Shown here piece after piece: positions 1 to 64,000 of a DNA stretch of 64,000 bases. The position numbers and the translations under genes were made by a program. The stretch is from Actinomycetota bacterium. Its GTDB lineage: Bacteria; Actinomycetota; Actinomycetes; S36-B12; UBA10799. The DNA is taken from contig JACJWU010000003.1 of assembly GCA_020636995.1 (NCBI GenBank), forward strand, positions 153,108 to 217,107, given 5' to 3'. How positions within the stretch are numbered: the first letter of the stretch is position 1; each line of letters starts with the position of its first letter. A model generated the notes under the pieces. That model was not told the origin of the DNA and did not search any database. It saw only the letters and a program-made list of their open reading frames with translations.

Positions 1-2
1 TC

Positions 3-1193
3 GCGCGGCACTTCCCAGTTCTGGGATTCGACATCGACTGTGAGCGCGTCGATGAGCTGACACGCGGCACGGACCGGACACGGGAGGTTGCTGGGGAGGA
101 TCTCGGCGGCGTGCGATTCACGTGCGACCCCGAGGACCTACATCCCGCGAACGTCTATATCGTGGCCGTCCCCACACCGGTCGACGCCCACAAGCGTCCC
201 GACCTGCGACCGCTGCTGGAGGCCTCCCGAATCGTGGGCGAGTCGCTGCGCCCGGGTGACCTCGTGATCTATGAATCGACCGTCTACCCCGGATGCACGG
301 AGGAGGACTGCATCCCCCCGCTCGAACAGGTCTCAGGGTTGCGGCTGCACACGGACTTCGCCGTGGGGTATTCGCCGGAGCGCATCAACCCTGGAGACCG
401 CCAACGCAAACTGCCGGACGTGACGAAGATCGTCAGCGGATCCAGCCCAGAGACGACGGAACGGGTCGCCGAACTCTACGAACGGATCATCACCGCCGGC
501 GTCCACCGCGCACCCTCCATCCGGGTGGCGGAGGCGGCGAAAGTCATCGAGAACACCCAGCGCGACGTGAACATCGCCTTGGTGAACGAACTCGCCATCC
601 TGTTCAACGAGCTCGGGCTGAACACCTCTGACGTCCTGGAGGCGGCCGGCACGAAGTGGAACTTCCTGCCTTTCCGGCCAGGTCTTGTGGGCGGGCACTG
701 CATCGGGGTCGACCCGTACTACCTGACCCACAAGGCGATGGAAGTGGGTCACTACCCCGAGGTGATCCTGGCGGGGCGCAGGATCAACGATTCGATGGGC
801 TCGTACGTCGCGGACCAGTTGGTCCTGTTGATGACGCGGAAGGGCCTGCGGGTCGGGGGCGCACACATCCTCGTGCTGGGACTAACGTTCAAGGAGAACT
901 GCCCGGACACCAAGAACACCCGCGTCGTCGACGTGGTCGGCAGACTGCGGGAGTACGGCGCAGTCGTGGAGGTAGCGGACCCGTGGGTGGGCGCGGAGCA
1001 GGCCAAGGAACTCGGAGTGGATCTCGTCGATCTGGACTCGGTCTGGGGTCGCGAGTACCAGGCGGCGATGCTCGCAGTGGCGCACGACCAGTTCGCAGGG
1101 GTCGGACCAGCGCTCAGAGACCTGGTGGGGACCGAGGGCGTACTCTACGACGTCAAGGGGATGCTGGGGTCGGAGGCTGACGGGACGCTGTGA
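3..1193 (+). CDS. Nucleotide-sugar 6-dehydrogenase, UDP-N-acetylhexosamine dehydrogenase-like (TviB/WbpO type). The 5' end lies outside the window.
   Basis: The frame is open from nt 3 with no stop before the GTG at 111. The translation carries VYIVAVPTPVD, GGHCIGVDPYYL and HYPEVILAGRRIND, typical of the UDP-glucose/GDP-mannose dehydrogenase family. Confidence 0.85.
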   Translation, partial: ARHFPVLGFDIDCERVDELTRGTDRTREVAGEDLGGVRFTCDPEDLHPANVYIVAVPTPVDAHKRPDLRPLLEASRIVGESLRPGDLVIYESTVYPGCTEEDCIPPLEQVSGLRLHTDFAVGYSPERINPGDRQRKLPDVTKIVSGSSPETTERVAELYERIITAGVHRAPSIRVAEAAKVIENTQRDVNIALVNELAILFNELGLNTSDVLEAAGTKWNFLPFRPGLVGGHCIGVDPYYLTHKAMEVGHYPEVILAGRRINDSMGSYVADQLVLLMTRKGLRVGGAHILVLGLTFKENCPDTKNTRVVDVVGRLREYGAVVEVADPWVGAEQAKELGVDLVDLDSVWGREYQAAMLAVAHDQFAGVGPALRDLVGTEGVLYDVKGMLGSEADGTL

Positions 1194-2088
1194 ACCACTC
1201 GCAAGTCGCAGCCACACCGTCACGCAGCCCGATCCGGGGAGCCCACCCGAGGCCCTTCAGCCGGGAGACGTCGAGCAGTTTCCTCGGGGTCCCGTCCGGC
1301 TTGCTGGTGTCCCACTCGACACGGCCGTCGAATCCGACGACCTCCGCTACCAAGGCTGCAAGTTCCCGGATGCTGATGTCCTCGCCGGTACCAATGTTGA
1401 CGTGCTGATCGCCATCGTAGTGCTCGATGAGATGCAGGATCGCCGAGGCGGCATCGTCGCTGTGCAGGAACTCCCGGCGGGGAGTGCCGGTGCCCCAAAG
1501 AGTCACGACGTCGTCGGCGTCGTGAAACTTGCGGATCATGGCAGGCAGGACGTGGCTGGAGTTGAGGTCGAAGTTGTCCCCGGGTCCGTAGAGATTCGTG
1601 GGCATTACCGAGATCCAGCGCCTGTTGTACTGCTCCCGGTACGAATTCACCGCCTCGATCCCCGCGATCTTGGCTATGGCATAGGCCTGATTGGTCGGCT
1701 CCAGCGGTCCGGTGAGCAATGCGGACTCCGGGATCGGCTGCGGTGCGAGTTTCGGGTAGATGCAGCTCGAGCCCAGGAACACGACCCGCTCCACGTCGGC
1801 GGCGTGCGCGGCTTCGAAGAGGTTGGTCTGGATGCGCAGGTTGTCGTTGAGGAAGTCCACGGGGTGCGTGGCGTTGGCCATGATCCCGCCGACCAGGGCA
1901 GCCGCCATCACCATGACCTGTGGGCGGGCTGACAGGACAGCGTCGAAAGCGGCGTCACGGTTCCGCAGGTCGACCTCGGCCGAGGACCAGCCCACCGTCT
2001 CGATCTCGCGCTCAAGCAGGGCCCGCCAGACCGCAGAGCCGACGAGGCCGCGATGGCCCGCCACATAGACGAGGGAGTCACTGAGCAC
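1153..2088 (-). CDS. fcl: GDP-L-fucose synthase (GDP-4-keto-6-deoxymannose 3,5-epimerase/4-reductase)
   Basis: Only the C-terminal 311 aa of the 584-aa track ORF look real. They include [20 protein letters not shown] and YAIAKIAG (the SDR S/YxxxK motifs). The GTG start at 2088 was read from the sequence; the upstream part of the ORF is antisense to gmd. Confidence 0.9.
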
Positions 2089-2112
2089 GTTCTGACGATA
2101 ACGTTGGCCGCA

Positions 2113-3087
2113 ATGAAGACGGCTTTCATCACGGGAATCACCGGGCAGGACGGGTCCTACCTGGCCGAGTTGCTGTTGGACAAGGGCTACACCGTCCACG
2201 GCCTGATCCGTCGCGCCTCGACCTTCAACACCCACCGGATCGATCACCTGTACCAGGATCCGCACGATCCGGAGGCACGCCTGTTCCTCCACTACGGAGA
2301 CCTGACGGACTCGTCGCGCCTGACCACACTGCTGGAGAAGGTCGGGCCGGACGAGGTGTACCACCTGGCAGCGCAATCCCACGTGCGGGTCTCGTTCGAC
2401 GAGCCCGAGTACACCGGGGATGTGACCGGTCTGGGCACCACGCGCATCCTCGAGGCCATCCGCGCGGCCCAGGTGCCGGTCAAGTTCTACCAGGCTTCGA
2501 GCTCGGAGATGTTCGGGAGTACACCGCCGCCGCAGTCCGAGTCCAGCCCGCTGCAACCGCGCAGTCCCTACGCGGCGGCGAAGGTGTACTCGTACTGGAC
2601 CGCCCGCAACTACCGCGAGGCCTACGGGATGTTCTCGGTCAACGGAATCCTGTTCAACCACGAATCCCCCCGCCGGGGTGAGACCTTCGTGAGCCGGAAG
2701 ATCTCGATGGCCGCCGCCCGGATCGCCGCCGGGGAGCAGCAACACCTCTACCTGGGCAATCTCGATGCCCGGCGGGACTGGGGGTATGCGAAGGAGTACG
2801 TGGAGGCGATGTGGCTGATGCTGCAGGCCGACGAACCTGCCGACTACGTGGTCGCGACGGGGACCGCGTATTCGGTGCGGGACTTCCTCGGCTTCGCGTT
2901 CGGTCACGTGGGGCTCGATTGGGAGAAGTACGTGCGTTTCGATGAGCGCTACCTGCGGCCCACCGAGGTGGATGAGTTGGTCGGCGACCCCAGCAAGGTG
3001 CAGGAGAAGCTCGGGTGGAAGGCGCAGACGATGGTGCCGGAGCTGGCGCGGTTGATGGTGGATGCAGACATGGAATTGCTGCGATGA
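2113..3087 (+). CDS. gmd: GDP-mannose 4,6-dehydratase
   Basis: The protein begins [22 protein letters not shown] and continues with further GMD-typical sequence. ATG at 2113. Divergent from fcl, with only 24 nt between the two start codons. Confidence 0.92.
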
Positions 3088-3806
3088 TCATGCTCAGCGG
3101 GCGGGGGCTGCGATCCTCGGTTCGCCGCGCTTACGCGAGGTGCAAGCCCGCGGCCTGGCGCACCACCCAGGAGGCCTATCTCCTTGCCGGACATGATGAC
3201 CTGCTGATCGAGAACCTGGGCCTGTCCACCGACTCCGTCGTGATTGAGGTTGGGGGGTATCAGGGCGCCTACGTCGCCGCCATCATCGAACGCTACGGGT
3301 GCACCGTCCACGTCTTCGAACCGGTGGACGACTTCTATGCGCAGTTGTGCCAACGGTTCGGGACGGACCCCCGCATCAGACTGCATCCCTACGGTCTGGC
3401 TGCCGTGGACGCGAAAACAACCTTCCAGTTGGCCGCTGACGCCACGGGCGGGAGCAGTTCCGGCGGCCGCACCGTTCCTGTGCAACTGCGCGCGGTCGCG
3501 ACCGTCATCAACGAGCTGCCCCCCAGCGTGGACGTGATGACGATCAATATCGAGGGTGCGGAGTACGAGGTGCTGCGCGCCATGGCAGAGGCGGGCATCC
3601 TGTCCCGTGTGCAACGGCTTCATGTCCAGTTCCATGACGTGGGGACCTCGACATCAACCTCGTTGGAGGAATGCCGCGCACTCCTGTCAGCCACCCACCA
3701 ACAGGCATGGTGCTTCGACATGGTGTGGGAGTGCTGGCAGCGGACGCCCGATGCCCCTCTACGCGAAATAGGGGCGAAGTCTGTCGTCGGACAGGACGAC
3801 CTCTAA
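3084..3806 (+). CDS. FkbM-family SAM-dependent methyltransferase
   Basis: Motifs [17 protein letters not shown] and [11 protein letters not shown]. The ATG at 3084 overlaps the gmd stop as ATGA. Confidence 0.75.
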
Positions 3807-4424
3807 CACCAGATCGGAGTACTCCTGCCGAAAGGTAGACCGTTGGAGCTCGTAGTCCGGGTCGCTCGAGACCACTTGCGGATCATGCACCGTCCGCTCG
3901 CTCACATGGCCGCGGGTGACCTCTGCCTTCACGGACTCGAAACGGGAAGGGTCCCAGTCGACATGCAGGAATTCCACGACGACGTGCAGGGCGGCCGGCA
4001 GATCCTCGTACCGGACTACGGCCTTCCGGTGGGTGAAGTCCTCCTGCAGCAGCCACTTCCGAAGGTGTGACGCGTACCTGTCCGACCAAAGGCGCACCTG
4101 GTCGTCACCCGAAGCCTGCGCGTACTTGAGCATGCTGTACACCGTCTCGACAGGATCCCGGTAAAGGTAGATGACGTTCGAGGCGGAGAAGTCGAGATCC
4201 ACGTCATGGATGTGCATGAACAAGTAGTCGGTGTTGTCGTGCGGGTAGAAGGCGCGAACGAGAGTCGGGCGCTGGGCGTACTGTTCGCACATCATCCGAA
4301 GCCAGTGACTACCGGTTCGCGGAAAGCTCACGAGGTAGACGGCGTCGGAGCGGCGGCGATAGGCGTTGATCGCTCGTTTCGAGGCCAGGCGGGAGGGGCC
4401 AGGTTCCCTGAGCCGGGAGAACAT
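3759..4424 (-). CDS. PAPS-dependent sulfotransferase-domain protein
   Basis: It has a 5'-PSB-like SFPRTGSHWL and a 3'-PB-like IYLYRDPVETVYS. The start is uncertain (ATG at 4424 or 4442). Confidence 0.7.
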   Translation of the reverse strand: MFSRLREPGPSRLASKRAINAYRRRSDAVYLVSFPRTGSHWLRMMCEQYAQRPTLVRAFYPHDNTDYLFMHIHDVDLDFSASNVIYLYRDPVETVYSMLKYAQASGDDQVRLWSDRYASHLRKWLLQEDFTHRKAVVRYEDLPAALHVVVEFLHVDWDPSRFESVKAEVTRGHVSERTVHDPQVVSSDPDYELQRSTFRQEYSDLVLEVVLSDDRLRPYFA

Positions 4425-5508
4425 GATGCAGAACACTAGCATTCGCTACGGTCGACGAGTGCTCCCCTCGGTGCTGCTCATCAGCAACCAAACGAGCACC
4501 GCGCGCTGCCCAGGGGTGGTGGCGGCGCTGCAGGAACTGTCCGCCTCGTCCGAGATCGGCGACGTGAGCGTCATACATGCAGGCGTAGGTCGTGAGCCGG
4601 CTGGCATCCGCGCCGAGAGAGTGGTGCGGGAAGTCCGCGCGTCCAGCGCCGACATCCTGCTCGTGTTATCCCTGAAGGATGCTGTGTCGGACATGCCCGG
4701 CATGGCGCGGGCCATCGCCGGGCGCCCGGTTCTCTATTGGGAGGGGGACCCGTGGGGCCGTGGGAAGAGAGTCTCCGATGCGATGCACGCGTGGATGGAA
4801 CTGAGCGCGATCGTCTTCAGTGTGGGGGGCGAGCCGCAGTCCGGACTGCTGCGGCGGGTGGGAGCAGGTGACGTCCGCCTGATCGTCCACACGTACGACC
4901 ATGTCCTCTTCGCCGAGGCCGAGAGGAGTTTCGACTGGGGCGCTCCCTCAGCAAGCGCCGGTTTCGTCGGCAGCAACCTGATGCGCGCACCACTCATCAG
5001 CGGATTACCGGGGTCCTGGCAGCGGTTCACGCTCGTGCGGCGTGTGCGAAACTCCCTACCCGGCTTCGCAGTGGCAGGTCCCGGTTGGCCCCCGGGCTGG
5101 TCGCAGGGTGCCATCCCGTTCGCCGACCAGGTCCCCTTTCTGCGCTCGTGTCGGCTATTGACGAACTGGGATCATTACCCCGCCACGCGCGACTACACCA
5201 GTGACCGACTTGCAATCACGATGATCGCCGGACGAGCGCAGGTGTCCACCTTGCACCCTGGGATGGCGTGGATCCCCGCTGAGGACCAAGGCGTATTCAC
5301 GGAGGCTACCGTCACTGCCGCCGTCGATAGGACGATTGAACTCGCCGCGCTGCCGGACGCGACTCTGCGCGACCTGGGCGAGAGCGCACATGCCTGGGCC
5401 AGGTTCCGGATGAGCCACCGCAACGCCTACCGATACATGCTGTCGTCCCTGGTCGATTCGGTGGCAGCCCCGACCCAGGAACCCTGGAACAGGCTACCCA
5501 CGCCATGA
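4423..5508 (+). CDS. Putative GT-B-fold glycosyltransferase (CgeB/DUF3880-like), function unverified
   Basis: A 361-aa ORF with coding-like composition whose stop overlaps the next gene's start. The resemblance to CgeB-type glycosyltransferases is from memory only. Confidence 0.45.
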   Translation: MMQNTSIRYGRRVLPSVLLISNQTSTARCPGVVAALQELSASSEIGDVSVIHAGVGREPAGIRAERVVREVRASSADILLVLSLKDAVSDMPGMARAIAGRPVLYWEGDPWGRGKRVSDAMHAWMELSAIVFSVGGEPQSGLLRRVGAGDVRLIVHTYDHVLFAEAERSFDWGAPSASAGFVGSNLMRAPLISGLPGSWQRFTLVRRVRNSLPGFAVAGPGWPPGWSQGAIPFADQVPFLRSCRLLTNWDHYPATRDYTSDRLAITMIAGRAQVSTLHPGMAWIPAEDQGVFTEATVTAAVDRTIELAALPDATLRDLGESAHAWARFRMSHRNAYRYMLSSLVDSVAAPTQEPWNRLPTP

Positions 5509-6272
5509 AGCGCTCAGTCGTGCTGCTCATGGGCCGGTTGGGGAATCAACTCTTCCAATACTCCTTCGCCCGTTGGCTTGAGACTCAGGGACATCAGGTG
5601 CGCTTCGATGTCTCTTCGGTCCGTCGCGAAGGCGTGGCCGACCCCTTGCAGGCCGCCGTCACCGCCTCGTGTATCCGCACGAGCCGGTTCTGGCCCACCC
5701 CACTGGGCCGGTTCGGTGAAGTGGCCTCGTTGATGCGCAGAGGTCTCGGTCCCGGGGACGTCGTTCTGGACACCAGCACCACCGGAGCGCGATCGACCGG
5801 TTCCCCACTGCGCGGGGCATGGTGGGCCGGTTACTGGCAGCAGGAGCGTTTTGCGCGTGTGGCCAGGGACGAACTGGGCAGAATGTGCGCGGTTCCGGAC
5901 GAGCCACGGGCAGAAATCGCCGTCCATGTTCGCCGTGGCGACTTCGTGGACCTGACCATCTCACAAGACTCGCAGTGGTACGCGCGAGCCGTGAGGGAAG
6001 CGTCCCGGCGGATGCCGGGGGCGCCGGTACGTGTCGTCAGCGATGACCCGCAGTGGTGCCAGCAGGAACTGAACCTGCCGGATGTCCAGTACACAAAGGA
6101 TGCCTCCGTGATGGATGACTTCCGCACCCTGGCGCAATCACGCCTCGTCGTGGCTTCCGCCAGCACGTTCTCATGGTGGGCCTGTTACCTCGGCCAGCGG
6201 TCCTGCATCCATCCGCCCGACCCGGAACGCGCTGATCTCTGGAACGCTGTAAACGGGACCGTACTCGATTAG
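5505..6272 (+). CDS. GT11 alpha-1,2-fucosyltransferase
   Basis: N-terminal GRLGNQLFQY and HVRRGDF motifs are characteristic of family GT11. ATGA overlap with the upstream gene. Confidence 0.85.
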   Translation: MKRSVVLLMGRLGNQLFQYSFARWLETQGHQVRFDVSSVRREGVADPLQAAVTASCIRTSRFWPTPLGRFGEVASLMRRGLGPGDVVLDTSTTGARSTGSPLRGAWWAGYWQQERFARVARDELGRMCAVPDEPRAEIAVHVRRGDFVDLTISQDSQWYARAVREASRRMPGAPVRVVSDDPQWCQQELNLPDVQYTKDASVMDDFRTLAQSRLVVASASTFSWWACYLGQRSCIHPPDPERADLWNAVNGTVLD

Positions 6273-7717
6273 TCCCGCGCCAGCAGACGGTCCAATGCCG
6301 GCAGTCGGCGACGGGCCGCATATAGGCACCCTAGGTAGGCGACGGCGACGAGAGCGCACGCGGTGAGGGTGATGACGCGACCGGATCCGGCGATCAGCAG
6401 CCCCGGCAGGCACAGGGCTAGAGCAAGCACGAATGCAGTCGTCAGCAGCCTCCCAACGCGCCTACCCTGCAGAAGATCACGCCGGGCCGCAGTGATCAGG
6501 GTGACGAGCAGCCCCAACAGGGCCGACGCAACCATCCCCACACCCAGCCACAGCCAATTCCCGGTCAGGGCCACCCCCAAGGCCGCAGCTGCGAGAGCGG
6601 CGATCCGCCAGGCCTGAACCGTCCACAGGACTGGGAAGTTGTCGGTCGCCTCCAGTGCGGTGAAGAGGACCACGTTCACAGCGACGATGCATGCAGACAC
6701 CCACAGCCACGCCGCCATCTGTCCGGACAAGGACCAACCCGGCCCCAGGATCAAGGAAACGGCCGCGGGTACAGCAGGCAGGAAGGCCCCTGCCGTGGGC
6801 AACACCACGAATGCCGAGGCGACAACCATGTCGCTCCACAGCAGGTTCCGCTGCCGTGAACCCTCCCGCTCGCCTCGCATCACTGAGAAGAAGATCGTCG
6901 TCCAGGCACTGGTCGCCGACTCCACAGGTACCTGGGTCAGGCTGGTCGCCCTGTTCCAACTCCCCAGGGCACTCGGGCCGACCGATCTGGCAAGAACCAC
7001 CAACGGCACAGTTGTGGCAACGTACGTCAGGGCCGAATTGGTTGATGAGCGAAGGCTGAACACCACCTCACGTCTGGCGCCGGACACCCTCAAGGCAGGC
7101 ATCGCCTGGCCCTGCAGCAACGCCACGCCCAGTACGAGGGAGACGACCTGAACGGTGATGGGCATGACGACCAGCGACACCGCCGCACCGCTCTGCACGG
7201 CCATCACCCCGACGACGATGCCGGTGACCGTTGCTGTCGCCGTCACGAGGTTGTAGGCGGTTATCCGCCGCCGCCGGCGCAGTACGCCGAGCAGCACGCC
7301 GGCATAAGCCGATACGGGAAGAGTGAAGGCCAGCCACCGGATCATCGATGCAGATTGAGGTACGCCCCACAGCATGGCGATGGGCCCGGCGAGCAGCATC
7401 ACCACCAACATGAGTGCCGTGGCGATGAGTAGCGAAGCAGAAATGAGGGCGCGGCCCTGGTGGGGATCTTCGTCCAGACTGCGGGCAGATGCCTTCGTGG
7501 CGCCGCTGACCGCGAAGAGAGCGGCGATCGCGATGGTGGACATTGCCGCGGCATACGCGCCGAAGACCGCGGCGGGGAATGTGCGTGCGGTCACGCCCGC
7601 GTACACAAGTTGAAGCAGCATGCCCATCACCTGCACACCCCACACGGCGGCCACACCGGTGAGCAGGCCCCCGCGAGCGCTCCTGGAGGCGACAGTTCGC
7701 TTTTCCGGATCAGACAC
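6269..7717 (-). CDS. Polysaccharide flippase (Wzx / MOP superfamily)
   Basis: Polytopic membrane protein with about 12 hydrophobic segments, located in a glycan cluster. The GTG at 7717 overlaps the upstream stop by 8 nt; the ATG at 7801 is an alternative start. Confidence 0.7.
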   Translation of the reverse strand: MSDPEKRTVASRSARGGLLTGVAAVWGVQVMGMLLQLVYAGVTARTFPAAVFGAYAAAMSTIAIAALFAVSGATKASARSLDEDPHQGRALISASLLIATALMLVVMLLAGPIAMLWGVPQSASMIRWLAFTLPVSAYAGVLLGVLRRRRRITAYNLVTATATVTGIVVGVMAVQSGAAVSLVVMPITVQVVSLVLGVALLQGQAMPALRVSGARREVVFSLRSSTNSALTYVATTVPLVVLARSVGPSALGSWNRATSLTQVPVESATSAWTTIFFSVMRGEREGSRQRNLLWSDMVVASAFVVLPTAGAFLPAVPAAVSLILGPGWSLSGQMAAWLWVSACIVAVNVVLFTALEATDNFPVLWTVQAWRIAALAAAALGVALTGNWLWLGVGMVASALLGLLVTLITAARRDLLQGRRVGRLLTTAFVLALALCLPGLLIAGSGRVITLTACALVAVAYLGCLYAARRRLPALDRLLARD

Positions 7718-8804
7718 CCAGCCACCCCCGAACACCGGCAGCGAAGCGATCGGCCATCTCTTGGACCCCGTATCGGGTGGCGTCGGCCCGACAAGCCGCA
7801 CTCATCGTCGCCAGGCGGTCATGGTCGTGAAGCAAGGTGACGAGGTCGCGGGCGAAAGCGGAAGGCGAGGTCTGCCGGGGCACGAACACGCTCTGTCGCA
7901 CGCGGTCGAGGTAGTCGGCCTCGGGACCATGCCCGCAGTTCTCGCGCGTCACCACCGGACGTCCGGCCGCCAGTGCGTCCACGGCCACCAGGCCGACGGC
8001 GGAGGGCATCGCGATGACATCGCACGACGCGAGTACGAGCGCCTTGTCCCGACCTGTCATCCGCCCAACCGGCACAACGGGGATGCCTTCCGTACGTGCC
8101 TGCCGGACCTTTGCGGCTGATGGACCCTCTCCTGCGACCACCCAGCGGAAGTCCTCGTCGAGGCGTCCCGCGGCAGCAGCGGCCCGGAGGAGATAGTCAA
8201 CCCCTTTAGCCTCATCAAGACCTCCTACGAACAGGGCCGTTCTCCCCTGTGTCAGCCCCTGCCGGGCCCGGAACTCCTCAACATCGCTGGCGTCCAGTTC
8301 GTGGAGATGGCGAAGAAGTGACCGCGTATCGATACTGTTGTTCACCACGGTGACGCGCTGGGCAGGAAAGCCCGCCCTCGTCACCGCCTCGGCGACAGGC
8401 TGAGTGTAGGCGAAGAACCAGTCGGCACGACGCAACAGCAGACTCGTGTCCCAGCCGAGGTTCGCATGCCCCCACACCGCCAGCGGGCCACGGGTCACGA
8501 CCATGGGCCAGGTCTCAAGATTCTTGGCCGCGAACTCGGTGATCACCGCATCCGGACGCGAGCCGCGGTGGGGCATGGGTCGCCATCGGAGGCGATCACC
8601 TGTCAGTCGTCCCAAGCGGTCGGGCATGGCGATGGTCGCGACGGAGGTTCCCACCGCGTCGCCGCGTTCGGTGGTGTCACGCCCGAGGCCCAGCACGAGG
8701 TTCACTCCTAGTGCCCGCAGACGGGTGTCCAGTTCCTCGAAGAACGGGGCCCGGTACTCCGGTATGTATGACTGCACGACCAGCAGCGTGGTCATCGGGT
8801 CCAT
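7710..8804 (-). CDS. GT4 (group 1) glycosyltransferase
   Basis: GT-B C-terminal pattern (FVGGLDEAKGVDYLL and later MPSAVGLVAVDALAAGRPVV). Start is the ATG at 8804 or at 8795; the latter forms an ATGA overlap with the upstream stop. Confidence 0.8.
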   Translation of the reverse strand: MDPMTTLLVVQSYIPEYRAPFFEELDTRLRALGVNLVLGLGRDTTERGDAVGTSVATIAMPDRLGRLTGDRLRWRPMPHRGSRPDAVITEFAAKNLETWPMVVTRGPLAVWGHANLGWDTSLLLRRADWFFAYTQPVAEAVTRAGFPAQRVTVVNNSIDTRSLLRHLHELDASDVEEFRARQGLTQGRTALFVGGLDEAKGVDYLLRAAAAAGRLDEDFRWVVAGEGPSAAKVRQARTEGIPVVPVGRMTGRDKALVLASCDVIAMPSAVGLVAVDALAAGRPVVTRENCGHGPEADYLDRVRQSVFVPRQTSPSAFARDLVTLLHDHDRLATMSAACRADATRYGVQEMADRFAAGVRGWLGV

Positions 8805-9625
8805 CCCACGCGCCGACTCAGTTGGCTGACCTGACCAGTGGCAAACCACCACGGCCAACGCCAGTCGCCGTGCCTGCGCAGGAACTTCATCTGCGCGCGC
8901 CAGGGCAGACCCTTGGGTGAGTTGAGGTCGGCCCAAGCCCGGGGCAACGACATCCGCTGCTTGACACGCGGTCCCACGTCACAGACCCCGACGAAACCCG
9001 GGATCTGCAGAATGTGGATTCCCTGACCACGTGCTCGCAGACCGTAGTCCGTGTCAGCGTAGGCATGCGGGTAAGCGCCGTCGATCGGACCGACCACCTC
9101 CCTGACTGCGGCCGGCACGAGGACCGCATTGCCCTCGAAGGTGTCACACTCGAGCATGGTCCGCGGGGTCAGCAGCGGCCCCAGTCGCAGGGGATGGGGG
9201 CCGAGGCGACGACGGCCCCCGTAGGTGATCTCCTCGACATCGCTGGCCCGTGTGGCTCCGACAGCGATGGCACCGGGGTGTGCCCTCACCACAGCCATCA
9301 GCCGCGCCACCGCATCCTCGTAGAGCCGGGTATCGTCGTTGAGCCAGAGGTACGCGTATGGCTGGGTCCTGGCCGCCGCAGTGTCCGCGACCGACATCCC
9401 CCGCGCCCAGAAATAGTTGCCGTCGCCGTGAATCACAGTCACGGAGGGGAACTCTTTCGCCAGCGCCTCGGCGGTACCGTCTGTGGAGCCGTCGTCGACG
9501 AGGAAGACCCCCAGATCGAAGTCGCTGCCGCGGCCGGTCTGGCCGTCCAGCAGGCGCAGGCAGTCCAGCGTCGTCTCACGACGGTTGTGGACGGTCATCA
9601 GTACCGCCACTCGCTGCCTCGGCAC
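8792..9625 (-). CDS. GT2 glycosyltransferase
   Basis: N-terminal VAVLMTVHNRRETTLDCL and VDDGSTDGT, typical of the GT-A fold of family GT2. Confidence 0.85.
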   Translation of the reverse strand: MPRQRVAVLMTVHNRRETTLDCLRLLDGQTGRGSDFDLGVFLVDDGSTDGTAEALAKEFPSVTVIHGDGNYFWARGMSVADTAAARTQPYAYLWLNDDTRLYEDAVARLMAVVRAHPGAIAVGATRASDVEEITYGGRRRLGPHPLRLGPLLTPRTMLECDTFEGNAVLVPAAVREVVGPIDGAYPHAYADTDYGLRARGQGIHILQIPGFVGVCDVGPRVKQRMSLPRAWADLNSPKGLPWRAQMKFLRRHGDWRWPWWFATGQVSQLSRRVGWTR

Positions 9626-9755
9626 GAGGTCATGCTAAGCGCTGTCCGCCTCTGCACCGCGGGTCTCGCCCCATCGGCAGTCAGGGCATGGCCGGTCGTG
9701 CCCCCGGCGATGGAGTGCCGTTAGCCTCAAGAACACCTGGTGCAGAGGGGTAAGC

Positions 9756-11555
9756 GTGTGCGGCATCGTCGGACGGGTCGACTTCGACGGTACAGATCTG
9801 TCCCAACTCGATCTGTCTGCCGCTCTGACGTCGTTGCGCGCTCGAGGACCCGATGCACAGGGCACGTGGCGCCGACAGTGGGCGGCGCTGGGTCACACAC
9901 GGTTGGCCATCGTCGATCTTGACGAACGCTCCAACCAGCCCTTCATCAGCGCCGACGGCAACTACGTCCTGACGTACAACGGCGAGATCTACAACCATCC
10001 GGAACTACGCCGCCAACTCCAGCAGCATTGGCGGTTCTCGACGTCCGGGGACACCGAAGTTGTACTCGCGGCACTGGTCACATGGGGGACTGAAGCATTC
10101 TCTCGGTTCAACGGCATGTGGGCCCTGGCGTTGGTGGACGTGGCGCGACGACGACTCCTCTTGGCTCGGGATCGCTTTGGCGTCAAACCCCTGTACGTCG
10201 CGGCGGAGACTTCTGGTGGGTTCGTCTTCGGGTCGACCGTCACGGCCCTCCAGACCCTGATGGACACCCCGCTGCGCCCAGACATGCAACACCTGAGCCG
10301 TTACCTCGTCACCGCAGCCTCCCACCTCGATTCGTCCACGTTCTACGAGGGCGTACGGGAACTCAATCCGGGAACTTGGCTGCAGGTGAGTACGGAAGGT
10401 CGTCGGGAGGGCCGCTACTGGAATCTACCCCTCCCGCAAGCGGGACGACGGATCGACACGGATCGTCTGGAGTGGTTGCTGAGGGACAGCGTCCACGTTC
10501 GTCTGCGATCGGACGTCCCGGTGGGAGTCACGCTGTCAGGTGGGCTCGACTCATCTCTCATTGCGACGCTGATGAGCGAAGACGAGGGTGCCTCCATGGC
10601 ATTCACCGCATCCGGTGGCGGATCGAACTCCGAAAGTGAGGAGGCGGCCACGTACGCCGGGCTGTTGGGCATGCCCTGGGTCGGGGTGGACCTCCCCACC
10701 CGTCTCGGACCGGAATTCCTGGCTGCCCGCATCTCCGAACTTGACGGACCGAACGCCAGCCCAGCAGCCAACGCAGTCTGGTACATCATGCGAACTGCCG
10801 CCGCCGCGGGCAGGCGGGTTGTGCTGGAGGGCCAGGGCGCGGACGAGATCTTCGGCGGGTACTCCTCGATCGTCGGGCCCTTCTGGCTCAAGGACCGACT
10901 CATGCACCGCGACCTGACCGGAGCACGGCGGGCCTGGCTGGGTCTGACCTGGGATCTGGGCACCCGTCAGGCACTGCAGCATTCGATCAGGCGTCTTGTC
11001 CCCGGAGCACACGACATGTACGGCAGGCGCCGAGGAAACGCCGCGTGCCTGACGGGAGAGTTGGACGTCCGGGTCGAACCTCTCACGCGTCCGGGGATGA
11101 CGGCCGCGGAGGTTCTGCACGCCTGCGTCAATGATGTCCTGCGCAGTCTGCTGCACTATGGGGATCGCATGTCCATGGCTCACTCGGTAGAGACCCGGCA
11201 ACCCTTTCTCGATTACCGGATCGTCGAGGAGGTCAGCAGCAGCGACATGGCGCAGCGATTCGCCGAAGGTAGAGGCAAAGACTCGTTGCGCGCGGTCGGT
11301 GGGAGGGTGCTGCGCTCGCAGAAACCAGCTCGTGCGCCGAAGCGGGGGTTCCCCGTCCCCACGCTGCGCTGGATCCAGGACCCTGAGTGCCAGGACCTGC
11401 TGGCGCGGGGGCACCTCGTCGAACGCGGGCTGCTGGATGCACGGCAAGTCCGCGAGTTGCTCGACTCGGCCGCGACAGGCAAGGCACCGATGCGCACACA
11501 GAGCGCATACCGACTCCTGACCGCGGAACTATGGTGGCGCGACCAGGGCTGGTGA
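9756..11555 (+). CDS. Asparagine synthase (glutamine-hydrolysing)-type amidotransferase
   Basis: Starts MCGIVG (N-terminal nucleophile Cys) and has an SGGLDSS PP-loop. Its glycan-cluster context resembles the WbpS-type uronamide-forming enzymes. Confidence 0.85.
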   Translation: MCGIVGRVDFDGTDLSQLDLSAALTSLRARGPDAQGTWRRQWAALGHTRLAIVDLDERSNQPFISADGNYVLTYNGEIYNHPELRRQLQQHWRFSTSGDTEVVLAALVTWGTEAFSRFNGMWALALVDVARRRLLLARDRFGVKPLYVAAETSGGFVFGSTVTALQTLMDTPLRPDMQHLSRYLVTAASHLDSSTFYEGVRELNPGTWLQVSTEGRREGRYWNLPLPQAGRRIDTDRLEWLLRDSVHVRLRSDVPVGVTLSGGLDSSLIATLMSEDEGASMAFTASGGGSNSESEEAATYAGLLGMPWVGVDLPTRLGPEFLAARISELDGPNASPAANAVWYIMRTAAAAGRRVVLEGQGADEIFGGYSSIVGPFWLKDRLMHRDLTGARRAWLGLTWDLGTRQALQHSIRRLVPGAHDMYGRRRGNAACLTGELDVRVEPLTRPGMTAAEVLHACVNDVLRSLLHYGDRMSMAHSVETRQPFLDYRIVEEVSSSDMAQRFAEGRGKDSLRAVGGRVLRSQKPARAPKRGFPVPTLRWIQDPECQDLLARGHLVERGLLDARQVRELLDSAATGKAPMRTQSAYRLLTAELWWRDQGW

Positions 11556-12677
11556 TCACAAGACAGCGGAATACAACGACTTCAGGTCTTTCACCCATCG
11601 CTCCTCGGTGAAGTTGCGCTCATAGCAGTCACGGGCCGCCGTACGCAGATCGCTGCCGCCCTGACGGCAGAACGCGAGCGCAGAGCGCAACGACGGGGCT
11701 CCACCGTCATAGACCGCCCCGACGCCGAAGCGCTCCACAAGGGCGGCGGAGACCGTGGCCTCCCTGGCGACGATCGGGGTACCCGCTCGCAAGGCCTCGA
11801 TCACCACGGTCGGATGGACTTCCATTGCGAGACTGGGGAACACCAGCCCCTCCGCGCCCGCGAGGGCCTTTGCTACGTCGGCCCGGTCGCCGGCATACCA
11901 CCGGATGCCATCAGGGGCGATCGCCTGCATCTGTGCGGCCAACGGTCCCGCACCCCAGACGGCGAGCGGCTCCGTGTCCGGCCAGATATTCAGCAGCGCC
12001 GCCAGACCCTTCTCAGGGGTGAGCCGTCCTGCAAACATCCATCCGTTCCGGGGGGACGAGGCGTCGGCGGTGATATCCGGGATGCCGGTGGGGATGACGT
12101 GGCTCTTGCCCCCATCCATGCCAGCCTCCACGTAGATCTCCCGCTGACTCTGCGACAGGAACACCACCGCTTCGGCACGCTGCAGGACAGGGTTGCGACG
12201 CGCTCCGCCGGCTGAGGCGACAGCCAGAGGAATAGTGGCCATCCGGCTGTCGCGGTAACAGCCGTGCCTGACCGCATTCAACGTTCCATGGCTGACGCAA
12301 TCGGTGCAGAAATGCCCGTCGCGCAGCAGAAGGCCATTGGCGCACAACGGCCGATAGTTGTGGACGGTAGCTACGATCGGGCCCTGCCACTGCCCCAGCC
12401 ATCGCGTACCCATCGACGGGAACAGGTTGTGGACATGCACCAGGTCAGGTCGGAGACGCCGCAGTTCCGCAGTGGGATCGCCCCCCCGGCCGGTGGCGGT
12501 GATCATTGCCACCCTGACCGGATCCCAGGGATGCCGTACCTCCCGGTCCGACCATCGTCCGACAAGCGCCACCTCCACCTCGGCCTGACTCAGAGCTTCG
12601 ATCTGCGCCGTCACCGCAAGGTTCTCGCCGCTGGGCTGACCGCTGCGGTAGAAGGAATGCACAATGGCGACCTTCAC
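11556..12677 (-). CDS. GT4 glycosyltransferase
   Basis: Begins VKVAIVHSFY. The GTG at 12677 overlaps the upstream stop as GTGA. The 5' part of the 552-aa track ORF is non-coding shadow. Confidence 0.8.
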   Translation of the reverse strand: MKVAIVHSFYRSGQPSGENLAVTAQIEALSQAEVEVALVGRWSDREVRHPWDPVRVAMITATGRGGDPTAELRRLRPDLVHVHNLFPSMGTRWLGQWQGPIVATVHNYRPLCANGLLLRDGHFCTDCVSHGTLNAVRHGCYRDSRMATIPLAVASAGGARRNPVLQRAEAVVFLSQSQREIYVEAGMDGGKSHVIPTGIPDITADASSPRNGWMFAGRLTPEKGLAALLNIWPDTEPLAVWGAGPLAAQMQAIAPDGIRWYAGDRADVAKALAGAEGLVFPSLAMEVHPTVVIEALRAGTPIVAREATVSAALVERFGVGAVYDGGAPSLRSALAFCRQGGSDLRTAARDCYERNFTEERWVKDLKSLYSAVL

Positions 12678-13906
12678 GGGACGTCTGCGTCCCCCCGCGC
12701 GGAAAGCCCGGCCCCGAGGAAGACCCAGGCCCATGACGGCCATGCGTAGAAGAAGCCGAAGGCCGCAGTTGCGATGAGGCAGATCGGCAGAACGGGCGGC
12801 ACGAGCCAGCGATACGCCGTCGCACGCAGGAACAACACAACGAAGACGCCGAGTCCCAGCAGCCCGAGCATCGACAGCAGATCGACCAGCATGCTGTGCG
12901 AGCTGATGGTCGGGTTCATCACACTGCTCCCTGGACCCCAGACCGGGGTGGGTCCCCACATACCCCCGGTGAGCCACTCCATGAGGCTGCGCGATTGCGT
13001 CAGTCGCGACTCCCACATGTCCAAACGCCAACTGAAAGTACCCACCGACTCGAAGGAATCCGGCAGCGACGGTCCCGCCTGCGCCGATGGGCCGCTGGGC
13101 AGGATGGACCAGGGTGTGAGCACTGGCATCACCGCGGAAAGAACGAAGAAGGCCGCCACCGCAAGGAATCCCGTCATCTGCCGGAACGACACCCCCCGGC
13201 ACTTGCCGTCCCACATCAAGAGCACGAGGGCCACCAGCAGCGCGATCCAGACGCTGCGGTGCTGAGCCAGCACCACAGTGGCGCCGAGCACGACAACCAC
13301 GGCCGTGCGGACGCGCGACGACAAGCGGCCCTCCCCGGCAGCAAGGACCAGGCCGAGCACCATCATCAAGGCGGCGGGGGCGCCCACCGGCCGGTCGCCG
13401 TAGAACTCGGCGGGGCCATTGAGTTGCGCAGGAGGGCTATGCCAGAACAACAGGCCCGTGAGGCACACGCCGGCGATGACGAGGGCGTAGCCGATAATGA
13501 TGGGCCCCCACAGCCACCAGCAGGCCCGGTAGAAGGTCAGACCGAGGAGCAAGAACGCCAGGGCGAGCAACCACTGCGACCAGTAGTTGATGGCTATTCG
13601 GGAACCGTCCTGCGCGGACCAGAAGGCGAAGCCGACGACCACCTGCACGAGGAACGCGCCTATGAGCCACTTGGTCGTGGTCGTCCAGCGGCGCCATGGA
13701 AGCGCGGAGACGACCACCGCCATCACGACGTAGAAGGTCATCAGCTCGCGGGTGCGCGAGACATAGGTGCTCGCAAACCCGAACGTGTCGAAAGTCGTGA
13801 TCAGAAGCGCCCACACGAACACTGCGGTGGCGATGGTCGCAAGTACGGGCCGGTCATCCCATCCTGAGGTCTCCCGGCTCTGCACAGGCGCCGCGAAGGC
13901 CGTCAT
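12674..13906 (-). CDS. O-antigen polymerase/ligase-family membrane protein (Wzy-like)
   Basis: About 10 hydrophobic segments plus a larger loop. The position in the cluster fits a polymerase. ATG at 13906. Confidence 0.65.
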   Translation of the reverse strand: MTAFAAPVQSRETSGWDDRPVLATIATAVFVWALLITTFDTFGFASTYVSRTRELMTFYVVMAVVVSALPWRRWTTTTKWLIGAFLVQVVVGFAFWSAQDGSRIAINYWSQWLLALAFLLLGLTFYRACWWLWGPIIIGYALVIAGVCLTGLLFWHSPPAQLNGPAEFYGDRPVGAPAALMMVLGLVLAAGEGRLSSRVRTAVVVVLGATVVLAQHRSVWIALLVALVLLMWDGKCRGVSFRQMTGFLAVAAFFVLSAVMPVLTPWSILPSGPSAQAGPSLPDSFESVGTFSWRLDMWESRLTQSRSLMEWLTGGMWGPTPVWGPGSSVMNPTISSHSMLVDLLSMLGLLGLGVFVVLFLRATAYRWLVPPVLPICLIATAAFGFFYAWPSWAWVFLGAGLSARGDADVP

Positions 13907-14040
13907 CCAGCCATCCCCGGCCCGCTCATCACCGCACTGACGGGGGACTGACCATCCATGGCACCCAATGTAGCCACCGTCGCCGACCGGGTCGGTGCGT
14001 CCCGCGGCGTTTTCCGGACACGCACCCATCGGAGGAGTCC

Positions 14041-15360
14041 ATGATGAGATCCATGTCCGTGGCGGAAGTGCTGGAAGCACCAGAACGTCCTTCGCGTCTT
14101 CTGGCGACACTCGCCCTCGTCGTTCCGGCGATGGCAGCGCTCGTCATCGGCTTGACGCATCTCACGCTGCGGCCGTTGTGGACCGACGAGTTGATCACTA
14201 TCAGCCGCGTTGAGAATGGTTTCGGGAGGCTGATCTCGGACACCTGGGACCTGCCACTGCTGCCCTACTATGCGACCGTCTACATCTGGACCCTCGGTGG
14301 GCAGTTCACGTCCGACGCCTGGCTGAGGGGACTCAGCCTGGCGATGACTGTGGCAGCGGTGACTACCTGCGCGGCAGCGATCAGGCGTCTCTACGGGCCG
14401 TGGACGGCGCTCGTCGGCGGCTCTCTGCTGGCAATCGCCCCATCGGTGGCCTACTACGCGCAAGAGGGCCGGGCCTATGCCGTCGGGCTGTTCCTCGTCT
14501 GTCTGTCCACCTTCGCGTTGGTCAGGATGGTCCTGGTCCAACCGCAGCGCTCCATCTGGCTGTACAGCCTCAGCGTGGGCGCATCAGCAGTTCTGATGCA
14601 GTCGGCCCTGATGGTCCTGGTCATCCACCCCGTGGTGTTGCTGGCATTGCCCGGTCCTGTCAAAGCACGGCTGATCCGATGGGGTAGGGCGGTCGCATTG
14701 GCCCTGCCCCTGGTCGTGCTGGCCGCCGTGCTGCTGACCTTGCACGGTTCATCGGTACATGGGTGGCTCGCAGGACCCGACCCGGGTGACCTACTGAAGG
14801 TCCCCGCATTGATCACGCGGTGGGGACCATACGGGCTGATCCTGATCAGCGTGGCTCTTCTGACCCGTCAAGGGCTGGCATGGCTGGCGGGCGGTGCCGC
14901 CGCCGTAGCGGCCATCTGGCTGCTGAGTGTCATGGGCACGAGCTTCTGGTTGGAGGGCACCCTCACCCTGCTCATGCCGATCCTCGCCATGGCTTGCGCC
15001 GCGTCGCTGAGTGGGTTGCGTAGCAGCACGATGCTCGTATGGCTGTGCTTCATCGCGGTGGTGACCCTGCCACAGACCTACGGGGTCGTTTCCCGGATTG
15101 AACCGACTCGCTACAGCCGCGCCGTCGTAGACACGGTGGTCGATTCCGATGCCCGACAGGTGCTTGTCACAGAACCGGGGTTGACCTTTGGGGTCGCTGC
15201 CGCGTTCAGGCATTACGCACCGGACGTCGAGGTCCAGATCGTCGAACCGGCACAGTCGATGCCGAACCGGCCCTACTGGATCATCGGATCCAACCAGTCC
15301 TGTGCAGCGGGTCTACCGACTCAGTTGACGCCCACACTCACAATGACGCTGTGCCCTTGA
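14041..15360 (+). CDS. GT-C-fold membrane glycosyltransferase (ArnT/PMT_2-like)
   Basis: Polytopic protein with an RPLWTDE motif in the first extracytoplasmic loop, as in GT39/GT83-type enzymes. Confidence 0.55.
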   Translation: MMRSMSVAEVLEAPERPSRLLATLALVVPAMAALVIGLTHLTLRPLWTDELITISRVENGFGRLISDTWDLPLLPYYATVYIWTLGGQFTSDAWLRGLSLAMTVAAVTTCAAAIRRLYGPWTALVGGSLLAIAPSVAYYAQEGRAYAVGLFLVCLSTFALVRMVLVQPQRSIWLYSLSVGASAVLMQSALMVLVIHPVVLLALPGPVKARLIRWGRAVALALPLVVLAAVLLTLHGSSVHGWLAGPDPGDLLKVPALITRWGPYGLILISVALLTRQGLAWLAGGAAAVAAIWLLSVMGTSFWLEGTLTLLMPILAMACAASLSGLRSSTMLVWLCFIAVVTLPQTYGVVSRIEPTRYSRAVVDTVVDSDARQVLVTEPGLTFGVAAAFRHYAPDVEVQIVEPAQSMPNRPYWIIGSNQSCAAGLPTQLTPTLTMTLCP

Positions 15361-15382
15361 CGCCCCGAGCGGTCCAGCCCCG

Positions 15383-16273
15383 ATGAATAGACTCGGGCAC
15401 GTGGATCTCAACGGGACTCTCATAGGGCGGTTGCATCAAACTCGCTTGAGTCATCTCGTCAAAACGACGGCAGTGACGTCGGAACTCGCTAGCCGGTGGT
15501 GGGATCGCCAGCAGGCCGTCCGGTTCGCTGCTGCCATCGACCGCCTCGCCGCGCCCCTCTCAGCGGAGGAGAGCGCCATCAACGGGCCCGCGCAGGTGCC
15601 TTCGCGGCAGGAGGTCATGGAGAAGATGCCGCCGCTGATCCTCGCCGGAGAGACGTTCAGCGACGAGATGGGCCGTTGGTGCCGCACGTCGAAGTTCGCA
15701 TCAGTCACCCAGGATCCCGGTTCCTGCGGCTACCAGGACATCTACGCTCGACTACTCGACCACATGCGGCAGGGCAGGCCCCGGATCCTCGAGATCGGCA
15801 TCGGAATCAATGATCCTTCCGCCCGCAGCGGAATGGAGACCGCGCATAGCCCAGGTGCGTCCTTGGTGGGGTGGAGTGAGTACTTCCCCGAGTCAGAGGT
15901 GCACGGCGCCGACGTCGATGAGCGCTGTCTGGTGAACACCGACCGATACACAACGCACAAGGTCGACCAACGGGATCCGGACTCGTTGGCACGGCTGGCA
16001 GCGCTGCTGGGCCCCCCCGTCGACTTGATAGTGGACGACGGTCTACACACCCCGGAGGCGAACGGGAACACGATCGCGGCTCTGCTGCCGCTGATCAGCC
16101 CCGCCGGCGTCATGGTCATCGAAGACATCCAGCCGCGCTTCGATGCCCTGTGGGAGGAGTTCGTGGAGGGCCTGCGCACCGAATACGCGGGCGTCTACTA
16201 CCCGTCCAGGATTCTGCGCCAGTACCGCGACCCGGGATCGGCCGGAGGGATGGCAGTCATCACCCGCCGATGA
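15383..16273 (+). CDS. Class I SAM-dependent methyltransferase
   Basis: ILEIGIGIN (motif I) and DLIVDDGLHTPE (CmcI/TylF-like). Confidence 0.65.
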   Translation: MNRLGHVDLNGTLIGRLHQTRLSHLVKTTAVTSELASRWWDRQQAVRFAAAIDRLAAPLSAEESAINGPAQVPSRQEVMEKMPPLILAGETFSDEMGRWCRTSKFASVTQDPGSCGYQDIYARLLDHMRQGRPRILEIGIGINDPSARSGMETAHSPGASLVGWSEYFPESEVHGADVDERCLVNTDRYTTHKVDQRDPDSLARLAALLGPPVDLIVDDGLHTPEANGNTIAALLPLISPAGVMVIEDIQPRFDALWEEFVEGLRTEYAGVYYPSRILRQYRDPGSAGGMAVITRR

Positions 16274-16282
16274 GCACGGGAC

Positions 16283-17692
16283 TCAGTAAGCTCCCCGGCC
16301 ACCCACGACGGCACTGACCGTGCTCGCCAAGATCACGAAGTCCATCGACAGCGACCAGTTCTCGACGTAGTACAGGTCGAGCCGCACCGACTCCTCCCAC
16401 GACAGGTCCGAGCGCCCGCGCACCTGCCACAGCCCTGTCATCCCGGGCCGCGCACGCAGTCGGCGGACGGCCAGGTCGTCGTACCGCTCGACGTCGTCGC
16501 GCGGGTGCGGTCGCGGACCGACCAACGACATGTCGCCGCGCCACACGTTGATCAACTGTGGCAACTCATCCAGGGAGAACCGCCGCAGGAACCGGCCGAT
16601 CCGCGTGATCCGCGGGTCGTCGGCCATCTTGAAGGTGGCGCCGTCGTCGCCGTGGGCGGCGCGCAGTTCGTCCCGGCGGGCATCGGCGTCCACGTACATG
16701 GTCCGGAACTTCCAGCACAGGAACGTTCGGCCGTCCAGGCCCACCCGCTCCTGCTTGAACAAGGCGGGACCGGGGGAGCCGCGCCGGATCACGAAGGCGA
16801 TGAGCAGCATCGGCAAGCCCAGCAGGATCAGGAGGATGCTGGACCCGACCACATCCGTGACCGCCTTGAGCACCACCGCCGTTCCGCTGAACTTGGGCAT
16901 GTCCACGCGCACGAACGACATGGACTCCACAGGCTCCACCGACAGCCGCGGGCCGGCCACCTCCACTAACGACGCGCTCACCATCAGCGACAGGTCGGTG
17001 TCCTCCATCGCCCAGCCCAGCGTGCGCGTGGCCTGTGGATCGATCTCGCCACCGGGGGCGAAGAGGACGGTATCGGCCTTGCTCGCCACCGCCGAGTCGA
17101 CTGCGGAACGTGGGCTCCACCCATCATCGAGCGCCAGGACACCCACCGTGACGAACCGGCCTTGGGAGCCAGCCAACTCGTCCTGTAACTTCGCCAGAGG
17201 GGATGGCGGGGCGATCAGGAATACCCTGTGCAGCGGCTTGCCTTCAGCCATCCGGCGGTGCAACCACCGCCGCATGAGGTTGCGCTCGAGCAGCAACAGG
17301 AGCAAGCCCGTGATCAGCACACCGAAGAGGAACCACCGACCGTATGTGGTGTTCGTCAGGTACGCCAGGCTCATCACGATCAGCCCGGTCCACATCGTCG
17401 CCACGATCACTCGTCGGTACTCCCCCAGCCCGTTCGCGATGATCGTGGCCTTCGTCGATTGTGCCTGCCACAGGGCCACCGGCCACACGACCAACAGTGC
17501 CGCCGAGAAGACTTGACGCGGCCGGTCATCGCTGAAGAATTGGCCCCCATAGCCCCAGCCGAGAAGTAGTCCGGTGACGATCGCGAGAAGGATCACAGCC
17601 ACGTCGAGCGCCCGCACCCGCAACTGGTAGTCACGGAGAAACTCGTTGCGCGTCGAGACCCGCGGCTGCCGGGTGCTGAGCCGCTGCGTCAC
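16283..17692 (-). CDS. Polyprenyl-phosphate glycosyl-1-phosphate transferase (WbaP/CpsE-type priming enzyme)
   Basis: The C-terminal bacterial sugar-transferase domain has [28 protein letters not shown] and [12 protein letters not shown] overlap with the upstream gene at 17692. Confidence 0.9.
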
Positions 17693-18663
17693 GGGGAACC
17701 TGCCATGTTGTTGCCGTACTGCTTCTGGAACCAGTTGACCGTCTGTTCGAGGCCCTTGTCCAGGGGCACCTGAGCCGACCACCCCAGCAGGCGACCAGCC
17801 AGCGTCGCGTCGGGCATGCGCTGCATGGGGTCGTCGGTCGGCAGGGGTTCATGCACGATCGACGCGTCTACCCCGACGATCTCGGCGACCTTTGCCGCGA
17901 GCTGCTGCATCGTGACCTCCTCGGGGTTTCCGAGGTTGACCGGACCGCTGACGTCAGGCGGCGTGTTCATCATCGCCAGCAGTCCGTCCACCAGGTCATC
18001 GACGTAGCAGAAGGACCGGGTCTGTTGCCCGGATCCATACATCGTCAAGGGTTCGCCGGCGAGAGCCTGCATGATGAAGTTGCTCACCACCCGTCCGTCA
18101 TCGGGCGCCATCCGCGGACCGTAGGTGTTGAAGATCCGCACGATCTTGGTGTCCATCCCGTGCTGCCGGCGGTAGTCCATGAACAGCGTCTCGGCGCAGC
18201 GCTTGCCCTCGTCGTAGCAGGAGCGCGGGCCGATCGGGTTCACGTTGCCCCAGTAGTCCTCACTCTGGGGGTGGATCGTCGGGTCCCCGTACACCTCGGA
18301 GGTAGAGGCCAAGAGAATGCGGGCCTTCGTGCGCTTGGCCAGGCCGAGCATGTTGATCGATCCGTGCACGCTCGTCTTCGTGGTCTGGACGGGGTCGCGC
18401 TGGTAGTGGATGGGCGATGCCGGGCAGGCGAGGTGGTAGATCTCGTCGACCTCCACGTACAGCGGGAACGTGACGTCGTGGCGCATGAGCTCGAAACGCG
18501 GGTGCGCGATCAGGTGCTCGACGTTCACCCGCGACGACGAGTAGAAGTTGTCGACGCACAGCACCTCGTGCCCCTGACCCAGCAGTCGCTCGCACAGGTG
18601 GGATCCGATAAACCCGGCACCACCGGTCACGAGGACGCGGCGCGGCACAGAGGGGGCACTCAC
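17689..18663 (-). CDS. UDP-glucuronate decarboxylase (UDP-xylose synthase)
   Basis: [18 protein letters not shown] and VDNFYSS, followed by [18 protein letters not shown], which is typical of UXS. Confidence 0.88.
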
Positions 18664-18695
18664 GTCGTGAGACTACACCGGATCTCGGAATGACC

Positions 18696-19283
18696 TCAGC
18701 CCTCCGCGCGCGCCTCCATCCCCGCCAGGAGCGCGTCCAGCATCGCCTCGAACGCGGCATCGGGATCCTCGGCGAAACCGATCCCTAGCAGTTCCAGGCT
18801 CACGGCGCCGTGCAAGGCCGACCAGATCTGCTGGGCGACATCGACGTCGGAACCGGCACCGAGGGGCCGCAGGCTGCGGGCGGCGGCCACGTTGCCCACG
18901 AGCTGATCGAACGATGCAAACGCCTCGAGCATCCCGCGTTCGGTCGGCTCGATCTCATGCATGCGCTCGAACATCAGCCGGTAATGCTCGGGATGCGCGA
19001 TCGCGAACTCGCGGTACTTCACGCAACCGGCGCGCAGACGCGCCACAGCATCCGGGCCGTTGGCGGAGGCGACCATCGCCTGCAACTGCTGGAACCCCCT
19101 GATGAACAACGCTTCGAGCAGGCCCTGCTTGCCCTCGAACCGGTTGTAGACGCCCATCGGCGCGACGCCTGCGCAGGTGGCCACCTTGCGCACCGTGATG
19201 GCCTCCGGTCCCTCTTCGGTGAGGATCTGCTCGGCAGCGCGCAGCAGACCCTCCTCCACATCCCGACTTGGCGTTCGTCCCAT
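18696..19283 (-). CDS. TetR-family transcriptional regulator
   Basis: N-terminal HTH ITVRKVATCAGVAPMGVYNRF. Divergent from an MFS pump gene. Confidence 0.9.
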   Translation of the reverse strand: MGRTPSRDVEEGLLRAAEQILTEEGPEAITVRKVATCAGVAPMGVYNRFEGKQGLLEALFIRGFQQLQAMVASANGPDAVARLRAGCVKYREFAIAHPEHYRLMFERMHEIEPTERGMLEAFASFDQLVGNVAAARSLRPLGAGSDVDVAQQIWSALHGAVSLELLGIGFAEDPDAAFEAMLDALLAGMEARAEG

Positions 19284-19294
19284 GTGTGTAGTAT

Positions 19295-19324
19295 AACGTT
19301 CTACATATCTAGAACGTTGTTCTA
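19295..19324. promoter_or_regulatory. Candidate TetR operator
   Basis: AACGTTCTA-N6-TAGAACGTT is a perfect 9-bp inverted repeat, overlapping a second palindrome TAGAAC-GTT-GTTCTA. It sits in the AT-richer 59-nt gap between the TetR and MFS start codons. Confidence 0.6.
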
Positions 19325-19342
19325 TAGAAAGGAAAGCCGCGC

Positions 19343-20878
19343 ATGTCTGTTCTCACGGAGGTCCGATCCCCGCAACGGACCCGTACACGGTGGTGGATCC
19401 TCGCCGTGCTCTGCCTGAGCCTGTTCATGGTGGTCGTCGACAACACGATCGTGAACGTGGCTCTGCCCACTCTCAGCGAGGAGCTGTCGGCCACCACGGC
19501 GAACCTCCAGTGGATCGTCGACGCATACACCTTGGTGTTCTCGGCGCTGCTGCTGGCGTTCGGCTACTTCGGCGACCGGACCGGCAGGCGCCGCGCCCTG
19601 CAGTTCGGGCTGGTCATCTTCGCGATCACGTCCGGGCTGGCAGCGCTGTCGCAGACGACGGAACAACTCATCGGCGCCCGCGCCCTCATGGGGGTCGGCG
19701 CCGCGATGATCTTCCCGGCGACGCTGGCGATCATCATCAACGTCTTCACCGACACCCGGGAGCGCGCGATGGCGATCGGTATCTGGTCCGGGGTGACCGG
19801 CCTCGCCGTCGCCGCCGGCCCCGTGACCGGCGGGCTGCTGCTCGAGCACTACTGGTGGGGGTCGATCTTCCTGGTCAACATCCCCATCGCGCTGCTGGCG
19901 CTGGTCGCCGGTCGCCTTCTGATCCCCGACAGTCGCGACCCCCGCCCGGGCCGGCTGGACCGGCTCGGCCTGCTCCTGTCGGTGACCTCCGTGGCGGCGA
20001 TCGTCTGGGCGGTCATCGAAGCTCCCCATCGCGGGTGGACCTCTCCGGAGGTCGTGATCGTCGGGACCACCGGGCTGCTCCTCCTCGCGGCGTTCGTCGC
20101 CCAGGAACTCCGGACCCGCTACCCGCTGCTCGACGTCTCCCTGTTCCGCAACCCGCGGTTCTCGGCGGCCAGCGTGGCGATCGCGTCAGCGTTCTTCGGC
20201 CTGTTCGGGTTCATCTTCCTCATCACCCAGTACATGCAGCTGGTGCAGGGCTACAGCCCCCTACAGGCCGGCCTGCGAACCGTGCCGTTCGCGGTGGTGA
20301 CCGGCGTCTTCTCCCCGCTGTCCATCGCGATCATGCACCGGATCGGCAGCAAGGCCGTCGTCGCGTTCGGCCTGACGCTGATGAGCGCGGGCTTCGTGAT
20401 GGCGTCGACGCTCGACGCCGACAGCGCGTACTTCGGCCCGGTACTGGCGAGCATGGTGGTGATGGCGGCAGGCCTCGGCCTCACCACCAGCCCGGCGACC
20501 GAGGCGATCATGGGCGCGCTGCCCGCCGACAAGGCCGGCGTCGGTTCGGCGGTCAACGACACCACCCGTGAACTCGGCGGCACCCTCGGGGTCGCCATCG
20601 TCGGCTCGGTGTTCGCAAGCCTCTACGGGCCTCGGATCGTGGACGGACTCAACGGCTTCCCGGACCAGGTCGTCGCCCTGGCCGAGGAGTCGATGGGCGC
20701 CGCGGTGGTGCTGTCCGAGCAGATCCCCCAGGGTGAGGTACTGCTCGAGGCCGCCCGGTCGGCGTTCATGGCGGGCTTCCAGGCCGGGTCACTGGTGGCT
20801 GCCGCCGCCACAGGGATCGGCGCAGTCCTCGCGCTGCTGTGGCTGCCTGCCCGGCACCGCGTCACAGCATCGACGTGA
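19343..20878 (+). CDS. MFS transporter, DHA2 (EmrB/QacA, 14-TM) type
   Basis: Length, hydrophobic profile and the GDRTGRRR motif. Paired with the TetR gene. Confidence 0.88.
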   Translation: MSVLTEVRSPQRTRTRWWILAVLCLSLFMVVVDNTIVNVALPTLSEELSATTANLQWIVDAYTLVFSALLLAFGYFGDRTGRRRALQFGLVIFAITSGLAALSQTTEQLIGARALMGVGAAMIFPATLAIIINVFTDTRERAMAIGIWSGVTGLAVAAGPVTGGLLLEHYWWGSIFLVNIPIALLALVAGRLLIPDSRDPRPGRLDRLGLLLSVTSVAAIVWAVIEAPHRGWTSPEVVIVGTTGLLLLAAFVAQELRTRYPLLDVSLFRNPRFSAASVAIASAFFGLFGFIFLITQYMQLVQGYSPLQAGLRTVPFAVVTGVFSPLSIAIMHRIGSKAVVAFGLTLMSAGFVMASTLDADSAYFGPVLASMVVMAAGLGLTTSPATEAIMGALPADKAGVGSAVNDTTRELGGTLGVAIVGSVFASLYGPRIVDGLNGFPDQVVALAEESMGAAVVLSEQIPQGEVLLEAARSAFMAGFQAGSLVAAAATGIGAVLALLWLPARHRVTAST

Positions 20879-22208
20879 GCCTCCGGGTCGCGATCTGGAC
20901 GGGATCCCACACCGGGGAGAACGGCGGCGCGTAGGCCATGTCACAACTCGTGACCTCCTCCACCGTCATCCCGTTCCAGATCGCGACCGCGGCGGCATCG
21001 ATGCGTTTGCCGGCGCCGGCCTGTCCGACGATCTGACAACCGAGCAGACGACCGGTGCCGCGCTCGGCGATGGCCTTGACGTGGATCGGGCCTGCACCCG
21101 GGGCGTAGTGGGCCTTCGTCGTCGCGCGGATCGTCACGCTCACCACGTCGAGGCCGAGGTCCCTCGCCTCCTGCTCACGCAGGCCCACCCGCGAGATCTC
21201 GAGTTCACAGATCTTCGACACGGCCGTACCGACGATCCCGGGGAACCGCAGATCACCACCGGCGAGATTCGCACCGATGACACGACCGTGCTTGTTGGCG
21301 TGGGTCCCGAGCGGCACATGCAAGCGACGGCCAGTGATCCGGTCGCCGACCTCCACGCAGTCCCCACCCGCCCAGATCCCCGGATGGTCGAGCACCTGCA
21401 TCCGGTCGTCGGTGAGCAGCCCGCCGCGTTCCCCGATCGGGAGCCCCGCGGCGGCGGCCACGTCGGCGTTGGGACGCACACCGAGGCCGAGCACCACGAT
21501 GTCCGCCGGGTACCTCCCGCGCTGGGTGACCACGGCGGCGGCGCGGCCACTGTCCCCCGCCTCGATCGACTGCACCGGCTCACCACCCCGGTATGAGATG
21601 CCCATCTTCTCCATCGCCGTGGCGATCAACGCACCCATGTCGGTATCGAGTGTCGTCATCGGCTGCTCGGCCTGATCCACGACGGTGACCTGCAGACCGC
21701 GCCTCTTCATCGCCTCGGCCATCTCGATGCCGATGTAGCCGGCGCCGATGACGACCGCGGTGTTCGGACCGCGGTGCATGCTGTCGAGCACCTGCAGGCC
21801 GTCGTCGAGGGTCTGGACACCGTGCACACCCGGCAGGTCGATGCCCGGGATCGGCGCACGGATGGGGACCGCACCCGTGCCGATGACCAACTGGTCGAAG
21901 GCCAGGTCCTCGGTTCCCCCGGAATCGGTGGTCGCGCTCACCGTCCTTGCCTCGACGTCGATCGCCGTGACCGTCCAGCCGGTGCGCAGATCCAGGCCGT
22001 TCGCCCGGTGTTGCTCGGGGGTCCGCGCCACGAGTCCGTCCGGGCCCTCGACCTCGCCGGCCATCCAGTACGGGATCCCACACGCCGAGTAGGACGTCCA
22101 TGGCTGTCGCTCGAGGACGATCACCTCGGCCGACTCACCCAGCGCCCGCTTGGCCCCCGACGCCGCCGATGCTCCACAGGCGTCGCCGCCGATCACCACG
22201 ATTCGCAT
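20862..22208 (-). CDS. FAD-dependent pyridine-nucleotide-disulfide oxidoreductase (CoA-disulfide reductase / NADH oxidase family)
   Basis: MRIVVIGGDACGASAA dinucleotide fold, and SYSACGIPYW matching the single active-site Cys motif of the family. The ATG at 22244 is an alternative start. Confidence 0.8.
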   Translation of the reverse strand: MRIVVIGGDACGASAASGAKRALGESAEVIVLERQPWTSYSACGIPYWMAGEVEGPDGLVARTPEQHRANGLDLRTGWTVTAIDVEARTVSATTDSGGTEDLAFDQLVIGTGAVPIRAPIPGIDLPGVHGVQTLDDGLQVLDSMHRGPNTAVVIGAGYIGIEMAEAMKRRGLQVTVVDQAEQPMTTLDTDMGALIATAMEKMGISYRGGEPVQSIEAGDSGRAAAVVTQRGRYPADIVVLGLGVRPNADVAAAAGLPIGERGGLLTDDRMQVLDHPGIWAGGDCVEVGDRITGRRLHVPLGTHANKHGRVIGANLAGGDLRFPGIVGTAVSKICELEISRVGLREQEARDLGLDVVSVTIRATTKAHYAPGAGPIHVKAIAERGTGRLLGCQIVGQAGAGKRIDAAAVAIWNGMTVEEVTSCDMAYAPPFSPVWDPVQIATRRLTSML

Positions 22209-22264
22209 GGTCGTATCCTTCCTGGACGGGGCGGGGGTGGCCATTCGGCGCAGTCCGGCTCCCT

Positions 22265-22381
22265 TTGTGACGACGTTGGCTGCGCCCGGACCCCCGTTGT
22301 CACGAAGGTGCTGGGTCCAGACCAGCCAGAGCGCCCACCTTCGTCACAATCGCGGACCGTGGGGGCGCACCTTCGTCACAA
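22265..22381. promoter_or_regulatory. Four-copy 14-nt motif array (TTGTGACGAAGGTG-like) in a divergent intergenic region
   Basis: Forward copies at 22265-22278 and 22297-22310. Reverse copies at 22336-22349 and 22368-22381. Spacing is 32 nt within each pair, and the two pairs are inverted relative to each other. Confidence 0.6.
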
Positions 22382-22418
22382 AGACGCCGCGGCGGCCGCG
22401 CGGCGCGACCCGGCCACG

Positions 22419-23159
<741 letters not shown>

Positions 23160-23166
23160 GCACGAC

Positions 23167-23703
23167 ATGAAGGGCATCATCTTCAACCTCGTCGAAGAGG
23201 TGGTCGCCAACGATCACGGGCCGGATGCGTGGGACGACATCCTCGCGGCGGCCGGCGTCGAGGGCGCCTACACCGCCGTCGGCTCCTACTCCGACGACGA
23301 ACTGCTTGCCATCGTCAGCGCCGCAGCCACCGCGACGGGCGCCTCGGAGGACGACATCCTGCGCCATGTCGGCCGCTATTCGATCCCGCCGCTGGCGCAG
23401 CGTTACCCGGAGTTCTTCACCCTGCATCGTGGCCTGCGCACATTCCTGCCGAGTTTGAACAGCGTGATCCACCCGGAGGTCCGCAAGCTGTACCCGGGCG
23501 CGCAGCCCCCTCACTTCACGATCACCGACGACGCCGACGGCGGGATCCTGATGGAGTACCACTCCCAGCGCAGCATGTGCCGTCTGGCCGAAGGGCTCAC
23601 GCTGGGTGCCGCCGATCACTACGGGGAGCCGGTGACGGTCACACACCCGCAGTGCACTCGCGAGGGTGCCTCCCACTGCCTGCTGCGGGTCGACCTGGGA
23701 TGA
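23167..23703 (+). CDS. H-NOX (haem nitric oxide/oxygen binding, HNOB) domain protein
   Basis: A 178-aa protein beginning MKGIIF. It has a proximal-His context LNSVIH(102)PEV, P114-P115 and Y131-x-S133-x-R135. Confidence 0.85.
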   Translation: MKGIIFNLVEEVVANDHGPDAWDDILAAAGVEGAYTAVGSYSDDELLAIVSAAATATGASEDDILRHVGRYSIPPLAQRYPEFFTLHRGLRTFLPSLNSVIHPEVRKLYPGAQPPHFTITDDADGGILMEYHSQRSMCRLAEGLTLGAADHYGEPVTVTHPQCTREGASHCLLRVDLG

Positions 23704-25388
23704 CCGATCACGAACTCCTCGAGGCACGGGCACAGATCGCCCGGCTCCAACGTCGCGTGGAGCGCGAGCGCGCGGCCCGGCGGGAGTCCGAAGAGGTCGC
23801 AGAAAGATCTCTGCGCAGGCTGTACGCGCGGCAGCGGGCTCTTGACCTGCTGACGCGTTCGGCGGCGGCCTCCAACTCGGCGACCGACGATCAAGCGGCC
23901 TTCACCGAGGTCATGACGATGATCGTCGAGGAGTACGAGTGGAACGTCGGTCATCTGCTGTCCCCCGCCAGGGACGATCCATCTGTACTGGTCTCAAGCG
24001 GCCTGTGGGTGGGCAGTCCACAGGACCCCTTCTTCCGCGAGGTGCGGGCGGCCACGGTTGCCGCACGCTTCGGACCGGGCGTCGGCATCCCCGGGCGGGT
24101 GATGGTGCACGGTCCGCGGTGGGAGAACCAACCCACCGACCTCATCCCGGCCCGCCAACACCTCGTCTCCCAGGGCAGCGTCTTCGCGTTCGGTGTGATG
24201 GTCGAGTCCGTCCTCGTGGGCGTACTCGAGTTCCTCAGCGCTGTCCCCAAGCCCGAGGATCCCGACCTCGTGGAACTGGCCACACCGATGGGCGAACAAC
24301 TGGGCCGGGTCATCGAACGCGCCAAGGCGCGTGAGGCCGAGCAACGACACCGGGTCGAACTCGAGCGCACCGTCAAGGAACGCACCGACGACCTGCGCAA
24401 GGCCCGCGATCGCGCCGAGGCACTGGCCCGTGCCCGCAGCGCCCTGTTCAACACGGTCACCCACGAACTGTCCACCCCGATCCATGCGGCACAGGCGGCA
24501 CTGGAGAAGCAGCCGCCGGAGGTGGTCACCGCCACCTCCCAATTGAACCTGCTGGGCAAGCGCATCGACGCGCTGATCGCTGTGGCCTCGGAGAGCGGGC
24601 AGGGGACCACCGGGAAGCCCACGGTGTGCGTGCTCGCAGACATGGTCACGGACGCCTGCGCGGCCCAGCGCGCCCTGATCACCCCCCACGGCGGATCTCT
24701 GAACCTGACCGTGGACCCGAGTGCGGCCGAAGAGGTGCTCATCGACTCGGAGCGGGTGCGAACCGCCATCGACACCCTCATGGCCGGCATCCGTCTTGCC
24801 AGGGCAAGTGCCGAGGTCGGCGTCCGTGTCCACCTCGCCGGCCACCGTGCGGTGTTGGATTTCCGGGCGCCAGGAGTGCATCCCGATCCGGGGTCGTTGG
24901 AGGTGGTTCGCAGCGCCTGCGAAGCCGCATCCGGCTCGGTGACCATGCGGGACTCCGCCATTGAACTGTCCTTCCCGGTGTCCCGACCACGTCTGCGCCG
25001 CTTCGGCACCAACCGCAGGGTGCTGCTCGTCGATGACACGAAGGTCACACAGCAACTGGCGTCGGCGATGCTCCACGACGCCGGCTACGACGTCGATGTC
25101 GCAGGCGACGGGCTGGAGGCCATTGAGCGGGTCACCGAGCAGCCCTACGGGGTCGTCCTCATGGACGTCCGCATGCCGCGACTCGACGGGCTGGAGGCCA
25201 CTCGCCGGATCCGCGGCGGAGTGGCCGGCGATGAGCGGACGGAGATCCCCATCGTGGCGATGACGGCCGACACTGGTCCGGGCGCCGCGGAGCAGTGCAT
25301 GCTTGCCGGGGTCGATGCGTATGTCCCGAAGCCGTTCACGAAAGACACCCTGTTGACCCTCGTGGCCCGGTACGTGACCCCGCAGTGA
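23700..25388 (+). CDS. Coiled-coil-GAF-DHp(HisKA)-degenerate catalytic domain-REC hybrid sensor protein
   Basis: ATGA overlap with the H-NOX stop. H-box NTVTHELSTPIH. The C-terminal REC domain carries LLVDD, LMDVRMPRLDG and VPKPF. I could not find N, G1 or G2 boxes between the DHp and REC domains. Confidence 0.85.
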   Translation: MTDHELLEARAQIARLQRRVERERAARRESEEVAERSLRRLYARQRALDLLTRSAAASNSATDDQAAFTEVMTMIVEEYEWNVGHLLSPARDDPSVLVSSGLWVGSPQDPFFREVRAATVAARFGPGVGIPGRVMVHGPRWENQPTDLIPARQHLVSQGSVFAFGVMVESVLVGVLEFLSAVPKPEDPDLVELATPMGEQLGRVIERAKAREAEQRHRVELERTVKERTDDLRKARDRAEALARARSALFNTVTHELSTPIHAAQAALEKQPPEVVTATSQLNLLGKRIDALIAVASESGQGTTGKPTVCVLADMVTDACAAQRALITPHGGSLNLTVDPSAAEEVLIDSERVRTAIDTLMAGIRLARASAEVGVRVHLAGHRAVLDFRAPGVHPDPGSLEVVRSACEAASGSVTMRDSAIELSFPVSRPRLRRFGTNRRVLLVDDTKVTQQLASAMLHDAGYDVDVAGDGLEAIERVTEQPYGVVLMDVRMPRLDGLEATRRIRGGVAGDERTEIPIVAMTADTGPGAAEQCMLAGVDAYVPKPFTKDTLLTLVARYVTPQ

Positions 25389-25390
25389 CC

Positions 25391-27796
25391 TCAGGTGCTC
25401 GCAGTGGCGTCCACCAGGAAGTCGCGCATCTGCGTCTCCACGACCTCGGCCTCGGCGGTCACGTCAGCCAGCAGAGTGTCCGTGGCATCCGTCTCCATCT
25501 GGGCGCAGATCGCACTGAGCCGCTGGGCCCCCAGCATCGCCGACGCTCCCTTCAGGGCGTGCGCGGCTGACCGCACCGCCTCCCGCGAGCCCTCGCCGTA
25601 CCCCCTGTGGATCTCCACGAGGCGTCCAGGCAACTCCTCGAGGTACACACCCACGGCATCGCGAACCAACCCCGGGTCGCCGAGGTCATCGCCGAGTTGC
25701 CACAGCACTGCTGTGTCGAGAGTGATGTCGGACGTGGACCGCGCCGCAGCCACCTGCACCGGCGCCTCCCCGGGAAGGCGCTCCAGCACCTTGGTGATTC
25801 CGATGTGCAGTTCGGCACTGGTCGTGGGCTTGAGAACGTACCCGTTGAAACCCGCCGCAGCCAGCACCGACCGATCGATCCACCCGGGATCGGCGGTCAG
25901 CGCAAGTACCGCCAGGGTGTCGACGTCGGCGAGGCGTTCGCGGATGACCTTGACCGCTTCCAGGCCATCCATCACGGGCATGTTCAAGTCGAGCAGAACG
26001 ATGTCGTACTTGTCGCGCGCGATCTCCTCCACCGCCGCCGCCCCATCACTGACCGTGTGGACCGATGCCCCCATCCTCTGCAGCATCTCGGCGATCAGTG
26101 TGCGGTTGGTGGCGTCGTCCTCCGCGAGCAGGACCGGCAGCCCGGGGGGAAGCGCGAGGGTTTCGCGTACCACGGTGACCGGCACATCGGCGCCCAACGC
26201 CTCCAGCAGCCGTTCCATCGTCCACGGCAGGGCAAGGTACTCACCGGCGGTGGGCGCCGCCGCGACAGTCACGGTGGGTCCCATGATCAGAAGCCGGTGA
26301 CCGTCCGTGACCGGCATCGTGGCCTCCGGAGCAGCGGTGTCCGTGATCACCCGTACGTGCAGGGTCTCGGATTCCCCCGTGCACTGCGCAAGGATCTCCT
26401 TGCCCATCCGCTGCAACGCCATCGAAACCGCCTCGACCGCGAGCGGGTGCCCTTCGACCGTCGCCGCGCCCGAGATCCGCATCGCGTGCGCCGGGTGCTT
26501 CTCCTGCAGGGAACCCACCGGCAACAGCACGCGGAACGCAGTGCCCTTGCCCAACTCGCTGGTCACCGTCAGCGATCCGCCGAGGGCCGTGGTCAGTCGC
26601 TGAGCGATGGCCAACCCGAGGCCGGACCCGCCGTGCTTCTTGTGGACCCCGGGACCACCCTGCACGAACATCTCGAACACCGACTTCTGGGCCTCTTCGG
26701 TCATGCCGGGGCCGGTGTCTGTCACGCGGATGTCGATCCAGGGTTTGCGCTCGAACCTCGCGGGGCGGGCCACCACAGTGACCACACCCTCGTCGGTGAA
26801 CTTGACGGCGTTGGACACGAGGTTGAGCAGGATCTGCTGGAGGCGACTGATGTCGGTGTTGATCCATCCGTCGAGGTCAGGGCTGGCGGCGCCGATGAGC
26901 GGCACCTTCTTGCGCTGGGAGATCGGACCGACCATCTGCAAGACGTCGCTAATCAGTTCGCAGATGTCCGTGTCGGACTTGTGCACCTCGAGCTTGCCGG
27001 CCTCGAACCGTGCAAGGTCGAGCAGGTTGTTCAACAGCGTCGTCAGACCGTCTGCGGAATGTTGAACGCCCACGACCAGTTCGCGGGTACGGGCATCCAG
27101 TGGACGCTGCAGCAGGAGATCGACCATTCCCACGATTCCCGAGACGGGCGTGCGGACATCATGGCTGATCGTGGCGAGCAGACTCTGACGGCCTTCCGCG
27201 AGTTGCTCTGCGTCGCTGAGCAACCCGAGTTGAAGGTCCATGGTGGACGCCGCGGTGTCGAGGTTGGATCGCCGGGCGTAGCGCAGGAGCTGACCGAGCA
27301 AGGTGGCCATCACCATCGCGATCGCATAGTGCGACCAGTTGGCGCTCGGGATGTGGAGCATGGCGAGCACCCACGAGACCCACATGACAGCGGTGATCGC
27401 CACGTTCCAACCGGTCCGCAGGATCGCCATGCCTGCGCCGATGACGATCAGCATGAAGTTCGTCGTCTGCCACTCCTCCTGGCTCAGGTAGAGGTGCAGT
27501 GCGGAGTTCGCGATGAGGACCAGGAACACAGCGACGAGCACCAACGTGCCGTTCTCGGTGATCGTCTTGCGCCGCGCAGCCCACGCCACCGCCAGCAGCA
27601 GCACCGCGCTCACCGCGGCGACGGCGGACATGATCATGCCTTCCTCGCCGCCGACCAGCACCGGGTGCAGCAGCGCGAGCAACGCGAACAGCAGCCCGAG
27701 GAACAACCCGGCCGGGTACACGGTGCGCGCAGCCGCAGCGTCGTAGCGGACCTGCGGATCCGGGGAGAGCTCGGGTGGTATCCGGATCACTGCCAT
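25391..27796 (-). CDS. Tripartite hybrid sensor histidine kinase (multi-TM sensor-HisKA-HATPase-REC-HPt)
   Basis: SHDVRTPV H-box, NLVSNAVKFT, DTGPGM and GGSGLGLAIAQ. REC domain (LLAEDD, LLDLNMPVMDG). HPt motif HALKGASAMLGA. The N-terminus has about 6 hydrophobic helices. Confidence 0.9.
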   Translation of the reverse strand: MAVIRIPPELSPDPQVRYDAAAARTVYPAGLFLGLLFALLALLHPVLVGGEEGMIMSAVAAVSAVLLLAVAWAARRKTITENGTLVLVAVFLVLIANSALHLYLSQEEWQTTNFMLIVIGAGMAILRTGWNVAITAVMWVSWVLAMLHIPSANWSHYAIAMVMATLLGQLLRYARRSNLDTAASTMDLQLGLLSDAEQLAEGRQSLLATISHDVRTPVSGIVGMVDLLLQRPLDARTRELVVGVQHSADGLTTLLNNLLDLARFEAGKLEVHKSDTDICELISDVLQMVGPISQRKKVPLIGAASPDLDGWINTDISRLQQILLNLVSNAVKFTDEGVVTVVARPARFERKPWIDIRVTDTGPGMTEEAQKSVFEMFVQGGPGVHKKHGGSGLGLAIAQRLTTALGGSLTVTSELGKGTAFRVLLPVGSLQEKHPAHAMRISGAATVEGHPLAVEAVSMALQRMGKEILAQCTGESETLHVRVITDTAAPEATMPVTDGHRLLIMGPTVTVAAAPTAGEYLALPWTMERLLEALGADVPVTVVRETLALPPGLPVLLAEDDATNRTLIAEMLQRMGASVHTVSDGAAAVEEIARDKYDIVLLDLNMPVMDGLEAVKVIRERLADVDTLAVLALTADPGWIDRSVLAAAGFNGYVLKPTTSAELHIGITKVLERLPGEAPVQVAAARSTSDITLDTAVLWQLGDDLGDPGLVRDAVGVYLEELPGRLVEIHRGYGEGSREAVRSAAHALKGASAMLGAQRLSAICAQMETDATDTLLADVTAEAEVVETQMRDFLVDATAST

Positions 27797-27925
27797 ACGT
27801 CCTTATCGACGGGAAGAGCGCAATGCTTAACGGTACGCGGTTGGCCCGGGACGGCGCCGGGTGAGCGGTGGGTGGGTGGGGTTTCGCCGCCCTGCGATCG
27901 ACCGTGAGGCATACTGGGAGGCGCC

Positions 27926-27999
27926 GCGGGTGTAGTTCAATGGCAGAACATCAGCTTCCCAAGCTGACAGTGCGGGTTCGATTCCCGTCACCCGCTCCA
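27926..27999 (+). tRNA. tRNA-Gly (anticodon CCC)
   Basis: Acceptor stem GCGGGTG/CACCCGC. Anticodon stem TCAGC/GCTGA with loop TTCCCAA. T-loop GGTTCGATTCC. Encoded CCA. Confidence 0.9.
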
Positions 28000-28000
28000 C
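27956..28000 (+). repeat. attL core: the 3' part of tRNA-Gly
   Basis: TTCCCAAGCTGACAGTGCGGGTTCGATTCCCGTCACCCGCTCCAC, repeated at 46598-46642. Confidence 0.85.
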
Positions 28001-28007
28001 AGGAAAA

Positions 28008-28043
28008 GGGCCTCTGACCAGCACAAACACCGGTCAGAGGCCC
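28008..28043 (+). terminator. Hairpin downstream of tRNA-Gly
   Basis: GGGCCTCTGACC-N12-GGTCAGAGGCCC is a perfect 12-bp stem, followed by TTCTTC. Confidence 0.55.
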
Positions 28044-28105
28044 TTCTTCATGCGTCCTCGTAGTGCCCCGCAATGCCCGTTTCGTGCGACGAATGGCATG
28101 CTTTG

Positions 28106-28124
28106 GTTGCACGTTCGTTGCACG
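28106..28124 (+). repeat. Candidate integrase arm-type site (left)
   Basis: GTTGCACGTTCGTTGCACG, identical to 46515-46533. It contains an internal tandem GTTGCAC with 11-nt phasing. Confidence 0.5.
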
Positions 28125-28167
28125 GCCGATCGCACGGCCAGCAGCCTGAGGACGGGGAGGGGTCAAG

Positions 28168-29329
28168 ATGGGACGCCAGTTCGGGGCCATCAGGAAGTTG
28201 CCCAGCGGGAACTTCCAGGCAAGCTATGTCGCACCGGGGATCGGTCGGGTGACCGCTGCCCATCACCTTCGCCAGGTACGACCAGGCCGACACCTGGCTG
28301 GCCGCCCAGCGAGTCGACCTCGCGCGCGAGACGTGGAAGGCGCCATCCGTAGGCAGCATCTCCCTGCGGCAATACGCGGTTCCGTGGCTATCGCAGCGCA
28401 AGCTCAAGCCGCGCACGGCCGATCTGTACCAGCGCCTGCTGAACCTGCACCTGCTGCCGGAGCTGGGCGACAGGCCCCTCAAGGGGCTGACCCCCGCCGT
28501 GGTCCGCGCCTGGCACTCTGATCTCGGGAGCACAACCGGGCCGACCGCGCAGGCGCAGTCCTACCGGCTCCTTCGCACGATCCTCAACCAGGCCATGCGC
28601 GACGGCGAGATCCCGAGCAACCCCTGCCAGATCGTGGGGGCCGGTTCCACACAAACGGCCGAGCGGCCCGTGCCGACGTTGGCCCAGGTGCACCAACTGG
28701 CCGACCTCGTGCCTGCCCGGTACGAGGCGTTGGTCCTGGTCGCCGCCTACGGCGGCCTGCGCTTCGGAGAGCTCACGGCGCTTACCCGCGCCGACGTGAT
28801 TCTCCGGGAAGACAAGCTGCCCGTGCTGCGCGTCCGAAAGTCGATGAGTCGGCTGAACGGGAAATGGCTCGTGGGTTCCCCCAAGTCGGACGCGGGTATG
28901 CGCAACGTCGCCCTTCCGACCTTCCTCGGCCCCATCCTCACCGAGCACCTCGAAACCCAGGTCCGTGCCGGTGACGCCGCCCTGGTGTTCGCGACACGAT
29001 CGGGCCGCCCATTGCACAACGGGAACTGGACCTCGACCTTCAAGCGCGCCAAGACCCAGATCGGCCTGGACGACTGCCATTTCCACGACCTTCGCCATGC
29101 TGCCGCAACTGCAGCGGTCCAGTCCGGCGCCACCTTGAAGGACACGATGGCGCGCCTCGGCCACGCCAGCCCGCGGGCCACCATGATCTATCAGCACACC
29201 GCCCCAGATCGGGACGAGGGCATCGCCCACGCCTTGGATGTGGTCGCGAGGGAAGCTCAGCAGGGCAAGGCCATCCCACTGAACAAAGAGGGGGGCAGCC
29301 AGCCGGGATCGGAGGTGTCAGCGGGCTGA
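28168..29329 (+). pseudogene. Tyrosine recombinase / phage-type integrase, frameshifted
   Basis: The N-terminus (MGRQFGAIRKLPSGNFQASYVAPG) is in one frame. The rest (TFARYDQADTWLAAQ, then HDLRHAAAT, then LGHASPRATMIYQH) is in another. The frame change must lie between 28253 and 28265. The second frame has no start codon before 28499. Confidence 0.8.
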
Positions 29330-29350
29330 GCGCTGCACCCCGGTGATCGG

Positions 29351-29388
29351 CCCCCCGGAAATGGCGCTACAGGCGCTACACCGCTAAT
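29351..29388 (+). repeat. C-run-GAA-(GCGCTACA x3) module, copy B
   Basis: CCCCCCGGAAATGGCGCTACAGGCGCTACACCGCTAAT. Related copies at 30990-31029 (+) and 42513-42551 (-). Confidence 0.6.
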
Positions 29389-30989
29389 GGGGGTGCAACG
29401 GCCTCTTCCGAGCGGGGAGGGTGTTGTCCGAGCCGCCGCCGGGTGAGCACTGCTACCCGCAGTCCCGTGGAGGTCTGACTGTAGATCGTGCCCCCGGTGG
29501 TCGGTGAGGAGGCGGAGATGGCTGGTGGGATGACGTGCCGACGAGCACTGGTCCATTAGCGCGCTGCGCGCCTTCTCTGGCTCTGCTGGTGGGTCCGGAG
29601 GTGCGATGGAGGTGAGCGGATGCTGTTCGTCGGGGATGACTGGTCCGAGGCCCATCACGACGTGGAGATCGTCGATGACGCCGGAGGTGTGCTGGCCAAG
29701 CGCCGGCTCCCTGAGGGGGTAGCGGGGCTGCTGGAGCTGCATGAGGTGATCGCCGATCATCTCGGCGACGACGACCAGCCCGGTTCGGTGGTCGTCGGGA
29801 TCGAGACCGACCGGGGTCCGTGGGTCGCTGCCCTGGCCGCAGCCGGGTACGCGGTGTTCGCGATCAACCCGGTGCAGGTGGCCCGCTACCGGGAACGGCA
29901 CTCGGCGTCGGGGGCCAAGTCCGACCGCGGCGACGCGCACACGCTGGCCGAGATCGTGCGCCTGGACGGGCTCACCATCAGCCGCTAGCCCTGGACTCGA
30001 GCCTGGCCGAGCAGGTCAAGGTACTGACCCGCTCGCACCAGACCCTGATCTGGACCCGGCGCCGGCAGGCCAACCTGCTGCGCTCCACGCTGCGCGAGTT
30101 CTACCCAGGCGCCCTGGCCGCGTTCGGCGACAACCTGACCGACCGGGACACCGTGGCGGTGCTGGCGGCCGCCCCATCACCAGCCAAGGGTGCGGCACTG
30201 ACCCGGTCACGGATCGCCGCGGTGCTGCGCCGGGCCGGGCGCAAGCGCAACGTCGACCTCGCCGCAACCCGGATCCAGACGGCACTGCGCACCCCGCAGC
30301 TGGGCCTGACCCCTGGGCTGGCCGACGCCTACGCGGCCACCGTGAGCGCCTACGTGGCCGTGATCGGCGAGCTCAACAAGCAGATCGAGGTCCTTGACGA
30401 GGTGGTGGGGGCCCATTTTGGCCAGCACCCGGACGCCCAGATCCTGCTGAGCCAACCAGGGCTCGGACCGATCCTGGGTGCCCGGGTCCTCGCTGAGTTC
30501 GGCGACGCCCCAGGCCGCTACGCCGACGCCAAGGCCCGCAAGAACTACGCCGGCACCAGCCCGATCACCCGCGCATCCGGGCTGAAACGCGTCGTGATGG
30601 CCCGCTACGCCCGCAACCGCCGCCTCGCCGACGCGCTCTACCTGCAAGCCTTCGCCGCCCTGACCGTCTCCCCCGGCGCACGGGCCTACTACGACCGGCA
30701 CCGCTCCGCCGGCGCCACCCACCACCAAGCACTGCGCGCCCTGGCCAACCGACTCGTCGGCATCCTGCACGGCTGCCTCGAGCACCACACCCACTACGAC
30801 GAGACCCTCGCTTGGCAACACCAACCACACACCGGAACCCGAGCCGCCTGAGCTCCCCGCCAGCCCGCCCCCGGACCGCACCCGCAGCCGGGGTCAAGGC
30901 GTGGGCCGCAGGCCCACCCCGAAGGGCATCGGCCTTGACACCGGCCAGGACGCGGTCACCCTGACCGGCCGCGGGGGCACTCCCGCCTG
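29389..30989 (+). mobile_element. IS110-family insertion sequence (boundaries approximate)
   Basis: Contains the IS110-type transposase reading frames. The limits are set provisionally at the two flanking GCGCTACA modules. No terminal inverted repeats were seen, as expected for this family. Confidence 0.45.
29620..30851 (+). pseudogene. IS110-family (DEDD) transposase, frameshifted
   Basis: The N-terminal MLFVGDDWSEAHHDVEIVD frame stops at TAG 29986-29988. The remainder (HHQPLALDSSLAEQVKVL to LAWQHQ) continues in another frame. The shift is near 29966-29972 (GACGGGCTCAC). Confidence 0.8.
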
Positions 30990-31029
30990 CCCCCCCGAAA
31001 CGCCGCTACACCGCAACAGCCGCTACACC
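30990..31029 (+). repeat. C-run-GAA-(CGCTACA-type x3) module, copy C
   Basis: CCCCCCCGAAACGCCGCTACACCGCAACAGCCGCTACACC. Confidence 0.55.
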
Positions 31030-31431
31030 AGGGGCCCCCTCTTGACGAGTTCAAGCCGTGGGATGTCTACGCGCATACCTCCCAAGCACGAGGGCGAGGG
31101 CCAGGTGGTCATTCGGAGGAAGATGCGTAGCGGGCCAGCTGTTCAACTACCCGGGCGCGCTTCTCGCGGCCCCTCGCGCCTTCGTGGCCATCGCGGCCGT
31201 CTTTCCGGACACCCGGAACGGCCACGCGTCCGGTATCGCCACGAGGCGCGCGCTTCGCGGCGGAAGGGGGCACCTTGGCGCGGCGCGGCACATACCGAGC
31301 GCTGTCCCGAATCAACGACACCCGCCACGAGGTCGTCGTCGTTCGCATCGACCACCGCCGTGACGTTTACCGGGTCAGCTGGCGGAAACTGGGTGCGGGC
31401 TCCGTCATCCGGCGACGCGCCCTTGCTTCGG

Positions 31432-31875
31432 TCAGGGCCGCCGGTTCGTCGCGCCCGGTAGGCCGACGTCGTGGGCGGCCAGGTGATCGAGCACCCGGTG
31501 GGCGAGGTCGAGGGTCAGGTTCAGGATCGCGTGGATCGTTCGGGTGAGGGCCACGGCGTCCAGTCCGGTGGTGGCGTGGGCGAGTTCCTCGACACGTGCC
31601 GCGAGGGACCGGTGCTGAGCAGCCATCGCCGAGGTCAGCAGCCGGACGCACGCGTCCTCCTGGCTCGAGTCCCGGGCCGCCTTGTCGAACTGCGCGTGAA
31701 TGGCGAGGTTGTCGGCCAGTGCGGCGAGCAGGTTGTCCCGGTGCTCGTGGATGGGCTCACCCGTGGTGGCAGCGGTGTGGATCGCCACCGCCAGGGGAGG
31801 GAATCTGGCGATCGTGCGTTCGTCGAGCTCGACAACGCGGTGCAGGGCGGCCGACTGGAACTGTGTGGGGTTCAC
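31432..31875 (-). CDS. Hypothetical His-rich helical protein
   Basis: The GTG at 31875 overlaps the stop of the MMPL remnant as GTGA. I could assign no family. Confidence 0.4.
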   Translation of the reverse strand: MNPTQFQSAALHRVVELDERTIARFPPLAVAIHTAATTGEPIHEHRDNLLAALADNLAIHAQFDKAARDSSQEDACVRLLTSAMAAQHRSLAARVEELAHATTGLDAVALTRTIHAILNLTLDLAHRVLDHLAAHDVGLPGATNRRP

Positions 31876-33510
31876 GTAGGTCCCCGCAACGGGGCGCCGT
31901 CGAGGGCGTCGACCTCGTCCTGGAAGGGGTCTTGGGTGGGGGGTTCCAGGGCGATCCTGGGTAGCCGGCGATCGAGCCACTGCGGGATCCACCAGGCGCG
32001 CCGGTCAGCCAGGGCCATGGCTGCCGGGACGAGGACCAGCCTGACCAGGGTGGCGTCGATGGCGATCGCGACCGCGAGCCCGAAGCCGAACAGGTTGACC
32101 ACCCTCTGGTCGTTGAGCAGGAAGCTGAGGAAGACGACGACCATGACCGAGGCAGCCGCGGTGATCACGCGGGCGGTGGCGGCCACGCCGTTGGCCACTG
32201 AGGCCCCGGCGTCATCGGTGCGGCGGAACTCCTCACGGACCCGGCTGAGCAGGAACACCTCGTAGTCCATGGACAGGCCGAACAGGACCGCGAACAGCAT
32301 CATCGGGGCGAAGGACTCGATGGGTCCCGGGGCTGTGCCGAACACGTCGTCGAACCAGCCCCACTGGAACACCGCGACCACGACCCCGTAGGCAGCGCCC
32401 ACCGAGAGCAGGTTCATGGCCGCTGCCTTGAACGGGATGAAGACCGATCGGAACTCGACGAGCAGCAGCGCCATGCTCAGCAGGACGACGAAGCCGATGA
32501 ACTAGAGCATCCGATCAGCGAGCCGGTCGGCCAGGTCCACGGCGGTCGCGGTGGCACCGCCCACGTGCGACGTCCCCTCGGCCTGGGGCAGCACGTCCGT
32601 GCGCAGTCGGTGGACCAGGTCCTCGGTGGAGGCGTCCTGCGGCGACCCGACCGGGACGACGTTGACGATGCCGGCGGTCGCGCTGGGGTTGAGGGTGGCG
32701 CTGGGCACGCTCGCGACTCCCGGCGTGGCAGCCAGGTCGGTGCGCAGCTCGTCGAGCCAGGCCTGGGCCTGCTCCGGCGAGGTGGCGCTGAGGTACTCGG
32801 CAGTGATCAGCAGCGGCCCGGTCCAGCCGGGACCGAACGCGTGCGCGACGATGTCGTAGGACCGCCGAGCGGTGCTGTCCGAGGGTGCGGACCCACCGTC
32901 GCTGCTGCCCAACCTGATCGAGAGCAACGGCGCGGCCAGGATCAACAGGACCACGGTTGCGGAGACCAGGTAGGGCCAGGGACGACGCTGGATGCGCCGG
33001 GTCCACCGGTGCCAGCCGCTGCCGTGGTCATCGGCGTGGTCGAAGCGTGGGCGGCGGACGCGCAGGCGGTCGAGGTTCCCGCCGAACACGGCCAGCAGCG
33101 CGGGCAGCAGGGTGACGGCCGCGAGCATCGTGGCGGCGACCGTGATGGCGCTGGCCAGGCCGAGCGCCGATACGAACGGGATCCCGATCAGGAACAGGCT
33201 GAGCAGCGCGACCATCACGGTGGAACCTGCCACCAGGACCGAGCGCCCGGCCGTGCCGACCGTGGTCTGGATCGACTCCCGCGGGTCGTGGCCGGTGATC
33301 ATCCCCTCCCGGTGCCGGGTCACGATCAGCAGCGCGTAGTCGATCCCGACACCGAGCCCGATCATCGCCGCGACGACCGGCGCGGAGGTCCCGATCGGGA
33401 TCCACGCGGACAGCAGGCCCACGACCGACAGGCCGAAGGCGAGGGCGAAGAGGGCCGTCACGATCGGCACGACCATGGCGTAGAGCGACCCGAAGGCGAG
33501 CAGGAGCGGG
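31872..33510 (-). pseudogene. MMPL-family (RND-type) transporter remnant
   Basis: MMPL-like TM blocks are present (GVGIDYALLIVTRHRE and later FIGFVVLLSMALLLVEFRS). An in-frame TAG at 32502-32504 interrupts them. The first TM helix and the first extracytoplasmic domain are missing. Confidence 0.75.
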
Positions 33511-33574
33511 GAATGAGGCCACTCCCCCGGCGTCCCCCGAGGCACCCGGCTCGGCCACGATTGAGGAGCTGGTC

Positions 33575-33904
33575 GTGACCGCCGTCGAGGACGCGGTGCA
33601 GCGCATGCTGGCCCAGGAGGACCTCGCCCGGTTCGTCTATAGCCTGCCCGTCCGGCACAGCGCCCTGCTGCGACCGGAGATTCGCACCACACCTCCCGTG
33701 TTCGTCGAGGTCACCCACCTGCTCGAGCAGGGGGTGCACCGAGGTGAGGTCCGCGACGACATCCCCGTCGACCTCCTCGCGCGCCACGTCCTCGCGGCCC
33801 TGGAGACCGCGATGCGCGACTGGGCCGAGGGCCGCGTCGAGGACCCGATGGCCCACCTGCGGACCATGCTCACCCTGAGCTTCCACGGCGTGACCAGGCC
33901 GTAG
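33575..33904 (+). pseudogene. TetR-family regulator, C-terminal ligand domain only (HTH missing)
   Basis: The helical C-terminal-type sequence has no recognisable HTH upstream in frame. It abuts the truncated 5' end of the divergent MMPL gene. Confidence 0.45.
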
Positions 33905-33992
33905 GGAGCGCCGCCACGCGCTGTCAGCGGACGACCGGTACCTGGCCGTCGAGATGATCGCCAGACTCCTGGCCAAGGGCCGGCTGCGGTAG

Positions 33993-34325
33993 CTATCCCT
34001 GGACCGCCACGGAGAGCAGGACCACGCTGTCCTCGAGTGCCTCCAGGCCGTGCCGACCCAGAGGGATGACCAGCAGGTCGCCCGCTGACCCGTCCCAGGC
34101 GGACTCGTCCTCAGTCAGGCGCACCGATCCATGCAGGACCTGGAGCGTGGCCTCGCCGGGGCTCTCGTGCTCGTCGAGGCGGTGGCCGCTGGCCAGCGCG
34201 ATCAGGGTCTGGCGCAACGTGTGCTCATGTCCGCCGTAGACAGTGTGGGCGCTTCGCCCGCTGGAGGCCCCGCGGGCGGCGGTGAGGTGCTGGTGGACCA
34301 GTTCGGTCAATGACGTGGTCTGCAT
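33993..34325 (-). CDS. Cupin-domain protein
   Basis: A 110-aa protein. HESPGEATLQVLHGSV followed by GDLLVIPLGRHGLEAL fits the two cupin motifs. ATG at 34325. Confidence 0.7.
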   Translation of the reverse strand: MQTTSLTELVHQHLTAARGASSGRSAHTVYGGHEHTLRQTLIALASGHRLDEHESPGEATLQVLHGSVRLTEDESAWDGSAGDLLVIPLGRHGLEALEDSVVLLSVAVQG

Positions 34326-34384
34326 GAGGTGCCCTTCTCGGATGGGTGCGTTCTGGGGGTCGGGGAATGGCGGTGTGCGCGGGG

Positions 34385-34693
34385 TCAGGTTCGGGACACC
34401 TGGACGTGCCCGTCGTGGACGCGTACCGGATAGGTGCGGACCGGTGCGGTCGCGGGCAGGTTCAGGGCCGCGCCGGTGCGCAGGTCGAACTTCGAGCCGT
34501 GCATCCAGCACTCGATCGTGGCGCCGTCGACCTCGCCCTCGGAAAGGGGCACGGCGGCGTGGGTGCATTCGTCGTGGACGGCGAAGACATCGGCGCCTGC
34601 ACGGACCACGCAGATGGCGTCACCGTCGACCATGACCGCGACCGGCATCCCGGCGGCCAGGTTGCGGAACTCGCACACGGTGATCCAACTCAT
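34385..34693 (-). CDS. Rieske [2Fe-2S] ferredoxin-type protein
   Basis: CTH-x17-CWMHG matches CxH...CxxH. About 100 aa, as for oxygenase ferredoxin subunits. Confidence 0.88.
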   Translation of the reverse strand: MSWITVCEFRNLAAGMPVAVMVDGDAICVVRAGADVFAVHDECTHAAVPLSEGEVDGATIECWMHGSKFDLRTGAALNLPATAPVRTYPVRVHDGHVQVSRT

Positions 34694-34836
34694 CTCGTGT
34701 CTTCCTCAGTCGCAGCAGCCCCTGACGTGTGGGTAGCGCAGGACGGGCAGCCGTCTGCCGAACGGCCGTTGAGCCGGCCGCAGTTGGGGCACACCTGTGA
34801 CAGCCAGCAGGCCGGGTCACCACCCTGCTCGCTCAC
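34690..34836 (-). CDS. Small zinc-ribbon protein (48 aa), not resolved as a separate ORF in the six-frame track
   Basis: Reading from the GTG at 34836 gives VSEQGGDPACWLSQVCPNCGRLNGRSADGCPSCATH. The stop overlaps the Rieske ATG as ATGA. Confidence 0.5.
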   Translation of the reverse strand: MSEQGGDPACWLSQVCPNCGRLNGRSADGCPSCATHTSGAAATEEDTR

Positions 34837-34888
34837 CGTGACGCCCGCACTGTAGCCGTCGCAGGGTTCGGTGCGGTCCGCGGGACGT

Positions 34889-35317
34889 TCACGGTGCCCG
34901 CTTCTGGATGCGGTCCCACGCTGCCCCGTCGAGGGCGACGGCTGCGGCCGGGAAGATGCCGTTCTCCTCCTTGTCGATGTGGCGGCGCAGCAGGTTCTCG
35001 AGCTCCTGGACGTCTGAGTGGTCACCATCAGCAACTCTGGCCAGGCGGGCGTCGATCTCCCGGTGCTCGGCGCACAGGGCGTCGACATGGTCCGCGAAGT
35101 CCTCGTCGAGGCGCAGCTCGGCGAACAGGCCCTGCTCCTCGCCCCTCGTGTGCGGGTCGAGCAGGGCCGCGAGCTCCTCAACAGCAGTCGCCGCCTCCGT
35201 ACCGTCACCGTCGAGGACGACGCGGCGCAGGGCACCGGTGGCATTGATGATCGCCACGTGCTCGGTGGACAGCCGACCGATCATGGTGATGGCCCGGCAG
35301 CCGCAGTAGGAGCACAC
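34889..35317 (-). CDS. Hemerythrin (HHE cation-binding) domain protein
   Basis: N-terminal MCSYCGC, and His/Glu-rich helices (STEHVAI, HTRGEEQ, CAEHREID, RRHIDKEEN). Confidence 0.8.
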   Translation of the reverse strand: MCSYCGCRAITMIGRLSTEHVAIINATGALRRVVLDGDGTEAATAVEELAALLDPHTRGEEQGLFAELRLDEDFADHVDALCAEHREIDARLARVADGDHSDVQELENLLRRHIDKEENGIFPAAAVALDGAAWDRIQKRAP

Positions 35318-35323
35318 GAGCGA

Positions 35324-35617
35324 TCAGGCGCGCTGCAGCCGGATGTGCCACGCCTCCGGACCGGCCTGCAGGTACTCGACGGCAACGCCCTCGGGGTAGC
35401 GGTCGCGGGCCTGCGCGAGGAGGGGCTGCGGATCGTGCGGGGCCACCAGGACCAGGGCGCCACCGCTGGGCAGGGAGTCCAGCGCCCCGAAGATGGCAGC
35501 GTGCCGGATGGCGTGCGGGATCTCCCGAGCATCAAGCACCGGCGCGTCGTGGCCCTGGGACTCGCCGCAGGTGCAGCCGGAGTGCGAGTGGGGCAGGGTA
35601 GGCAGGGGCTCGATCAC
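35324..35617 (-). CDS. DUF2249-like protein
   Basis: LDAREIPHAIRHAAIFGALDSL followed by LVLVAPHDPQPLL, then WHIRLQR. This matches my memory of the DUF2249 pattern. A GAGGAG Shine-Dalgarno sequence lies 7 nt upstream of the GTG at 35617. Confidence 0.7.
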   Translation of the reverse strand: MIEPLPTLPHSHSGCTCGESQGHDAPVLDAREIPHAIRHAAIFGALDSLPSGGALVLVAPHDPQPLLAQARDRYPEGVAVEYLQAGPEAWHIRLQRA

Positions 35618-35628
35618 GGTGGACTCCT

Positions 35629-35682
35629 CGGTTGTGGCTGGGTGTGGCTGGGTGTGGCTGGGTGTGGCTGGGTGTTGGCTGG
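35629..35682. repeat. Tandem 10-nt repeat (GGTGTGGCTG), about 5 copies
   Basis: Three perfect units at 35641-35670 are flanked by 11-nt variants (GGTTGTGGCTG and GGTGTTGGCTG). The array fills the divergent intergenic region. Confidence 0.9.
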
Positions 35683-35702
35683 ACCGTTCACCAAATACTA
35701 CA

Positions 35703-36425
35703 GTGTCTCCTGTGGAAAATCACGGCCCTCGCCCCATCCGGCACGACGACGCCCTGCCTTGGCTGTCTCCTGCCCGCGCCCGGGTCCTTGAGTTCCTCCA
35801 GTCCCAGGCCGGCCCGGTCGCTGCGGAGCAAGTTGCCGGAGTGTTCGGCCAGCATGTGAACACCGTGCGCGGACATCTCGACGCGCTCGTCGAGGACGGC
35901 CTGGCACTGCGTCACCGGCAGGGCACCTCCGGTCGCGGGCGACCCGCATGGCACTACCGGGCCAACCCCCAGAACCCGGAGCCCGACGCGCGGGTCCGCG
36001 AGTACGGGGCGCTGGCCGGAGCCCTGGCAGCGCACCTGATCCGGACCTGCCCTTCCCCCACCGAAGAGGCGCGGGTCGCGGGGGTCGACTGGGGCCGCCG
36101 GATCGCCCAGGACCGGCATCGCCAGCCTTCCCCAGCCGCTCAGGACACCACCCATGCCCGCCACGAGGTCCTGGCCATCCTCGACGACCTCGGGTTCGCG
36201 CCGCAGGAATCCTCCGACTGCGACAGCGTGCGGCTGCTTCGGTGCCCCCTGCTGGACGTCGCCCGCCAGTACCCCGAGATCATCTGCCAGGTCCACATGG
36301 GGCTGATCTCGGGCGCGCTCACCGAGCTCGGAGGCGATGACGCGGGGGTCGACCTGCTGCCGTTCGCCGAGGCCGATGCCTGCCGGCTGGTCCTGCCCCA
36401 CGCTCCCTCGCCGGCGCGGTCATGA
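35703..36425 (+). CDS. Winged-helix transcriptional regulator with a Cys-rich C-terminal domain (ArsR/SufR-like, COG2345-like)
   Basis: HTH region ARVLEFLQSQAGPVAAEQVAGVFGQHVNTVRGHLDAL. C-terminal SSDCDSVRLLRCPLLDVARQYPEIICQVH, then ADACRL. Start is the GTG at 35703 or 35712. Confidence 0.75.
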   Translation: MSPVENHGPRPIRHDDALPWLSPARARVLEFLQSQAGPVAAEQVAGVFGQHVNTVRGHLDALVEDGLALRHRQGTSGRGRPAWHYRANPQNPEPDARVREYGALAGALAAHLIRTCPSPTEEARVAGVDWGRRIAQDRHRQPSPAAQDTTHARHEVLAILDDLGFAPQESSDCDSVRLLRCPLLDVARQYPEIICQVHMGLISGALTELGGDDAGVDLLPFAEADACRLVLPHAPSPARS

Positions 36426-37546
36426 CCACCACAGACGTGGACGCGGAGCACCCCCAGCCGAGGTCGCGTCGCACTCCGGTGCCCCGCCCGGTGCCCCGGG
36501 GCCGGCTCGCGCTGCTGCTGGGCGGTGGCGTCGCCATGCTCCTGGGGCTGGACGCGGGACTTCTGCTGCTCGGCCTGCCCGCACCGGTGACCATCGAGCG
36601 CCTGCCCGAGGTCCACGGGCAGCTGATGCTCATCGGCTTCCTCGGCACCGTGATCGCCCTGGAGCGGGCCGTGGCACTGCGCCGGCCCTGGGGCTTCAGC
36701 GCGCCACTGGCCACCGGGTTCGGCTCCCTGCTGCTGCTCACCGCCCTGCCCATCGAGGTCGGGCAGGTTGTCCAGCTGATCGGACTCTCGGTGCTGGTCG
36801 GGATCTACGGTGCCCTATGGCGGCGGGCGGCATCCACGGCGGTCGCGATCCAATGGCTGGGCGCCGTGCTCGCCACCGGTGGGGTGCTGCTGTGGACCAC
36901 CGGCGTCACCACCGGTGCCCTGTTCCCCTGGCTGGCCGGCTTCCTCGTGCTCACGATCGCCGGCGAGCGCCTCGAGCTGGCCCATGTGGCGGCACCGGGA
37001 CCGGGCGCTCAGGCCGGCCTGCTGGGGATCAGCGCTGCAGTCGCGATCGGCGCAGCCGCGGCCCTGCTCTGGCCGACCCCGGGGACTGAGGTCTTCGGCC
37101 TGGCCCTGCTGGCCCTCGTGGGGTGGCTGCTGCGCCACGACGTGGCCACCCGCACGGTGCGCTCGGTGGGTCTCCCCCGGTACTCGGCGGTCAACCTGCT
37201 GCTGGGGATGGCCTGGCTGGCGGTCGCCGGCGGATCCTGGGTGGTGCTCGGCCCCCAGGTCGACGGCCCCGGCTACGACCTGGTCGTCCACGCGGTGACC
37301 CTGGGCTTCGCCATGTCCATGGTGCTCGCACACGCCCCGATCATCCTGCCCGCGGTCCTGGTCCGACCGCTGCCCTACCGCCCGGTGCTCTACGCCGCCA
37401 CCCTGGCGCTGCAGCTCTCGCTGATCCTGCGGGTTGCCGGTGACATCCGCGGGATCGGGTGGGCCTGGCAGGGTGGCGGGGCGGGCAACGTCCTGGCACT
37501 GCTGGGATTCGTGGCGCTGTCGGCCGTCCTGGTCGTGCGCCGATGA
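36422..37546 (+). CDS. Polytopic membrane protein of unknown function (possibly NnrS-like)
   Basis: ATGA coupling at both ends. About 10-12 hydrophobic helices with conserved-looking His (EVHGQLMLIGF, VVHAVTLGFAMSMVLAHAP). Confidence 0.7.
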   Translation: MTTTDVDAEHPQPRSRRTPVPRPVPRGRLALLLGGGVAMLLGLDAGLLLLGLPAPVTIERLPEVHGQLMLIGFLGTVIALERAVALRRPWGFSAPLATGFGSLLLLTALPIEVGQVVQLIGLSVLVGIYGALWRRAASTAVAIQWLGAVLATGGVLLWTTGVTTGALFPWLAGFLVLTIAGERLELAHVAAPGPGAQAGLLGISAAVAIGAAAALLWPTPGTEVFGLALLALVGWLLRHDVATRTVRSVGLPRYSAVNLLLGMAWLAVAGGSWVVLGPQVDGPGYDLVVHAVTLGFAMSMVLAHAPIILPAVLVRPLPYRPVLYAATLALQLSLILRVAGDIRGIGWAWQGGGAGNVLALLGFVALSAVLVVRR

Positions 37547-40167
37547 ACCGGTCCACGTGGCACGCCCGCACCTCCACCGTCGTCCTGGCCTGGCTGGCTG
37601 CCGCCGCGCTCGTGGCGCTGGCGCATCGGCAGGTCCCCGCCTCCACCTGGCTGATGGTGCACCTGCTGATGCTGGGGGCGGTCACCAACGCCCTGGTCAT
37701 CTGGAGCTGGCACTTCACGGTCGCGGTGCTGCGGGCACCGCCAGCCAGGTCCCGCCGGGGTGAGGTGCTGCGCCTGGTTGCCGTCAACGCCGGCGCCCTC
37801 TCGGTCGTTGCGGGGGTGCTGCTCGACGTTGCGCCCGCCGTGGCTGTCGGCGCCGCGCTCCTGGCTGGCGCTGTGCTCAGCCACGTGGTGACGCTGCTCA
37901 CGATGATGCGCCGTGCCCTGCCCAGCCGGTTCGCGATCACGGTGCGGGCCTACGTGGCGGCGGGGATCCTGCTGATCCCGGGGATCGCCCTGGGAGTGGC
38001 CCTCGCAGACGGGTCGCAGGCTCCCACCGTGCACAGCCAGCTGCTGCTGGCCCATGTGTCGGTGAACCTGATGGGCTGGGTCGGGCTGCCCATCATGGGA
38101 ACGCTGGTGACCCTGTGGCCCACGATGCTGCGTACCCGGTTGGCGCCCGGAGCTGAGCGCAACGCGCGGCGGGCGCTGCCGGCGTTCGTCCTGGGCACCC
38201 TGGTCACCGCCGCAGGCGTGCTCGCCTCGGTCCATCTGCTCGCCGTCGCCGGGATCGCCGCATACCTGGTCGGGATCGCCTGGACGATCGGACCCATGGC
38301 GGTCGCGATACGCCAGCGCCCGCCGGCCTCGTTCCCCGCCTGGTCGACGCTGGCGGGGGTCGGGTGGATCGTGTCGTCGCTGGCCTCCTTCGCCCTGGTG
38401 CTCGCGCTGAACCCGGACGCGGAGACTGCGACCCAGAGCATGGGGACGTTGACAGCCGCGGTCATCGTCGGTGGTGTCCTCCAGGTGCTCCTGGGTGCCC
38501 TGAGCTACCTGTTGCCGGTGATGGCCCGTGGGGGGCCCGCCTCGATGCGCCAGCGAATCGCGCACGTCGACCGGGGACTCGGCCTTCGCCTGGTGACCGT
38601 GAACCTCGGGCTCGCCGTGTGCGTGCTGCCCAGCCCGAGTGCGGTCCGGGTGCTGGCCTCCGTGGCCGTGCTCGCAGCGCTGGTCAGCACTGGCGCCCTG
38701 CTCGTCACCGGGACCCGCACCGCCCCACCGGGGGTGGACCCGGCGACCTCGGAGGGCGCCGTGGCCCCCGCACCCGGCCTGGGCCGGCACAGCCACGGCA
38801 TCGCGCTCGGGCTCGCCGTCATCCTGCTCGCCGTGGCCGGCGGAGTGGCGCTCGACCCGGCAGCCCTGGGAGGTGCCGCAGCCACTGCTGAGCCGGCCTC
38901 CGCGGGAGTCACGGCCACCGGCGAGGTCACCCGGGTCACGGTCACCATCCAGGGGATGCGCTTCACCCCGGACACGCTCCGGGTGCCCGCCGGGAACTCG
39001 CTGCAGATCACCGTGGTCAACAGCGGCGACGACGTGCACGACCTGGTCCTGGAGACCGGTGAGCGCACGCCGCGGCTCTCCCCGGGACAGTCGGCTACGC
39101 TGGAGATCCCCGTCGTGGGCCGCGACCTGGCCGGGTGGTGCTCCATCGCCGGTCACCGGCAGATGGGCATGGTCCTGGCCATCGAGGTCGACGGGGCCGG
39201 TGCCACCACCGCCGGGCTTGGGACCTCCGGGGAGCACTCAGAGCTCACCGAACACACCGACACCGGCGGCGAGCTGGAATCGGCAGACCGCCCCAGTCCG
39301 GACCTCATGGCTGAGCCCGGTCCCGGGTTCAGCGCGTACGACGCACGCCTGGCGCCGGCACCCAAGAGCCGCACCCACCGGGTCCGCCTGGTCGTGACCG
39401 AGACGGAGGCCGAGGTGGCCCCGGGTGTCCGCCAGACCCGATGGACCTTCGGTGGCACCGCACCGGGGCCTGTCCTGCGCGGGCGGGTCGGCGACACATT
39501 CCTGGTCACCCTGGTCAACGACGGCTCCATCGGGCACTCGATCGACTTCCACGCCGGCGCCCTGGCCCCGGACCGCCCGATGCGCACCATCGCCCCCGGG
39601 GAGGAGCTGCTCTACCGGTTCACCGCCACCCGGGCGGGCATCTGGATGTACCACTGCTCGACGATGCCGAGGTCCATGCACATCGCCAACGGGATGTTCG
39701 GGGCGGTAATCATCGACCCACCCGACCTCGCCCCGGTCGACGAGGAGTTCGTCCTCGTGCAGTCCGAGTCCTACCTCGGACCCCAGGGCGCCACCGCCGA
39801 TGCCGACGCGATCGCCGCCGGTGAGCACGACCTGGTCAGCTTCAACGGCTACCCCATGCAGTACCGCCACCAGCCCCTGACCGTCGGCGTGGGCGACCGG
39901 GTGCGGATCTGGGTCCTGGCCGCCGGACCCAACATCGGCTCGGCGTTCCACGTCGTCGGCGGCCAGTTCGACACCGTCTACCGGGAGGGCACCTACGACC
40001 TGACCCCCGGAACCGGTGGCTCCCAGGTCCTCGGCCTGTTCCCGGCACAGGGCGGCTTCGTCGAGCTCCCCCTCCCCGAAGCCGGCAACTACCCCTTCGT
40101 CTCCCACATCATGTCCGACGCCGAACGCGGCGCCACCGGGATCCTGCAGGCCGTGGTCGCTCCCTGA
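37543..40167 (+). CDS. nirK: Copper-containing nitrite reductase fused to an N-terminal ~13-TM domain and an extra cupredoxin domain
   Basis: The C-terminal part has GHSIDFH, YHCSTMPRSMHIANGMFG, AFHVVGG and FVSHIM, which supply the T1 and T2 Cu ligands plus the catalytic Asp and His. The middle domain has DVHDL and WCSIAGHRQMGM. The first ~445 aa are hydrophobic helices. Confidence 0.88.
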   Translation: MNRSTWHARTSTVVLAWLAAAALVALAHRQVPASTWLMVHLLMLGAVTNALVIWSWHFTVAVLRAPPARSRRGEVLRLVAVNAGALSVVAGVLLDVAPAVAVGAALLAGAVLSHVVTLLTMMRRALPSRFAITVRAYVAAGILLIPGIALGVALADGSQAPTVHSQLLLAHVSVNLMGWVGLPIMGTLVTLWPTMLRTRLAPGAERNARRALPAFVLGTLVTAAGVLASVHLLAVAGIAAYLVGIAWTIGPMAVAIRQRPPASFPAWSTLAGVGWIVSSLASFALVLALNPDAETATQSMGTLTAAVIVGGVLQVLLGALSYLLPVMARGGPASMRQRIAHVDRGLGLRLVTVNLGLAVCVLPSPSAVRVLASVAVLAALVSTGALLVTGTRTAPPGVDPATSEGAVAPAPGLGRHSHGIALGLAVILLAVAGGVALDPAALGGAAATAEPASAGVTATGEVTRVTVTIQGMRFTPDTLRVPAGNSLQITVVNSGDDVHDLVLETGERTPRLSPGQSATLEIPVVGRDLAGWCSIAGHRQMGMVLAIEVDGAGATTAGLGTSGEHSELTEHTDTGGELESADRPSPDLMAEPGPGFSAYDARLAPAPKSRTHRVRLVVTETEAEVAPGVRQTRWTFGGTAPGPVLRGRVGDTFLVTLVNDGSIGHSIDFHAGALAPDRPMRTIAPGEELLYRFTATRAGIWMYHCSTMPRSMHIANGMFGAVIIDPPDLAPVDEEFVLVQSESYLGPQGATADADAIAAGEHDLVSFNGYPMQYRHQPLTVGVGDRVRIWVLAAGPNIGSAFHVVGGQFDTVYREGTYDLTPGTGGSQVLGLFPAQGGFVELPLPEAGNYPFVSHIMSDAERGATGILQAVVAP

Positions 40168-40168
40168 T

Positions 40169-41389
40169 TCAGGCGCCGTCCTCAGGCTGGGACCACGTGA
40201 TCTGGACCTCGGCGAACCCGCCTGCGGGAGCGCTGGCCCGCACCGGCTCGCCAGCCAACCGGAACGCGGGCTTCGCCGCCAGAAGCGTGTCCAGCACGAT
40301 CCCGAGTTCCAGGCGCGACAGCCCCTCGCCGGGGCAGTAGTGCGGACCACGCCCGTAGAGCAGGTTACCGGCCGCATCCCTGTCCAGCCGGAACTCAGTC
40401 GGCTCGGCGAACACGGCCGGGTCGCGCTGCACAGCCGGCCACAGGATCGTCACTGGAGCATCACTCGGGATCACCCGGTCAGCGACGTGCACCGGTCGGG
40501 TCGCGCGCCGGCGGTTGGTCACCAGAGGCGCCTCCAGGCGCAGCATCTCGTCTATGGCCGCCTGGCGCAGGCCGTCAGGCCCTGCGCGCAGCCGGGCCCG
40601 CACGTCGGGGTTACGGGCCAGGAACTCCACGATGATGCCCACCGCGGCCGAGATCGTGCCCAACTCACCAGCGGTCCAGTTGCGCACGATGCTGACCAGC
40701 TCTTCGTCGGTCAGCGGCCTGCCGTCCACGCGCTCGTCGAGCAGCTGGTGCGTGAGGGTCCGGGGGGCGCTCGGTGCTTGCGCCCGGGCGCGGTCTAGTT
40801 CGGCGACGATGATGCGATCAAAGTGAGCGGCCACCCGGTCGAGCCCGGCGCGGTCCCGTTCCCGGGTCGCCCGCTGCGAATCCACCGCCCACGCCCGCAG
40901 CGCCTCGGCCACGGCTGGCGGCCAGCCCAAGTAGGCGCACTGCGCCTGGGCGGCGTACGGCTCGCCGAGCGCGGTCATCACCTCGACTGGCTGGCCGGCC
41001 GCGGACAGGTCCACCACCAGCGACTCGGCGATCCGGCGCAGGTCCGGAGCGAATTCCGCGACGCGTTGCGGTGTGAAGCATCGGTCGACCACCGCCCGGA
41101 ACGCCGCGTGCTCGGCACCGTCCATCCCGTTGGGCACCGCCACATGGGTCGATACCCGCGAGCTGAATGTGACCGGATCGTGCAGGGCCGCCAGCACGTC
41201 GGCGTGGCGCAACAGCGACCAGCCTTGAGTCTCGCTGTACGCGACCGGGCACCGCTCACGGAGCGCGTCATAGGTCCGGGTCTGGTCGTCGCCCACCTCG
41301 CGCGGGTCCCACTCCGACACCTGATCCGAACCTCCAGTGATATCCACGGCGCGCAGTGTAGTGAGATGATCCAGTCTTCCCTGGCCCAC
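40169..41389 (-). CDS. Cytochrome P450
   Basis: EMLRLE (ExxR) and YGRGPHYCPGEGL (Cys-ligand loop). Convergent with nirK, with 1 nt between the two stops. Confidence 0.88.
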   Translation of the reverse strand: MGQGRLDHLTTLRAVDITGGSDQVSEWDPREVGDDQTRTYDALRERCPVAYSETQGWSLLRHADVLAALHDPVTFSSRVSTHVAVPNGMDGAEHAAFRAVVDRCFTPQRVAEFAPDLRRIAESLVVDLSAAGQPVEVMTALGEPYAAQAQCAYLGWPPAVAEALRAWAVDSQRATRERDRAGLDRVAAHFDRIIVAELDRARAQAPSAPRTLTHQLLDERVDGRPLTDEELVSIVRNWTAGELGTISAAVGIIVEFLARNPDVRARLRAGPDGLRQAAIDEMLRLEAPLVTNRRRATRPVHVADRVIPSDAPVTILWPAVQRDPAVFAEPTEFRLDRDAAGNLLYGRGPHYCPGEGLSRLELGIVLDTLLAAKPAFRLAGEPVRASAPAGGFAEVQITWSQPEDGA

Positions 41390-41452
41390 GCCGGTGCCGA
41401 GCTCGCTGGCCGAGCGAAGGGTCGCGACAAGCCGGATCTGTGGATCGGCGCG

Positions 41453-42067
41453 TCAGCTGCTGGCACTCCGCGGGTCGAGCATGGTCAGTGCCATCCGGGA
41501 GGGCTCGAGGGCCAGGATTTCGTGGGGCACGCGGGATCCGATGTGGACCAGCCCGCCTGGGCTGAGTTCGACGTGCTCCCCATCCGCACCGACGCGCAGC
41601 CGCCCGTCGAGGACCTGCAGCAGGATCGGGACACCAGCCCGGGTTGTTCGGCCTGCCCGCGCGGGCAACCCGGACCGGAGCGCGGCGTCTATGTCGGCGG
41701 CGATCGTCTGCAGGGTGACCAGGCCGGCCACGGTCAGCGGGCCGCCGGTGGCGTTGAGGTGGCGGGCGATCTGGTTGAGGTTGTTTCCGATCCGGGCCAG
41801 CTGGACCACCACCGCCGGATCCACTGGCGGGGCCACCGCTCGGCCCAACCCGGTCCGGCGTCGCGGCGGGCGGCGGCCCACCCACCCTGCAGGCTCACCG
41901 GGTCGCGCCGCGGCGACCTGCCCGCGGACCCAATCGGAGACCGTCAGCTCGGCGGCAGCAGCCGCAGCTCGCCAGCCCGCGGCGACCTGCTCGGGCAGGC
42001 GCACCGTCACCTTCGCGGTGGACGCGCCCTGCGGGGCGCGTGGTGGGCGACCCATCAGGGCGCCCAC
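41453..42067 (-). CDS. Chimeric ORF: MobC-like mobilisation protein fused to the C-terminal half of a cupin
   Basis: The N-terminal ~145 aa contain LARIGNNLNQIARHLN (the MobC signature). The C-terminal ~60 aa (ILLQVLDGRLRV and later GGLVHIGSRVPHEILALE) parallel the second half of the cupin at 33993-34325. Confidence 0.6.
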   Translation of the reverse strand: MGALMGRPPRAPQGASTAKVTVRLPEQVAAGWRAAAAAAELTVSDWVRGQVAAARPGEPAGWVGRRPPRRRTGLGRAVAPPVDPAVVVQLARIGNNLNQIARHLNATGGPLTVAGLVTLQTIAADIDAALRSGLPARAGRTTRAGVPILLQVLDGRLRVGADGEHVELSPGGLVHIGSRVPHEILALEPSRMALTMLDPRSASS

Positions 42068-42352
42068 TCGGGGGATCGAAGGGGGCCGCAGGCCCCCTCG
42101 CCGGCCTCGGCCGGACGGAGGCCGCGACAGCGGATTCCGTCCGACGAGTAGGCTGGCTTGCTCTCATCGGGCATGGCCCTGACGGGTGAGGTGGAAGCGG
42201 GCTGGCTTCCGGACGCTGGCAACGACGGGGGGGTCGGAACACGCCAGATCCGTTTGCGGCTTGCCCTCGGATGCCAGCCCTTGCGAAGGGTCCCGCGCCA
42301 TTGGGCGCAGGCCCGGCACACCCGCGCCTCGCCGACAGCATTGGTCGGATGT

Positions 42353-43711
42353 TCACGCCCCGACACTGTGGCCTCCAGCGGTGGTGCGTCCAGATGTAGC
42401 GGCCAGGGCCTCACGCGTAGCGCCGTCGTCGGTGAGCGCCGCTACAGCTGTTGGCAGCCGTTCTTCACGGAATTGAGCACGATTCGTTCCCGATTCCTCT
42501 TGATGATGAGTGTGTGTAGCGGGTGTAGCGCCTGTAGCGGGCTTCTGGGGGACGCCCCCGAACGGGTTCCCAACTGGCTCCCCATGAATGGGCGGTAGGT
42601 AGCGCATCCACGCATCGGAGAGGTCGACCTGGCGATAGCCCTTGGCGACCGTGGCTCCGACGCGGAGGTTGGTCGACCGGATCTCATAGCCGCGCAGGCG
42701 TCGAGCCAGGCCAGACGGGTCCAGCGGCTTGCCGCGCAGATCCCTCCACGGGGATTCCTCCAGACCCAACAGGCCCGCCAGGAGGGGGGCCGTCGCCAGG
42801 GCATCCGGGTTGCCAGCCTCGAGGAAGACCCGACGCAGGTCCGCCAGCAACAGCAGGCTGAGCGAAGGCTCGGCTGCGCCGGCGCGGCCTGCGACGAAGT
42901 GCAGGCACGCCTCGGCCGCACGACCCGGCCAGGCTCCGCCGACTCCTTCGGCGACCGCCAACAGCGGCTCCCAAACATCGGCTGGCCGATCCGTCACACC
43001 AGCGGGCAGCACGGGGTCCTCGGGTATGACCAGAGAGTCGAGGGCGGCAGCCAACTGCTCGCCGATCGCCAGACCCTCGGGCTCGTGGACCCGCAACCGG
43101 TAGGGCTCGACGGCCTCGCCCGGACCCCGCCGGCGCATCTTGACGATGACGGATCGTGTGGCGATCGTGTCTGGCACGTCGTGCAAGCCGGCAAGGGCAA
43201 CGGCCGCGAAGGAAGCGAAGCTGACCACCGTGTGGGTGTTGCCGACTGACTCGCACCGGAAGGTGAGGCCCGACCGGCGGTGACCGGCGTTGAGGAACGC
43301 CCGCAGTTCCTCGTTCTCCCTGGCCTTCGGTCCGAACACCGAGTCGATCTCGTCGAAGAGGATCGTCGGCCGGTTGTCGAGGTCGCCCACGGCCCGGAAC
43401 AGGGCCGCCGGAGTGCAGTGAACGGCGTGCATCGGCCTGCGGACGAGCGAGCCGATCACCTCCAGCGCCCGGGTCTTGCCGCTACCAGGCTCTGGGGACA
43501 GGAAGGCCAGCCTGGGCGTTGAGTCGAAGTGCTCGAGCAGGTAGCTGTGCGCCACCCAGAGGGACGTGGCCACGCGGGCGTACTCGCTGGGGAAGCAGAC
43601 GAACCTGCCGAGGAATGCTTCCGTGGCGTCCAGGGCTTCGGACGGAGGCATGGGGCGCGAGTTGCCCCCGCCGACCTGGTTCGGGGACCGCGCCTCGGGC
43701 CGCGCAGTCAT
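42353..43711 (-). CDS. DUF3631-like P-loop protein of integrative elements
   Basis: SPEPGSGKTRALEV (Walker A) and TILFDEID (Walker B-like). The ATG at 43711 overlaps the stop of the Xis-like gene as ATGA. Confidence 0.75.
   Translation of the reverse strand: MTARPEARSPNQVGGGNSRPMPPSEALDATEAFLGRFVCFPSEYARVATSLWVAHSYLLEHFDSTPRLAFLSPEPGSGKTRALEVIGSLVRRPMHAVHCTPAALFRAVGDLDNRPTILFDEIDSVFGPKARENEELRAFLNAGHRRSGLTFRCESVGNTHTVVSFASFAAVALAGLHDVPDTIATRSVIVKMRRRGPGEAVEPYRLRVHEPEGLAIGEQLAAALDSLVIPEDPVLPAGVTDRPADVWEPLLAVAEGVGGAWPGRAAEACLHFVAGRAGAAEPSLSLLLLADLRRVFLEAGNPDALATAPLLAGLLGLEESPWRDLRGKPLDPSGLARRLRGYEIRSTNLRVGATVAKGYRQVDLSDAWMRYLPPIHGEPVGNPFGGVPQKPATGATPATHTHHQEESGTNRAQFREERLPTAVAALTDDGATREALAATSGRTTAGGHSVGA
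42513..42551 (-). repeat. C-run-GAA-(CGCTACA x3) module, copy A (inside the DUF3631 3' coding region)
   Basis: The minus strand reads CCCCCAGAAGCCCGCTACAGGCGCTACACCCGCTACAC. Confidence 0.55.
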
Positions 43712-44100
43712 GACCGACCCCACTCCGCGACCGAACCCGCGGCCAGGGCCTTGTCGAGCATCCGCGACGCGGCAGCACGGGCGTCCGGATCCGCACGAGT
43801 TGCTCGGCGCTTGGCCGTCTTCACTGGAACGGCAGGCGCCGGGGTTGGGGCCACCTCCACAGCGGGAACGGTCCTGGCTGCGATGAAGTCGACGATCTGC
43901 GCCTCGGTGTAGCCGATCCGGTGACGCTGGTCCCCAACGCCAAGACGGACGTGACCTATCGCGCCGCAGAGGGTGAGCTTGCGCAGCATCGACGTGGAGA
44001 TGTTGAGCCTCTGGGCTGCCTCGCTCGGGAGGTGGACGCGCGGGGTACCAATTGGATCCCGGGCGGTGGTGGATGGATGAGCGTTCGTGCTTCGTAACAT
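43708..44100 (-). CDS. Excisionase/MerR-type helix-turn-helix DNA-binding protein
   Basis: HLPSEAAQRLNISTSMLRKLTLCGAIGHVRLG, then YTEAQIVDFI. Located upstream of the DUF3631 gene. Confidence 0.65.
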   Translation of the reverse strand: MLRSTNAHPSTTARDPIGTPRVHLPSEAAQRLNISTSMLRKLTLCGAIGHVRLGVGDQRHRIGYTEAQIVDFIAARTVPAVEVAPTPAPAVPVKTAKRRATRADPDARAAASRMLDKALAAGSVAEWGRS

Positions 44101-44202
44101 GAGGGGGCGAGGGCACGCCGCGGAGTCAAGGGCAGGACGTGGGAGGTCGGCACACAGGCGCTCCGGGGCGTGCCCGACTCCTCACGATCGATGGGGTCGC
44201 AA

Positions 44203-44766
44203 CTACGCGGCGCCGGCCTCCGCGCATCGCTGCGGCGAACCGGGCGCTCGCAGTTCGGCCACGAAACGTGCCAACTGGAGGGGCGAGGGCACGGGCCAGG
44301 AGTTGGTGAGCGCACGCATCCTGATGGAGGCGACGCAGGTCCGCCAAGGCCTTCCCACCAAGTGGGTGACCAGGCCGGCGAAGGCAAGCCGGATGGCAAG
44401 CCGCACACGAGCAAGGGTGGTCACAGCCCGAGAGGCCCTCCGATGAAGGCGGTCCGCAGGAAGGATCTGGAGGCCCAGCAACACCGACGTGAGGATCACC
44501 GCCCACGACGTGGCAACCCCCAGGACTGTCGGCACCTCCTGGCTCTGCGTCAACCACCGCAGCTGTACGAGAGCAAGGACCAGACTCGCCGCCAGGGTGA
44601 CGATCTCGGGCAAGAAGTACGCGAACACCTCGGGCCAGGTTGCGGCCGGCGGTCGCGATCTGTCGCCTTCCCTGGCGTTGGACCACGGGTGATGCGGTAC
44701 GGACTGCGGCACACGAAGCCCTGATAAGGCTCGGGTTGCGGCCGTTCCACGCATGGAATGCACCAT
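44203..44766 (-). CDS. Hypothetical small membrane protein
   Basis: Two or three hydrophobic helices. Same orientation as the Xis-like gene. No recognisable family. Confidence 0.3.
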   Translation of the reverse strand: MVHSMRGTAATRALSGLRVPQSVPHHPWSNAREGDRSRPPAATWPEVFAYFLPEIVTLAASLVLALVQLRWLTQSQEVPTVLGVATSWAVILTSVLLGLQILPADRLHRRASRAVTTLARVRLAIRLAFAGLVTHLVGRPWRTCVASIRMRALTNSWPVPSPLQLARFVAELRAPGSPQRCAEAGAA

Positions 44767-44901
44767 AGCGTCCGATTCGTCCGGCTGACTACGGGGGGCA
44801 AAGCTAAGGTGAGAGTTTGCGTAGTTTAGTCTCCACGTCCAGATGTGCGCTCGGAACGATTGGGATGACCACACCCTGGCGCGCCAGCACTGCCATCTCG
44901 C

Positions 44902-44932
44902 GAGTGATACTCTAAAGCTCTGAAAGTATCAC
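44902..44932. promoter_or_regulatory. Inverted repeat upstream of the fic gene
   Basis: AGTGATACT-N13-AGTATCACT has 9-bp perfect arms. It lies 30 nt upstream of the GTG at 44962, in a locally lower-GC stretch. Confidence 0.45.
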
Positions 44933-44961
44933 TTCGACCGCAGATCGGTAGACAAGTAGCA

Positions 44962-46122
44962 GTGGATCCCAGCCAGTTCAGTCCGAAGAGCAGGGCCAAC
45001 GTTCGCCGTGCTGAGGGCGGATACTGGGCGTTCCTCCCGCCGCCGCTTCCGCCCGACGTCGCCCTCTCGCCGAAGCTGATCGGCGCACTCTCGGAGGCCG
45101 ACCGAGCGGTCGGCGAGGTATCCGGCTTGGGCCGCACGCTGCCGAATCCCCACCTGCTCGCTATGTCGCTGTTGCGACGTGAGGCGGTACTGTCCAGCCG
45201 CATCGAAGGCACTCAGGCATCAATGTCGGACTTAGTGCTCTTCGAGGTCGATCCCGCGACAGCTGATCGCTCGGGCGACGTGCAGGAAGTGGCCAACTAC
45301 GTCAGAGCGGCCAACCATGTGCTGGACCCCGGGCGGCGGCTTCCGATGAGCCTGCCGCTGTTGCTTGAGGCCCACGCAATGCTGCTGGAGGGTGCTCGTG
45401 GCGCTTCCGCCTCGCCTGGGGAGTTCCGTCGCAGCCAGAACTGGATCGGAGCCCCGGGTAGCTCGCTGCAGGACGCCACGTACGTGCCGCCCGCACCAGA
45501 GGAGTTGTGGGGCTGCCTGGATGCGTTCGAGAAGTACCTGCACGCCAATGACGAACTACCTCCGCTGCTTCGGATCGCCGCGATCCACTACCAGTTCGAG
45601 GCCATCCACCCCTTCCTCGACGGCAACGGTCGGATCGGCCGTCTTCTCGTGGTGGCCCTCATGGTCGAGTGGGGCCTGTTACCCAGCCCATTGCTGGAAA
45701 TCTCCGCCTACATCGAGCCCCGGCGGGACGCCTACTACGACGCCCTCTCGGCCGTCAGTGTCGATGGGGACTGGCAAGGATGGTTCCACTACTTCCTGGA
45801 GGCCGTAACCGTGCAGTGCCACTCAACCGTCGAGCGTGCGACCAAGCTTCGAGCGCTGCGCGACGACTACCGCGCAAGGATGGCCACACCTCGGGCGTCC
45901 GCCCTGCTACCGACGTTGGTGGACTCGCTGTTCGCGTCACCAGCCACAACAATCGCCCAAGCCCGGTCACTGCTCGGCGTCACCCATCGAGCGGCCACGA
46001 TGAATGTGGAGAAGCTCGTCTCTTCGGGGATCCTTACCGAGGTAGCTGGCCGGGGGCGGTCTCGGCTCTTCCTCGCCACCGAGATCCTGGACACCCTAGC
46101 CACTGTGCCGACGCCCCGGTGA
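44962..46122 (+). CDS. Fic-family protein (class II, N-terminal inhibitory helix)
   Basis: HPFLDGNGRIGR active-site motif. N-terminal SSRIEG matches the (S/T)xxxE(G/N) inhibitory motif. Confidence 0.9.
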   Translation: MDPSQFSPKSRANVRRAEGGYWAFLPPPLPPDVALSPKLIGALSEADRAVGEVSGLGRTLPNPHLLAMSLLRREAVLSSRIEGTQASMSDLVLFEVDPATADRSGDVQEVANYVRAANHVLDPGRRLPMSLPLLLEAHAMLLEGARGASASPGEFRRSQNWIGAPGSSLQDATYVPPAPEELWGCLDAFEKYLHANDELPPLLRIAAIHYQFEAIHPFLDGNGRIGRLLVVALMVEWGLLPSPLLEISAYIEPRRDAYYDALSAVSVDGDWQGWFHYFLEAVTVQCHSTVERATKLRALRDDYRARMATPRASALLPTLVDSLFASPATTIAQARSLLGVTHRAATMNVEKLVSSGILTEVAGRGRSRLFLATEILDTLATVPTPR

Positions 46123-46233
46123 GACATTCTTGACTGGCCGCACGCGGAGCCGCCTGCACCAGACTGCTTCGTCGGCGGCCAGTTCGCCGCTACCTTGGGC
46201 AGCATCGCCAGCACTCGGAGAGGGGTGAGCGCC

Positions 46234-46482
46234 ATGTGCGTGGTGCCGAATCGCGACATGGACCCAACGCCCGAGTTTGGCCCGCAGAGGCGGGCTGCAG
46301 AGCATTGTCGGTCCAACGAAGCCGAGGCCGGGGCAATCCTCGCCGCGGCTGTCCTCCCGGTCAGAGAAGGCCTATTCACAGCACTCCACAAGTCGTTCGC
46401 TGACCTTGGTGGAGGGGAGCTCGAACTGCCGCCCCGGACCCCGGATGGCGCTCGCCGTATCGGCAAGGACCGGTCCCCTTGA
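46234..46482 (+). CDS. Ribbon-helix-helix antitoxin-like ORF (FitA/VapB-like), possibly degenerate, with no cognate toxin
   Basis: RRAAEHCRSNEAEAGAILAAAV followed by GGGELELPPRTP resembles RHH antitoxins. A GGAGAGG sequence lies 9 nt upstream of the ATG. Confidence 0.4.
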   Translation: MCVVPNRDMDPTPEFGPQRRAAEHCRSNEAEAGAILAAAVLPVREGLFTALHKSFADLGGGELELPPRTPDGARRIGKDRSP

Positions 46483-46510
46483 TCCCGCTCTCCAAGCTGC
46501 TCGAACCGCG

Positions 46511-46533
46511 GTTCGTTGCACGTTCGTTGCACG
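46511..46533 (+). repeat. Candidate integrase arm-type site (right)
   Basis: GTTCGTTGCAC GTTCGTTGCAC G. It shares an identical 19-mer with 28106-28124. Confidence 0.5.
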
Positions 46534-46597
46534 TGCTACTTCGGTCGCCTCTGAAAGTGCCCACGCCATAGGCATTTCCGCTTTCGCGACTGACAGA

Positions 46598-46642
46598 TTC
46601 CCAAGCTGACAGTGCGAGTTCGATTCTCGTCACCCGCTCCAC
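46598..46642 (+). repeat. attR core: a displaced 3' fragment of a tRNA-Gly
   Basis: 43/45 identity to 27956-28000. There is no tRNA 5' half upstream. Confidence 0.85.
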
Positions 46643-46645
46643 GAC

Positions 46646-46673
46646 GAAGACCCCCAAGGCTTTGGGGGTCTTC
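46646..46673 (+). terminator. Hairpin after the tRNA fragment
   Basis: GAAGACCCCCAA-GGCT-TTGGGGGTCTTC is a perfect 12-bp stem. Confidence 0.6.
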
Positions 46674-46914
46674 GTCATGGATGTTGGATTGCACGGCGAG
46701 AATCGGGAGGAGCGTCCCGAAGGGGCGCGACGGCTCTCGTCACCCGCTCCAACGCTGACCGCCACCAGCAGATTGCAGAACCGACCAGAAACTGGCCCGA
46801 AACGCAATCTGCCCCGGCAGCGCCCAACAGCCAGTGCGCCGGCAGGGCCGAACTACCGATCCTCTGTACGTGCGTGGACTTACCGGAGCCCCTTTCCGCG
46901 GGTACCCATGCCCG

Positions 46915-48768
46915 ATGAAGGTCTTCCTCAGCGCCGCCCTGCTTCTGAGCTCCATGACGCTGGGCGCCGCCGGGCCCGCCGGTGCGGACGGCGTCTGGAG
47001 GGATCCGGTTGATATCTCCCCAGCAGCGCGCGACGGGTCCTCTCCACAGATCACCAGTTCGGCTGACGGCAAACGGCTCACGAGCGTCTGGATCAGCAAC
47101 GACGGTGTCCAGGACCGCGCCACCGGTGCCGTCAGTTCCGACCATGGGGAGACGTGGTCGCAGGGGGTCCCTCTCAACTCCATCACGGGAAACTCCACTG
47201 GCGTCAAGTTGGCCGGCTCGCAGGACGGCAGGCGGGCTGTCGCGACGTTCGTCGACTTCGAGGAGGGCGTCAACAAGAAGATCGTCCGATCGGCCACCCT
47301 CACCGACGGCGTGTGGGCAGCACCCGTTGACGTATCGGCGTTGGCGTCCTCGGCCGGCAGTCCCTCACCGACCGTTGCGATGACACCGGATGGCCAGAAG
47401 GTGGTGGGGTTGTTCGCACAGTTCCAAGGCCCGTTGCACCAGATCCAGGCACGTACGTCGACGAACTCCGGCGCCACGTACGCCCCACCCGTCCCGGTGG
47501 CCGCGAACGTGACGGCGCCAAGCGACCTGGGGGTGGTGTCCTCCTCCGACGGGCAGCGCCTCGCGGCGGTGTGGGAGGAGGAGATCGCCGGAGTCGACAC
47601 CGTTCGCGCCTCGTTCTCCAACAACGCCGGGGGGACGTGGTCGTCTCCGGATACCCTGTCCAGTCCCACCCGCATCTCGAGCAATCCCGATCTGTTGATG
47701 AATGCCGACGGTTCCCGCGTCGTGGCGGTGTGGCAGGAGTTCGTCAGCTCCGGCCAGACACTGATCCAGACGCGCACACTGGCCGGCGGCATCTGGGCGC
47801 CTTCCGTGCGCCTCTCGCCGGTGGGCCAGAGCAGCAACAACCCGCGGATCAGCGGGGCCGCAGACGGCTCGCGAACCACGGTCGTCTGGGCGAACGAGAC
47901 GGTCCTCGGCGTGCAGAGCGCACACGCTGTGGGGGACACATGGGCGGGCCCCGGAGCGGTATCGGAGCCGGGACCAGCCGTCTTCACACCCGATGTCGCG
48001 AGCAGCACCGACGGCCTGCGGGTTTCGGCGGTGTGGAACAAGTCCAACACGCAGATCCTGAGCTCTGAGAGTGACGATGGCGGCGCCACGTGGGTCTCCA
48101 CGGTCAGCACCTCGGCAGCTGCAGCGGGTACTGGCAGCCCGCGCATCGCTGCAGCCGCCAGCGGATTCCGGTTCGCAGCGGTATGGGTCCGCCCAGACGG
48201 GACGAACAGCCGGATCCAGGCCGGAACCTACTTCGAGGCCCGGAGTCAGGACATCACCTTCTCGCAACCGGGCGATCTGACGGTGGGCGCCTCCGCGACC
48301 CTGACAGCGACGGCGACCTCCGGGTTACCCGTAACCCTGACCACCACGACCCCCGCGGTGTGCGCGGTCGCAGGCAACCAACTCACGGCCCTCGCGGCCG
48401 GCACCTGCTCGATCGTCGCCAGCCAACCGGGCGACGTCGACTTCCTCGCGGCTGCCGACGTGACGCGCACCGTGGCCACAGTCCGCGGACAACAACGCCT
48501 CGCCTGCGCCAAGACTCCCCCGGCCAGACTCAAGAAGCGCGGCAAGACCGTGGTGCTGCCGAAGAACTGCCGTACCGATGCCGGTCAACGGGTCACGGTG
48601 AAGGTGGACGGCACACGCAAGTCGCTACGCAACGTCAAGGTGATCAAGAAGGCGGGCGGGACGACGGTGCGCACCTTCGGCACGAAGGTCCGTCTGAAGT
48701 TGACGTATCGGGCTTCTGAAACCGGCGCGGTAGAGGCGTTGCGACAGGTGCGCCGCGTCCGTAACTGA
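46915..48768 (+). CDS. Secreted BNR/Asp-box repeat protein (sialidase-like beta-propeller) with a C-terminal Ig-like and basic region
   Basis: Signal peptide MKVFLSAALLLSSMTLGAAGPAGA. Asp-boxes SSDHGETWS, STNSGATYA, SNNAGGTWS and SDDGGATWV. Confidence 0.8.
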   Translation: MKVFLSAALLLSSMTLGAAGPAGADGVWRDPVDISPAARDGSSPQITSSADGKRLTSVWISNDGVQDRATGAVSSDHGETWSQGVPLNSITGNSTGVKLAGSQDGRRAVATFVDFEEGVNKKIVRSATLTDGVWAAPVDVSALASSAGSPSPTVAMTPDGQKVVGLFAQFQGPLHQIQARTSTNSGATYAPPVPVAANVTAPSDLGVVSSSDGQRLAAVWEEEIAGVDTVRASFSNNAGGTWSSPDTLSSPTRISSNPDLLMNADGSRVVAVWQEFVSSGQTLIQTRTLAGGIWAPSVRLSPVGQSSNNPRISGAADGSRTTVVWANETVLGVQSAHAVGDTWAGPGAVSEPGPAVFTPDVASSTDGLRVSAVWNKSNTQILSSESDDGGATWVSTVSTSAAAAGTGSPRIAAAASGFRFAAVWVRPDGTNSRIQAGTYFEARSQDITFSQPGDLTVGASATLTATATSGLPVTLTTTTPAVCAVAGNQLTALAAGTCSIVASQPGDVDFLAAADVTRTVATVRGQQRLACAKTPPARLKKRGKTVVLPKNCRTDAGQRVTVKVDGTRKSLRNVKVIKKAGGTTVRTFGTKVRLKLTYRASETGAVEALRQVRRVRN

Positions 48769-48772
48769 CTTG

Positions 48773-49213
48773 TCAGCTGGATTCGACGGCCGAGCAGTAG
48801 TCGAGCAACTCCGGCGGCAAGCCTGCGCTGGCGGTTCCACACACCTCGTCGGAGGTCGAGACGTCCCAGGTGTCGCCGCTGGCCTGCAGGAAGAAGACCG
48901 TGGGACCGGGCTGGACCTCGACGGCGGCCCACTGCGTACCGGACACATCTGCACAGTTGAACTTGACCATCTCGGAGCCCTCGGGGATGGCGGCGAGGAT
49001 GGCCTCCTCCGTGCACAGATCGCCCGTCGTGGGCGAGGCCGTCGGGGTGGTCTCGGTCTCGGTGGGGGTCGGCGAAGCGACCGGCGATGCGGCGGTCTGG
49101 GTCGGGGTCGGGGTCGACTCCGACGTCGACGAGGAACTCGAGCATCCGGCCAGCGCCGCGATGGACAGTCCGGCGACCAGGGCGACGGCGTGAGTCGAGC
49201 GCAGGCTGGGCAT
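48773..49213 (-). CDS. Lipoprotein, unknown function
   Basis: Lipobox LAGC after a signal sequence, followed by a Ser/Thr/Pro-rich linker. Confidence 0.65.
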   Translation of the reverse strand: MPSLRSTHAVALVAGLSIAALAGCSSSSSTSESTPTPTQTAASPVASPTPTETETTPTASPTTGDLCTEEAILAAIPEGSEMVKFNCADVSGTQWAAVEVQPGPTVFFLQASGDTWDVSTSDEVCGTASAGLPPELLDYCSAVESS

Positions 49214-49281
49214 GGCGATCTCCTTCTGGTTGGGCTTGGTCCATCATTCCGGCAGAGGGCGCCGGGGTGGCGGAGGCGCGC

Positions 49282-50160
49282 TCAGCTCCCGGGAACCAGA
49301 ACCGCCCGGCTCTCGGTCTGCGTGGCCATGGCCATCTCCGGAAGCGAGTCGGTCTGGTCATCGGTCCGGCCGCGCGGGGTGAGGTAGTCCTCGAGTCGGC
49401 CCACTTCGAAGCCCTGCCTACGGATGTCTTTGACCGCCCTGCGCAGCGCCGGGACCAGACCTTCGCGGAAGTGGGTGAGGATGATGTCGCCCGGCTCGAG
49501 TCCGGCCTGCTTCGTCTGGTACTCCAGCCGCTTTCCCGGCAAGCTAACCGACCAGTGCACCACCCAGTCCAACCCACAACGCCCCGCCGCCGCCAGCGTC
49601 GAGGCGTTGTAGGCGCCATACGGCGGGCGCAGCATCCAGGGCACCTGCCCGGCCTGCTCGACGATGTCCTCGTTGGCGTCGCAGATCTCGGACTGCGGGT
49701 TCGCCATCTTCGGAAGTGCGGTGTGCGTGACCGTGTGGTTCTGGATCGATCCCACCGGCTCCAAGCCCTTCCAGTAGGGCCAGCTGACGATCGTGCCGGT
49801 GGTGAGGAACGCGGTGATCGGGATGCGCTCGTCGGTGAGGAACGCCAGCAGTTCGGGATCCTCGTACAGACCGTCGTCGATCGTGATGAAGACGACCTTG
49901 TCCTCGGTGTCGACGGAATGGACCACCTGCGCCGGTCCGCGGCTCTTCAACCCGGACGCGGTGGGGCGCGGCGACGGCTCCTGAGTCACGGCGACCTGCT
50001 CCATCGAGGGTTCCTCAGGGGCGGAAGCCTGCGTTGCGCATCCCGTCAGGAGCATGGCTCCGGCCAGCGTCGGCAGGAGGAGGCGGCTTCCCACCCACGC
50101 ACCGTAACCCGATGATCGCGTACTTCGGCGCAGACACTTCCACCGGCGGCCCGCAGTCAT
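49282..50160 (-). CDS. Polysaccharide deacetylase (NodB homology) lipoprotein
   Basis: FITIDDG, HTVTHT and PPYGAYN motifs. LLTGC lipobox. Confidence 0.8.
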   Translation of the reverse strand: MTAGRRWKCLRRSTRSSGYGAWVGSRLLLPTLAGAMLLTGCATQASAPEEPSMEQVAVTQEPSPRPTASGLKSRGPAQVVHSVDTEDKVVFITIDDGLYEDPELLAFLTDERIPITAFLTTGTIVSWPYWKGLEPVGSIQNHTVTHTALPKMANPQSEICDANEDIVEQAGQVPWMLRPPYGAYNASTLAAAGRCGLDWVVHWSVSLPGKRLEYQTKQAGLEPGDIILTHFREGLVPALRRAVKDIRRQGFEVGRLEDYLTPRGRTDDQTDSLPEMAMATQTESRAVLVPGS

Positions 50161-50273
50161 CCGGTCGGGTATAGGGATCGGCCGGAAGGTGGAGAAGTCG
50201 GGTGAGGTTCTAGCCGCCAGAGGCCGGGACGCAGTACTCTCGGCAGGTCAATCGATCAGGTGAGGTGGGTTCC

Positions 50274-50972
50274 ATGACTCCCCGACGACTTCTCGCACCG
50301 GTGATCGCGGCCACCGTCGCAGTCACCGGCATCATCGCGATCCCGACCGGCGCGGCTTCGGCCGCGACGAAGTACAAGGCGTGCGCCAACAAGAAGACCG
50401 GCGAGATGCGCCTCGTGGTCAAGGGCAAGAAGTGCAAGAAGAACGAGAAGAAGCTCAAGTGGAACGTCAAGGGTCCGGCCGGTGGCACAGGCGCTACCGG
50501 TCCGCAGGGTCCTGTCGGAGAACGCGGCCCGGCCGGGGCATTCAACGCCGTCGACCAGACCGGAAAGGTGATCGGGCCGATCGTAGGCTTCTTCTCGGGC
50601 GTCTACCCGATGGTGCGCCTGTCCAGTGGCGCCATCCTTGTTTGGGACGGCAACCCGTCGAACGCGAACCCGCTTCCATTCGTTGCTCCTGAGGTGTTCT
50701 ACCGTCAGGCCGGCTGCTCCGGGGACGCCTACGGCCTGTACTCGCCTGGCTTGCCGTTCGATCTCGGCATCGTCATCGGCTCACCGCCCGCGCCCGGCTC
50801 CCCGATCTACCGCCTGCAGCCAGGTACCCCACAGTCGTTCACGGCACTCTCGACCCTTACCCCGGCCGGTTGCCAGGCAACTTCATCGGCCATCTCCATG
50901 GCGTACATCGCCAAACCTGCCGGGAGTGTGCCGACGGTAGCCCAGCCGTTCTACATCGAGCCGCAGTCGTAG
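50274..50972 (+). CDS. Secreted protein with a Lys-rich Cys pair and a short Gly-X-Y stretch
   Basis: Signal peptide, then KACANKKTGEMRLVVKGKKCKK, then GPAGGTGATGPQGPVGERGPAG. A GGTGAGG Shine-Dalgarno sequence lies 8 nt upstream of the ATG at 50274. Confidence 0.65.
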   Translation: MTPRRLLAPVIAATVAVTGIIAIPTGAASAATKYKACANKKTGEMRLVVKGKKCKKNEKKLKWNVKGPAGGTGATGPQGPVGERGPAGAFNAVDQTGKVIGPIVGFFSGVYPMVRLSSGAILVWDGNPSNANPLPFVAPEVFYRQAGCSGDAYGLYSPGLPFDLGIVIGSPPAPGSPIYRLQPGTPQSFTALSTLTPAGCQATSSAISMAYIAKPAGSVPTVAQPFYIEPQS

Positions 50973-51025
50973 GGCGGCCAGCCTCCGCTGGCGCAAACCC
51001 TCCACCCGAACGCGACCGCCTGCCC

Positions 51026-52060
51026 TCATCGCGGGATGAGCGCCCACATGTCGAGGTCCAGCAGCACGCCCGGCGCGTACTTGCCGTCCTCACCGCGCAG
51101 CGTCATCGACTCGTCGCGGCCCTTGGTGGCCACCAGGCGCAACCGCAGAGCACCGACGCTTGGCTCAGGTGTCTCGGCCTTGTCGAGCACCTCCGACCAG
51201 GCGTAGACGGTGTCGCCGGCGAAAGCGGGCGAGGTGTGGGCACCGGCGTTGATCGCCGCGATCAGTTGCGCGTTCGCCAGGCCGTTGAAGGACAACGCCC
51301 GCGCCATGGAAATGATGTGCCCGCCGTAGATGAGTCGTTTGCCGTCCGGTCGCGCCTCGGTGTTGAAGTGCACCTTCGCGGTGTTCTGCCACAGGCGGGT
51401 CGCGAGCATGTGCTCAGGGTCGGTGAGGGTCACGCCGTCGACGTGGTCGATCTTCTCCCCGACCTCGTAGTCGTCGAAGCGGTGGGGCTCCCCGGCGGCA
51501 ACCGTGTCGTAGCCGCTGAAGTCGAGACCACTCGGCAGCACGAGATACGCCGGGTCCACGACCTTGGCCAGATCCGGGATGACCGTCTCGGGGGCGGCCG
51601 CCTCGGGATCGCGCTTGTGCACCATGACCCAGCGCGCCCATTCGATGGCGGTCTCGCCGCGCTGGTTGGTCGCCACCGAGCGGACGTAGACGACGCCGCT
51701 CTTGCCGTTGGAGTTCTCCTTGAGTCCGATCACGGTCGAAGACGTGCGCAGGGTGTCGCCCGGAACGACGGGTTGGTGGAACCGGCACTCGGCGTAGCCG
51801 AGGTTCGCCACCGCGTTCAGCGAGATGTCGGGGACGGTCTTGCCGAACGCGATGTGGAAGCCGACCAGTTCCTCGACGGGATGTGGCACCAGGCCGATGT
51901 CACCGGCGAAGGTCGCCGAGGACGGGATCGCGAATCGCGTGGGGTACAGCGCGCCGTACACAGCGCGGTCTCCTTCGGTGACGGTGCGCGGCGTGGCGTG
52001 CTCGATCACCTGTCCGATTTCGAAGTCTTCGAAGAAGTTGCCGGGGTTCGTCTTGCTCAT
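51026..52060 (-). CDS. MaoC-family double-hotdog hydratase (mesaconyl-CoA hydratase-like)
   Basis: A 344-aa protein beginning MSKTNPGNFFEDFEIGQ, with two hotdog-length halves. Confidence 0.7.
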   Translation of the reverse strand: MSKTNPGNFFEDFEIGQVIEHATPRTVTEGDRAVYGALYPTRFAIPSSATFAGDIGLVPHPVEELVGFHIAFGKTVPDISLNAVANLGYAECRFHQPVVPGDTLRTSSTVIGLKENSNGKSGVVYVRSVATNQRGETAIEWARWVMVHKRDPEAAAPETVIPDLAKVVDPAYLVLPSGLDFSGYDTVAAGEPHRFDDYEVGEKIDHVDGVTLTDPEHMLATRLWQNTAKVHFNTEARPDGKRLIYGGHIISMARALSFNGLANAQLIAAINAGAHTSPAFAGDTVYAWSEVLDKAETPEPSVGALRLRLVATKGRDESMTLRGEDGKYAPGVLLDLDMWALIPR

Positions 52061-52125
52061 GGTCCGAAACTACTCCCGAGCTCGCGCAGACCCTGACGGG
52101 CCTCCGTCGAGGCGGGGGCGTGCGA

Positions 52126-54342
52126 CTATCGGGCCGTCAGCGTCACCGGCACCGCGTTGAGCACGGCCGTCCCCGACAGCGGGTCCATGCCCGTCGCCGG
52201 GGTCAGCACATTCACGTTCGGTCCCCGGGTGGCATCCGCGGTCCAGGCATCCGCCTGCGACCATCCGTGCGGCAGGCAGACGACGCCGGGCCGCACCGCA
52301 TCGGTCACCTCCACGACCACCTCCACCGAACCGCTGTCCGACGTGAGAACAGCCACCGCCTTCGCACCGACGCCGGCCCGTTCAGCATCGTCGGGATGGA
52401 CCTGCAGCGTTGCCCGGCTCGAACCGCCGGCAAGCCGGGGAAGCGTTCGCAGCCACGAGTTGTTGGTGCGCAGCTGCCGGCGGCCCACGAGCGCGAGGTC
52501 GGGCACCGAGACCCGGGGCAGCGCGTCAACCAGCCGCGCGATCTCATCCACGATCGGCTCGGGGAACACCTCGATGCGACCGGTCGGGGTACGTAGAACC
52601 TCCGGCATACGCGCGGTGAGCGGACCGAGATCAACGCCTGCGGGAGCCGCCTCGAGCGCCGCGAGGTCGAGGTCGGCGTAGGGCCCGCCGCGCAGTGAGA
52701 GATCCAGCAATCGCGGCACCCCGCGGCGGGGCGCGACCGCAGCCAGCAGTTCGGCCGGATCACCCACCCGGCGAGCCACCTCGAAGGCGACCAGGTCGTC
52801 CATCTGCTCGACCGTCGGCTCGGGCACTCCGTTCACGACGGATGCTGCAATGGCGGCCAGCCGCAACAGGGTCTCGCCCTCGTCCCGCTCCGTCTCGCCG
52901 AGGGGGAACACCGCAGGAGACCAGCGGGCCGTGTTGCGCACGGCCAGCGAGGCGAACACCACGTCGTAGTGGTCGCGGGCCAGCGGAGAGGGCGCGGGCA
53001 GGATGACATCGGCGTGCCGCGAGGTCTCGGTGACGTACGCGTCGAGGCAGATCAGCAGGTCCAACTCGCCGAGCGCTAGCTCGAGGCGGTCAGCGTCCGG
53101 TGTCGAGACCACAGGGTTCCCCGCCACCGTGATCAGGGCCCGCACCCGTTCACCGGTGTCGGGATCAGGGGTGTCGATCTCCTCGGCGAGGGCAGCCACC
53201 GGGAACTCCCCCAACGCACTCGGCAACCCCCGCACACGCGTGCGCTGACTGCCCGGAATCCGTACGCCCCGCCCCCGGCCAGGTTCGCCGAACGTCGTCG
53301 GACCCCCCGCGGGCGGAAGGGGGAACATCACACCGCCCGGGCGATCCAGGTTGCCGGTGAGAAGGTTGAGCAGTGCGATGAGCCACGACGCGAGGGTGCC
53401 GAACGATGTCGGTTCACCAGCGACGTTCAGCGCCGAGGTGGACGTGCCCATCCGCCCGTACACCGCCGCTGACTCCGCTGTCGCGACCTCGCGTGCCAGG
53501 GTCACGATGGCAGACGCGGACAGGCCCGTCGGGTCGCTGACCGCCTCGGGCGTGAACGCGGACAGCAGCTCGCCGACCCGGAAGACCTCCTCCTGCCGGA
53601 CCCAGGGCTCGGCTGCTCCCATGGTCACCAACCCCTCGGCGAACAGGACGTTGACCATCGCAGCCAGCAAGAGCACGTCGGTTCCCGGGCGGATCGCAAG
53701 GTGCTCGTCGGCGGCCGCTGCGGTGCGCGTGCGCACCGGATCGACCACGATCATGCGGCCCCCGCGTGCTCGAAGTGCCCGCACCCGACCGGGCATGTCC
53801 GGCACGGTCATCAGGGATCCGTTCGAGACCAGGGGATTCCCGCCGATCACGACGAACAGATCAGTGCGATCGATGTCCGGGACGGGCACCGACAACTCGG
53901 TCCCGTACATCAGGCCCAGCGCCACCTGCTGCGGCATCTGGTCTACCGTGCTGGCCGAGAAGCGATAGCGCGTGGCCAGTGCCCGCACCAGCGCCGGCAG
54001 GTAGAAGGTGCTTGTGACGTTGTGCGAGTTCGGGTTGCCCAGGTAGAGCGCAACCGCGTTCGGTCCGGACTCACCGATCACGGTCCGAAGGCCCTCGCGG
54101 ATCCGGTCGAAGGCCTCGTCCCAGGTCGCCTCCCGAAGCTCGCCGTCGACGCGGACCAACGGGGCTCGCAGCCGCGCCGGATCATGGTGCAGATCCCCGA
54201 TCGCGACACCCTTCGGGCAGACGAATCCTTTACTGAACACATCGTCTGCATCGCCACGCACCGACACGACACGGTCGCCGTCGAGGGTCAGTTCAAGACC
54301 ACAGGTCGCCTCGCACAAAGGGCAGACGTGGCGGACGGTCAT
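52126..54342 (-). CDS. Molybdopterin (bis-MGD) oxidoreductase
   Basis: N-terminal CPLCEATCGL followed by FVCPKG (an Fe-S motif). Length and sequence blocks are typical of the DMSO-reductase/formate-dehydrogenase superfamily. Confidence 0.85.
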   Translation of the reverse strand: MTVRHVCPLCEATCGLELTLDGDRVVSVRGDADDVFSKGFVCPKGVAIGDLHHDPARLRAPLVRVDGELREATWDEAFDRIREGLRTVIGESGPNAVALYLGNPNSHNVTSTFYLPALVRALATRYRFSASTVDQMPQQVALGLMYGTELSVPVPDIDRTDLFVVIGGNPLVSNGSLMTVPDMPGRVRALRARGGRMIVVDPVRTRTAAAADEHLAIRPGTDVLLLAAMVNVLFAEGLVTMGAAEPWVRQEEVFRVGELLSAFTPEAVSDPTGLSASAIVTLAREVATAESAAVYGRMGTSTSALNVAGEPTSFGTLASWLIALLNLLTGNLDRPGGVMFPLPPAGGPTTFGEPGRGRGVRIPGSQRTRVRGLPSALGEFPVAALAEEIDTPDPDTGERVRALITVAGNPVVSTPDADRLELALGELDLLICLDAYVTETSRHADVILPAPSPLARDHYDVVFASLAVRNTARWSPAVFPLGETERDEGETLLRLAAIAASVVNGVPEPTVEQMDDLVAFEVARRVGDPAELLAAVAPRRGVPRLLDLSLRGGPYADLDLAALEAAPAGVDLGPLTARMPEVLRTPTGRIEVFPEPIVDEIARLVDALPRVSVPDLALVGRRQLRTNNSWLRTLPRLAGGSSRATLQVHPDDAERAGVGAKAVAVLTSDSGSVEVVVEVTDAVRPGVVCLPHGWSQADAWTADATRGPNVNVLTPATGMDPLSGTAVLNAVPVTLTAR

Positions 54343-54836
54343 GAGCGGACCTGCACGTGGAAGGTGTGTCGCCAGGTGCCGTCCTTGCGGTGGATCGATT
54401 CACACCAGCCCCGGGCACCGTCATACTTCCCCGAGCCGCCGATCACGGGCCGGACGACCGATGTGCGCTCGGCCACCGTGGGTGCCTGCTGCTGGTAGAC
54501 CGCGACGCCACCGACGATCAACTGGTTGCGCGCCTTGCCGATCGAGAAGACCAGATCAGCGGTCCGGTACTCCTTGCCCGCGGACGGCACGCCGACCTCC
54601 GTGGTGAGCAAAGAGCCCGTCATGAACCCGATGCGCGTCGACTTCCCCGGCTTCGTGAGCTTCGCGTAGAAGGTGCGCAGATCGCCCGGGCTCGCAGTAC
54701 CGGGTGTGACCGGGTTCAGGTTCGCCGTCACCGCCGGATGGGCCACCTTGATCACGAGGTCGGAATCCGCGAAGGCTGGGGAGGCAGCCGCCCCGATGGA
54801 CAAGACGGTGATGGCGATCAGGAGGCGTCGGAGCAT
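54339..54836 (-). CDS. Secreted hypothetical protein (possibly dirigent/AOC-barrel-like)
   Basis: Signal peptide ending AFA. The stop overlaps the start of the molybdoenzyme gene. Confidence 0.55.
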   Translation of the reverse strand: MLRRLLIAITVLSIGAAASPAFADSDLVIKVAHPAVTANLNPVTPGTASPGDLRTFYAKLTKPGKSTRIGFMTGSLLTTEVGVPSAGKEYRTADLVFSIGKARNQLIVGGVAVYQQQAPTVAERTSVVRPVIGGSGKYDGARGWCESIHRKDGTWRHTFHVQVRS

Positions 54837-54872
54837 GGCCTGACTTTACGCGCGGGCCCACCTGGTGGCCAG

Positions 54873-55628
54873 GTGGTGCGCGATCCTGGAACGGTGCTGG
54901 GGATTCTGGTGGCAGCGGCAATCGTGCTGCCGCCTGTCGATGTGCCTGCCGACTACCAACTCGGCGGTGCCTACCCGCCGCCGCCCGGGGTCGGTGTCGT
55001 CGCGCGTGACCGGAGCGACGATCCCGTGTCCGGTGCGTACAACATCTGCTACGTCAACGGATTCCAGACCCAGCCCGGTCAGCGTCGCTGGTGGCTGCGG
55101 GTCCACCCCGATCTGGTGCTGCGCCGCGGGGGAAGGGTCGTCAGCGACCCGGGCTGGCCGGGGGAGATGCTCCTGGACACGAGCACCGCCGCCAAACGCC
55201 GGGCGATCACGCACGTGGTGGGACGCTGGATCGACAGGTGCGGCCGCGATGGCTTCCAGGCCGTCGAGACCGACAACCTCGACTCGTGGACCCGCAGCGG
55301 GGGACTGCTCACGCGCACGCACAACCGCGCCCTGGCACGGTTGCTCGCCACCCGGGCGCACGCGCGTGATCTGGCGTTCGCACAGAAGAACGCGGCTTCG
55401 TTGACAGGCGCGCCGTTCTTCGACTTCGCCGTGGTCGAGGAATGCCAGCGGTACGCCGAATGCGGACGGTTCCTTCGCCGCTACGAGGATCGCGTGATCG
55501 AGATCGAGTACCGGCGGCGGGATTTCACGGCGGCGTGCCGGTCACATGGCGACCGGATCGCGGTCGTCCTGCGGGATCGGGAGCTGCGACCTGACATGTC
55601 GCGCGGGTACCGCTTCGCCGTGTGCTGA
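54873..55628 (+). CDS. GH114-like endo-alpha-1,4-polygalactosaminidase
   Basis: YNICYVNGFQTQ, then GFQAVETDNLDSW, then DFAVVEECQRY, resembling GH114. GTG at 54873. The longer track ORF is shadow. Confidence 0.7.
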   Translation: MVRDPGTVLGILVAAAIVLPPVDVPADYQLGGAYPPPPGVGVVARDRSDDPVSGAYNICYVNGFQTQPGQRRWWLRVHPDLVLRRGGRVVSDPGWPGEMLLDTSTAAKRRAITHVVGRWIDRCGRDGFQAVETDNLDSWTRSGGLLTRTHNRALARLLATRAHARDLAFAQKNAASLTGAPFFDFAVVEECQRYAECGRFLRRYEDRVIEIEYRRRDFTAACRSHGDRIAVVLRDRELRPDMSRGYRFAVC

Positions 55629-55629
55629 A

Positions 55630-56184
55630 TCAGCGCAGGAACGCCCGTGTGCGCTCCATCAACAACTCCGCGGCCTCAGGATCGAAATCAGAGCATGAAG
55701 GGTCGGCGAACAGGTGCGCGTCGCCGGGGTAGATGAAGACCTCCCCGCCGCTGGCGGCCACCAGCGCGTCCACCTCATCGCGCTCGATCCACGGGTCGTC
55801 CTGCGCGAAGTGGATCTGCAACGGCAGGCCGGGCGGCCAGGGTTTCGGGAACCACTTCGGATCGGTGCCCCCGTGGTAGAGCAGCGCCCCCCGCGCACCC
55901 TTGCGGGTCTGGGCCAGGGATTGTGCGGCGACCGAGCCGAGCGAGAACCCCGCGTACACGACCTTCTTCGGCAGTTTCGCGACCGCGGCATCGGCTTTGC
56001 GGACGATGACCCCCATGCCGAGGTCCTCGGCGAGCGCCACGCCCTCCGCGAGATCCGAGAAGACCGCGCCGTCGTAGAGATCGGGTGTGTGGACCTTGTG
56101 CTTGGCCGCCCGCAGTTCATCGGCGAAGGCCAGGAACCCCTCGGTCTGGCCCAGAGCGCTGTGGAACAGGATGACGTCGGTCAC
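55630..56184 (-). CDS. Dienelactone hydrolase-family protein
   Basis: A 184-aa protein beginning MTDVILFHSALG, with GFSLGS (a nucleophile elbow). Confidence 0.75.
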   Translation of the reverse strand: MTDVILFHSALGQTEGFLAFADELRAAKHKVHTPDLYDGAVFSDLAEGVALAEDLGMGVIVRKADAAVAKLPKKVVYAGFSLGSVAAQSLAQTRKGARGALLYHGGTDPKWFPKPWPPGLPLQIHFAQDDPWIERDEVDALVAASGGEVFIYPGDAHLFADPSCSDFDPEAAELLMERTRAFLR

Positions 56185-56202
56185 GCCTCCACCCTAGGCA
56201 CG

Positions 56203-57369
56203 TCAGTCGCGGCCGAACAGGTCCCGGGTGTAGACCCTGTCCACCACGTCGCGGATCTCATCGGAGATCCGGTTGGCCACGATGACCGACGAGCGGCGCT
56301 TGAACTCGGCGAGATCGTTGACGACCTCCGAGTGGTAGAAGTGCGATTCGGTGAGCACCGGCTCGTACACGATCACCTCGAGGCCCTTGGCCTTCAGGCG
56401 CTTCATGATCCCCTGGACGCTGGAGGTGCGGTAGTTGTCCGAGCCCTCCTTCATGACGAGGCGGTAGATGCCCACCACCGCGGGCTGGAGCGCGAGGATC
56501 TGCTCGGCGACGAAGTCCTTGCGGGTCGCGTTGGCATCGACCACCGCCCGGATGAGATCCTGCGGCACGTCCTGGTAGTTGGCCAGCAACTGCTTGGTGT
56601 CCTTCGGAAGGCAATACCCCCCGTAGCCGAACGAGGGGTTGTTGTAGTGCCGTCCTACCCGGGGGTCGAGGCTCACACCGGTGATGATGTCGCGACTGTC
56701 CATGCCGTGGCTCGACGCGAAGGTGTCGAGCTCGTTGAAGAACGCCACGCGCATGGCGAGGTAGGTGTTGGCGAAGAGCTTGATCGCTTCGGCCTGCTTC
56801 GCGTCGGTGATGAGGACAGGCGCGGTGGGCTCCAGCGAACCCTCCAGCATGAGGTCGGCGAACTCCTTGCCGCGCTCCGACCGCTGCCCCACCACGATCC
56901 GGGACGGGTGCAGGTTGTCGTGCAGTGCCTTGCCCTCCCGCAGGAACTCGGGGGCGAACAGGATCTGGTCGGTGTCGTGCTCCTCGCACATCCGATCGGT
57001 GAACCCCACGGGGATCGTCGACTTGATGACGATGGTGGCCGATGGTTCGATGGCCGTGACCTGTGCGATGACCGCCTCGACGGAACTCGTGTCGAAGAAG
57101 TTCGCGTCGGGGTCGTAGTCGGTGGGCGTGGCCACGACGACGAACCGGGCCCCGGCGTACGCCTCGAACGGATCGGAGGTGGCGTGCAGGTCCAACTCCA
57201 CGCGTGCGAGGTACTCCTCGATCTCCGGATCCTCGATGGGCGACCGGCGATCGTTGACCGCCGCCACCCGGTGCGCGTCGATGTCGAAGGCCACGACTTC
57301 GTGGCGTTGGGCGAGCAACACGGCATTGGACAGGCCGACGTACCCCATCCCCGCCACAGCGATCTTCAC
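56203..57369 (-). CDS. ugd: UDP-glucose 6-dehydrogenase
   Basis: [20 protein letters not shown] and [11 protein letters not shown] (catalytic Cys). GTG at 57369. The 5' extension of the 661-aa track ORF is shadow. Confidence 0.9.
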
Positions 57370-57426
57370 GTGCCAATGATAGGCGCGGTCCTTGTGACCA
57401 TCCCCCACGTCCGGCAAGGTGGGCCC

Positions 57427-57978
57427 ATGAAGACCGCATCTGTTGTCATCGCCGCCGCTGCGCTCACCGCCGGACTCGCCGCCCCCGCCGCGGCCGCCGA
57501 CAAGGTACCGGTCAAGCTCAAGGTCAAGGACTGTAAGGGTTGCAGCGTGATGGCCACCTGGTCGAAGACCGGCAAAGCAGACGGGAACTTCAAATCCGCG
57601 ACCAAGAAGGCGGCGACGTCCTCGACGACCCTGACCTTCAACGTCCCCAAGGGGTACTACCTGTACTTCACGGCCACCAGCCCCAAGGCCGCCATGGACG
57701 CGGCGAGCGTGATGGTCACCCAGTTCGTCGGGAAGTCGACCGGGGACAGGGTCTCCGCCAGCGCTGTGCCGTCGCTCAACGACGGCGCCTCGTACTGCAT
57801 GAAGGCCAAGAAGACCACGATCTCGACGAAGGCCGCGCTGATCCCGGCCGGCGGCAGCAACCTCCTGGCCTTCTGGGCGAACCCGCAACTCAAGGCCATG
57901 GGGACGAAGATCAACGACGGGATCAGCGGGGTGTACGGCACGCAGAACACGCTGCTGTGCAAGGGCGCGTATTACTGA
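57427..57978 (+). CDS. Secreted hypothetical protein
   Basis: Signal peptide [32 protein letters not shown] upstream of the ATG. Confidence 0.6.
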
Positions 57979-58063
57979 GCCACGGCACTCAAGCGGTGGG
58001 GCCGCTGCTGAGGCGTGGGTTTGACCGCACACGCCGGCGGTCCACGGGTCTACCCTGACAATC

Positions 58064-60580
58064 GTGAAGTTGATCGCCGCCGCCGTCGCTGTCTTGGGCA
58101 TCACGGCCGGTTCGGTGGCGTGGTCGGCGGTGCCGCAACACCTCCCCTCCGCAACGTCGAAGACCGAACCCGGCGCCCCCTGGCCCACGATGCGTCACGA
58201 TCTGCGCAACACCGGCGCGTCCGACCTGCGTGGGCTGGACCCCGGGACCAAGCCGTGGTCCTTCCAAACCGGCAAGGGCATCTTCTCCACACCTGTCATC
58301 GCGGCCGACGGCACCATCTACGTCGGGTCCGCCGATCACAACCTCTACGGGCTGTCCGAGGAGGGCGAGGAGGTCTGGCGCTTCGAGACCGGGGAGATCA
58401 TCGACACCGCGCCCGCCCTGCTCGACGACGACACGCTGATCATCGGGTCCGGCGACGAGAACATGTACAAGGTCAGTACCGATCCGGCGATCCCCTCCCA
58501 CCAACGTGTGGTGTGGACCTTCACACCCACGCTGCCGACCGTCGAAGGCCAGCTGGTGAACTGGTGGGAGGGTAGCCCGAACGTCGGCCCGGACGGGGTC
58601 ATCTACCAGGGCAACACCGGCGGCGGGGCCTACGCGGTGAACCCCGACGGCACCGAGAAGTGGGCCTACCAGGCGCAGAACTCGGTGTGGACGGTCCCGT
58701 CCATGGACGATTCCGGCACCACCTTCTGGGGTTCGGTCGACCTGCGCCTGTTCGCACTCAACGCCGACGGCACGCAGAAGTGGCAACGCACGACGCTGGG
58801 ATACGTGACATCGTCGCCGGCATTGGGGCCGGACGGCACGATCTACGCCGGTTCCTTCGACGGGAGCATGTACGCGCTGGACTCCGCCGACGGATCGGTG
58901 AAGTGGAAGCTGCAGACCGGTGACCACATCTACGCCTCCCCCGCACTCGTGGAGAAGGACGGGACGCTGGAGCAGATCATCATCGGCTCCACGGATGGAC
59001 TGCTCTACTCCGTGGACCCGAGCGGTGACGTGCTGTGGACCTACGACACCGGCGCACCGATCCGCAGCTCCCCGGTCGTCGGGCAGGCGCCGGTCGACGG
59101 CGGCTCCCCGATCGTCTACGTGGGTGCGGCCAACGGCCACGTCGTCGCCGTCAACGTCAACGACGGCTCGCGGCGCTGGACCTACGACACCACCGCCACC
59201 GAGCCCACCCTGGCCACGCGCAACCAGCTCAACTCCTCACCGGCGCTGGGGACCAAAGGCGTCTACATCGGCAGTCAGGACGGCGCGGTCTGGTTCGTGC
59301 CCTACGACCACTGCCTGCGACCGGGGCAGTCCGACGCCCGGTGCGTGACGGCGGACCTCCCCAGCGACGGCATGTACGCGTACGGGGTCGACGTCGGCGG
59401 CGGCCTCGTGCCGCCCGACCAGCCGGTCGCGATCAGCCCCGCCGGCTACATGACGGGCCGGGTCGTGGTGCGCAAGGACGGACGCAGCGTCCCCGCGCGC
59501 CTCGTGCCTGCGCCCGACGTCCAGCAGTTGGTGAGCGTCGAGCCGGCGGTGGACGTCGATGTCTCGGTGTCCGGGGACGGCCGCTACGTGTTCGTCCGGC
59601 CGCTGGAGATGCTCCCCGCGCAGACCACCTACAAAGTCACAGTGCAGGGTGTGGTCACTACGGGTGGTCCGCGACTGGGAAACGTGTCTCTGGGTAGCGG
59701 CGAACTCGAACCCTTCCGCGGGACGTTCACCGTGCGCACCGGTGACGACGGTACGGCCTGGGACCCGAAAGTGCAGGCCGACCAGACCTCGGGGCTGTCC
59801 CTGTCCCGATTGGCCACGCCGCTGCCGCCGATGCTGCCGAGCGTCAACCAGATCGGCTTCGACTTCTACGACTGGATCGGTGGCGCGGTGAAGACCGAGA
59901 AGGACGCCACGGTGGTGTGGTTCGTCGGCGCCAAGCGCAACGACGACGGTGAGATCGTCGCGGACCCGTCCTCGCTGTTCGCCTTCCCTGTAGCCGGGCA
60001 GCAACGCGCAGGCACATTTCTCATGAACGCCAGCGGCGTGAATCTCTGGTTCACGTTCGGGCCGGTGCCACTGCAGCGTTTCGACCTGAGAGGGACCTTC
60101 GACGACAAGGGCCAGGTGAAGCCTGACTCGCAGTTCATGGCCCAAGCCGTGTGCGCGGACATCCCCGGCTACGGGTCGCAGATGCCCGCGACGGGGATGT
60201 GCGACACCCAGGGCGTGCTCACCGCCGCCGGGACGTTCCTGGGCGAGCAGGCCGAGTCGCCAGCGGTGCGCCGAGTGCCCGGGATGAAGATCGGGGACAT
60301 CACGTACACGCCCGGGTCACCGGCCACGGTGTCGACCACCATCGACGCACCAGTTGGCTACACCAGCGACGATCACTTCGTGTCGATCCTGCTGATCGGT
60401 GACGACGGCCTGCCGGTGCCGATCGACTACTACAGCAGCACGAAGCTCGAGACCGATGAGAGCCAGCGGATCACCGGTGTCACGGTGACTGTGGACGAGC
60501 CGCTGCCCGCGAACTTCCGGGCCGTGGTGATGACCGACGCCTTCCCGGCGAAGACCCAGGACCTCGGGGGTGCGTCATGA
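58064..60580 (+). CDS. Secreted PQQ-like beta-propeller repeat protein with a large C-terminal extension
   Basis: Repeated (D/S)GxxYxG(S/T)xDxxLYAL-type blades ([38 protein letters not shown]). Confidence 0.75.
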
Positions 60581-61677
60581 TCCGCGCGTTCATCGACGGT
60601 GTGATCGCGGTCCTGCTCGCGGTCGTCATGGGGGTGCTCATCGCACTCGCACTCGCGGAACTCGGCCTCACGGACACCCCCTGGCTGACCCTCGGGCCAT
60701 GGCTGGCGGGAGTCGGGCTGCTGGGAGCCTGGCAACAGGAGGTGACCGCCGACCTGGCCGGTGGGTTGGAGTGGACCACCACCGCAACGGGTGCTCCACT
60801 CCTGGTGACCTGGGTGGCGGCGCTCTACATCGCATTGCGGGCCAAACGGGGCACATGGCTGCAGGCACTCCCGGCGGCCGCGGGGGCCGCCGTCGCGGCG
60901 GCACTGCTGGTGGCGGCGACCCGCACGTCAGACACCCTGACCAACGACGCCGGCTCGGTGACCGCCAGCGAGGGTCTGACCTGGCTGTGGAGCAGCGACC
61001 GTCCCGGCGCGGTGATCGGTGCCGCGGCGCTGGTGGCCGTCGTGTGGTTGCTGAAGACAGCGGCATTGCGTTGGTGGAGATCGGGCCGCGGGGTCGCCTG
61101 GAGCCTGCTGGTCGGCCTGGGTCTCGTCCTGACCGTCGCCGTCGCCGGAGGGCTCTACTACCTCACCAGTTCGATGGCCGTCGGCCTCGCGGTGGGGTTG
61201 CTCTACCCGCTCGCAGGAACGCTTGCGCTGTTCGGGCTCGCCGGGGCGCCGGTCGAGGCCAGCCTCACCCGGCTCACCCCTGAGACCCTGTCGCTGACGA
61301 CATGGTCGGAGAGCCTGGTCTACGGGGTCGGTGGGACGGTCGCTGCGCTCGTGCTCGCCGTCCTCGTCGGGCTCATCATGCGGATCTTCAAGCACCGCAG
61401 TACGTGGTTGGGCGCAGTGACCGTGACCGCCGTACTCGCAGCGTTCCTGGGATGGGCGATGAGTACCACGGTCGAGGTGCCTGCGAGCCTGGGCGCGGAA
61501 ACGACAGTGTGGGTGAACCCGCTCTTCGCCGCCGCAGTGGGAGCGGTCCTGGGGCTGGTCACGCGGTTCTTCGCGGGTCGGCCGAAGGAGGACAGCACGC
61601 CGCCTGCGCCTGCTCAGCCCGCGGCGGACAACGACATCGACGCCCTGCTGGCCGAGGTGGGGGAACGGCCGGCCTGA
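60577..61677 (+). CDS. Polytopic membrane protein, unknown function
   Basis: ATGA overlap with the propeller gene. Multiple hydrophobic helices. Confidence 0.6.
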   Translation: MIRAFIDGVIAVLLAVVMGVLIALALAELGLTDTPWLTLGPWLAGVGLLGAWQQEVTADLAGGLEWTTTATGAPLLVTWVAALYIALRAKRGTWLQALPAAAGAAVAAALLVAATRTSDTLTNDAGSVTASEGLTWLWSSDRPGAVIGAAALVAVVWLLKTAALRWWRSGRGVAWSLLVGLGLVLTVAVAGGLYYLTSSMAVGLAVGLLYPLAGTLALFGLAGAPVEASLTRLTPETLSLTTWSESLVYGVGGTVAALVLAVLVGLIMRIFKHRSTWLGAVTVTAVLAAFLGWAMSTTVEVPASLGAETTVWVNPLFAAAVGAVLGLVTRFFAGRPKEDSTPPAPAQPAADNDIDALLAEVGERPA

Positions 61678-61699
61678 TCGCGCCTCTTAGAATCGACCC

Positions 61700-62098
61700 A
61701 TGCTCAAGGGATTCCGGGATTTCATTCTTCGCGGCAACGTCATCGACCTCGCAGTGGCGGTCGTCATCGGCGCGGCCTTCACCGCATTGATCGGCGCGTT
61801 CAACACCGCCCTCATCACCCCGATCGTGAACAGCTTCTTCAATCTGCTGGGCCTGAGCAAGGACGGCATCGGCGGGACGATCGGGCTGCCCGGCGACCAG
61901 GTGATCAACATCGGCCTCATCGTGGGCGCGACCATCACCTTCCTCATCACCGCAGCCGTTGTCTACTTCGTGTTCGTCGCTCCCATGAACGCCGCCAAGA
62001 GCCGCTTCGGGAAAGAGAAAGAGGAGGTGGCGGACGCCACCGCTGAGGAACTGCTCACCGAGATCCGCGACCTGCTCAAGGAGCAGAAGCAGGGCTGA
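61700..62098 (+). CDS. mscL: Large-conductance mechanosensitive channel
   Basis: MLKGFRDFILRGNVIDLAVAVVIGAAF is the classic MscL N-terminus. Confidence 0.92.
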   Translation: MLKGFRDFILRGNVIDLAVAVVIGAAFTALIGAFNTALITPIVNSFFNLLGLSKDGIGGTIGLPGDQVINIGLIVGATITFLITAAVVYFVFVAPMNAAKSRFGKEKEEVADATAEELLTEIRDLLKEQKQG

Positions 62099-62251
62099 GC
62101 CCCGCGCGCTACCGACCCTTCCCTGGTGAGTGCTGCGCGGTTACCGGTTCGCCGCCCGTAAACCCGCAACCGCGCGACACTCAACCGAGCATTGGCCCAC
62201 ACAGCCTGGGAAAGGCTGCGGTCCCCCACACCGCTGGCCGAAGATGTCCTC

Positions 62252-64000
62252 ATGGACGAAGCACACATCCTCGACCGTGCCGAGCGGGTCCTGCGGGACC
62301 GGATCTATGCCGCCGGCGCGATCGGGTGGCACCGGCTGAGCATCGCCATCAACCGAATCGTCGGTGAGCCCGTCGACTTCGCAACGGCGCGCGCTGGAAC
62401 CTATGACCCGGTCTCCTCGGGTGAGGCGTGGGGCACTCCCTGGTCGACGGCCTGGTTCCACGTGACCGGAGAGGTCCCCGAGCAATGGCCCGTGGATGAC
62501 GTCGATCTCGATGTCGACCTCGGCTGGACGTGGGGTCCGTCGACCGGCGAGGCACTGATCCACACCCCGGACGGCCTCACCGTCGAGTCCATCGGACCCG
62601 GACGTCCGCGCATCCCGTGGCGCGACCGCACGGTGGACATCTACATCGAGGCCGCCGCCAACCCGATGCCCACGTTCGATTGGTTCCCCACCGACTCCAG
62701 CCTTGGCCCGCTGCCGGACGCACCACCCCGGATGGTGATCTCGCGCGCCCACCTCGTTCGCGTCAACCGGGTCGGCGAGTCCGCCGCCGACGACATGGTC
62801 CTCGCCCTGCAACTGGCACGTGAGATGAGCGACCGTGCCCGGCGCAACCAGGTGCTTCGGGCGATCGCGGCCGCCTGTGACATCGTCGACGACCTGACCC
62901 TGCCTGACGAGGAGCGGTGGATCGTGTTCCGCAAGGCGCTCGCACCCGTCTTCGACAACGCGGCCCTGCCCGGCGCACCGCACATGTACGCGGTGGCGAA
63001 CGCCCACATCGACAGTGCCTGGCTATGGCCGTTCCGGGAGACGGTCCGCAAGGTCGCCCGTTCTTTCAGCAACGCCCTGGCGGTGATGGACGACGAACCG
63101 CAGATGCGGTTCGGATCCTCGCAGGTGCAACACCTGGCGTGGATGGAGCAGTTCCATCCGCACATGTTCGAGCGGATCAAGCAGCGGGTTGCGCAAGGAG
63201 AGTGGCTGCTTCTGGGCGGAACGTGGGTCGAACCGGACGGCAACATGCCCTCCGGGGAGTCGTTCGCGCGGCAGTTCCTCATCGGTCAGACATGGCTGCA
63301 GGAGCATTTCGGGCAGATCGCGGACACGTTCTGGCTGCCCGACACCTTCGGGTATTCCGCGGGTCTTCCGCAGATCGCCCGTGCGGCGGGCTGCGACACC
63401 TTCGTCACGCAGAAGCTGTCCTGGAACTCGGTGAACGTGTTCCCGTACACGACGCTGGAATGGGAGGGCCTCGACGGAACTCGGCTGTTGACCCACTTCC
63501 CGCCGGCGGACAGCTACGGGTGTGCCGTGCTACCGGCGGAGCTCGCGAAGTCGCAGGCCAAGATGATCGAGCAGTCCGCCGACGAGGGGCTACTGCTGTT
63601 CGGCTACGGCGACGGAGGTGGCGGGCCGACCCGCGACATGGTTGAACGGACCCGTCGGTTGAGCATCGCCGGACTGCCACACATCGAACTGAGCACGGTG
63701 CGCGAGTTCTTCGCCGCGGTCCGCGAATCAGTACCGGAGCCGCCGGTGTGGTCCGGCGAGTTGTACCTGGAGTACCACCGGGGCACGCTGACCAGCGAGA
63801 GCCGGATCAAGCAGTTGCACCGGCGGGCCGAGGTCCTGCTGCGTGAGTCGGAGATGTGGGCCACGGCGGCAGTGTTGCAGCGGGGTGCGGGATACCCGGC
63901 ACACGAGTTGCAGCACCTCTGGCGGGAGTTGCTGCTCATGCAGTTCCACGACGTGCTGCCCGGGACCTCCATCGGTTGGGTCCACGACGAGGCCATCGAA
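62252..64000 (+). CDS. GH38 alpha-mannosidase; the 3' end lies outside the window
   Basis: My own translation of frame 2 from the ATG at 62252 gives GEAWGTPWSTAWFH, then NAHIDSAWLWPFRET, then WLPDTFGY, then LYLEYHRGT, then MQFHDVLPGTS. There is no stop before the window end, so the ORF is absent from the track. Confidence 0.85.
   Translation, partial: MDEAHILDRAERVLRDRIYAAGAIGWHRLSIAINRIVGEPVDFATARAGTYDPVSSGEAWGTPWSTAWFHVTGEVPEQWPVDDVDLDVDLGWTWGPSTGEALIHTPDGLTVESIGPGRPRIPWRDRTVDIYIEAAANPMPTFDWFPTDSSLGPLPDAPPRMVISRAHLVRVNRVGESAADDMVLALQLAREMSDRARRNQVLRAIAAACDIVDDLTLPDEERWIVFRKALAPVFDNAALPGAPHMYAVANAHIDSAWLWPFRETVRKVARSFSNALAVMDDEPQMRFGSSQVQHLAWMEQFHPHMFERIKQRVAQGEWLLLGGTWVEPDGNMPSGESFARQFLIGQTWLQEHFGQIADTFWLPDTFGYSAGLPQIARAAGCDTFVTQKLSWNSVNVFPYTTLEWEGLDGTRLLTHFPPADSYGCAVLPAELAKSQAKMIEQSADEGLLLFGYGDGGGGPTRDMVERTRRLSIAGLPHIELSTVREFFAAVRESVPEPPVWSGELYLEYHRGTLTSESRIKQLHRRAEVLLRESEMWATAAVLQRGAGYPAHELQHLWRELLLMQFHDVLPGTSIGWVHDEAIE

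Follow-up and report, generated by a model that had tools for sequence, protein, structure and literature searches.

A stand-alone H-NOX gene beside a putative kinase-dead histidine kinase relative: a predicted phosphorelay in an uncultured actinobacterium

Which protein does an H-NOX sensor control when its gene adjoins that of a histidine-kinase look-alike? This question is raised by a locus in a 64,000-nucleotide stretch of DNA (hereafter, the window) from an uncultured wastewater actinobacterium, known from metagenome assemblies only. The first-pass annotation had read the locus as an H-NOX sensor wired into a two-kinase phosphorelay. Our analysis retained the H-NOX gene within a conserved cluster of two-component genes that includes an OmpR-type regulator, but not the second kinase. 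With middling confidence, we propose that the cluster is an H-NOX-controlled phosphorelay whose direct partner protein, P3, is a kinase-dead relative of hybrid histidine kinases.

The sensor gene (23167-23703, + strand) encodes a stand-alone protein of 178 aa that begins MKGIIF. It matched Pfam HNOB over the entire profile (positions 1-163 of 163; E=6e-43, 147 bits for a cut-off of 25.5 bits), which puts the H-NOX assignment far beyond chance, and its closest solved structure is the Shewanella oneidensis H-NOX (E ~1e-26, residues 1-177, PDB). The full H-NOX signature claimed for it was reproduced, with His102 in LNSVIHPEV, Pro114, Pro115, Tyr131, Ser133 and Arg135 all present; among 32 aligned homologues, the proximal His102 and the Y-x-S-x-R motif are invariant, as are Pro115 and the distal Leu140. 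Counted from the Met, positions 9, 74 and 140 are indeed Val, Pro and Leu, and the distal Tyr network is absent as had been stated, despite a correction in register: in the alignment with the verified Caldanaerobacter reference (1u4h), Trp9 corresponds to Val9, Tyr140 to Leu140 and Asn74 to Ser72. Pro74 was thus rejected as the counterpart of Asn74. Judged by these residues, the protein is a true family member with its haem-ligating set intact and an apolar distal pocket. H-NOX proteins with such a pocket exclude O2 and bind NO (PMC8738867), and because Leu140 replaces Tyr140 the window protein is placed in this class, in agreement with the NO selectivity proposed earlier. H-NOX also carries a zinc-site set (Cys138, Cys163, Cys171 and His161) in which, across the 32 homologues, the cysteines never vary and position 161 is occupied by His or Gln, matching the 3 Cys + His/Gln pattern of 'group 3' H-NOX proteins (PMC7108781). 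By analogy, this Cys3/His site would allow a redox-sensing mode without haem. Both the zinc site and the conserved helix-GAF module of the partner protein had been overlooked in the earlier reading.

P3 (562 aa; 23700-25388, + strand) is encoded directly downstream. It is laid out as an N-terminal helix (residues 3-60), a GAF domain (64-187), a signalling helix and DHp domain (188-299, with His255 at 24462-24464), a CA-like domain without ATP boxes (308-426) and a REC domain (440-556, with Asp489 at 25164-25166). Pfam reported REC together with weak GAF_2 and weak HisKA matches; the GAF and HisKA-type parts are backed by homology and by the structure model, and the GAF-DHp-REC make-up given in the first-pass annotation stands. 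REC is the sole Pfam domain in all 34 P3 family clusters. The AlphaFold model of the full-length protein has a mean pLDDT of 86 (84.5 for the DHp and CA-like segment modelled alone), and the latter matched the histidine-kinase cores HK853, CusS, SrrB and WalK (Foldseek E ~1e-9, TM 0.5-0.64); the pseudokinases RetS and DivL were also among its structural matches. When aligned with real kinases, however, P3 has Gly in place of the N-box Asn, lacks DxGxG and has its F and G2 boxes deleted, and no N, G1, F or G2 box was found in any of 31 aligned family members. Because every ATP-binding box is missing and this loss is conserved in 31/31 members, P3 is not a second kinase; model and alignments rather suggest a histidine-kinase look-alike that has kept the kinase-core fold and lost the ATP-binding site. 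Nevertheless, His255, Thr259, Pro260, Asp445/446, Asp489, Thr522 and Lys544 are invariant in the 31 members (identity down to 41%), and the residue following His255 is E or D in all of them, giving an invariant DHp motif His255-[E/D]-x-x-Thr-Pro next to a REC domain that keeps all its catalytic residues. The invariance of His255, the +1 acidic residue, the +4 Thr and the REC residues indicates selection on phosphoryl chemistry. At the sequence level, P3 did not match Pfam HPTransfase (the ChpT-type family).

Since P3 has no ATP boxes, only the membrane hybrid histidine kinase (801 aa; 25391-27796, - strand) can use ATP, and it alone in the cluster has a complete catalytic core. The tripartite multi-TM architecture described for it was recovered in full: HisKA (26996-27190, His212), HATPase_c (26516-26854), REC (25805-26134, Asp603) and HPt (25448-25654, His746) each scored above the Pfam cut-off, and hydropathy gave 5-6 hydrophobic helices at residues ~28-175 (27272-27715). 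Its motifs are all intact and comprise the H-box HDVRTP (212), N-box (325), G1 (360), G2 (389), LLDLNMP and HALKG (746). The gene junctions also came out as first described. The regulator stop (23157-23159) lies 7 nt before the H-NOX ATG (23167), the H-NOX TGA overlaps the P3 ATG (ATGA at 23700-23703), which couples the two genes translationally, and 2 nt separate the P3 stop (+, 25386-25388) from that of the kinase (-, 25391-25393), so that H-NOX and P3 share a strand and the kinase lies on the opposite one.

The regulator (22419-23159, + strand) is of the OmpR/PhoB type, as proposed, with REC and winged-helix domains (Response_reg E=1.3e-27, Trans_reg_C E=2.2e-27) and Asp72 as phospho-acceptor in the 246-aa numbering; among NCBIfam models MtrA fits best, with 220 bits, short of its cut-off of 300 bits. 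A GTG at 22473 is the probable conserved start and would yield 228 aa: the ORF starts at GTG in loci L011 and L012, where the DNA upstream is conserved as non-coding, and several MAG records carry the 228-aa version. Upstream of the operon (22263-22383) are four boxes of 14 nt (TTGTSACGAAGGTG), two in either orientation, starting at 22265(+), 22297(+), 22336(-) and 22368(-) with a spacing of 32/39/32 nt. In 100 shuffles this number was never reached, and no other exact copy of TTGTSACGAAGGTG exists in the window. Orthologous loci have the same layout with different box sequences, and the MtrA-like regulator may use the array as its operator. Divergently upstream (20862-22244, - strand) lies a flavoprotein gene of the CoA-disulfide-reductase/NADH-oxidase family (Pfam Pyr_redox_2, Pyr_redox and Pyr_redox_dim; its NCBIfam score of 391 bits for CoA-disulfide reductase falls short of the 579-bit cut-off). 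It is found in L007, L011 and L012 and is absent from L008, L009, L010, L072 and L087-L089: it is a context gene and no constant part of the system.

How widespread is this arrangement? We surveyed the best 80 species-level genomic loci related to the window H-NOX. About half are from Actinomycetota, including Mycobacterium, Kitasatospora, Solicola, Conexibacter and many MAGs, and actinobacterial homologues had already been pointed out in 2020 and 2022 (PMC7108781, PMC8738867). The suggestion that the system is new thus holds in one respect, as our literature searches found no characterised actinobacterial H-NOX system, but not as to rarity. Across phyla, H-NOX is nearly always followed by a helix-GAF protein: in at least 60 of the 80 loci, the gene directly 3' encodes a ~200-aa N-terminal module homologous to that of P3 (29-39% identity, higher inside the window's clade). 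The module persists across GGDEF-EAL, HisKA-CA, hybrid kinase, GAF-GAF-HisKA_3 and SpoIIE outputs; GGDEF-EAL, downstream of H-NOX in 32-39 of 79 loci, is replaced by DHp, dead CA and REC in the window's clade. The triad of H-NOX, P3 and convergent hybrid kinase recurs in L088 and L089 at 48%, 43% and 45% identity, respectively. The sensor part of the kinase varies, with TM helices in the window and PAS in L088, and the OmpR-type regulator was not found in the distant triad loci, being confined to the window's own clade.

Most likely, H-NOX docks on the helix-GAF module of P3 and controls a node without kinase activity that acts as a phosphatase or in phosphotransfer. In the mechanism that we propose, NO-bound or thiol-oxidised H-NOX would dock on this N-terminal module and change the DHp conformation. 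P3, incapable of autophosphorylation, would then serve as a node with gated phosphatase and/or phosphotransfer activity: its REC (Asp489) would receive phosphoryl groups from the HPt of the hybrid kinase, which would feed them in upon a separate membrane signal, and its DHp (His255, with an intact E/D-x-x-T phosphatase motif) would strip phosphoryl groups or hand them on to the co-transcribed OmpR/MtrA-like regulator, in a direction of flow through P3 that we can only infer. The phosphorylation state of the regulator would merge the membrane signal with NO/redox status and set transcription, with its own operon probably among the targets. A branched relay is possible, and the P3 GAF domain could bind a ligand of its own. 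A second His step via P3 is not required for the relay, since an HPt is already part of the hybrid kinase; and because the regulator is missing from distant triad loci, it may not be a universal P3 target.

Direct action of H-NOX on the hybrid kinase is possible, given that the H-NOX proteins characterised so far target kinases or cyclases that are catalytically active. NO-bound H-NOX would then bind the 801-aa kinase and inhibit its autophosphorylation, according to classical HnoX/HnoK logic, and P3 would be a downstream REC relay or sink without H-NOX contact. Every characterised kinase-linked H-NOX indeed regulates an active kinase (PMC8738867, PMC8846402), and H-NOX and this kinase are conserved together, at 45-48% identity. 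Yet the kinase has no helix-GAF and its sensor part differs between loci, whereas a helix-GAF protein follows H-NOX in most surveyed loci and the ATGA overlap joins H-NOX to P3 rather than to the opposite-strand kinase, and we hold this reading to be unlikely.

The other two readings are less likely still. H-NOX could be mainly a haem-independent thiol/zinc redox sensor, as in the haem-free Vibrio cholerae H-NOX, in which case the cluster would report oxidative or disulfide stress and not NO. The conserved zinc-site residues, like those of zinc-binding groups (PMC7108781), and the divergent reductase gene agree with this, but the haem ligand and Y-x-S-x-R are equally invariant, the reductase comes and goes between loci, and the NO and redox modes are not mutually exclusive. 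Least probable to us is that P3 is a RetS-like blocker, silencing the hybrid kinase through a DHp heterodimer under H-NOX control with its His255 and REC unused for phosphoryl chemistry. The fold matches to RetS and DivL and the co-conserved neighbourhood of P3 and kinase would fit; the DHp sequences of the two proteins, however, are not especially similar when aligned, and the P3 phosphoryl-chemistry residues are invariant.

Altogether, we regard the P3 cluster as a sequence-predicted variant of the known H-NOX signalling scheme. As in the HnoX-HnoK systems (HnoB/HnoC/HnoD) of S. oneidensis and V. cholerae, a ~180-aa stand-alone H-NOX adjoins two-component genes; the window protein is 32% identical to the S. 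oneidensis H-NOX over its full length (E=1e-26) and has in common with both the proximal His, Y-x-S-x-R, the apolar distal pocket and the Cys3/His zinc site. In contrast to these systems, the adjacent partner lacks ATP boxes and has an N-terminal helix-GAF and a REC, the role of active kinase falls to a separate, HPt-bearing hybrid kinase in the membrane, and output runs through a DNA-binding regulator of the OmpR/MtrA-like type; no regulator of the EAL, HD-GYP or HnoC type was found in the window neighbourhood of H-NOX. Caulobacter crescentus H-NOX (CC2992), with its adjacent kinase gene HnoK (CC2993), belongs to the same similarity 'group 3' (PMC7108781, PMC10746521), a group that in Mukhopadhyay et al. 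2020 includes a Mycobacterium sp. protein and that has the 3-Cys + His/Gln pattern conserved and a kinase gene alongside (PMC7108781). By its description CC2993 is a histidine kinase, unlike P3, and the Caulobacter system is known from deletion phenotypes only. In Vibrio parahaemolyticus and V. harveyi, H-NOX governs the hybrid kinase/phosphatase HqsK and, through a His-Asp-His-Asp relay, transcription (PMC8738867), much as proposed here. HqsK itself is active and toggles between kinase and phosphatase, whereas in the window the kinase is one polypeptide and the H-NOX-coupled DHp protein another. Kinase-core folds (DHp and CA-like) without ATP use are familiar from the phosphotransferases Spo0B (Bacillus) and ChpT (Caulobacter) and the pseudokinases RetS and DivL, which serve as relay, phosphatase or regulatory nodes. 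P3 shares this core and adds a GAF input and a C-terminal REC; to our knowledge, none of the four has either domain or is H-NOX-linked. Finally, the H-NOX/c-di-GMP link is a known theme (PMC8846402): where Legionella Lpg1057 and Shewanella woodyi SwDGC are H-NOX-associated GGDEF-EAL proteins, the output type common among the surveyed loci, the window's clade has DHp, dead CA and REC in their place.

The four genes in 22245-27796 were recovered in exactly the arrangement that the first-pass annotation had described. The regulator gene (22419-23159, + strand), which ends with its stop at 23159, is followed after a 7-nt gap by the H-NOX ORF (178 aa, 23167-23703, +), which in turn overlaps the start of P3 (562 aa, 23700-25388, +) through an ATGA; the hybrid kinase ORF (801 aa, 27796-25391, - strand) converges on P3, with 2 nt between the two stop codons. 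On the upstream side, a CoA-disulfide-reductase-like gene (20862-22244, -) and an MFS transporter gene (+) overlap by 17 nt at their 3' ends (20862-20878), and a TetR-family gene (18696-19283) is divergent to the transporter. The reductase-like gene was considered as a component of the system and rejected because it is missing from half of the orthologous loci. On the other side, a tRNA-Gly(CCC) (27926-27999) precedes an integrase gene of the phage type (28499-29329) and a transposase of the IS110 family that is broken into two overlapping ORFs (29620-29988 and 29820-30851). The stretch 27926-30851, which adjoins the hybrid kinase gene, looks like an integration hot spot; its integrase and IS110 genes are separated from the H-NOX cluster by the tRNA.

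Judged by profile and alignment, the 178-aa protein is a real H-NOX, and a chance motif match is ruled out. It matches the Pfam HNOB profile (PF07700) over its full length (1-163 of 163) and far over the curated cut-off (147 bits vs 25.5, E=6e-43), as had been anticipated, and its best match among solved structures, covering residues 1-177 at E about 1e-26, is the H-NOX of Shewanella oneidensis. Inspection of the sequence finds H102 (the predicted proximal haem ligand), P114, P115 and the propionate-binding motif Y131-x-S133-x-R135; H102, P115, Y131, S133 and R135 both align with their equivalents in 1u4h and the Shewanella protein and are invariant across 32 homologues. The Caldanaerobacter reference used for the ligand pocket is identical to PDB 1u4h (188/188 residues). 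Counted from the Met, positions 9, 74 and 140 are indeed Val, Pro and Leu, as first reported, but the structural register of the second does not stand: in the multiple alignment with 1u4h, Trp9 and Tyr140 correspond to Val9 and Leu140, and Asn74 pairs with Ser72 rather than Pro74 because of a two-residue indel that later indels compensate. The aligned distal pocket has neither Tyr140 nor the Trp9/Asn74 hydrogen-bond network. H-NOX proteins need a distal Tyr to bind O2, and those from facultative organisms without this Tyr are specific for NO (PMC8738867); by this class rule the proposed NO-selective assignment would hold despite the register shift.

A Cys3 + His site was overlooked in the first reading. 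Cys138, Cys163 and Cys171 are invariant; position 161, a His in the window H-NOX, is occupied by His or Gln among relatives. By homology, C138, C163 and C171 with His161 correspond to the zinc site known from Shewanella and Vibrio H-NOX proteins. The three Cys plus His/Gln are those of zinc-site H-NOX proteins of groups 2/3 (Mukhopadhyay et al., 2020), and 'group 3', which keeps this pattern with His or Gln as the fourth ligand, includes Mycobacterium sp. and Caulobacter proteins (PMC7108781). Since oxidation of the zinc site in a haem-free Vibrio H-NOX leads to inhibition of its kinase (PMC8738867), a redox input beside NO is possible, by analogy, for the window H-NOX. The Cys-bearing C-terminus (residues 131-175, 23557-23691) also gives a sub-threshold V4R match (E=3.2e-5, 24 bits vs a cut-off of 31), and HNOB + V4R is the pair of Pfam matches precomputed for most H-NOX homologues.

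The description of the cluster as a 'two-kinase phosphorelay' proved inaccurate, because P3 is devoid of N, G1, F and G2 boxes. At normal Pfam thresholds P3 shows only a REC domain (441-555); relaxed thresholds add a GAF_2 match in the first 215 residues (E=0.011) and a weak match of residues 245-269 to the start of HisKA (E=0.017), and HATPase_c is not matched in P3 even at E<=1. Its anatomy was resolved by alignment with genuine GAF-kinases of related loci and with the hybrid kinase of the window: an H-box (VTHELSTP) places His255 in the phospho-acceptor position, aligned with the H-boxes of real kinases, the N-box Asn is a Gly, DxGxG is missing, and ~30 residues that carry the F and G2 boxes are deleted. 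An AlphaFold model of P3 (mean pLDDT 86) comprises an N-terminal helix (residues 3-60), a GAF domain (64-187), a long signalling helix running into the DHp helix pair (188-299), an alpha/beta domain (308-426) and REC (440-556). Whole-chain structural matches of this model are bacteriophytochrome kinases, ShkA and LOV-kinases. The DHp + alpha/beta segment, modelled alone (pLDDT 84.5), matches in Foldseek the kinase cores of HK853, HprS, CusS, SrrB and WalK, but also the pseudokinases RetS and DivL (E about 1e-9, TM 0.5-0.64). With the ATP boxes missing though the kinase-core fold is retained, P3 is predicted to be a kinase-fold protein that is unable to bind ATP canonically. It has the fold features of the Spo0B/ChpT type (a kinase core without ATP binding and a conserved His on a helical bundle); HPTransfase, the corresponding Pfam sequence family, is not matched in P3. 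LvrB of Leptospira was considered as an analogue and set aside, as it is an active, REC-controlled kinase.

This condition is shared by the whole P3 family. Full-length relatives (n=34 at the 90% cluster level, 557-590 aa) all have REC as their sole precomputed Pfam domain, and in an alignment of 31 of the 34, down to 41% identity, no member retains an N, G1, F or G2 box. In the same 31 members His255, Leu257, Thr259 and Pro260 are invariant, as are Asp445/446, Asp489, Thr522 and Lys544 of the REC domain, and the residue that follows His255 is always Glu or Asp. The resulting motif, His-[E/D]-x-x-Thr, is the HisKA motif reportedly tied to phosphatase activity in work by Willett and Kirby. Because this motif and the REC residues are invariant while the ATP boxes are gone throughout, the family alignment argues for phosphoryl chemistry that would be kept without autokinase activity. 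The invariance of His, REC and GAF residues in the 31 members also led us to reject the idea that P3 is a decaying pseudogene.

The 801-aa protein is a complete tripartite hybrid kinase of the BarA/TorS/ArcB type, with all motifs in one chain: 5-6 hydrophobic helices within residues about 28-175, H-box His212, N-box 325, G1 360, G2 389, REC Asp603 and HPt His746. It reaches no NCBIfam equivalog cut-off and thus belongs to the type rather than to a named orthologue. In L087, a distant triad locus, gene calling splits the hybrid kinase into a HisKA-HATPase and a REC-Hpt gene (8796-11052), and the H-NOX frame (6451-6924) is divergent beyond about residue 110; frameshifts in the assembly, or a system decaying in that lineage, may account for both.

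The identical H-NOX protein turns up in 503 indexed assembly blocks, among them NCBI MAGs and assemblies from sewage and activated sludge, and its neighbourhood is unchanged in the six of six places displayed. NCBI labels the sources Candidatus Nanopelagicales or Actinomycetota MAGs and names the proteins 'heme NO-binding domain-containing protein', 'response regulator' and 'ATP-binding protein'. A species-level scan (one genome per species) returned 307 H-NOX relatives, of which the best 80 were examined. About half of these 80, counted from record titles, are Actinomycetota (Mycobacterium sp. M26, Kitasatospora, Solicola, Conexibacter, Frankiaceae and many MAGs), and the others include Chloroflexota, Acidobacteriota and Proteobacteria. 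All four genes, with the hybrid kinase convergent, are found together only in the seven closest loci, at H-NOX identities of 62-84%. Any implied rarity does not extend to actinobacterial H-NOX itself, which is common. The triad without the OmpR-type neighbour recurs in two far more distant high-GC contigs, L088 and L089, at 48% (H-NOX), 43% (P3) and 45% (hybrid kinase) identity, and there the hybrid kinase has a PAS domain in place of the membrane sensor. In L087 (1659-6454) and L088 (1666-6404) two same-strand genes replace the regulator upstream of H-NOX, encoding a 1254-aa protein without Pfam match and a 325-338-aa protein that weakly matches calcineurin-like phosphoesterases (E=5.7e-5). 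H-NOX loci of the window's subfamily are also carried by MAG contigs labelled 'Bifidobacterium breve' (L080) and 'Enterobacteriaceae' (L071); the gene order of L080 is that of the Mycobacterium/Mycobacteriaceae loci L054, L056 and L079, and both labels probably reflect mis-binning.

In nearly all of the 80 loci, the gene directly after H-NOX opens with a ~200-aa module whose homologue in P3 spans residues about 10-212; beyond the clade of the window, the identity is 29-39%. What follows this helix-GAF module varies: GAF-GGDEF-EAL partners are found in 32 loci, GGDEF-EAL partners with the GAF under threshold in 7, GAF-HisKA-CA partners in 8, hybrid-kinase variants with or without HPt in 9, and the GAF / dead CA / REC form (one copy frameshifted) in 7; a GAF was found with an output unmatched by the probes in 7, and 9 partners are other or unclassified. 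Pfam searches on members of the unassigned groups added GAF-GAF-HisKA_3-HATPase after H-NOX in three Actinomycetota loci and GAF-(PAS)-SpoIIE in two further loci. The former genes (L056:8546-10342, L035:8545-10365 and L030:997-2793; L035 and L056 labelled Mycobacterium/Mycobacteriaceae) share their domain order with DosS and DosT, the haem kinases of mycobacteria; among L069:8486-11626, L078:8411-9928 and L067:305-3052 are the SpoIIE-type (PP2C phosphatase) partners, GAF-PAS-SpoIIE or GAF-SpoIIE, and, in one locus, a PAS / sigma-54 activator. For P3 residues 1-215, a word-index protein search found only 2 fragments; an exhaustive representative search (E<=1e-10) placed the module in 1,209 clusters, for the most part as the N-terminal portion of 320-900-aa proteins. 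Across the sequences compared, the constant element beside this type of H-NOX is the helix-GAF module, not a kinase. Given this constancy and the ATGA coupling, P3 rather than the hybrid kinase is most likely the direct partner of H-NOX.

Upstream, the regulator is of the OmpR/PhoB family (REC + Trans_reg_C in Pfam), with MtrA as its best equivalog model in NCBIfam, below the cut-off (220 vs 300 bits). The 229 bp from the reductase-like gene to the conserved GTG start of the regulator carry four 14-nt boxes (22263-22383), two forward and two reverse, spaced by 32/39/32 nt. In orthologous loci (L007, L008, L009, L011, L012 and L072), whose regulators are 78-91% identical, the layout is kept with quite different box sequences, the copies being identical within a species. 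Published MtrA motifs are GTCACAgcg and CACGAGG (PMC2945938), and several box cores (GTCACA, CACGAGG), namely CGTCACAA in the window and CACGAGG in L009, resemble them; we take this resemblance as a lead, not a result, towards autoregulation of the operon. Folding-energy z-scores of the four-box array were about -4 to -8 in the window, L008, L009 and L072, and hairpin stability was absent in L007, L011 and L012, so that a conserved structured RNA leader is unsupported. An Rfam search of the leader/intergenic region returned the tRNA alone and no known RNA family, and a sigma-70 promoter and terminator scan gave nothing exceeding shuffle expectation. Closer to the gene (22400-22475), a conserved non-coding segment, CCCTG..A.AATC, is followed after 6-7 nt by the GTG (22473) in all eight orthologous loci, and some of them have a direct repeat, CCCTGCCAC, with ~21 nt spacing nearby. 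This suggests a -10-like element and a leaderless transcript from 22473; the regulator would therefore be 228 aa long, a length that many database records of these MAGs give, and not the 246 aa counted from the ATG.

From these residues and domains we infer a docking site, a direction of phosphoryl flow and an output, in a mechanism that as a whole we rate at about even: H-NOX would gate the kinase-dead P3 within the relay of the hybrid kinase. NO on the haem, possibly also oxidation of the zinc-thiolate site, would switch H-NOX, which would then dock at the helix-GAF module of P3 and alter the conformation of its DHp. P3 would not autophosphorylate, leaving the membrane hybrid kinase as the sole ATP-driven phosphoryl source, through a relay from His212 to Asp603 to His746, and the P3 REC would be the likely acceptor from its HPt domain. 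Cognate kinase-regulator pairs are usually co-transcribed, and since P3 and the regulator are as well, the P3 DHp would most likely act on the regulator, as a phosphatase or a His relay, so that the regulator's phosphorylation state would merge the membrane signal with NO/redox status.

Three rival readings stand beside this scheme. H-NOX could inhibit the hybrid kinase in the classical manner; that kinase is complete and its gene adjoins P3, and the helix-GAF constancy and ATGA coupling point to P3. P3 could act by RetS-like sequestration, and RetS is among its structural matches, next to a phospho-acceptor His and REC residues that are invariant across the family. Sensing by H-NOX could be purely redox, as the haem-free Vibrio protein illustrates, in a protein that keeps H102 and the Y-x-S-x-R residues throughout its homologues. 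Beyond the gating of P3, we consider it plausible but somewhat short of an even prospect that this H-NOX subfamily uses the helix-GAF module as its general receiver across phyla, and that the module links NO/redox sensing in this clade to a kinase-dead DHp-REC protein; this would be the first H-NOX system with a pseudokinase as direct target, the pseudokinase itself serving as a gated phosphatase or phosphotransferase in another kinase's phosphorelay.

What has been worked out about H-NOX signalling comes from a handful of Proteobacteria. The window adds an actinobacterial system, and its organism is met repeatedly in metagenomes of sewage and activated sludge; in wastewater plants, nitrogen removal routinely passes through NO. 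With sensing and ATP-dependent phosphorylation on separate proteins, an effect of H-NOX on phosphatase or phosphotransfer activity would be separable from one on autophosphorylation. Structural work on H-NOX-partner complexes, of which a 2022 review knew no high-resolution example (PMC8738867), would also find a concrete docking candidate in the soluble, conserved ~200-aa helix-GAF module. The same review pointed out actinobacterial H-NOX homologues and reported no characterised Gram-positive H-NOX. In the literature that we searched, in which subscription journals are incompletely covered, we found neither a later characterisation of a Gram-positive or actinobacterial H-NOX nor a description of a pseudokinase or GAF-module partner.

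Altogether, the window system shares its general logic with HnoX/HnoK and H-NOX/HqsK, and its H-NOX is a member of the zinc-site 'group 3' (PMC7108781). In HnoX/HnoK, however, H-NOX is neighboured by a cytoplasmic histidine kinase that is catalytically competent, and P3 is not such a kinase. No EAL, HD-GYP or HnoC-type regulator was called within 10 kb on either side, and the partner set, with no adjacent active kinase and no HnoB/C/D-type regulators nearby, differs from the HnoK/HnoB/C/D scheme as the first-pass annotation had stated. The system extends current H-NOX models and overturns none of them.

Follow-up and report, generated by a model that had tools for sequence, protein, structure and literature searches.

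The window, that is, the whole 64,000-nucleotide stretch of actinobacterial DNA analysed here, carries an operon whose first gene, recognized from its open reading frame and translation (22419–23159, forward strand), encodes an OmpR-family response regulator with a receiver and a winged-helix domain, the probable terminal output of the relay discussed below. It is followed on the same strand by the gene for a 178-residue H-NOX haem NO-binding sensor (23167–23703; Pfam HNOB, PF07700, E = 6.1e-43, 147 bits), the sole H-NOX in the genome. The TGA stop of the H-NOX gene overlaps the ATG of the next one (ATGA), which runs from 23700 to 25388 on the forward strand and encodes a predicted kinase-dead hybrid histidine kinase (pseudo-HK) of 562 residues, made up of a helix, a GAF-like domain, a DHp, a degenerate CA domain (pseudo-CA) and a receiver. 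Convergent to it, at 25391–27796 on the reverse strand, lies the gene for a membrane-bound unorthodox kinase of 801 residues with the domain order HisKA, HATPase_c, REC, HPt.

Aligned to Shewanella oneidensis H-NOX (2kii/4u99; E = 1e-26), the H-NOX has its Cys/His positions in register. The His of its SVIH falls on So His103, the proximal His, and its YHSQR aligns with YSSPR (the YxSxR motif), as expected of a member of the H-NOX family. Within the genus, the H-NOX and pseudo-HK genes are inherited together: all ten genomes that have one have the other, and both are absent from the remaining four (14 genomes). An HNOB gene also stands directly upstream in 9 of 10 relatives that were looked up; in the tenth (P0134) the contig ends within the upstream gene, for which there is no Pfam record. 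The pseudo-HK thus shows both the adjacency to an H-NOX and the co-inheritance with it that mark an H-NOX-associated kinase, and it is probably the cognate partner of this sensor, a point that forms part of the overall explanation we favor.

The N-terminal long helix (residues 1–60, at 23700–23879; residues 3–60 are helical in the AF2 model) is the most conserved part of the pseudo-HK, with 15 invariant residues between R15 and Q45 and a dN/dS of 0.05. Residues 61–205 (23880–24314) form a GAF-like domain. The first-pass annotation of this DNA, made from the letters alone, had placed a GAF domain ahead of the DHp. AF2 models the fold with pLDDT above 90, and GAF_2 scores above the cut-off in relatives P0129, P0134 and P0140, but the match in the pseudo-HK itself is weak (residues 113–206, E = 0.046) and falls below the Pfam cut-off. 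The full-length AF2 model matches bacteriophytochrome GAF-HK structures.

The HisKA-type DHp hairpin (residues 241–300, 24420–24599) was assigned from a profile match and from invariance. Pfam gives a weak HisKA match (residues 245–269, E = 0.017), and the DHp profile matches HK853, CusS and AHK4. His255 (codon 24462–24464) lies within TVTHELSTPIHAA and in the H box HELSTP, which is at the same time an HExxT phosphatase motif; the longer string THELSTPIH covers residues 254–262 (24459–24485). Across 21 of 21 family members H255, L257, T259 and P260 are invariant and position 256 is E or D, and HxxxTP is kept in 14 of 15 relatives with a degenerate CA domain. The receiver (residues 438–556, 25011–25367) was matched by Pfam hmmscan (E ≤ 10) to Response_reg at residues 441–555 (5.5e-25, 88 bits). 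Its phospho-acceptor Asp489 (25164–25166) sits in LMDVRMP (residues 487–493, 25158–25178), and its D445, D446, D489, T522 and K544, the residues expected of a REC domain, are invariant in 21 family members down to 42% identity. Its best PDB matches are hybrid-kinase receivers (PA1611, AHK4/5, GacS D1). The first reading of the sequence was therefore right that an H box and a complete receiver are present, since the quoted strings were located in the frame and the active-site residues are invariant. It put the distance between the H box and the receiver at about 170 residues, whereas His255 and the receiver DD pair are about 190 residues apart.

Residues 305–430 (24612–24989) were assigned to a degenerate CA domain (pseudo-ATPase) by hhalign, MAFFT, AF2 and Foldseek. 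Because PDB searches with the full-length protein were dominated by the receiver, residues 228–436 were cut out for the profile, a second AF2 run and a second Foldseek search. Profile matches of this segment to AHK4, CusS and HK853 ranged from 1e-7 to 1e-4, hhalign against DHp-CA gave a probability of 99.7% (E = 1e-25) with a 25-column gap, and Foldseek matched the core to the DHp-CA of HK853, HprS, CusS, SrrB and WalK (E about 1e-9, probability 1.0). Since the profile alignment to DHp-CA is significant, residues 305–430 are a true CA homologue.

What is missing from this domain is the ATP site. A motif scan of residues 256–440 found no NxxxN, no DxGxG and no GxG[LIVM]G, and only 3 Asn; Pfam hmmscan of the protein at E ≤ 10 returned no HATPase_c family; and the whole genome, searched in six frames for HATPase_c, has 22 sites, including the neighboring kinase, none of them within the pseudo-HK gene. 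These results bear out the earlier remark that no N box, G1 or G2 can be recognized here, for which it had quoted two stretches, VRTAIDTLMAGIRLA (residues 353–367) and VLDFRAPGVHPDPG (residues 385–398), both found in the frame as quoted. In the MAFFT and hhalign alignments the N-box Asn of the neighboring kinase and of the intact relatives falls on Ala362/Gly363. The G1 box DxGxG, which reads DTGPG in the neighboring kinase, is replaced by RAPGV. A 25-residue deletion takes away the F box, the ATP lid and the G2 box, where the neighbor has KSVFEMFVQGGPGVHKKHGGSGLG. Measured against a competent HisKA-class kinase, the pseudo-HK has the DHp His and lacks the N box, G1, F box, lid and G2. A profile alignment against HATPase_c and a structure prediction had both been proposed as checks; the first gave significant CA homology with the ATP-site motifs missing, and in the second the AF2 model of the pseudo-CA keeps the alpha/beta sandwich (Bergerat fold, pLDDT 81–93) and has a 7-residue loop (390–396) where the lid is expected. 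The suggestion in the first-pass annotation that the protein probably cannot autophosphorylate is thus supported by the substitutions of the Asn and of the G1 Asp and Gly, by the 25-column gap and by the predicted loss of the lid. We think that the pseudo-HK probably descends from a genuine H-NOX-associated hybrid kinase whose CA domain decayed to a structural remnant; a protein with such a remnant would not autophosphorylate via a canonical ATP site.

It could be argued that the pseudo-HK is a kinase all the same, either through unconventional ATP binding or because His255 receives its phosphoryl group in trans from another kinase's CA domain. We know of no established mechanism by which one kinase trans-phosphorylates a foreign DHp. 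The intact H box and the confidently modelled CA sandwich would suit this idea, but the Mg-coordinating Asn, the adenine-binding Asp, both Gly-rich boxes and the entire lid are missing in all 12 clade members, and RetS, which lacks just the G boxes, already fails to autophosphorylate (PMC5992135). We regard continued kinase activity as very improbable.

The CA states of the relatives were taken from Pfam and alignment; a regex motif scan was not used across the family, as it gave false positives in the receiver. A full-length alignment search of the genome contigs was also set aside, as its 80 loci were unrelated hybrid kinases and regulators with patterns mainly from the receiver (VLMD[IL]RMP). 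When the CA columns are left out of the tree, two to three independent origins of the degenerate CA state are required, and close relatives with an intact CA domain are also H-NOX-linked. As far as sequence comparison goes, kinase activity is dispensable in this family. The relatives grade from forms with an intact CA domain to forms without a lid, and offer material for the study of how pseudo-kinases originate.

A further reading is that the gene is a decaying remnant without function. Two observations point that way: in G001 and G008 the gene is broken over two frames, and the pseudo-CA evolves fastest among the domains (dN/dS about 0.28, in a range of 0.15–0.28 over all domains; the values are approximate because dS is near saturation, at about 1.0–1.3). 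MFS, H-NOX and hybrid-kinase genes are broken in those same MAGs too, so the frame breaks point to assembly errors. Against decay, 7 genomes of the genus and dozens of metagenomic clusters, with identities as low as 42%, have an unbroken reading frame; dN/dS is far below 1 in every domain; and the gene is present in RNA-library assemblies. At the level of codon sequence the pseudo-CA is under purifying selection. We therefore reject the pseudogene reading, given that the same assemblies break other genes and that there are seven intact orthologues with low dN/dS, and we consider loss of function scarcely credible. The sequence is not an assembly artefact either, since at least 20 independent metagenomes from sludge, wastewater and freshwater contained 100% of the 31-mers sampled from it. 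The exact pseudo-HK sequence also occurs in metatranscriptome assemblies, whose contigs come from RNA libraries in which DNA carry-over is possible.

In the neighboring kinase Pfam recognizes HATPase_c (8.5e-27), HisKA (3.3e-15), Response_reg (2.9e-22) and Hpt (2.5e-13). The genome has a single HPt domain, the one that this kinase carries at 25445–25654 in the window, and the kinase is presumed to supply the phosphoryl groups at this locus. Synteny of the kinase gene extends to 8 genomes of the genus and that of the OmpR-family regulator gene to 9 (84–93% identity), and gene order is conserved throughout the genus for the four-gene module of OmpR regulator, H-NOX, pseudo-kinase and hybrid HK-HPt. 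Other lineages have these components too, in the form of an OmpR regulator with either a lone HPt or a hybrid HK-HPt. The intact relatives P0127 and P0145 have the layout H-NOX, hybrid HK, lone HPt, and OmpR-type regulator genes (Response_reg plus Trans_reg_C) also flank P0126, P0134 and P0141. Within the sequenced flanks of five degenerate relatives (G047, G055, P0140, P0125, P0129) there is neither a second kinase nor an HPt, so the neighboring kinase is not an obligatory genomic companion. We also considered whether the second kinase compensates for the loss of the CA domain and rejected the idea, as the intact relative P0141 likewise has a hybrid HK-HPt next door.

The closest functional parallel that we can draw is to RetS of Pseudomonas aeruginosa, an experimentally characterized kinase-dead hybrid sensor with a degenerate HATPase that lacks the G boxes and a retained HExxT (PMC5992135). 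Both proteins are hybrids with a HisKA DHp bearing HExxT, a degenerate HATPase and a receiver. The features by which PMC5992135 defines the RetS-like functional class, which is not a sequence family, are all present in the pseudo-HK: a degenerate HATPase, HExxT and a receiver Asp. The neighboring kinase, moreover, shares its HisKA, HATPase_c, REC, HPt layout with GacS, the RetS target. The two proteins have no sequence relationship beyond the general kinase superfamily, and they differ in several ways. RetS is a gammaproteobacterial membrane protein with a periplasmic sensor domain, two receivers and no H-NOX partner, whereas the pseudo-HK is cytoplasmic, combines a single receiver with an N-terminal helix and a GAF-like domain, and has its translation coupled to that of an H-NOX. 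Its losses go beyond the G boxes to the N-box Asn and the entire lid.

Our analysis suggests that the pseudo-HK is best read as a RetS-like, H-NOX-gated phosphatase or phosphate sink, possibly a relay; we put the probability of this explanation as a whole, including its descent from an H-NOX-associated kinase and its partnership with the H-NOX, at roughly 0.6. Since the ATP pocket is lost while the His, the phosphatase motif and the receiver are kept, the protein most likely drains or relays the neighbor's phosphate rather than making it. The first-pass annotation had proposed a phosphatase or a phosphotransfer hub fed by the neighbor, and this is consistent with the invariant receiver, the HExxT motif, the sole HPt and the synteny. 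A scheme modelled on RetS/GacS and on HqsK in its phosphatase mode would have the neighboring unorthodox kinase generate phosphoryl groups and pass them through the genome's only HPt to the OmpR-type regulator. The pseudo-kinase would act as a drain: phosphoryl groups on the HPt or on the kinase would move to its receiver, and its DHp would dephosphorylate receiver domains. The haem state of the H-NOX (NO-bound or not) would alter the strength of that drain, and translational coupling would keep the H-NOX in a fixed ratio with the pseudo-kinase. With drain strength set by the H-NOX, it is the removal of phosphate, not its input, that NO would gate to set relay output. In this scheme gene neighborhood is the sole basis for inferring which way phosphate flows and which partners take part, and the sign of the NO effect is likewise an inferred element.

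A protein that regulates without phosphoryl chemistry of its own would also fit part of these data. Such a non-phosphoryl allosteric regulator would bind the neighboring kinase, for example as a DHp heterodimer, and inhibit or promote its autophosphorylation depending on the state of the H-NOX. In DivL of Caulobacter a kinase scaffold has likewise been repurposed for regulation without autokinase activity; DivL has a Tyr in place of the phospho-His and keeps its CA domain, whereas the pseudo-HK still has the His but no longer an ATP site. The DivL DHp-CA (4q20) is among the fold matches, and the purifying selection on the pseudo-CA is what a docking surface would be expected to show. DivL is a pseudo-kinase repurposed to sense the state of a regulator (PMC4211667), and RetS, too, inhibits GacS autophosphorylation directly (PMC5992135), which is its "mechanism 3". 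The invariance of His255, E/D256, T259, P260 and the five receiver residues is hard to explain without phosphoryl chemistry, however, and several relatives have no second kinase nearby. We judge purely allosteric action to be improbable.

The same invariance raises a different alternative, a forward relay of the Spo0B, ChpT or PhyT type, in which Asp489, phosphorylated by the neighbor's HPt or by another kinase, would pass its phosphoryl group to His255 and on to the OmpR-type regulator, so that the H-NOX gates a positive step. A pure receiver-based sink does not need an invariant His255, and the conservation of this residue and of the whole H box, in spite of the lost kinase function, fits a His-dependent relay at least as well. 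The OmpR regulator lies directly upstream in the same operon. Kinases with degenerate CA domains are known as phosphotransferases (ChpT, PMC3433190; PhyT, PMC5898713, which cites Spo0B and ChpT as precedents), and PhyK and LovK act as phosphotransferases without needing an ATP site of their own (PMC5964349). Like the pseudo-HK, Spo0B, ChpT and PhyT (PhyP) have a DHp-like His domain and a CA-like domain without ATP binding (PMC3433190; PMC5898713; PMC5964349). They shuttle phosphoryl groups between receivers and have no fused receiver, GAF or H-NOX, and the pseudo-HK, unlike them, keeps the phosphatase Thr. This Thr259 of HExxT is the phosphatase determinant, and phosphotransfer does not need it. 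The neighboring kinase, moreover, already has a complete H1-D1-H2 chain that could serve the regulator directly, and an additional D-H pair would make the relay unusually long. Pfam at E ≤ 10 gave no match of the pseudo-HK to the ChpT C-terminal family (PF10090) or to the Spo0B families; two intact relatives had sub-threshold PF10090 matches. We consider a forward relay unlikely, though it is the alternative to take most seriously.

To our knowledge, H-NOX signaling has been characterized only in Proteobacteria, with active kinases or c-di-GMP enzymes as partners, and the characterized H-NOX-associated kinases are all active. As with the pseudo-HK, the genes of such kinases (HnoK/HahK, HqsK) adjoin an H-NOX gene of the Shewanella/Vibrio type. 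A literature search for H-NOX with pseudokinases and for H-NOX with Actinobacteria found no description of an H-NOX system of either kind, and a 2022 review states that there had been no report on any Gram-positive H-NOX (PMC8738867). In HqsK, a hybrid of Vibrio harveyi and V. parahaemolyticus that feeds a separate HPt protein, LuxU, H-NOX/NO switches between kinase and phosphatase modes (PMC8738867). The gene layout of the intact relatives P0127 and P0145 is exactly that of the HqsK type; with no ATP site, only the phosphatase or transfer half of that cycle can remain in the pseudo-HK. The first-pass annotation had called this an unusual point of control for an H-NOX. It is less unprecedented than this implied, given the kinase-dead hybrid RetS and the kinase/phosphatase switch of HqsK.

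The CA domain decayed at least two to three times in this family while the His/HExxT and the receiver stayed invariant, and so the NO-gated activity under selection would be the reverse reaction. If that reading of the drain is true, the series P0127/P0128, P0145/G045, G054 and the target clade would be a natural record of a kinase becoming a dedicated phosphatase or transferase. We would suggest, more tentatively than for the locus itself, that in this actinobacterial family the regulated output of the H-NOX may not be a kinase at all; it may be an NO-gated drain or His-Asp shuttle in a relay powered by another kinase. If true, this would be the first worked-out H-NOX signaling logic in a Gram-positive lineage. 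The system is compact and abundant in activated sludge and wastewater, its H-NOX partner has no ATP site yet keeps all the residues that phosphatase and phosphotransfer chemistry requires, and the locus lets one ask whether an H-NOX can control signaling solely by gating phosphate removal.

In the databases the pseudo-HK is annotated as "response regulator" only. In public annotation that label extends to the whole family, where it masks the kinase-like core.

The pseudo-kinase gene (23700-25388, plus strand; 562 aa), annotated in databases merely as 'response regulator', belongs to a series that starts with an OmpR-type response regulator (22419-23159, plus strand) and continues with an H-NOX gene (23167-23703, plus strand; Pfam HNOB, E 6e-43), whose stop codon overlaps the pseudo-kinase ATG (ATGA). 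A membrane-bound unorthodox kinase (25391-27796, minus strand) converges on it, and each of its four domains (HisKA, HATPase_c, REC, Hpt) scores above the Pfam cut-off. The two stop codons are 2 nt apart (25388 and 25391), and 25386-25393 leaves no space for terminators. In the assembly (91.5% complete) H-NOX and Hpt each occur just once, the Hpt domain forming the C-terminal end of the neighbouring kinase, so a hybrid-type receiver has a single HPt partner in this cell. No HPt-type (PF01627) phosphorelay element was detected in the assembly outside this locus.

The first-pass annotation described an intact H box and receiver flanking a degenerate ATP-binding domain, and the four peptide strings that it quoted lie in the ORF where it placed them. 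Its account of missing N, G1 and G2 boxes held as well: from His255 to the receiver there is no NxxxN, DxGxG or GxGLG pattern, and there are three Asn only. It had allowed for an overlooked HATPase_c match with conserved boxes, and none was found by Pfam, profile alignment or structure model. At E<=10, Pfam reported matches to four families, none of them from the HATPase clan. These were Response_reg at residues 441-555 (E 5.5e-25), a fragment of HisKA at residues 245-269 (E 0.017), GAF_2 at a weak E 0.046, and a spurious low-complexity match. NCBIfam matched the receiver only. When the whole assembly was searched in six frames for HATPase_c, 22 sites came up (versus the one Hpt), including the neighbouring kinase, with none inside the target gene.

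Nevertheless, what separates the DHp from the receiver is a true CA domain that has been gutted. A profile built on residues 228-436 of 17 family members matched DHp-CA cores in the PDB (AHK4, 1e-7; CusS, 4e-5; HK853, 8e-5), and profile-profile comparison with eight canonical relatives gave 99.7% probability (E 1e-25, 200 columns). AlphaFold2 confidently predicted the usual alpha/beta sandwich; pLDDT for this region was 81-93 when the full-length protein was modelled and above 89 for the sub-domain alone. Foldseek retrieved the DHp-CA structures of HK853, HprS, CusS, SrrB, WalK and DivL (E about 1e-9, probability 1.0). These profile, profile-profile and fold matches rule out that the interval is a mere linker. 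In the alignments, the N box LVSNAVKF of the neighbouring kinase corresponds to LMAGIRLA, placing Ala362/Gly363 at the Mg/ATP-binding Asn, and G1 (TDTGPG) corresponds to FRAPGV. The alignments agree on a 25-residue gap that takes out the F box, ATP lid and G2 box, where the model shows a 7-residue loop (390-396). We are highly confident that the protein has no canonical ATP site, much more so than in any mechanistic reading, and we consider residual kinase activity very improbable.

Across 21 full-length relatives (42-100% identity, 557-590 aa), the H-box residues H255, L257, T259 and P260 were invariant and position 256 was always E or D, a pattern equal to the HExxT transmitter-phosphatase motif. 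The invariance of His255 keeps in play a forward relay of the Spo0B/ChpT/PhyT type through this residue (PMC3433190; PMC5898713; PMC5964349), which we rank second and consider rather unlikely. Receiver residues D445, D446, D489, T522 and K544 were likewise invariant; a phosphoryl-independent, allosteric role for the protein appears unlikely.

Pairwise Nei-Gojobori dN/dS among seven intact orthologues of the genus, approximate values given that dS was about 1.0-1.3, was 0.05 for the N-terminal helix, 0.15 for the receiver, 0.20 for the DHp, 0.22 for the GAF domain and 0.28 for the pseudo-CA. By these values the pseudo-CA remnant is relaxed, yet clearly under purifying selection, and we give scarcely any weight to the idea that the gene is decaying. 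H-NOX and pseudo-kinase were both present in 10 genus assemblies and both absent in 4, and the gene order from OmpR regulator to convergent hybrid HK-HPt was kept wherever the contig extends far enough. Simultaneous frame breaks in MFS, H-NOX, pseudo-kinase and hybrid kinase genes (loci L094, L096, L099 and L100 of genomes G004, G009, G001 and G008) are typical of assembly indel errors rather than pseudogenes, since neighbouring genes are broken too.

The N-terminal helix (residues 1-60, 23700-23879; RLQRRVERERAARRESEEVAERSLRRLYARQRALDLL) is the best-conserved part of the protein, with 15 invariant residues and no Pfam model. Together with the GAF domain (about residues 10-215) it turns up in hundreds of proteins that otherwise differ: in a profile search, 381 cluster representatives fell below 1e-30. 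It could be where H-NOX docks, or a signalling module of general use.

With residues 1-436 as a profile we searched 1.8 billion cluster representatives and scanned the closest matches with Pfam. The nearest relatives form two groups: one (P0124, P0125, P0126, P0129, P0134, P0140 and P0180; 563-586 aa) has no HATPase_c, and a slightly longer one (P0127, P0128, P0141, P0145, P0136 and others; most 596-633 aa) has a genuine GAF-HisKA-HATPase_c-REC architecture. Of ten relatives from these groups whose neighbourhoods were inspected, nine have an HNOB gene directly upstream, usually overlapping, whether the CA is intact or degenerate; in P0134 the contig end truncates the upstream gene, for which there is no Pfam record. 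Companions include a lone HPt (113-123 aa) converging on the kinase (P0127, P0145, genome G054), a hybrid HK-HPt fusion (the target's genus, P0124, P0134, P0141) and an OmpR regulator (the target's genus, P0126, P0134, P0141). Given the HNOB linkage and recurrent HPt companions, the ancestor was a genuine H-NOX-associated hybrid kinase that worked with an HPt, as HqsK does with LuxU in Vibrio.

The most interesting element is that the ATP site was lost recurrently in this H-NOX-linked family. On a maximum-likelihood tree built with the CA columns left out, degenerate forms comprise a 12-member clade including the target, the P0134/P0140 pair and G054, nested among intact forms. Parsimony gives three state changes, and well-supported branches force at least two. 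The alignment shows intermediates in CA decay: in P0145 and G045 the N box and G1 survive but 13 residues, the F box among them, are missing; G054 is equally long but its motifs have decayed; and the target clade has the complete 25-27-residue deletion. The H boxes of G045 (L102) and P0145 (L120) read HEARSA/HEAHAS, without the Thr-Pro of HExxTP. No H-NOX was found anywhere in the G045 genome (99% complete), whereas in P0145, a close relative, one lies upstream.

G054, a relative from the same taxonomic order, has a single cluster (L104; contig C69, 6730-13067) that comprises an OmpR regulator, a divergent additional H-NOX (28% identity), a hybrid kinase of PAS type (803 aa) whose N-terminal 150 aa have no domain assignment, another H-NOX, the pseudo-kinase whose motifs have decayed, and a 121-aa HPt standing alone. 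This cluster places two H-NOX sensors in one relay.

Kinase-dead kinases that act as phosphatases or transferases are already known. To our knowledge, H-NOX-associated kinases have been active ones, in Proteobacteria only. Our literature searches on H-NOX with pseudokinases or Actinobacteria yielded no description of such a partner, and a 2022 review noted no reports on Gram-positive H-NOX (PMC8738867). RetS of Pseudomonas aeruginosa, which has the same anatomy as the target, has been dissected experimentally; it attenuates GacS in two ways, its receiver Asp taking phosphoryl groups and Thr428 dephosphorylating the GacS receiver (PMC5992135). The neighbouring kinase matches the GacS layout, and H-NOX is known to make the hybrid HqsK act either as kinase or as phosphatase on a shared HPt (PMC8738867). 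Because of these three parallels, we rank first, with a probability of about 0.6 that includes uncertainty over the partner, a role as phosphate sink or phosphatase. H-NOX would gate this activity, which would act upon the neighbouring kinase's relay to the OmpR regulator.

The H-NOX itself appears to be functional: it can be aligned over its whole length with Shewanella oneidensis H-NOX (2kii/4u99, E 1e-26), and the alignment takes in the proximal His, YxSxR and, towards the C-terminus, the Cys/His positions (SMC..., THPQC..., SHC). A sub-threshold Pfam V4R match covers the C-terminal part with these positions. Since they are kept, and the corresponding zinc site of Vibrio cholerae H-NOX is a haem-independent oxidant sensor (PMC8738867), the input could be redox besides NO.

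Every 31-mer sampled from 22300-25500 was present in 20 or more independent metagenomes (activated sludge, wastewater, biofilm, freshwater) from at least 12 studies (2014-2025), so the sequence is real. RNA-library assemblies from wastewater and sludge hold the region without a single difference, which suggests expression, with DNA carry-over possible. Contigs in X27 (23629-25873) and X32 span the H-NOX/target junction. The X27 contig and one in X25 (23169-27455) run across the convergent gene ends, suggesting that the antisense 3' ends overlap or that DNA was carried over. The source organism is evidently common in NO-rich communities that remove nitrogen, and one cluster member carries the NCBI label Candidatus Nanopelagicales bacterium.

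What the first reader, a model, noticed from the sequence alone, without database searches (positions are those of the whole stretch)
33993..41389. Intact NO-centred cargo module inside an otherwise decayed island, next door to the H-NOX locus
**Seen in sequence**
- Between pseudogenised flanks, three units are uninterrupted and translationally coupled.
  - The minus operon encodes DUF2249, hemerythrin, a zinc-ribbon protein, a Rieske protein and a cupin.
  - The divergent plus operon encodes a Cys-rich regulator, a membrane protein and the membrane-fused NirK.
  - The third unit is a P450 gene.

**Established knowledge**
- NirK makes NO from nitrite.
- Hemerythrin-like and DUF2249 proteins are repeatedly found with nitrosative-stress and denitrification genes.

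**Inference**
- The island was retained for an NO-producing and NO-handling function while its mobility genes decayed.
- No nor gene (NO reductase) is visible in the window, so NO would have to be sensed or detoxified by other means.
- The chromosomal H-NOX relay, whose nearest gene ends about 160 nt from attL, is a conspicuous neighbour, although the adjacency may simply reflect the position of the tRNA attB.
Basis: partly seen in the sequence, partly recalled or inferred. Interest (0 to 1): 0.7.

Follow-up and report, generated by a model that had tools for sequence, protein, structure and literature searches.

The report
Island-borne actinobacterial nitrite reductase gene cluster
A worn-out mobile island next to a glycine tRNA gene in an uncultured freshwater-type actinobacterium still carries an intact copper nitrite reductase gene cluster that is common across Actinomycetota, and its two uncharacterised membrane parts are predicted to fold like respiratory oxidase / nitric oxide reductase subunits.

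Summary
An 18.6-kb island sits between a 49-nt repeat of the tRNA-Gly(CCC) 3' end (27952-28000 and 46594-46642). Its integrase, IS110 transposase, MMPL, TetR and MobC genes are broken. Nine ORFs at 33993-41320 are intact.

The cluster is not special to this island. Its core is hemerythrin plus DUF2249, divergent from regulator, 12-TM protein and TM-cupredoxin-NirK, and it recurs in most of 84 loci across Actinomycetota. The Rieske gene is confined to close relatives. The cupin also recurs beside NirK in some Mycobacterium and Nocardioides loci.

- **Selection:** module genes have dN/dS of 0.2-0.45.
- **Transfer:** module dS against a sister lineage is 0.35-0.69, against 1.13-1.38 for the chromosomal flanks. 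The module therefore moved after the hosts split.
- **P450:** it is generic and has a separate history.
- **H-NOX:** adjacency occurs only at this tRNA site, so it is probably incidental.
- **Added here:** the 374-aa membrane protein and the NirK N-terminal domain have no Pfam match, but both are predicted to adopt the heme-copper oxidase subunit I / NorB fold. Neither keeps the full canonical ligand set, and the 374-aa protein is distantly NnrS-like.

So "no nor gene" is true only for canonical nor. Function remains inferred.

The parts
23167..23703 (+). H-NOX gene. It is a chromosomal neighbour, not part of the island.
   Evidence: PF07700 HNOB at 145.5 bits. A YHSQR (YxSxR) motif and a proximal His are visible in the translation.
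23700..25388 (+). H-NOX-associated protein with an H-box and a C-terminal receiver domain. Its start overlaps the H-NOX stop (ATGA).
   Evidence: Response_reg hit. The translation shows the H-box THELSTPIH.
25391..27796 (-). Hybrid histidine kinase (HisKA-HATPase-REC-Hpt), the last chromosomal gene before the tRNA.
   Evidence: Pfam. The orthologue in L084 is 68% identical, with dS 1.22.
27926..27999 (+). tRNA-Gly(CCC), the integration target.
   Evidence: ARAGORN. Rfam tRNA at 72 bits.
27952..28000 (.). attL, the 49-nt 3' part of the tRNA.
   Evidence: Direct repeat family D2, 94% identical to 46594-46642.
28168..29329 (+). Tyrosine integrase pseudogene, frameshifted near 28250.
   Evidence: Phage_integrase and SAM-like domains. 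The N-terminal MGRQFGAIRKLPSGNFQASY is in another frame from the main ORF.
29560..30851 (+). IS110-family transposase split over two frames. It carries an antisense Ms_AS-4-like sRNA match at 30452-30533(-).
   Evidence: DEDD_Tnp_IS110 positions 1-108 lie in one ORF; the rest, plus Transposase_20, lie in another. Rfam RF02464 at 62.8 bits.
31872..33692 (-). MMPL transporter remnant, 5'-truncated and interrupted by a stop.
   Evidence: Two ORFs each match only the C-terminal part of the MMPL profile.
33575..33904 (+). TetR C-terminal fragment.
   Evidence: TetR_C_11 partial hit below the cutoff; no HTH part is present.
33993..34328 (-). Small cupin (111 aa), last gene of the minus operon.
   Evidence: Cupin_2 at E 9.6e-5. 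It is 83% identical in L084 with dN/dS 0.28. It recurs beside NirK in Mycobacterium and Nocardioides loci at 63-69% identity.
34385..34693 (-). Rieske [2Fe-2S] ferredoxin (102 aa), of the NirD / dioxygenase-ferredoxin type.
   Evidence: PF00355 at 78 bits. NCBIfam ferredoxin-subunit models match but stay below their cutoffs. dN/dS is 0.44.
34690..34845 (-). Putative zinc-ribbon ORF (CPNC...CPSC). Its status as a gene is uncertain.
   Evidence: ATGA overlap with the Rieske start. No family hit. dN/dS is 0.62-0.85, and it is found only in L084 and L085.
34889..35317 (-). Hemerythrin-like di-iron protein (142 aa).
   Evidence: PF01814 at 60 bits. dN/dS is 0.23. A hemerythrin domain accompanies DUF2249 in at least 54 of 84 loci.
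35324..35617 (-). DUF2249 protein (97 aa), first gene of the minus operon.
   Evidence: PF10006 at 89 bits. C15, C17, H35, H39 and H61 are invariant or nearly so in 48 homologues. dN/dS is 0.23.
35630..35679 (.). 10-nt tandem repeat (TGTGGCTGGG, about 4.5 copies) in the divergent promoter region. Copy number is polymorphic.
   Evidence: Repeat family D1. L001 has one unit fewer.
35693..35720 (+). Conserved AT-rich element AAATACTACAGTGTCTCCTGTGGAAAAT. A -10-like TACAGT lies 7 nt before the GTG start, and the element includes a dyad.
   Evidence: A loose pattern is present in 56 of 71 NirK loci across the phylum. The strict dyad occurs in 14 of 71 loci, against a shuffle rate of 0.007.
35712..36425 (+). 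HTH_20 (ArsR-like) regulator with a C-terminal Cys3-His domain.
   Evidence: PF12840. C182, C196, H199 and C228 are invariant in 68 homologues. It lies beside NirK in about 68 of 80 genomes.
36422..37546 (+). 374-aa 12-TM protein, a distant NnrS-like protein with the heme-copper oxidase subunit I fold.
   Evidence: No Pfam or NCBIfam hit, even at E<=10. AlphaFold pLDDT is 91.6. The Foldseek top hits are cbb3 CcoN, TMq 0.65-0.71. Related family members reach Pfam NnrS at 1.1e-5. It lies beside NirK in about 74 of 80 genomes.
37543..40167 (+). 874-aa fusion protein. It has a 12-TM oxidase/NorB-fold domain plus a 13th TM helix (residues 1-437), a T1Cu cupredoxin (about 466-560) and a two-domain NirK core (about 600-874).
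   Evidence: Pfam and NCBIfam. All Cu ligands are invariant. It aligns to HdNIR 2dv6. The TM-domain model has pLDDT 89.8, and Foldseek returns CcoN, NorB and ba3.
40169..41320 (-). Cytochrome P450 (383 aa), convergent with NirK; the two stop codons are 1 nt apart.
   Evidence: PF00067. The best PDB relative is CYP143, followed by other generic bacterial CYPs. The L085 homologue is 74% identical but sits at a different position, with dS 0.79.
41453..42067 (-). MobC/NikA-like relaxosome gene fused to a cupin fragment (deletion chimera).
   Evidence: Pfam MobC, NikA-like and Cupin_2 in one ORF. The cupin part is 77% identical to a free-standing 107-aa gene in L085.
42353..44116 (-). DUF3631 protein, apparently intact.
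   Evidence: PF12307 at 171 bits over the full profile.
44962..46122 (+). Fic/DOC protein, apparently intact.
   Evidence: Fic_N plus Fic.
46594..46642 (.). attR.
   Evidence: 49-nt repeat, 94% identical to attL. A second 22-nt repeat lies just inside each end, at 28103-28124 and 46512-46533.

Best explanation
The region is the cargo of an 18.6-kb integrative island at tRNA-Gly(CCC) that can no longer move. The host is a Candidatus Nanopelagicales-type actinobacterium.

The cargo is the standard copper nitrite reductase locus of Actinomycetota:
- One operon encodes a Cys3-His HTH regulator, an NnrS-like 12-TM protein, and a membrane-integrated enzyme.
- That enzyme has 13 TM helices. They should place a cupredoxin and an HdNIR-type NirK core outside the cell, where nitrite would be reduced to NO.
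- The divergent operon encodes cytoplasmic DUF2249 and hemerythrin proteins. In this clade it also encodes a Rieske ferredoxin and a small cupin.

Shown here: gene integrity, purifying selection, conservation of the unit across the phylum, horizontal movement of the unit, the Cu ligands, and the oxidase-like fold of both membrane modules.

Inferred:
- The regulator probably represses both promoters through the conserved element at its own start. It may respond to NO, redox state or metal through its Cys3-His site.
- The two oxidase-fold modules probably hold a heme or metal on their conserved outward-facing histidines. They may pass electrons from the membrane to the cupredoxin, or buffer NO.
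- The hemerythrin, DUF2249 and Rieske proteins probably protect or repair cytoplasmic iron centres from the NO that is made.

The P450 is a hitch-hiker. The H-NOX locus is a neighbour only because of where the tRNA lies.
For: - **Island boundaries and composition:** att repeats mark the ends. GC is 70-73% inside the island and 65-68% outside.
- **Decayed mobility genes:**. The island is identical in three assemblies.
- **Intact module under selection:** dN/dS is 0.21-0.44.
- **More recent common ancestry than the hosts:** module dS is 0.35-0.69 against 1.13-1.38 for the flanks. Module DNA identity is 80.7% against 68.5-71.5%.
- **Four different contexts for the unit:** the window; L084, a reduced island at the same tRNA; L085, a ParA/primase/SLT mobile-element context; and L086/87.
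- **Phylum-wide core synteny:**. Mycobacterium has a hemerythrin-DUF2249 fusion.
- **NirK active site:** H665, D668, H670, H704, C705, H713, M718, H803 and H855 are invariant. The core aligns with HdNIR 2dv6 at E 2.7e-47.
- **Cupredoxin copper site:** H499, C533, H538 and M543 are invariant.
- **Membrane modules:** AlphaFold pLDDT is 91.6 and 89.8. The top Foldseek hits are all heme-copper oxidase subunit I or NorB, at probability 1.0.
- **NnrS link:**
- **Regulator and promoter conservation:**
- **Literature:** a ~900-aa actinobacterial NirK with a TM domain of unknown function is described in PMC4770552 and PMC5338063. DUF2249 is linked to denitrification in PMC11218638.
Against: - No member of the TM-fused NirK subfamily was found to have been characterised biochemically in the papers searched.
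- The NCBIfam Cu_nitrite_red equivalog score is 140.9, below its cutoff of 296.3.
- The oxidase-fold modules lack most canonical ligands. The NirK TM domain has no His on TM7 or TM10. The NnrS-like protein has no TM6 or TM7 His.
- The two membrane modules are only weakly related by profile comparison (hhalign probability 29.6%).
- High GC3 and codon bias could lower module dS somewhat.
- Whether the genome has a canonical nor gene elsewhere could not be checked.
- DUF3631 and Fic are intact, so the island is not uniformly decayed.
Confidence: 0.72

Rival explanations
1. The H-NOX relay and the island cargo are functionally coupled. NO made by the island's NirK would be sensed by the adjacent H-NOX / histidine kinase system, and selection would keep the two together.
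For: H-NOX is a bona fide NO-type sensor domain. The same hybrid kinase lies near the same module in a second lineage, L084.
Against: - In both cases the link is the shared tRNA-Gly attB. In L084 an acyl-CoA dehydrogenase gene lies between the kinase and the tRNA.
- No H-NOX and no homologous kinase lies within 10 kb of NirK in L004-L083, L085 or L086/87.
- The module has its own dedicated regulator, conserved with it across the phylum.
- Module and flanks have different divergence times.
Confidence: 0.12
2. The two oxidase/NorB-fold modules make the locus self-sufficient. They would take electrons from menaquinol and/or reduce or sequester NO, replacing both a soluble electron donor and a canonical NO reductase.
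For: - Both unknown membrane parts have the heme-copper oxidase subunit I / NorB fold.
- They are nearly always encoded together and translationally coupled.
- In some genomes the NnrS-like module is itself fused to cupredoxin-NirK.
- Conserved His residues sit where the TM2, TM6 and TM10 ligands of oxidases sit: H65, H290 and H304 in one module, and H40 and H171 in the other.
- No gene for a canonical electron donor or nor was found in the window.
Against: - The canonical binuclear-centre ligands are incomplete in both modules.
- There is no Pfam COX1 or NnrS hit for the window proteins, even at E<=10.
- From my own recall, not checked here: NnrS proteins studied so far are not NO reductases.
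- No cofactor prediction was possible with these tools.
- The Foldseek E-values are modest (5.5e-4 to 1e-2), although the hit lists are consistent.
Confidence: 0.2
3. The multicopper protein is not a nitrite reductase. It would be another two-domain multicopper oxidase, and the cluster would serve copper or iron homeostasis.
For: - NCBI names it only 'multicopper oxidase domain-containing protein'.
- It scores below the NCBIfam equivalog cutoff.
- The Cys3-His regulator and the NnrS-like and DUF2249 proteins could equally be metal-related.
Against: - All NirK-specific residues are invariant, including the catalytic Asp668 and His803 and a three-His T2Cu site rather than HxH trinuclear motifs.
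- 38 PDB sequences match at E<=1e-30. Nearly all are deposited as copper nitrite reductases; exceptions include 1kbv ('Major outer membrane protein PAN 1') and 4kns ('Multicopper oxidase type 1').
- A multicopper oxidase entry (3gdc) scores much lower.
- IMG annotates the family as NO-forming nitrite reductase.
Confidence: 0.06
4. The apparent decay of the island is an artefact. The frameshifts would be sequencing or assembly errors, or programmed, and the element would still be mobile.
For: The source is a metagenome-assembled genome. DUF3631 and Fic are intact, and the att repeats are well preserved at 94%.
Against: - The same 19.5-kb sequence, including both frameshift sites, is 100% identical in three assemblies from different samples.
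- Decay is of several kinds: frameshifts, a truncation, an internal stop and a chimeric fusion.
- L084 shows a further-reduced version.
Confidence: 0.07

Closest known systems
Actinobacterial ~900-aa NirK with an N-terminal transmembrane domain and a cupredoxin (Propionibacterium/Cutibacterium acnes, Corynebacterium pseudotuberculosis; Decleyre et al. 2016, PMC4770552; PMC5338063)
   Same: The architecture and length are the same: about 440 aa of TM helices, a CX4HX4M cupredoxin and a Clade II NirK core. Full-length homologues at 46-93% identity occur throughout Actinomycetota.
   Different: Here the gene rides on a degraded tRNA-Gly island. The papers call the TM domain 'of unknown function', whereas here it is predicted to have the heme-copper oxidase / NorB fold. 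Neither paper, as far as I read them, describes the conserved operon partners found here (regulator, NnrS-like protein, hemerythrin/DUF2249).
Hyphomicrobium denitrificans NirK (HdNIR, PDB 2dv6)
   Same: It is the best solved relative, at E 2.7e-47. An extra N-terminal T1Cu cupredoxin precedes the NirK core. The CSIAGHRQxGM motif and all catalytic residues align.
   Different: From recall, HdNIR is soluble and periplasmic. The window protein has a further 12+1 TM helices in front. Identity is only moderate.
NnrS (Pfam PF05940), by my recollection a heme- and copper-containing membrane protein of NO-response regulons
   Same: It is a 12-TM protein encoded with nirK. One homologue is named 'NnrS family protein' in UniRef. 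Three of 120 family representatives reach PF05940, the best at E 1.1e-5 over nearly the whole profile. The conserved TM2 and TM10 histidines are compatible with heme ligation.
   Different: The window protein itself gives no PF05940 hit, even at E<=10, so it belongs to a separate family not covered by Pfam. Cofactors and NO-related phenotype are unknown.
Heme-copper oxidase / nitric oxide reductase catalytic subunits (CcoN, NorB, CoxA)
   Same: Both membrane modules share the predicted 12-TM fold. TM-scores are 0.55-0.71, probability is 1.0, and only this superfamily fills the top of both hit lists.
   Different: Sequence identity is 10-14%. There is no Pfam COX1 hit. The six canonical His ligands are incomplete, so the modules work at most 'like' a reduced oxidase scaffold and are not members of the family.
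DUF2249 proteins of denitrification clusters (Thermus DrpA/DrpB; Haloferax mediterranei, PMC11218638)
   Same: A small DUF2249 protein with conserved His residues is encoded next to nirK and paired with a hemerythrin-like domain.
   Different: The actinobacterial version carries an N-terminal CxC motif. In most genomes it is fused behind a hemerythrin domain, whereas in this clade the two are separate genes in the reverse order.
tRNA-integrated genomic islands and actinobacterial integrative elements
   Same: It has direct repeats of the tRNA 3' end, a tyrosine integrase at attL, MobC and DUF3631 genes, and deviant GC.
   Different: The integrase and MobC are inactivated, so it is a fixed remnant. 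The cargo is a respiratory or NO-metabolism locus.

Membership tests
Copper-containing nitrite reductase (NirK) | Type 1 Cu ligands His-Cys-His-Met | tested here: met
   H665, C705, H713 and M718 are invariant in 13 and 51 homologues. They align to 2dv6.
Copper-containing nitrite reductase (NirK) | Type 2 Cu ligands (three His), plus the catalytic Asp and His | tested here: met
   H670, H704 and H855, with D668 and H803, are all invariant. They lie within the HS(I/V)DFH, YHC, FHV and xH motifs aligned to HdNIR. Ligand assignment rests on recalled AxNiR/AcNiR numbering.
Copper-containing nitrite reductase (NirK) | Score above the curated family cutoff (NCBIfam TIGR02376 equivalog) | tested here: not met
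   140.9 bits against a cutoff of 296.3. The family is divergent (Clade II) and is named only 'multicopper oxidase domain-containing' by NCBI.
Copper-containing nitrite reductase (NirK) | Nitrite to NO activity; trimeric assembly with T2Cu at subunit interfaces | not testable with these tools
   Requires biochemistry or structure determination.
HdNIR-type NirK (extra N-terminal cupredoxin) | An additional T1Cu cupredoxin domain with a C-x4-H-x4-M motif N-terminal to the core | tested here: met
   Cupredoxin_1 at 39 bits. H499, C533, H538 and M543 are invariant. The domain aligns to the 2dv6 N-terminal domain.
Heme-copper oxidase / NOR superfamily, catalytic subunit | 12-TM subunit I fold | tested here: met
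   Foldseek on two confident AlphaFold models. The models are predictions, not solved structures.
Heme-copper oxidase / NOR superfamily, catalytic subunit | Six canonical His ligands (TM2; TM6; TM7 x2; TM10 x2) for the low-spin heme and the binuclear centre | tested here: not met
   The NirK TM domain has invariant H28, H40, H114 and H171, but none on TM7 (204-227) or TM10 (293-327). The 374-aa protein has H65 (TM2) and H290 and H304 (TM10), but none on TM6 or TM7.
Heme-copper oxidase / NOR superfamily, catalytic subunit | Sequence-profile match (Pfam COX1) | tested here: not met
   No such hit, even at E<=10.
NnrS (PF05940) | Profile match above the gathering score | tested here: inconclusive
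   The window protein gives no hit at E<=10. Three of 120 family representatives hit at E<=0.01. The best scores 25.4 bits against a gathering score of 28, covering profile positions 46-359 of 371. One homologue is named NnrS family in UniRef.
NnrS (PF05940) | Heme and copper content; NO-responsive expression | not testable with these tools
   Needs purification and transcriptomics.
tRNA-integrated genomic island | Direct repeats formed by the tRNA 3' end at both borders | tested here: met
   A 49-nt repeat at 94% identity, 18,642 nt apart.
tRNA-integrated genomic island | Site-specific recombinase next to attL; deviant base composition | tested here: met
   A tyrosine integrase (frameshifted) lies 168 nt from attL. 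GC is 0.70-0.74 inside and 0.65-0.68 outside.
tRNA-integrated genomic island | Empty site in a related genome | tested here: inconclusive
   The only related genome recovered with this tRNA (L084) carries a reduced version of the same island. That version has an att-like copy and the island's left-end sequence.
DUF2249 (PF10006) | Profile match above the gathering score | tested here: met
   89 bits against 29.5.
P450nor (NO-reducing cytochrome P450) | Closest relatives are CYP55-type NO reductases | tested here: not met
   The best PDB relatives are CYP143, CYP107, CYP113 and similar. No entry described as P450nor is among the 60 best matches listed. NCBIfam hits are all far below their cutoffs.
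H-NOX (PF07700) | Profile match, proximal His and YxSxR motif | tested here: met
   145.5 bits. YHSQR and the preceding His are visible in the translation.

The most novel reading that the evidence does not exclude
The actinobacterial NirK locus may encode a previously unrecognised membrane-integrated nitrite-reducing complex. In this reading, two degenerate heme-copper-oxidase / NorB-fold modules form the electron-input and/or NO-handling part. One module is fused to the enzyme and the other is NnrS-like and translationally coupled to it. Nitrite reduction would then be wired directly to the menaquinol pool, and possibly to NO consumption, with no soluble donor and no canonical nor. This island would be a mobile copy of that whole machine.
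Probability: 0.2. Interest if true: 0.75.

Novelty: new member of a known kind. Interest (0 to 1): 0.45.

Why it matters
TM-fused NirK genes are widespread in Actinomycetota: the genome scan hit its 600-stretch limit, and 599 of those stretches encode a relative. They occur in soil, freshwater and host-associated species. Yet the 440-residue membrane domain and the operon partner have no assigned function. If both are oxidase/NorB-fold modules, testable ideas follow about how Gram-positive bacteria feed electrons to an extracellular nitrite reductase. It would also bear on how they cope with NO when no nor gene is recognisable, which matters for NO and N2O budgets and for calling 'truncated denitrifiers' from genomes. 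The island itself shows that the unit moves horizontally and is kept by selection after the vehicle has died. The H-NOX adjacency should not be over-read.

Tried and rejected
- **Pfam on the membrane parts:** searches at E<=10 on both parts and five homologues found nothing relevant.
- **Direct comparison of the two membrane modules:** BLASTP gave no similarity. hhalign gave only a weak, colinear match at probability 29.6%. Common ancestry is therefore suggested by fold only.
- **Regulator against the PDB by sequence:** no hit.
- **NirK against PLSDB plasmids:** no record covers 80% or more of the protein, so this architecture is not on sequenced plasmids.
- **P450 as a hidden NO reductase or nitrating enzyme:** rejected. 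Its PDB relatives are generic and it is not co-inherited with the core.
- **H-NOX coupling:** rejected as the main reading.
- **Profile search of 1.84 billion representatives:** the weak tail that might have linked the family to NnrS was not visible, because only the best 150 of 2,734 hits are listed. The link was instead obtained through Pfam scans of listed members.
- **Literature searches:** no paper describes the fold of the NirK TM domain or of NnrS. Absence from this library is not proof of novelty.
- **Not possible here:** checking the rest of the genome for nor, or inspecting the model coordinates to see whether the conserved histidines cluster.

Full report
**1. What is at the coordinates**

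The window comes from a high-GC actinobacterium. The exact NirK protein is on record from NCBI MAGs named Candidatus Nanopelagicales bacterium or Actinomycetota bacterium. It occurs on 157 contigs, the longest 412 kb, and other members of its 90%-identity cluster lie on contigs up to 3.5 Mb.

- On the minus strand lie DUF2249 (35324-35617), hemerythrin (34889-35317), a short CxxC...CxxC ORF (about 34690-34845), a Rieske ferredoxin (34385-34693) and a small cupin (33993-34328).
- On the plus strand lie an HTH_20 regulator (35712-36425), a 374-aa membrane protein (36422-37546) and an 874-aa TM-cupredoxin-NirK fusion (37543-40167).
- A convergent P450 most likely spans 40169-41320.

The junction sequences show ATGA overlaps for regulator/membrane protein, membrane protein/NirK and Zn-ribbon/Rieske. 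A 6-nt spacer separates DUF2249 from hemerythrin. The other two junctions are 45-56 nt long.

**2. The island and its decay**

The 3' 49 nt of tRNA-Gly(CCC) (27952-28000) is repeated at 46594-46642 with 94% identity. A second 22-nt repeat lies just inside each end. GC rises from 0.65-0.68 outside to 0.70-0.74 inside.

The mobility and flanking genes are damaged in several different ways.
- The integrase's first 27 codons are in a different frame from the rest.
- The IS110 transposase is split over two frames.
- The MMPL gene is 5'-truncated and interrupted.
- Only a TetR C-terminal fragment remains.
- MobC is fused to a cupin fragment that exists as a free 107-aa gene in a relative.

DUF3631 and Fic appear intact. 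The whole 19.5 kb is 100% identical in three assemblies from different samples, apart from one 10-nt repeat unit, so the lesions are real.

**3. Does the module travel as a unit?**

I fetched 80 genome loci from across Actinomycetota that encode a full-length relative of the NirK fusion, plus four loci of closer relatives. I then searched them with each window protein.

*Core genes.*
- The NnrS-like membrane gene lies directly upstream of NirK in about 74 of 80 genomes.
- The regulator lies upstream of that in about 68 of 80.
- A DUF2249 gene is divergent from the regulator in about 60 of 80.
- In Mycobacterium the divergent gene is a hemerythrin-DUF2249 fusion.
- A hemerythrin domain accompanies DUF2249 in at least 54 of 84 loci. 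The fusion-like order occurs in 47, and the window's order (separate genes, reversed) in 7.

*Accessory genes.*
- The Rieske gene is confined to the window's close relatives.
- The cupin also recurs beside NirK in some Mycobacterium and Nocardioides loci, at 63-69% identity.

*Four contexts for the eight-gene version.*
- The window island.
- L084, where the module sits after the same tRNA-Gly and near the same hybrid kinase. That locus has no integrase, IS110, MMPL or P450, but it has an att-like copy followed by the island's left-end sequence.
- L085, in a ParA / primase / SLT-M23 mobile-element context.
- L086/87, next to sugar-transport genes on one side and rve and Fic genes on the other.

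**4. Selection and transfer**

Nei-Gojobori estimates against L084 give dN/dS of 0.21-0.44 for eight module genes. The Zn-ribbon ORF gives 0.62, and 0.85 against L085, so its status as a gene is doubtful.

Module dS is 0.35-0.69. The chromosomal flanks (hybrid kinase, H-NOX-associated kinase, Mo-oxidoreductase and one more ORF) have dS of 1.13-1.38. DNA identity is 80.7% over 6.2 kb of module, against 68.5-71.5% in the flanks. The module therefore shares a more recent ancestor than its hosts do. It was exchanged horizontally and landed at, or stayed at, the same attB.

The P450 differs from the core. Its only close homologue (L085, 74% identity) sits on the other side of the cluster. Its dS is 0.79, against 0.22-0.29 for the core genes in the same comparison. 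Its best solved relatives are generic bacterial CYPs, and no entry described as P450nor is among the 60 best matches listed.

**5. The enzyme**

The soluble part aligns best with the Hyphomicrobium denitrificans enzyme 2dv6, over both the extra cupredoxin and the NirK core. The following residues are invariant in the alignments:
- T1Cu ligands H665, C705, H713 and M718.
- T2Cu ligands H670, H704 and H855.
- Catalytic D668 and H803.
- The cupredoxin site H499, C533, H538 and M543.

The score is below NCBIfam's equivalog cutoff, and activity is untested. The architecture is already on record for Propionibacterium acnes and Corynebacterium pseudotuberculosis, with the TM domain described as of unknown function.

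**6. The two unknown membrane parts**

Neither the 374-aa protein nor NirK residues 1-440 matches any Pfam or NCBIfam model, even at E<=10. AlphaFold2 models built on 60- and 51-sequence alignments are confident, with pLDDT of 91.6 and 89.8.

Foldseek against the PDB gives hit lists headed only by catalytic subunits of the heme-copper oxidase / NO reductase superfamily.
- For the 374-aa protein the top hits are cbb3 CcoN, with TMq 0.65-0.71.
- For the NirK domain they are CcoN, cNOR NorB, ba3 and qNOR, with TM-scores of 0.52-0.60.
- Probability is 1.0 for all of these.

The canonical six-histidine ligand set is incomplete in both.
- The 374-aa protein keeps H65 on TM2 and H290 and H304 on TM10. 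It has E182 and R183 where a TM6 His would be.
- The NirK domain keeps H40 (TM2) and H171 (TM6), plus H28 and H114, but has none on TM7 or TM10.

A profile search found 2,734 cluster representatives of the 374-aa family. Some of them are themselves fused to cupredoxin-NirK, to FeS_assembly_P, to VKOR or to cytochrome c. Three of 120 reach Pfam NnrS, the best at E 1.1e-5 over almost the whole profile. One homologue is named NnrS family in UniRef.

I therefore call this protein NnrS-like but not a demonstrated NnrS member. I call both modules oxidase-fold but not oxidases. The two modules are barely related by profile comparison.

The NirK domain has 13 TM helices, and the residues before its first helix include two arginines. 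From this I infer that the copper domains lie outside the cell.

**7. Regulation**

The regulator has an invariant C182, C196, H199 and C228 set in 68 homologues. DUF2249 has an almost invariant CxC motif (96% of 48 homologues) and three invariant His residues.

An AT-rich element lies at the regulator's 5' end (window 35693-35720). It contains a -10-like TACAGT 7 nt before the GTG start, followed by conserved Met-Glu-Asn codons. A loose pattern for it is recognisable in 56 of 71 loci, from Streptomyces to Mycobacterium. Close relatives show a dyad, ACAGT-N5-ACTGT or a one-mismatch variant of it.

This fits a leaderless, autoregulated promoter, but that is inference. Upstream of the element lies a 10-nt tandem repeat whose copy number differs between samples.

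**8. The H-NOX neighbour**

The H-NOX gene is genuine, with a Pfam score of 145 bits, a YHSQR motif and a proximal His. It overlaps a kinase-like gene with a receiver domain, and a hybrid kinase with an Hpt domain is convergent with that gene.

The kinase is also near the module in L084, but only through the shared tRNA. None of the other loci has H-NOX or this kinase within 10 kb. I read the adjacency as incidental.

**9. nor**

No COX1-type gene was found among the large ORFs of the window. The statement 'no nor gene' is correct for canonical nor genes, but it overlooks two NorB-fold proteins. Whether the genome has nor elsewhere could not be tested.

**10. Verdict**

The finding is a correct and careful annotation of an ordinary kind of thing: a fixed genomic island carrying a lineage-typical nitrite reductase locus. 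The retention-under-selection claim is supported, and the H-NOX link is probably incidental. The part worth following up is the predicted oxidase/NorB fold of the two uncharacterised, phylum-wide membrane modules.

Noticed in passing
window 35630-35679: A 10-nt tandem repeat (TGTGGCTGGG, about 4.5 copies) lies in the 94-bp divergent promoter region between DUF2249 and the regulator. An otherwise identical island in another metagenome has one unit fewer. It could be a slippage-prone spacer that changes promoter geometry by one helical turn.
   Followed up: partly
window 35693-35720; L004-L087 upstream of the regulator gene: A conserved AT-rich element (consensus about TTTACTACAGTnnnTTCCGTGGAAAATA) sits at the 5' end of the regulator gene in 56 of 71 NirK loci across Actinomycetota. 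Its -10-like TACAGT lies 7 nt before the GTG start, which suggests a leaderless transcript. Close relatives also show a dyad.
   Followed up: partly
window 35712-36425: The regulator's C-terminal domain has an invariant Cys-Cys-His-Cys set in 68 homologues and no solved relative by sequence. It is a candidate Fe-S or metal sensor of an undescribed type.
   Followed up: partly
L010 7405-8163 (Mycobacterium sp. GA-1199) and 46 other loci: In most Actinomycetota, hemerythrin and DUF2249 form one fused protein divergent from the NirK operon. In the window's clade they are separate genes in the opposite order.
   Followed up: yes
P0251, P0279, P0286 (proteins from the representative search): In some organisms the NnrS-like module, rather than the NirK-type TM domain, is fused directly to cupredoxin-NirK. 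Other members of the family are fused to FeS_assembly_P, VKOR or cytochrome c domains.
   Followed up: partly
window 30452-30533 (-): An Rfam Ms_AS-4 (actinobacterial antisense sRNA) match at 62.8 bits lies inside the frameshifted IS110 transposase.
   Followed up: no
window 23167-27796: A complete H-NOX signalling locus in an actinobacterium. The H-NOX gene overlaps a kinase-like gene with an H-box and a receiver domain, and a HisKA-HATPase-REC-Hpt hybrid kinase is convergent with it. From recall, H-NOX is uncommon in this phylum; its distribution was not surveyed.
   Followed up: partly
L084 5427-5700 versus window 27925-28024 and 46594-46751: In the sister lineage the tRNA-Gly is followed first by sequence that lies after attR in the window. 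Next comes a second att-like copy joined to the island's left-end hairpin, and then the module. This looks like the trace of a tandem or rearranged integration.
   Followed up: partly
L085 (GCA_964510455.1, contig CAZECO010000001.1) and L007 (contig CAZECO010000003.1 of the same assembly): One MAG carries two copies of the NirK cluster, at 90% and 65% identity to the window. The closer copy lies in a ParA / primase / SLT-M23 mobile-element context, with a radical SAM gene and the P450 beside DUF2249. Its hemerythrin is decayed (dN/dS 1.07).
   Followed up: partly
window 52126-54399 (-): A molybdopterin oxidoreductase with an Fe4S4 domain, possibly an assimilatory nitrate reductase, lies 5.5 kb beyond attR and is conserved in L084. 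It could supply nitrite.
   Followed up: no
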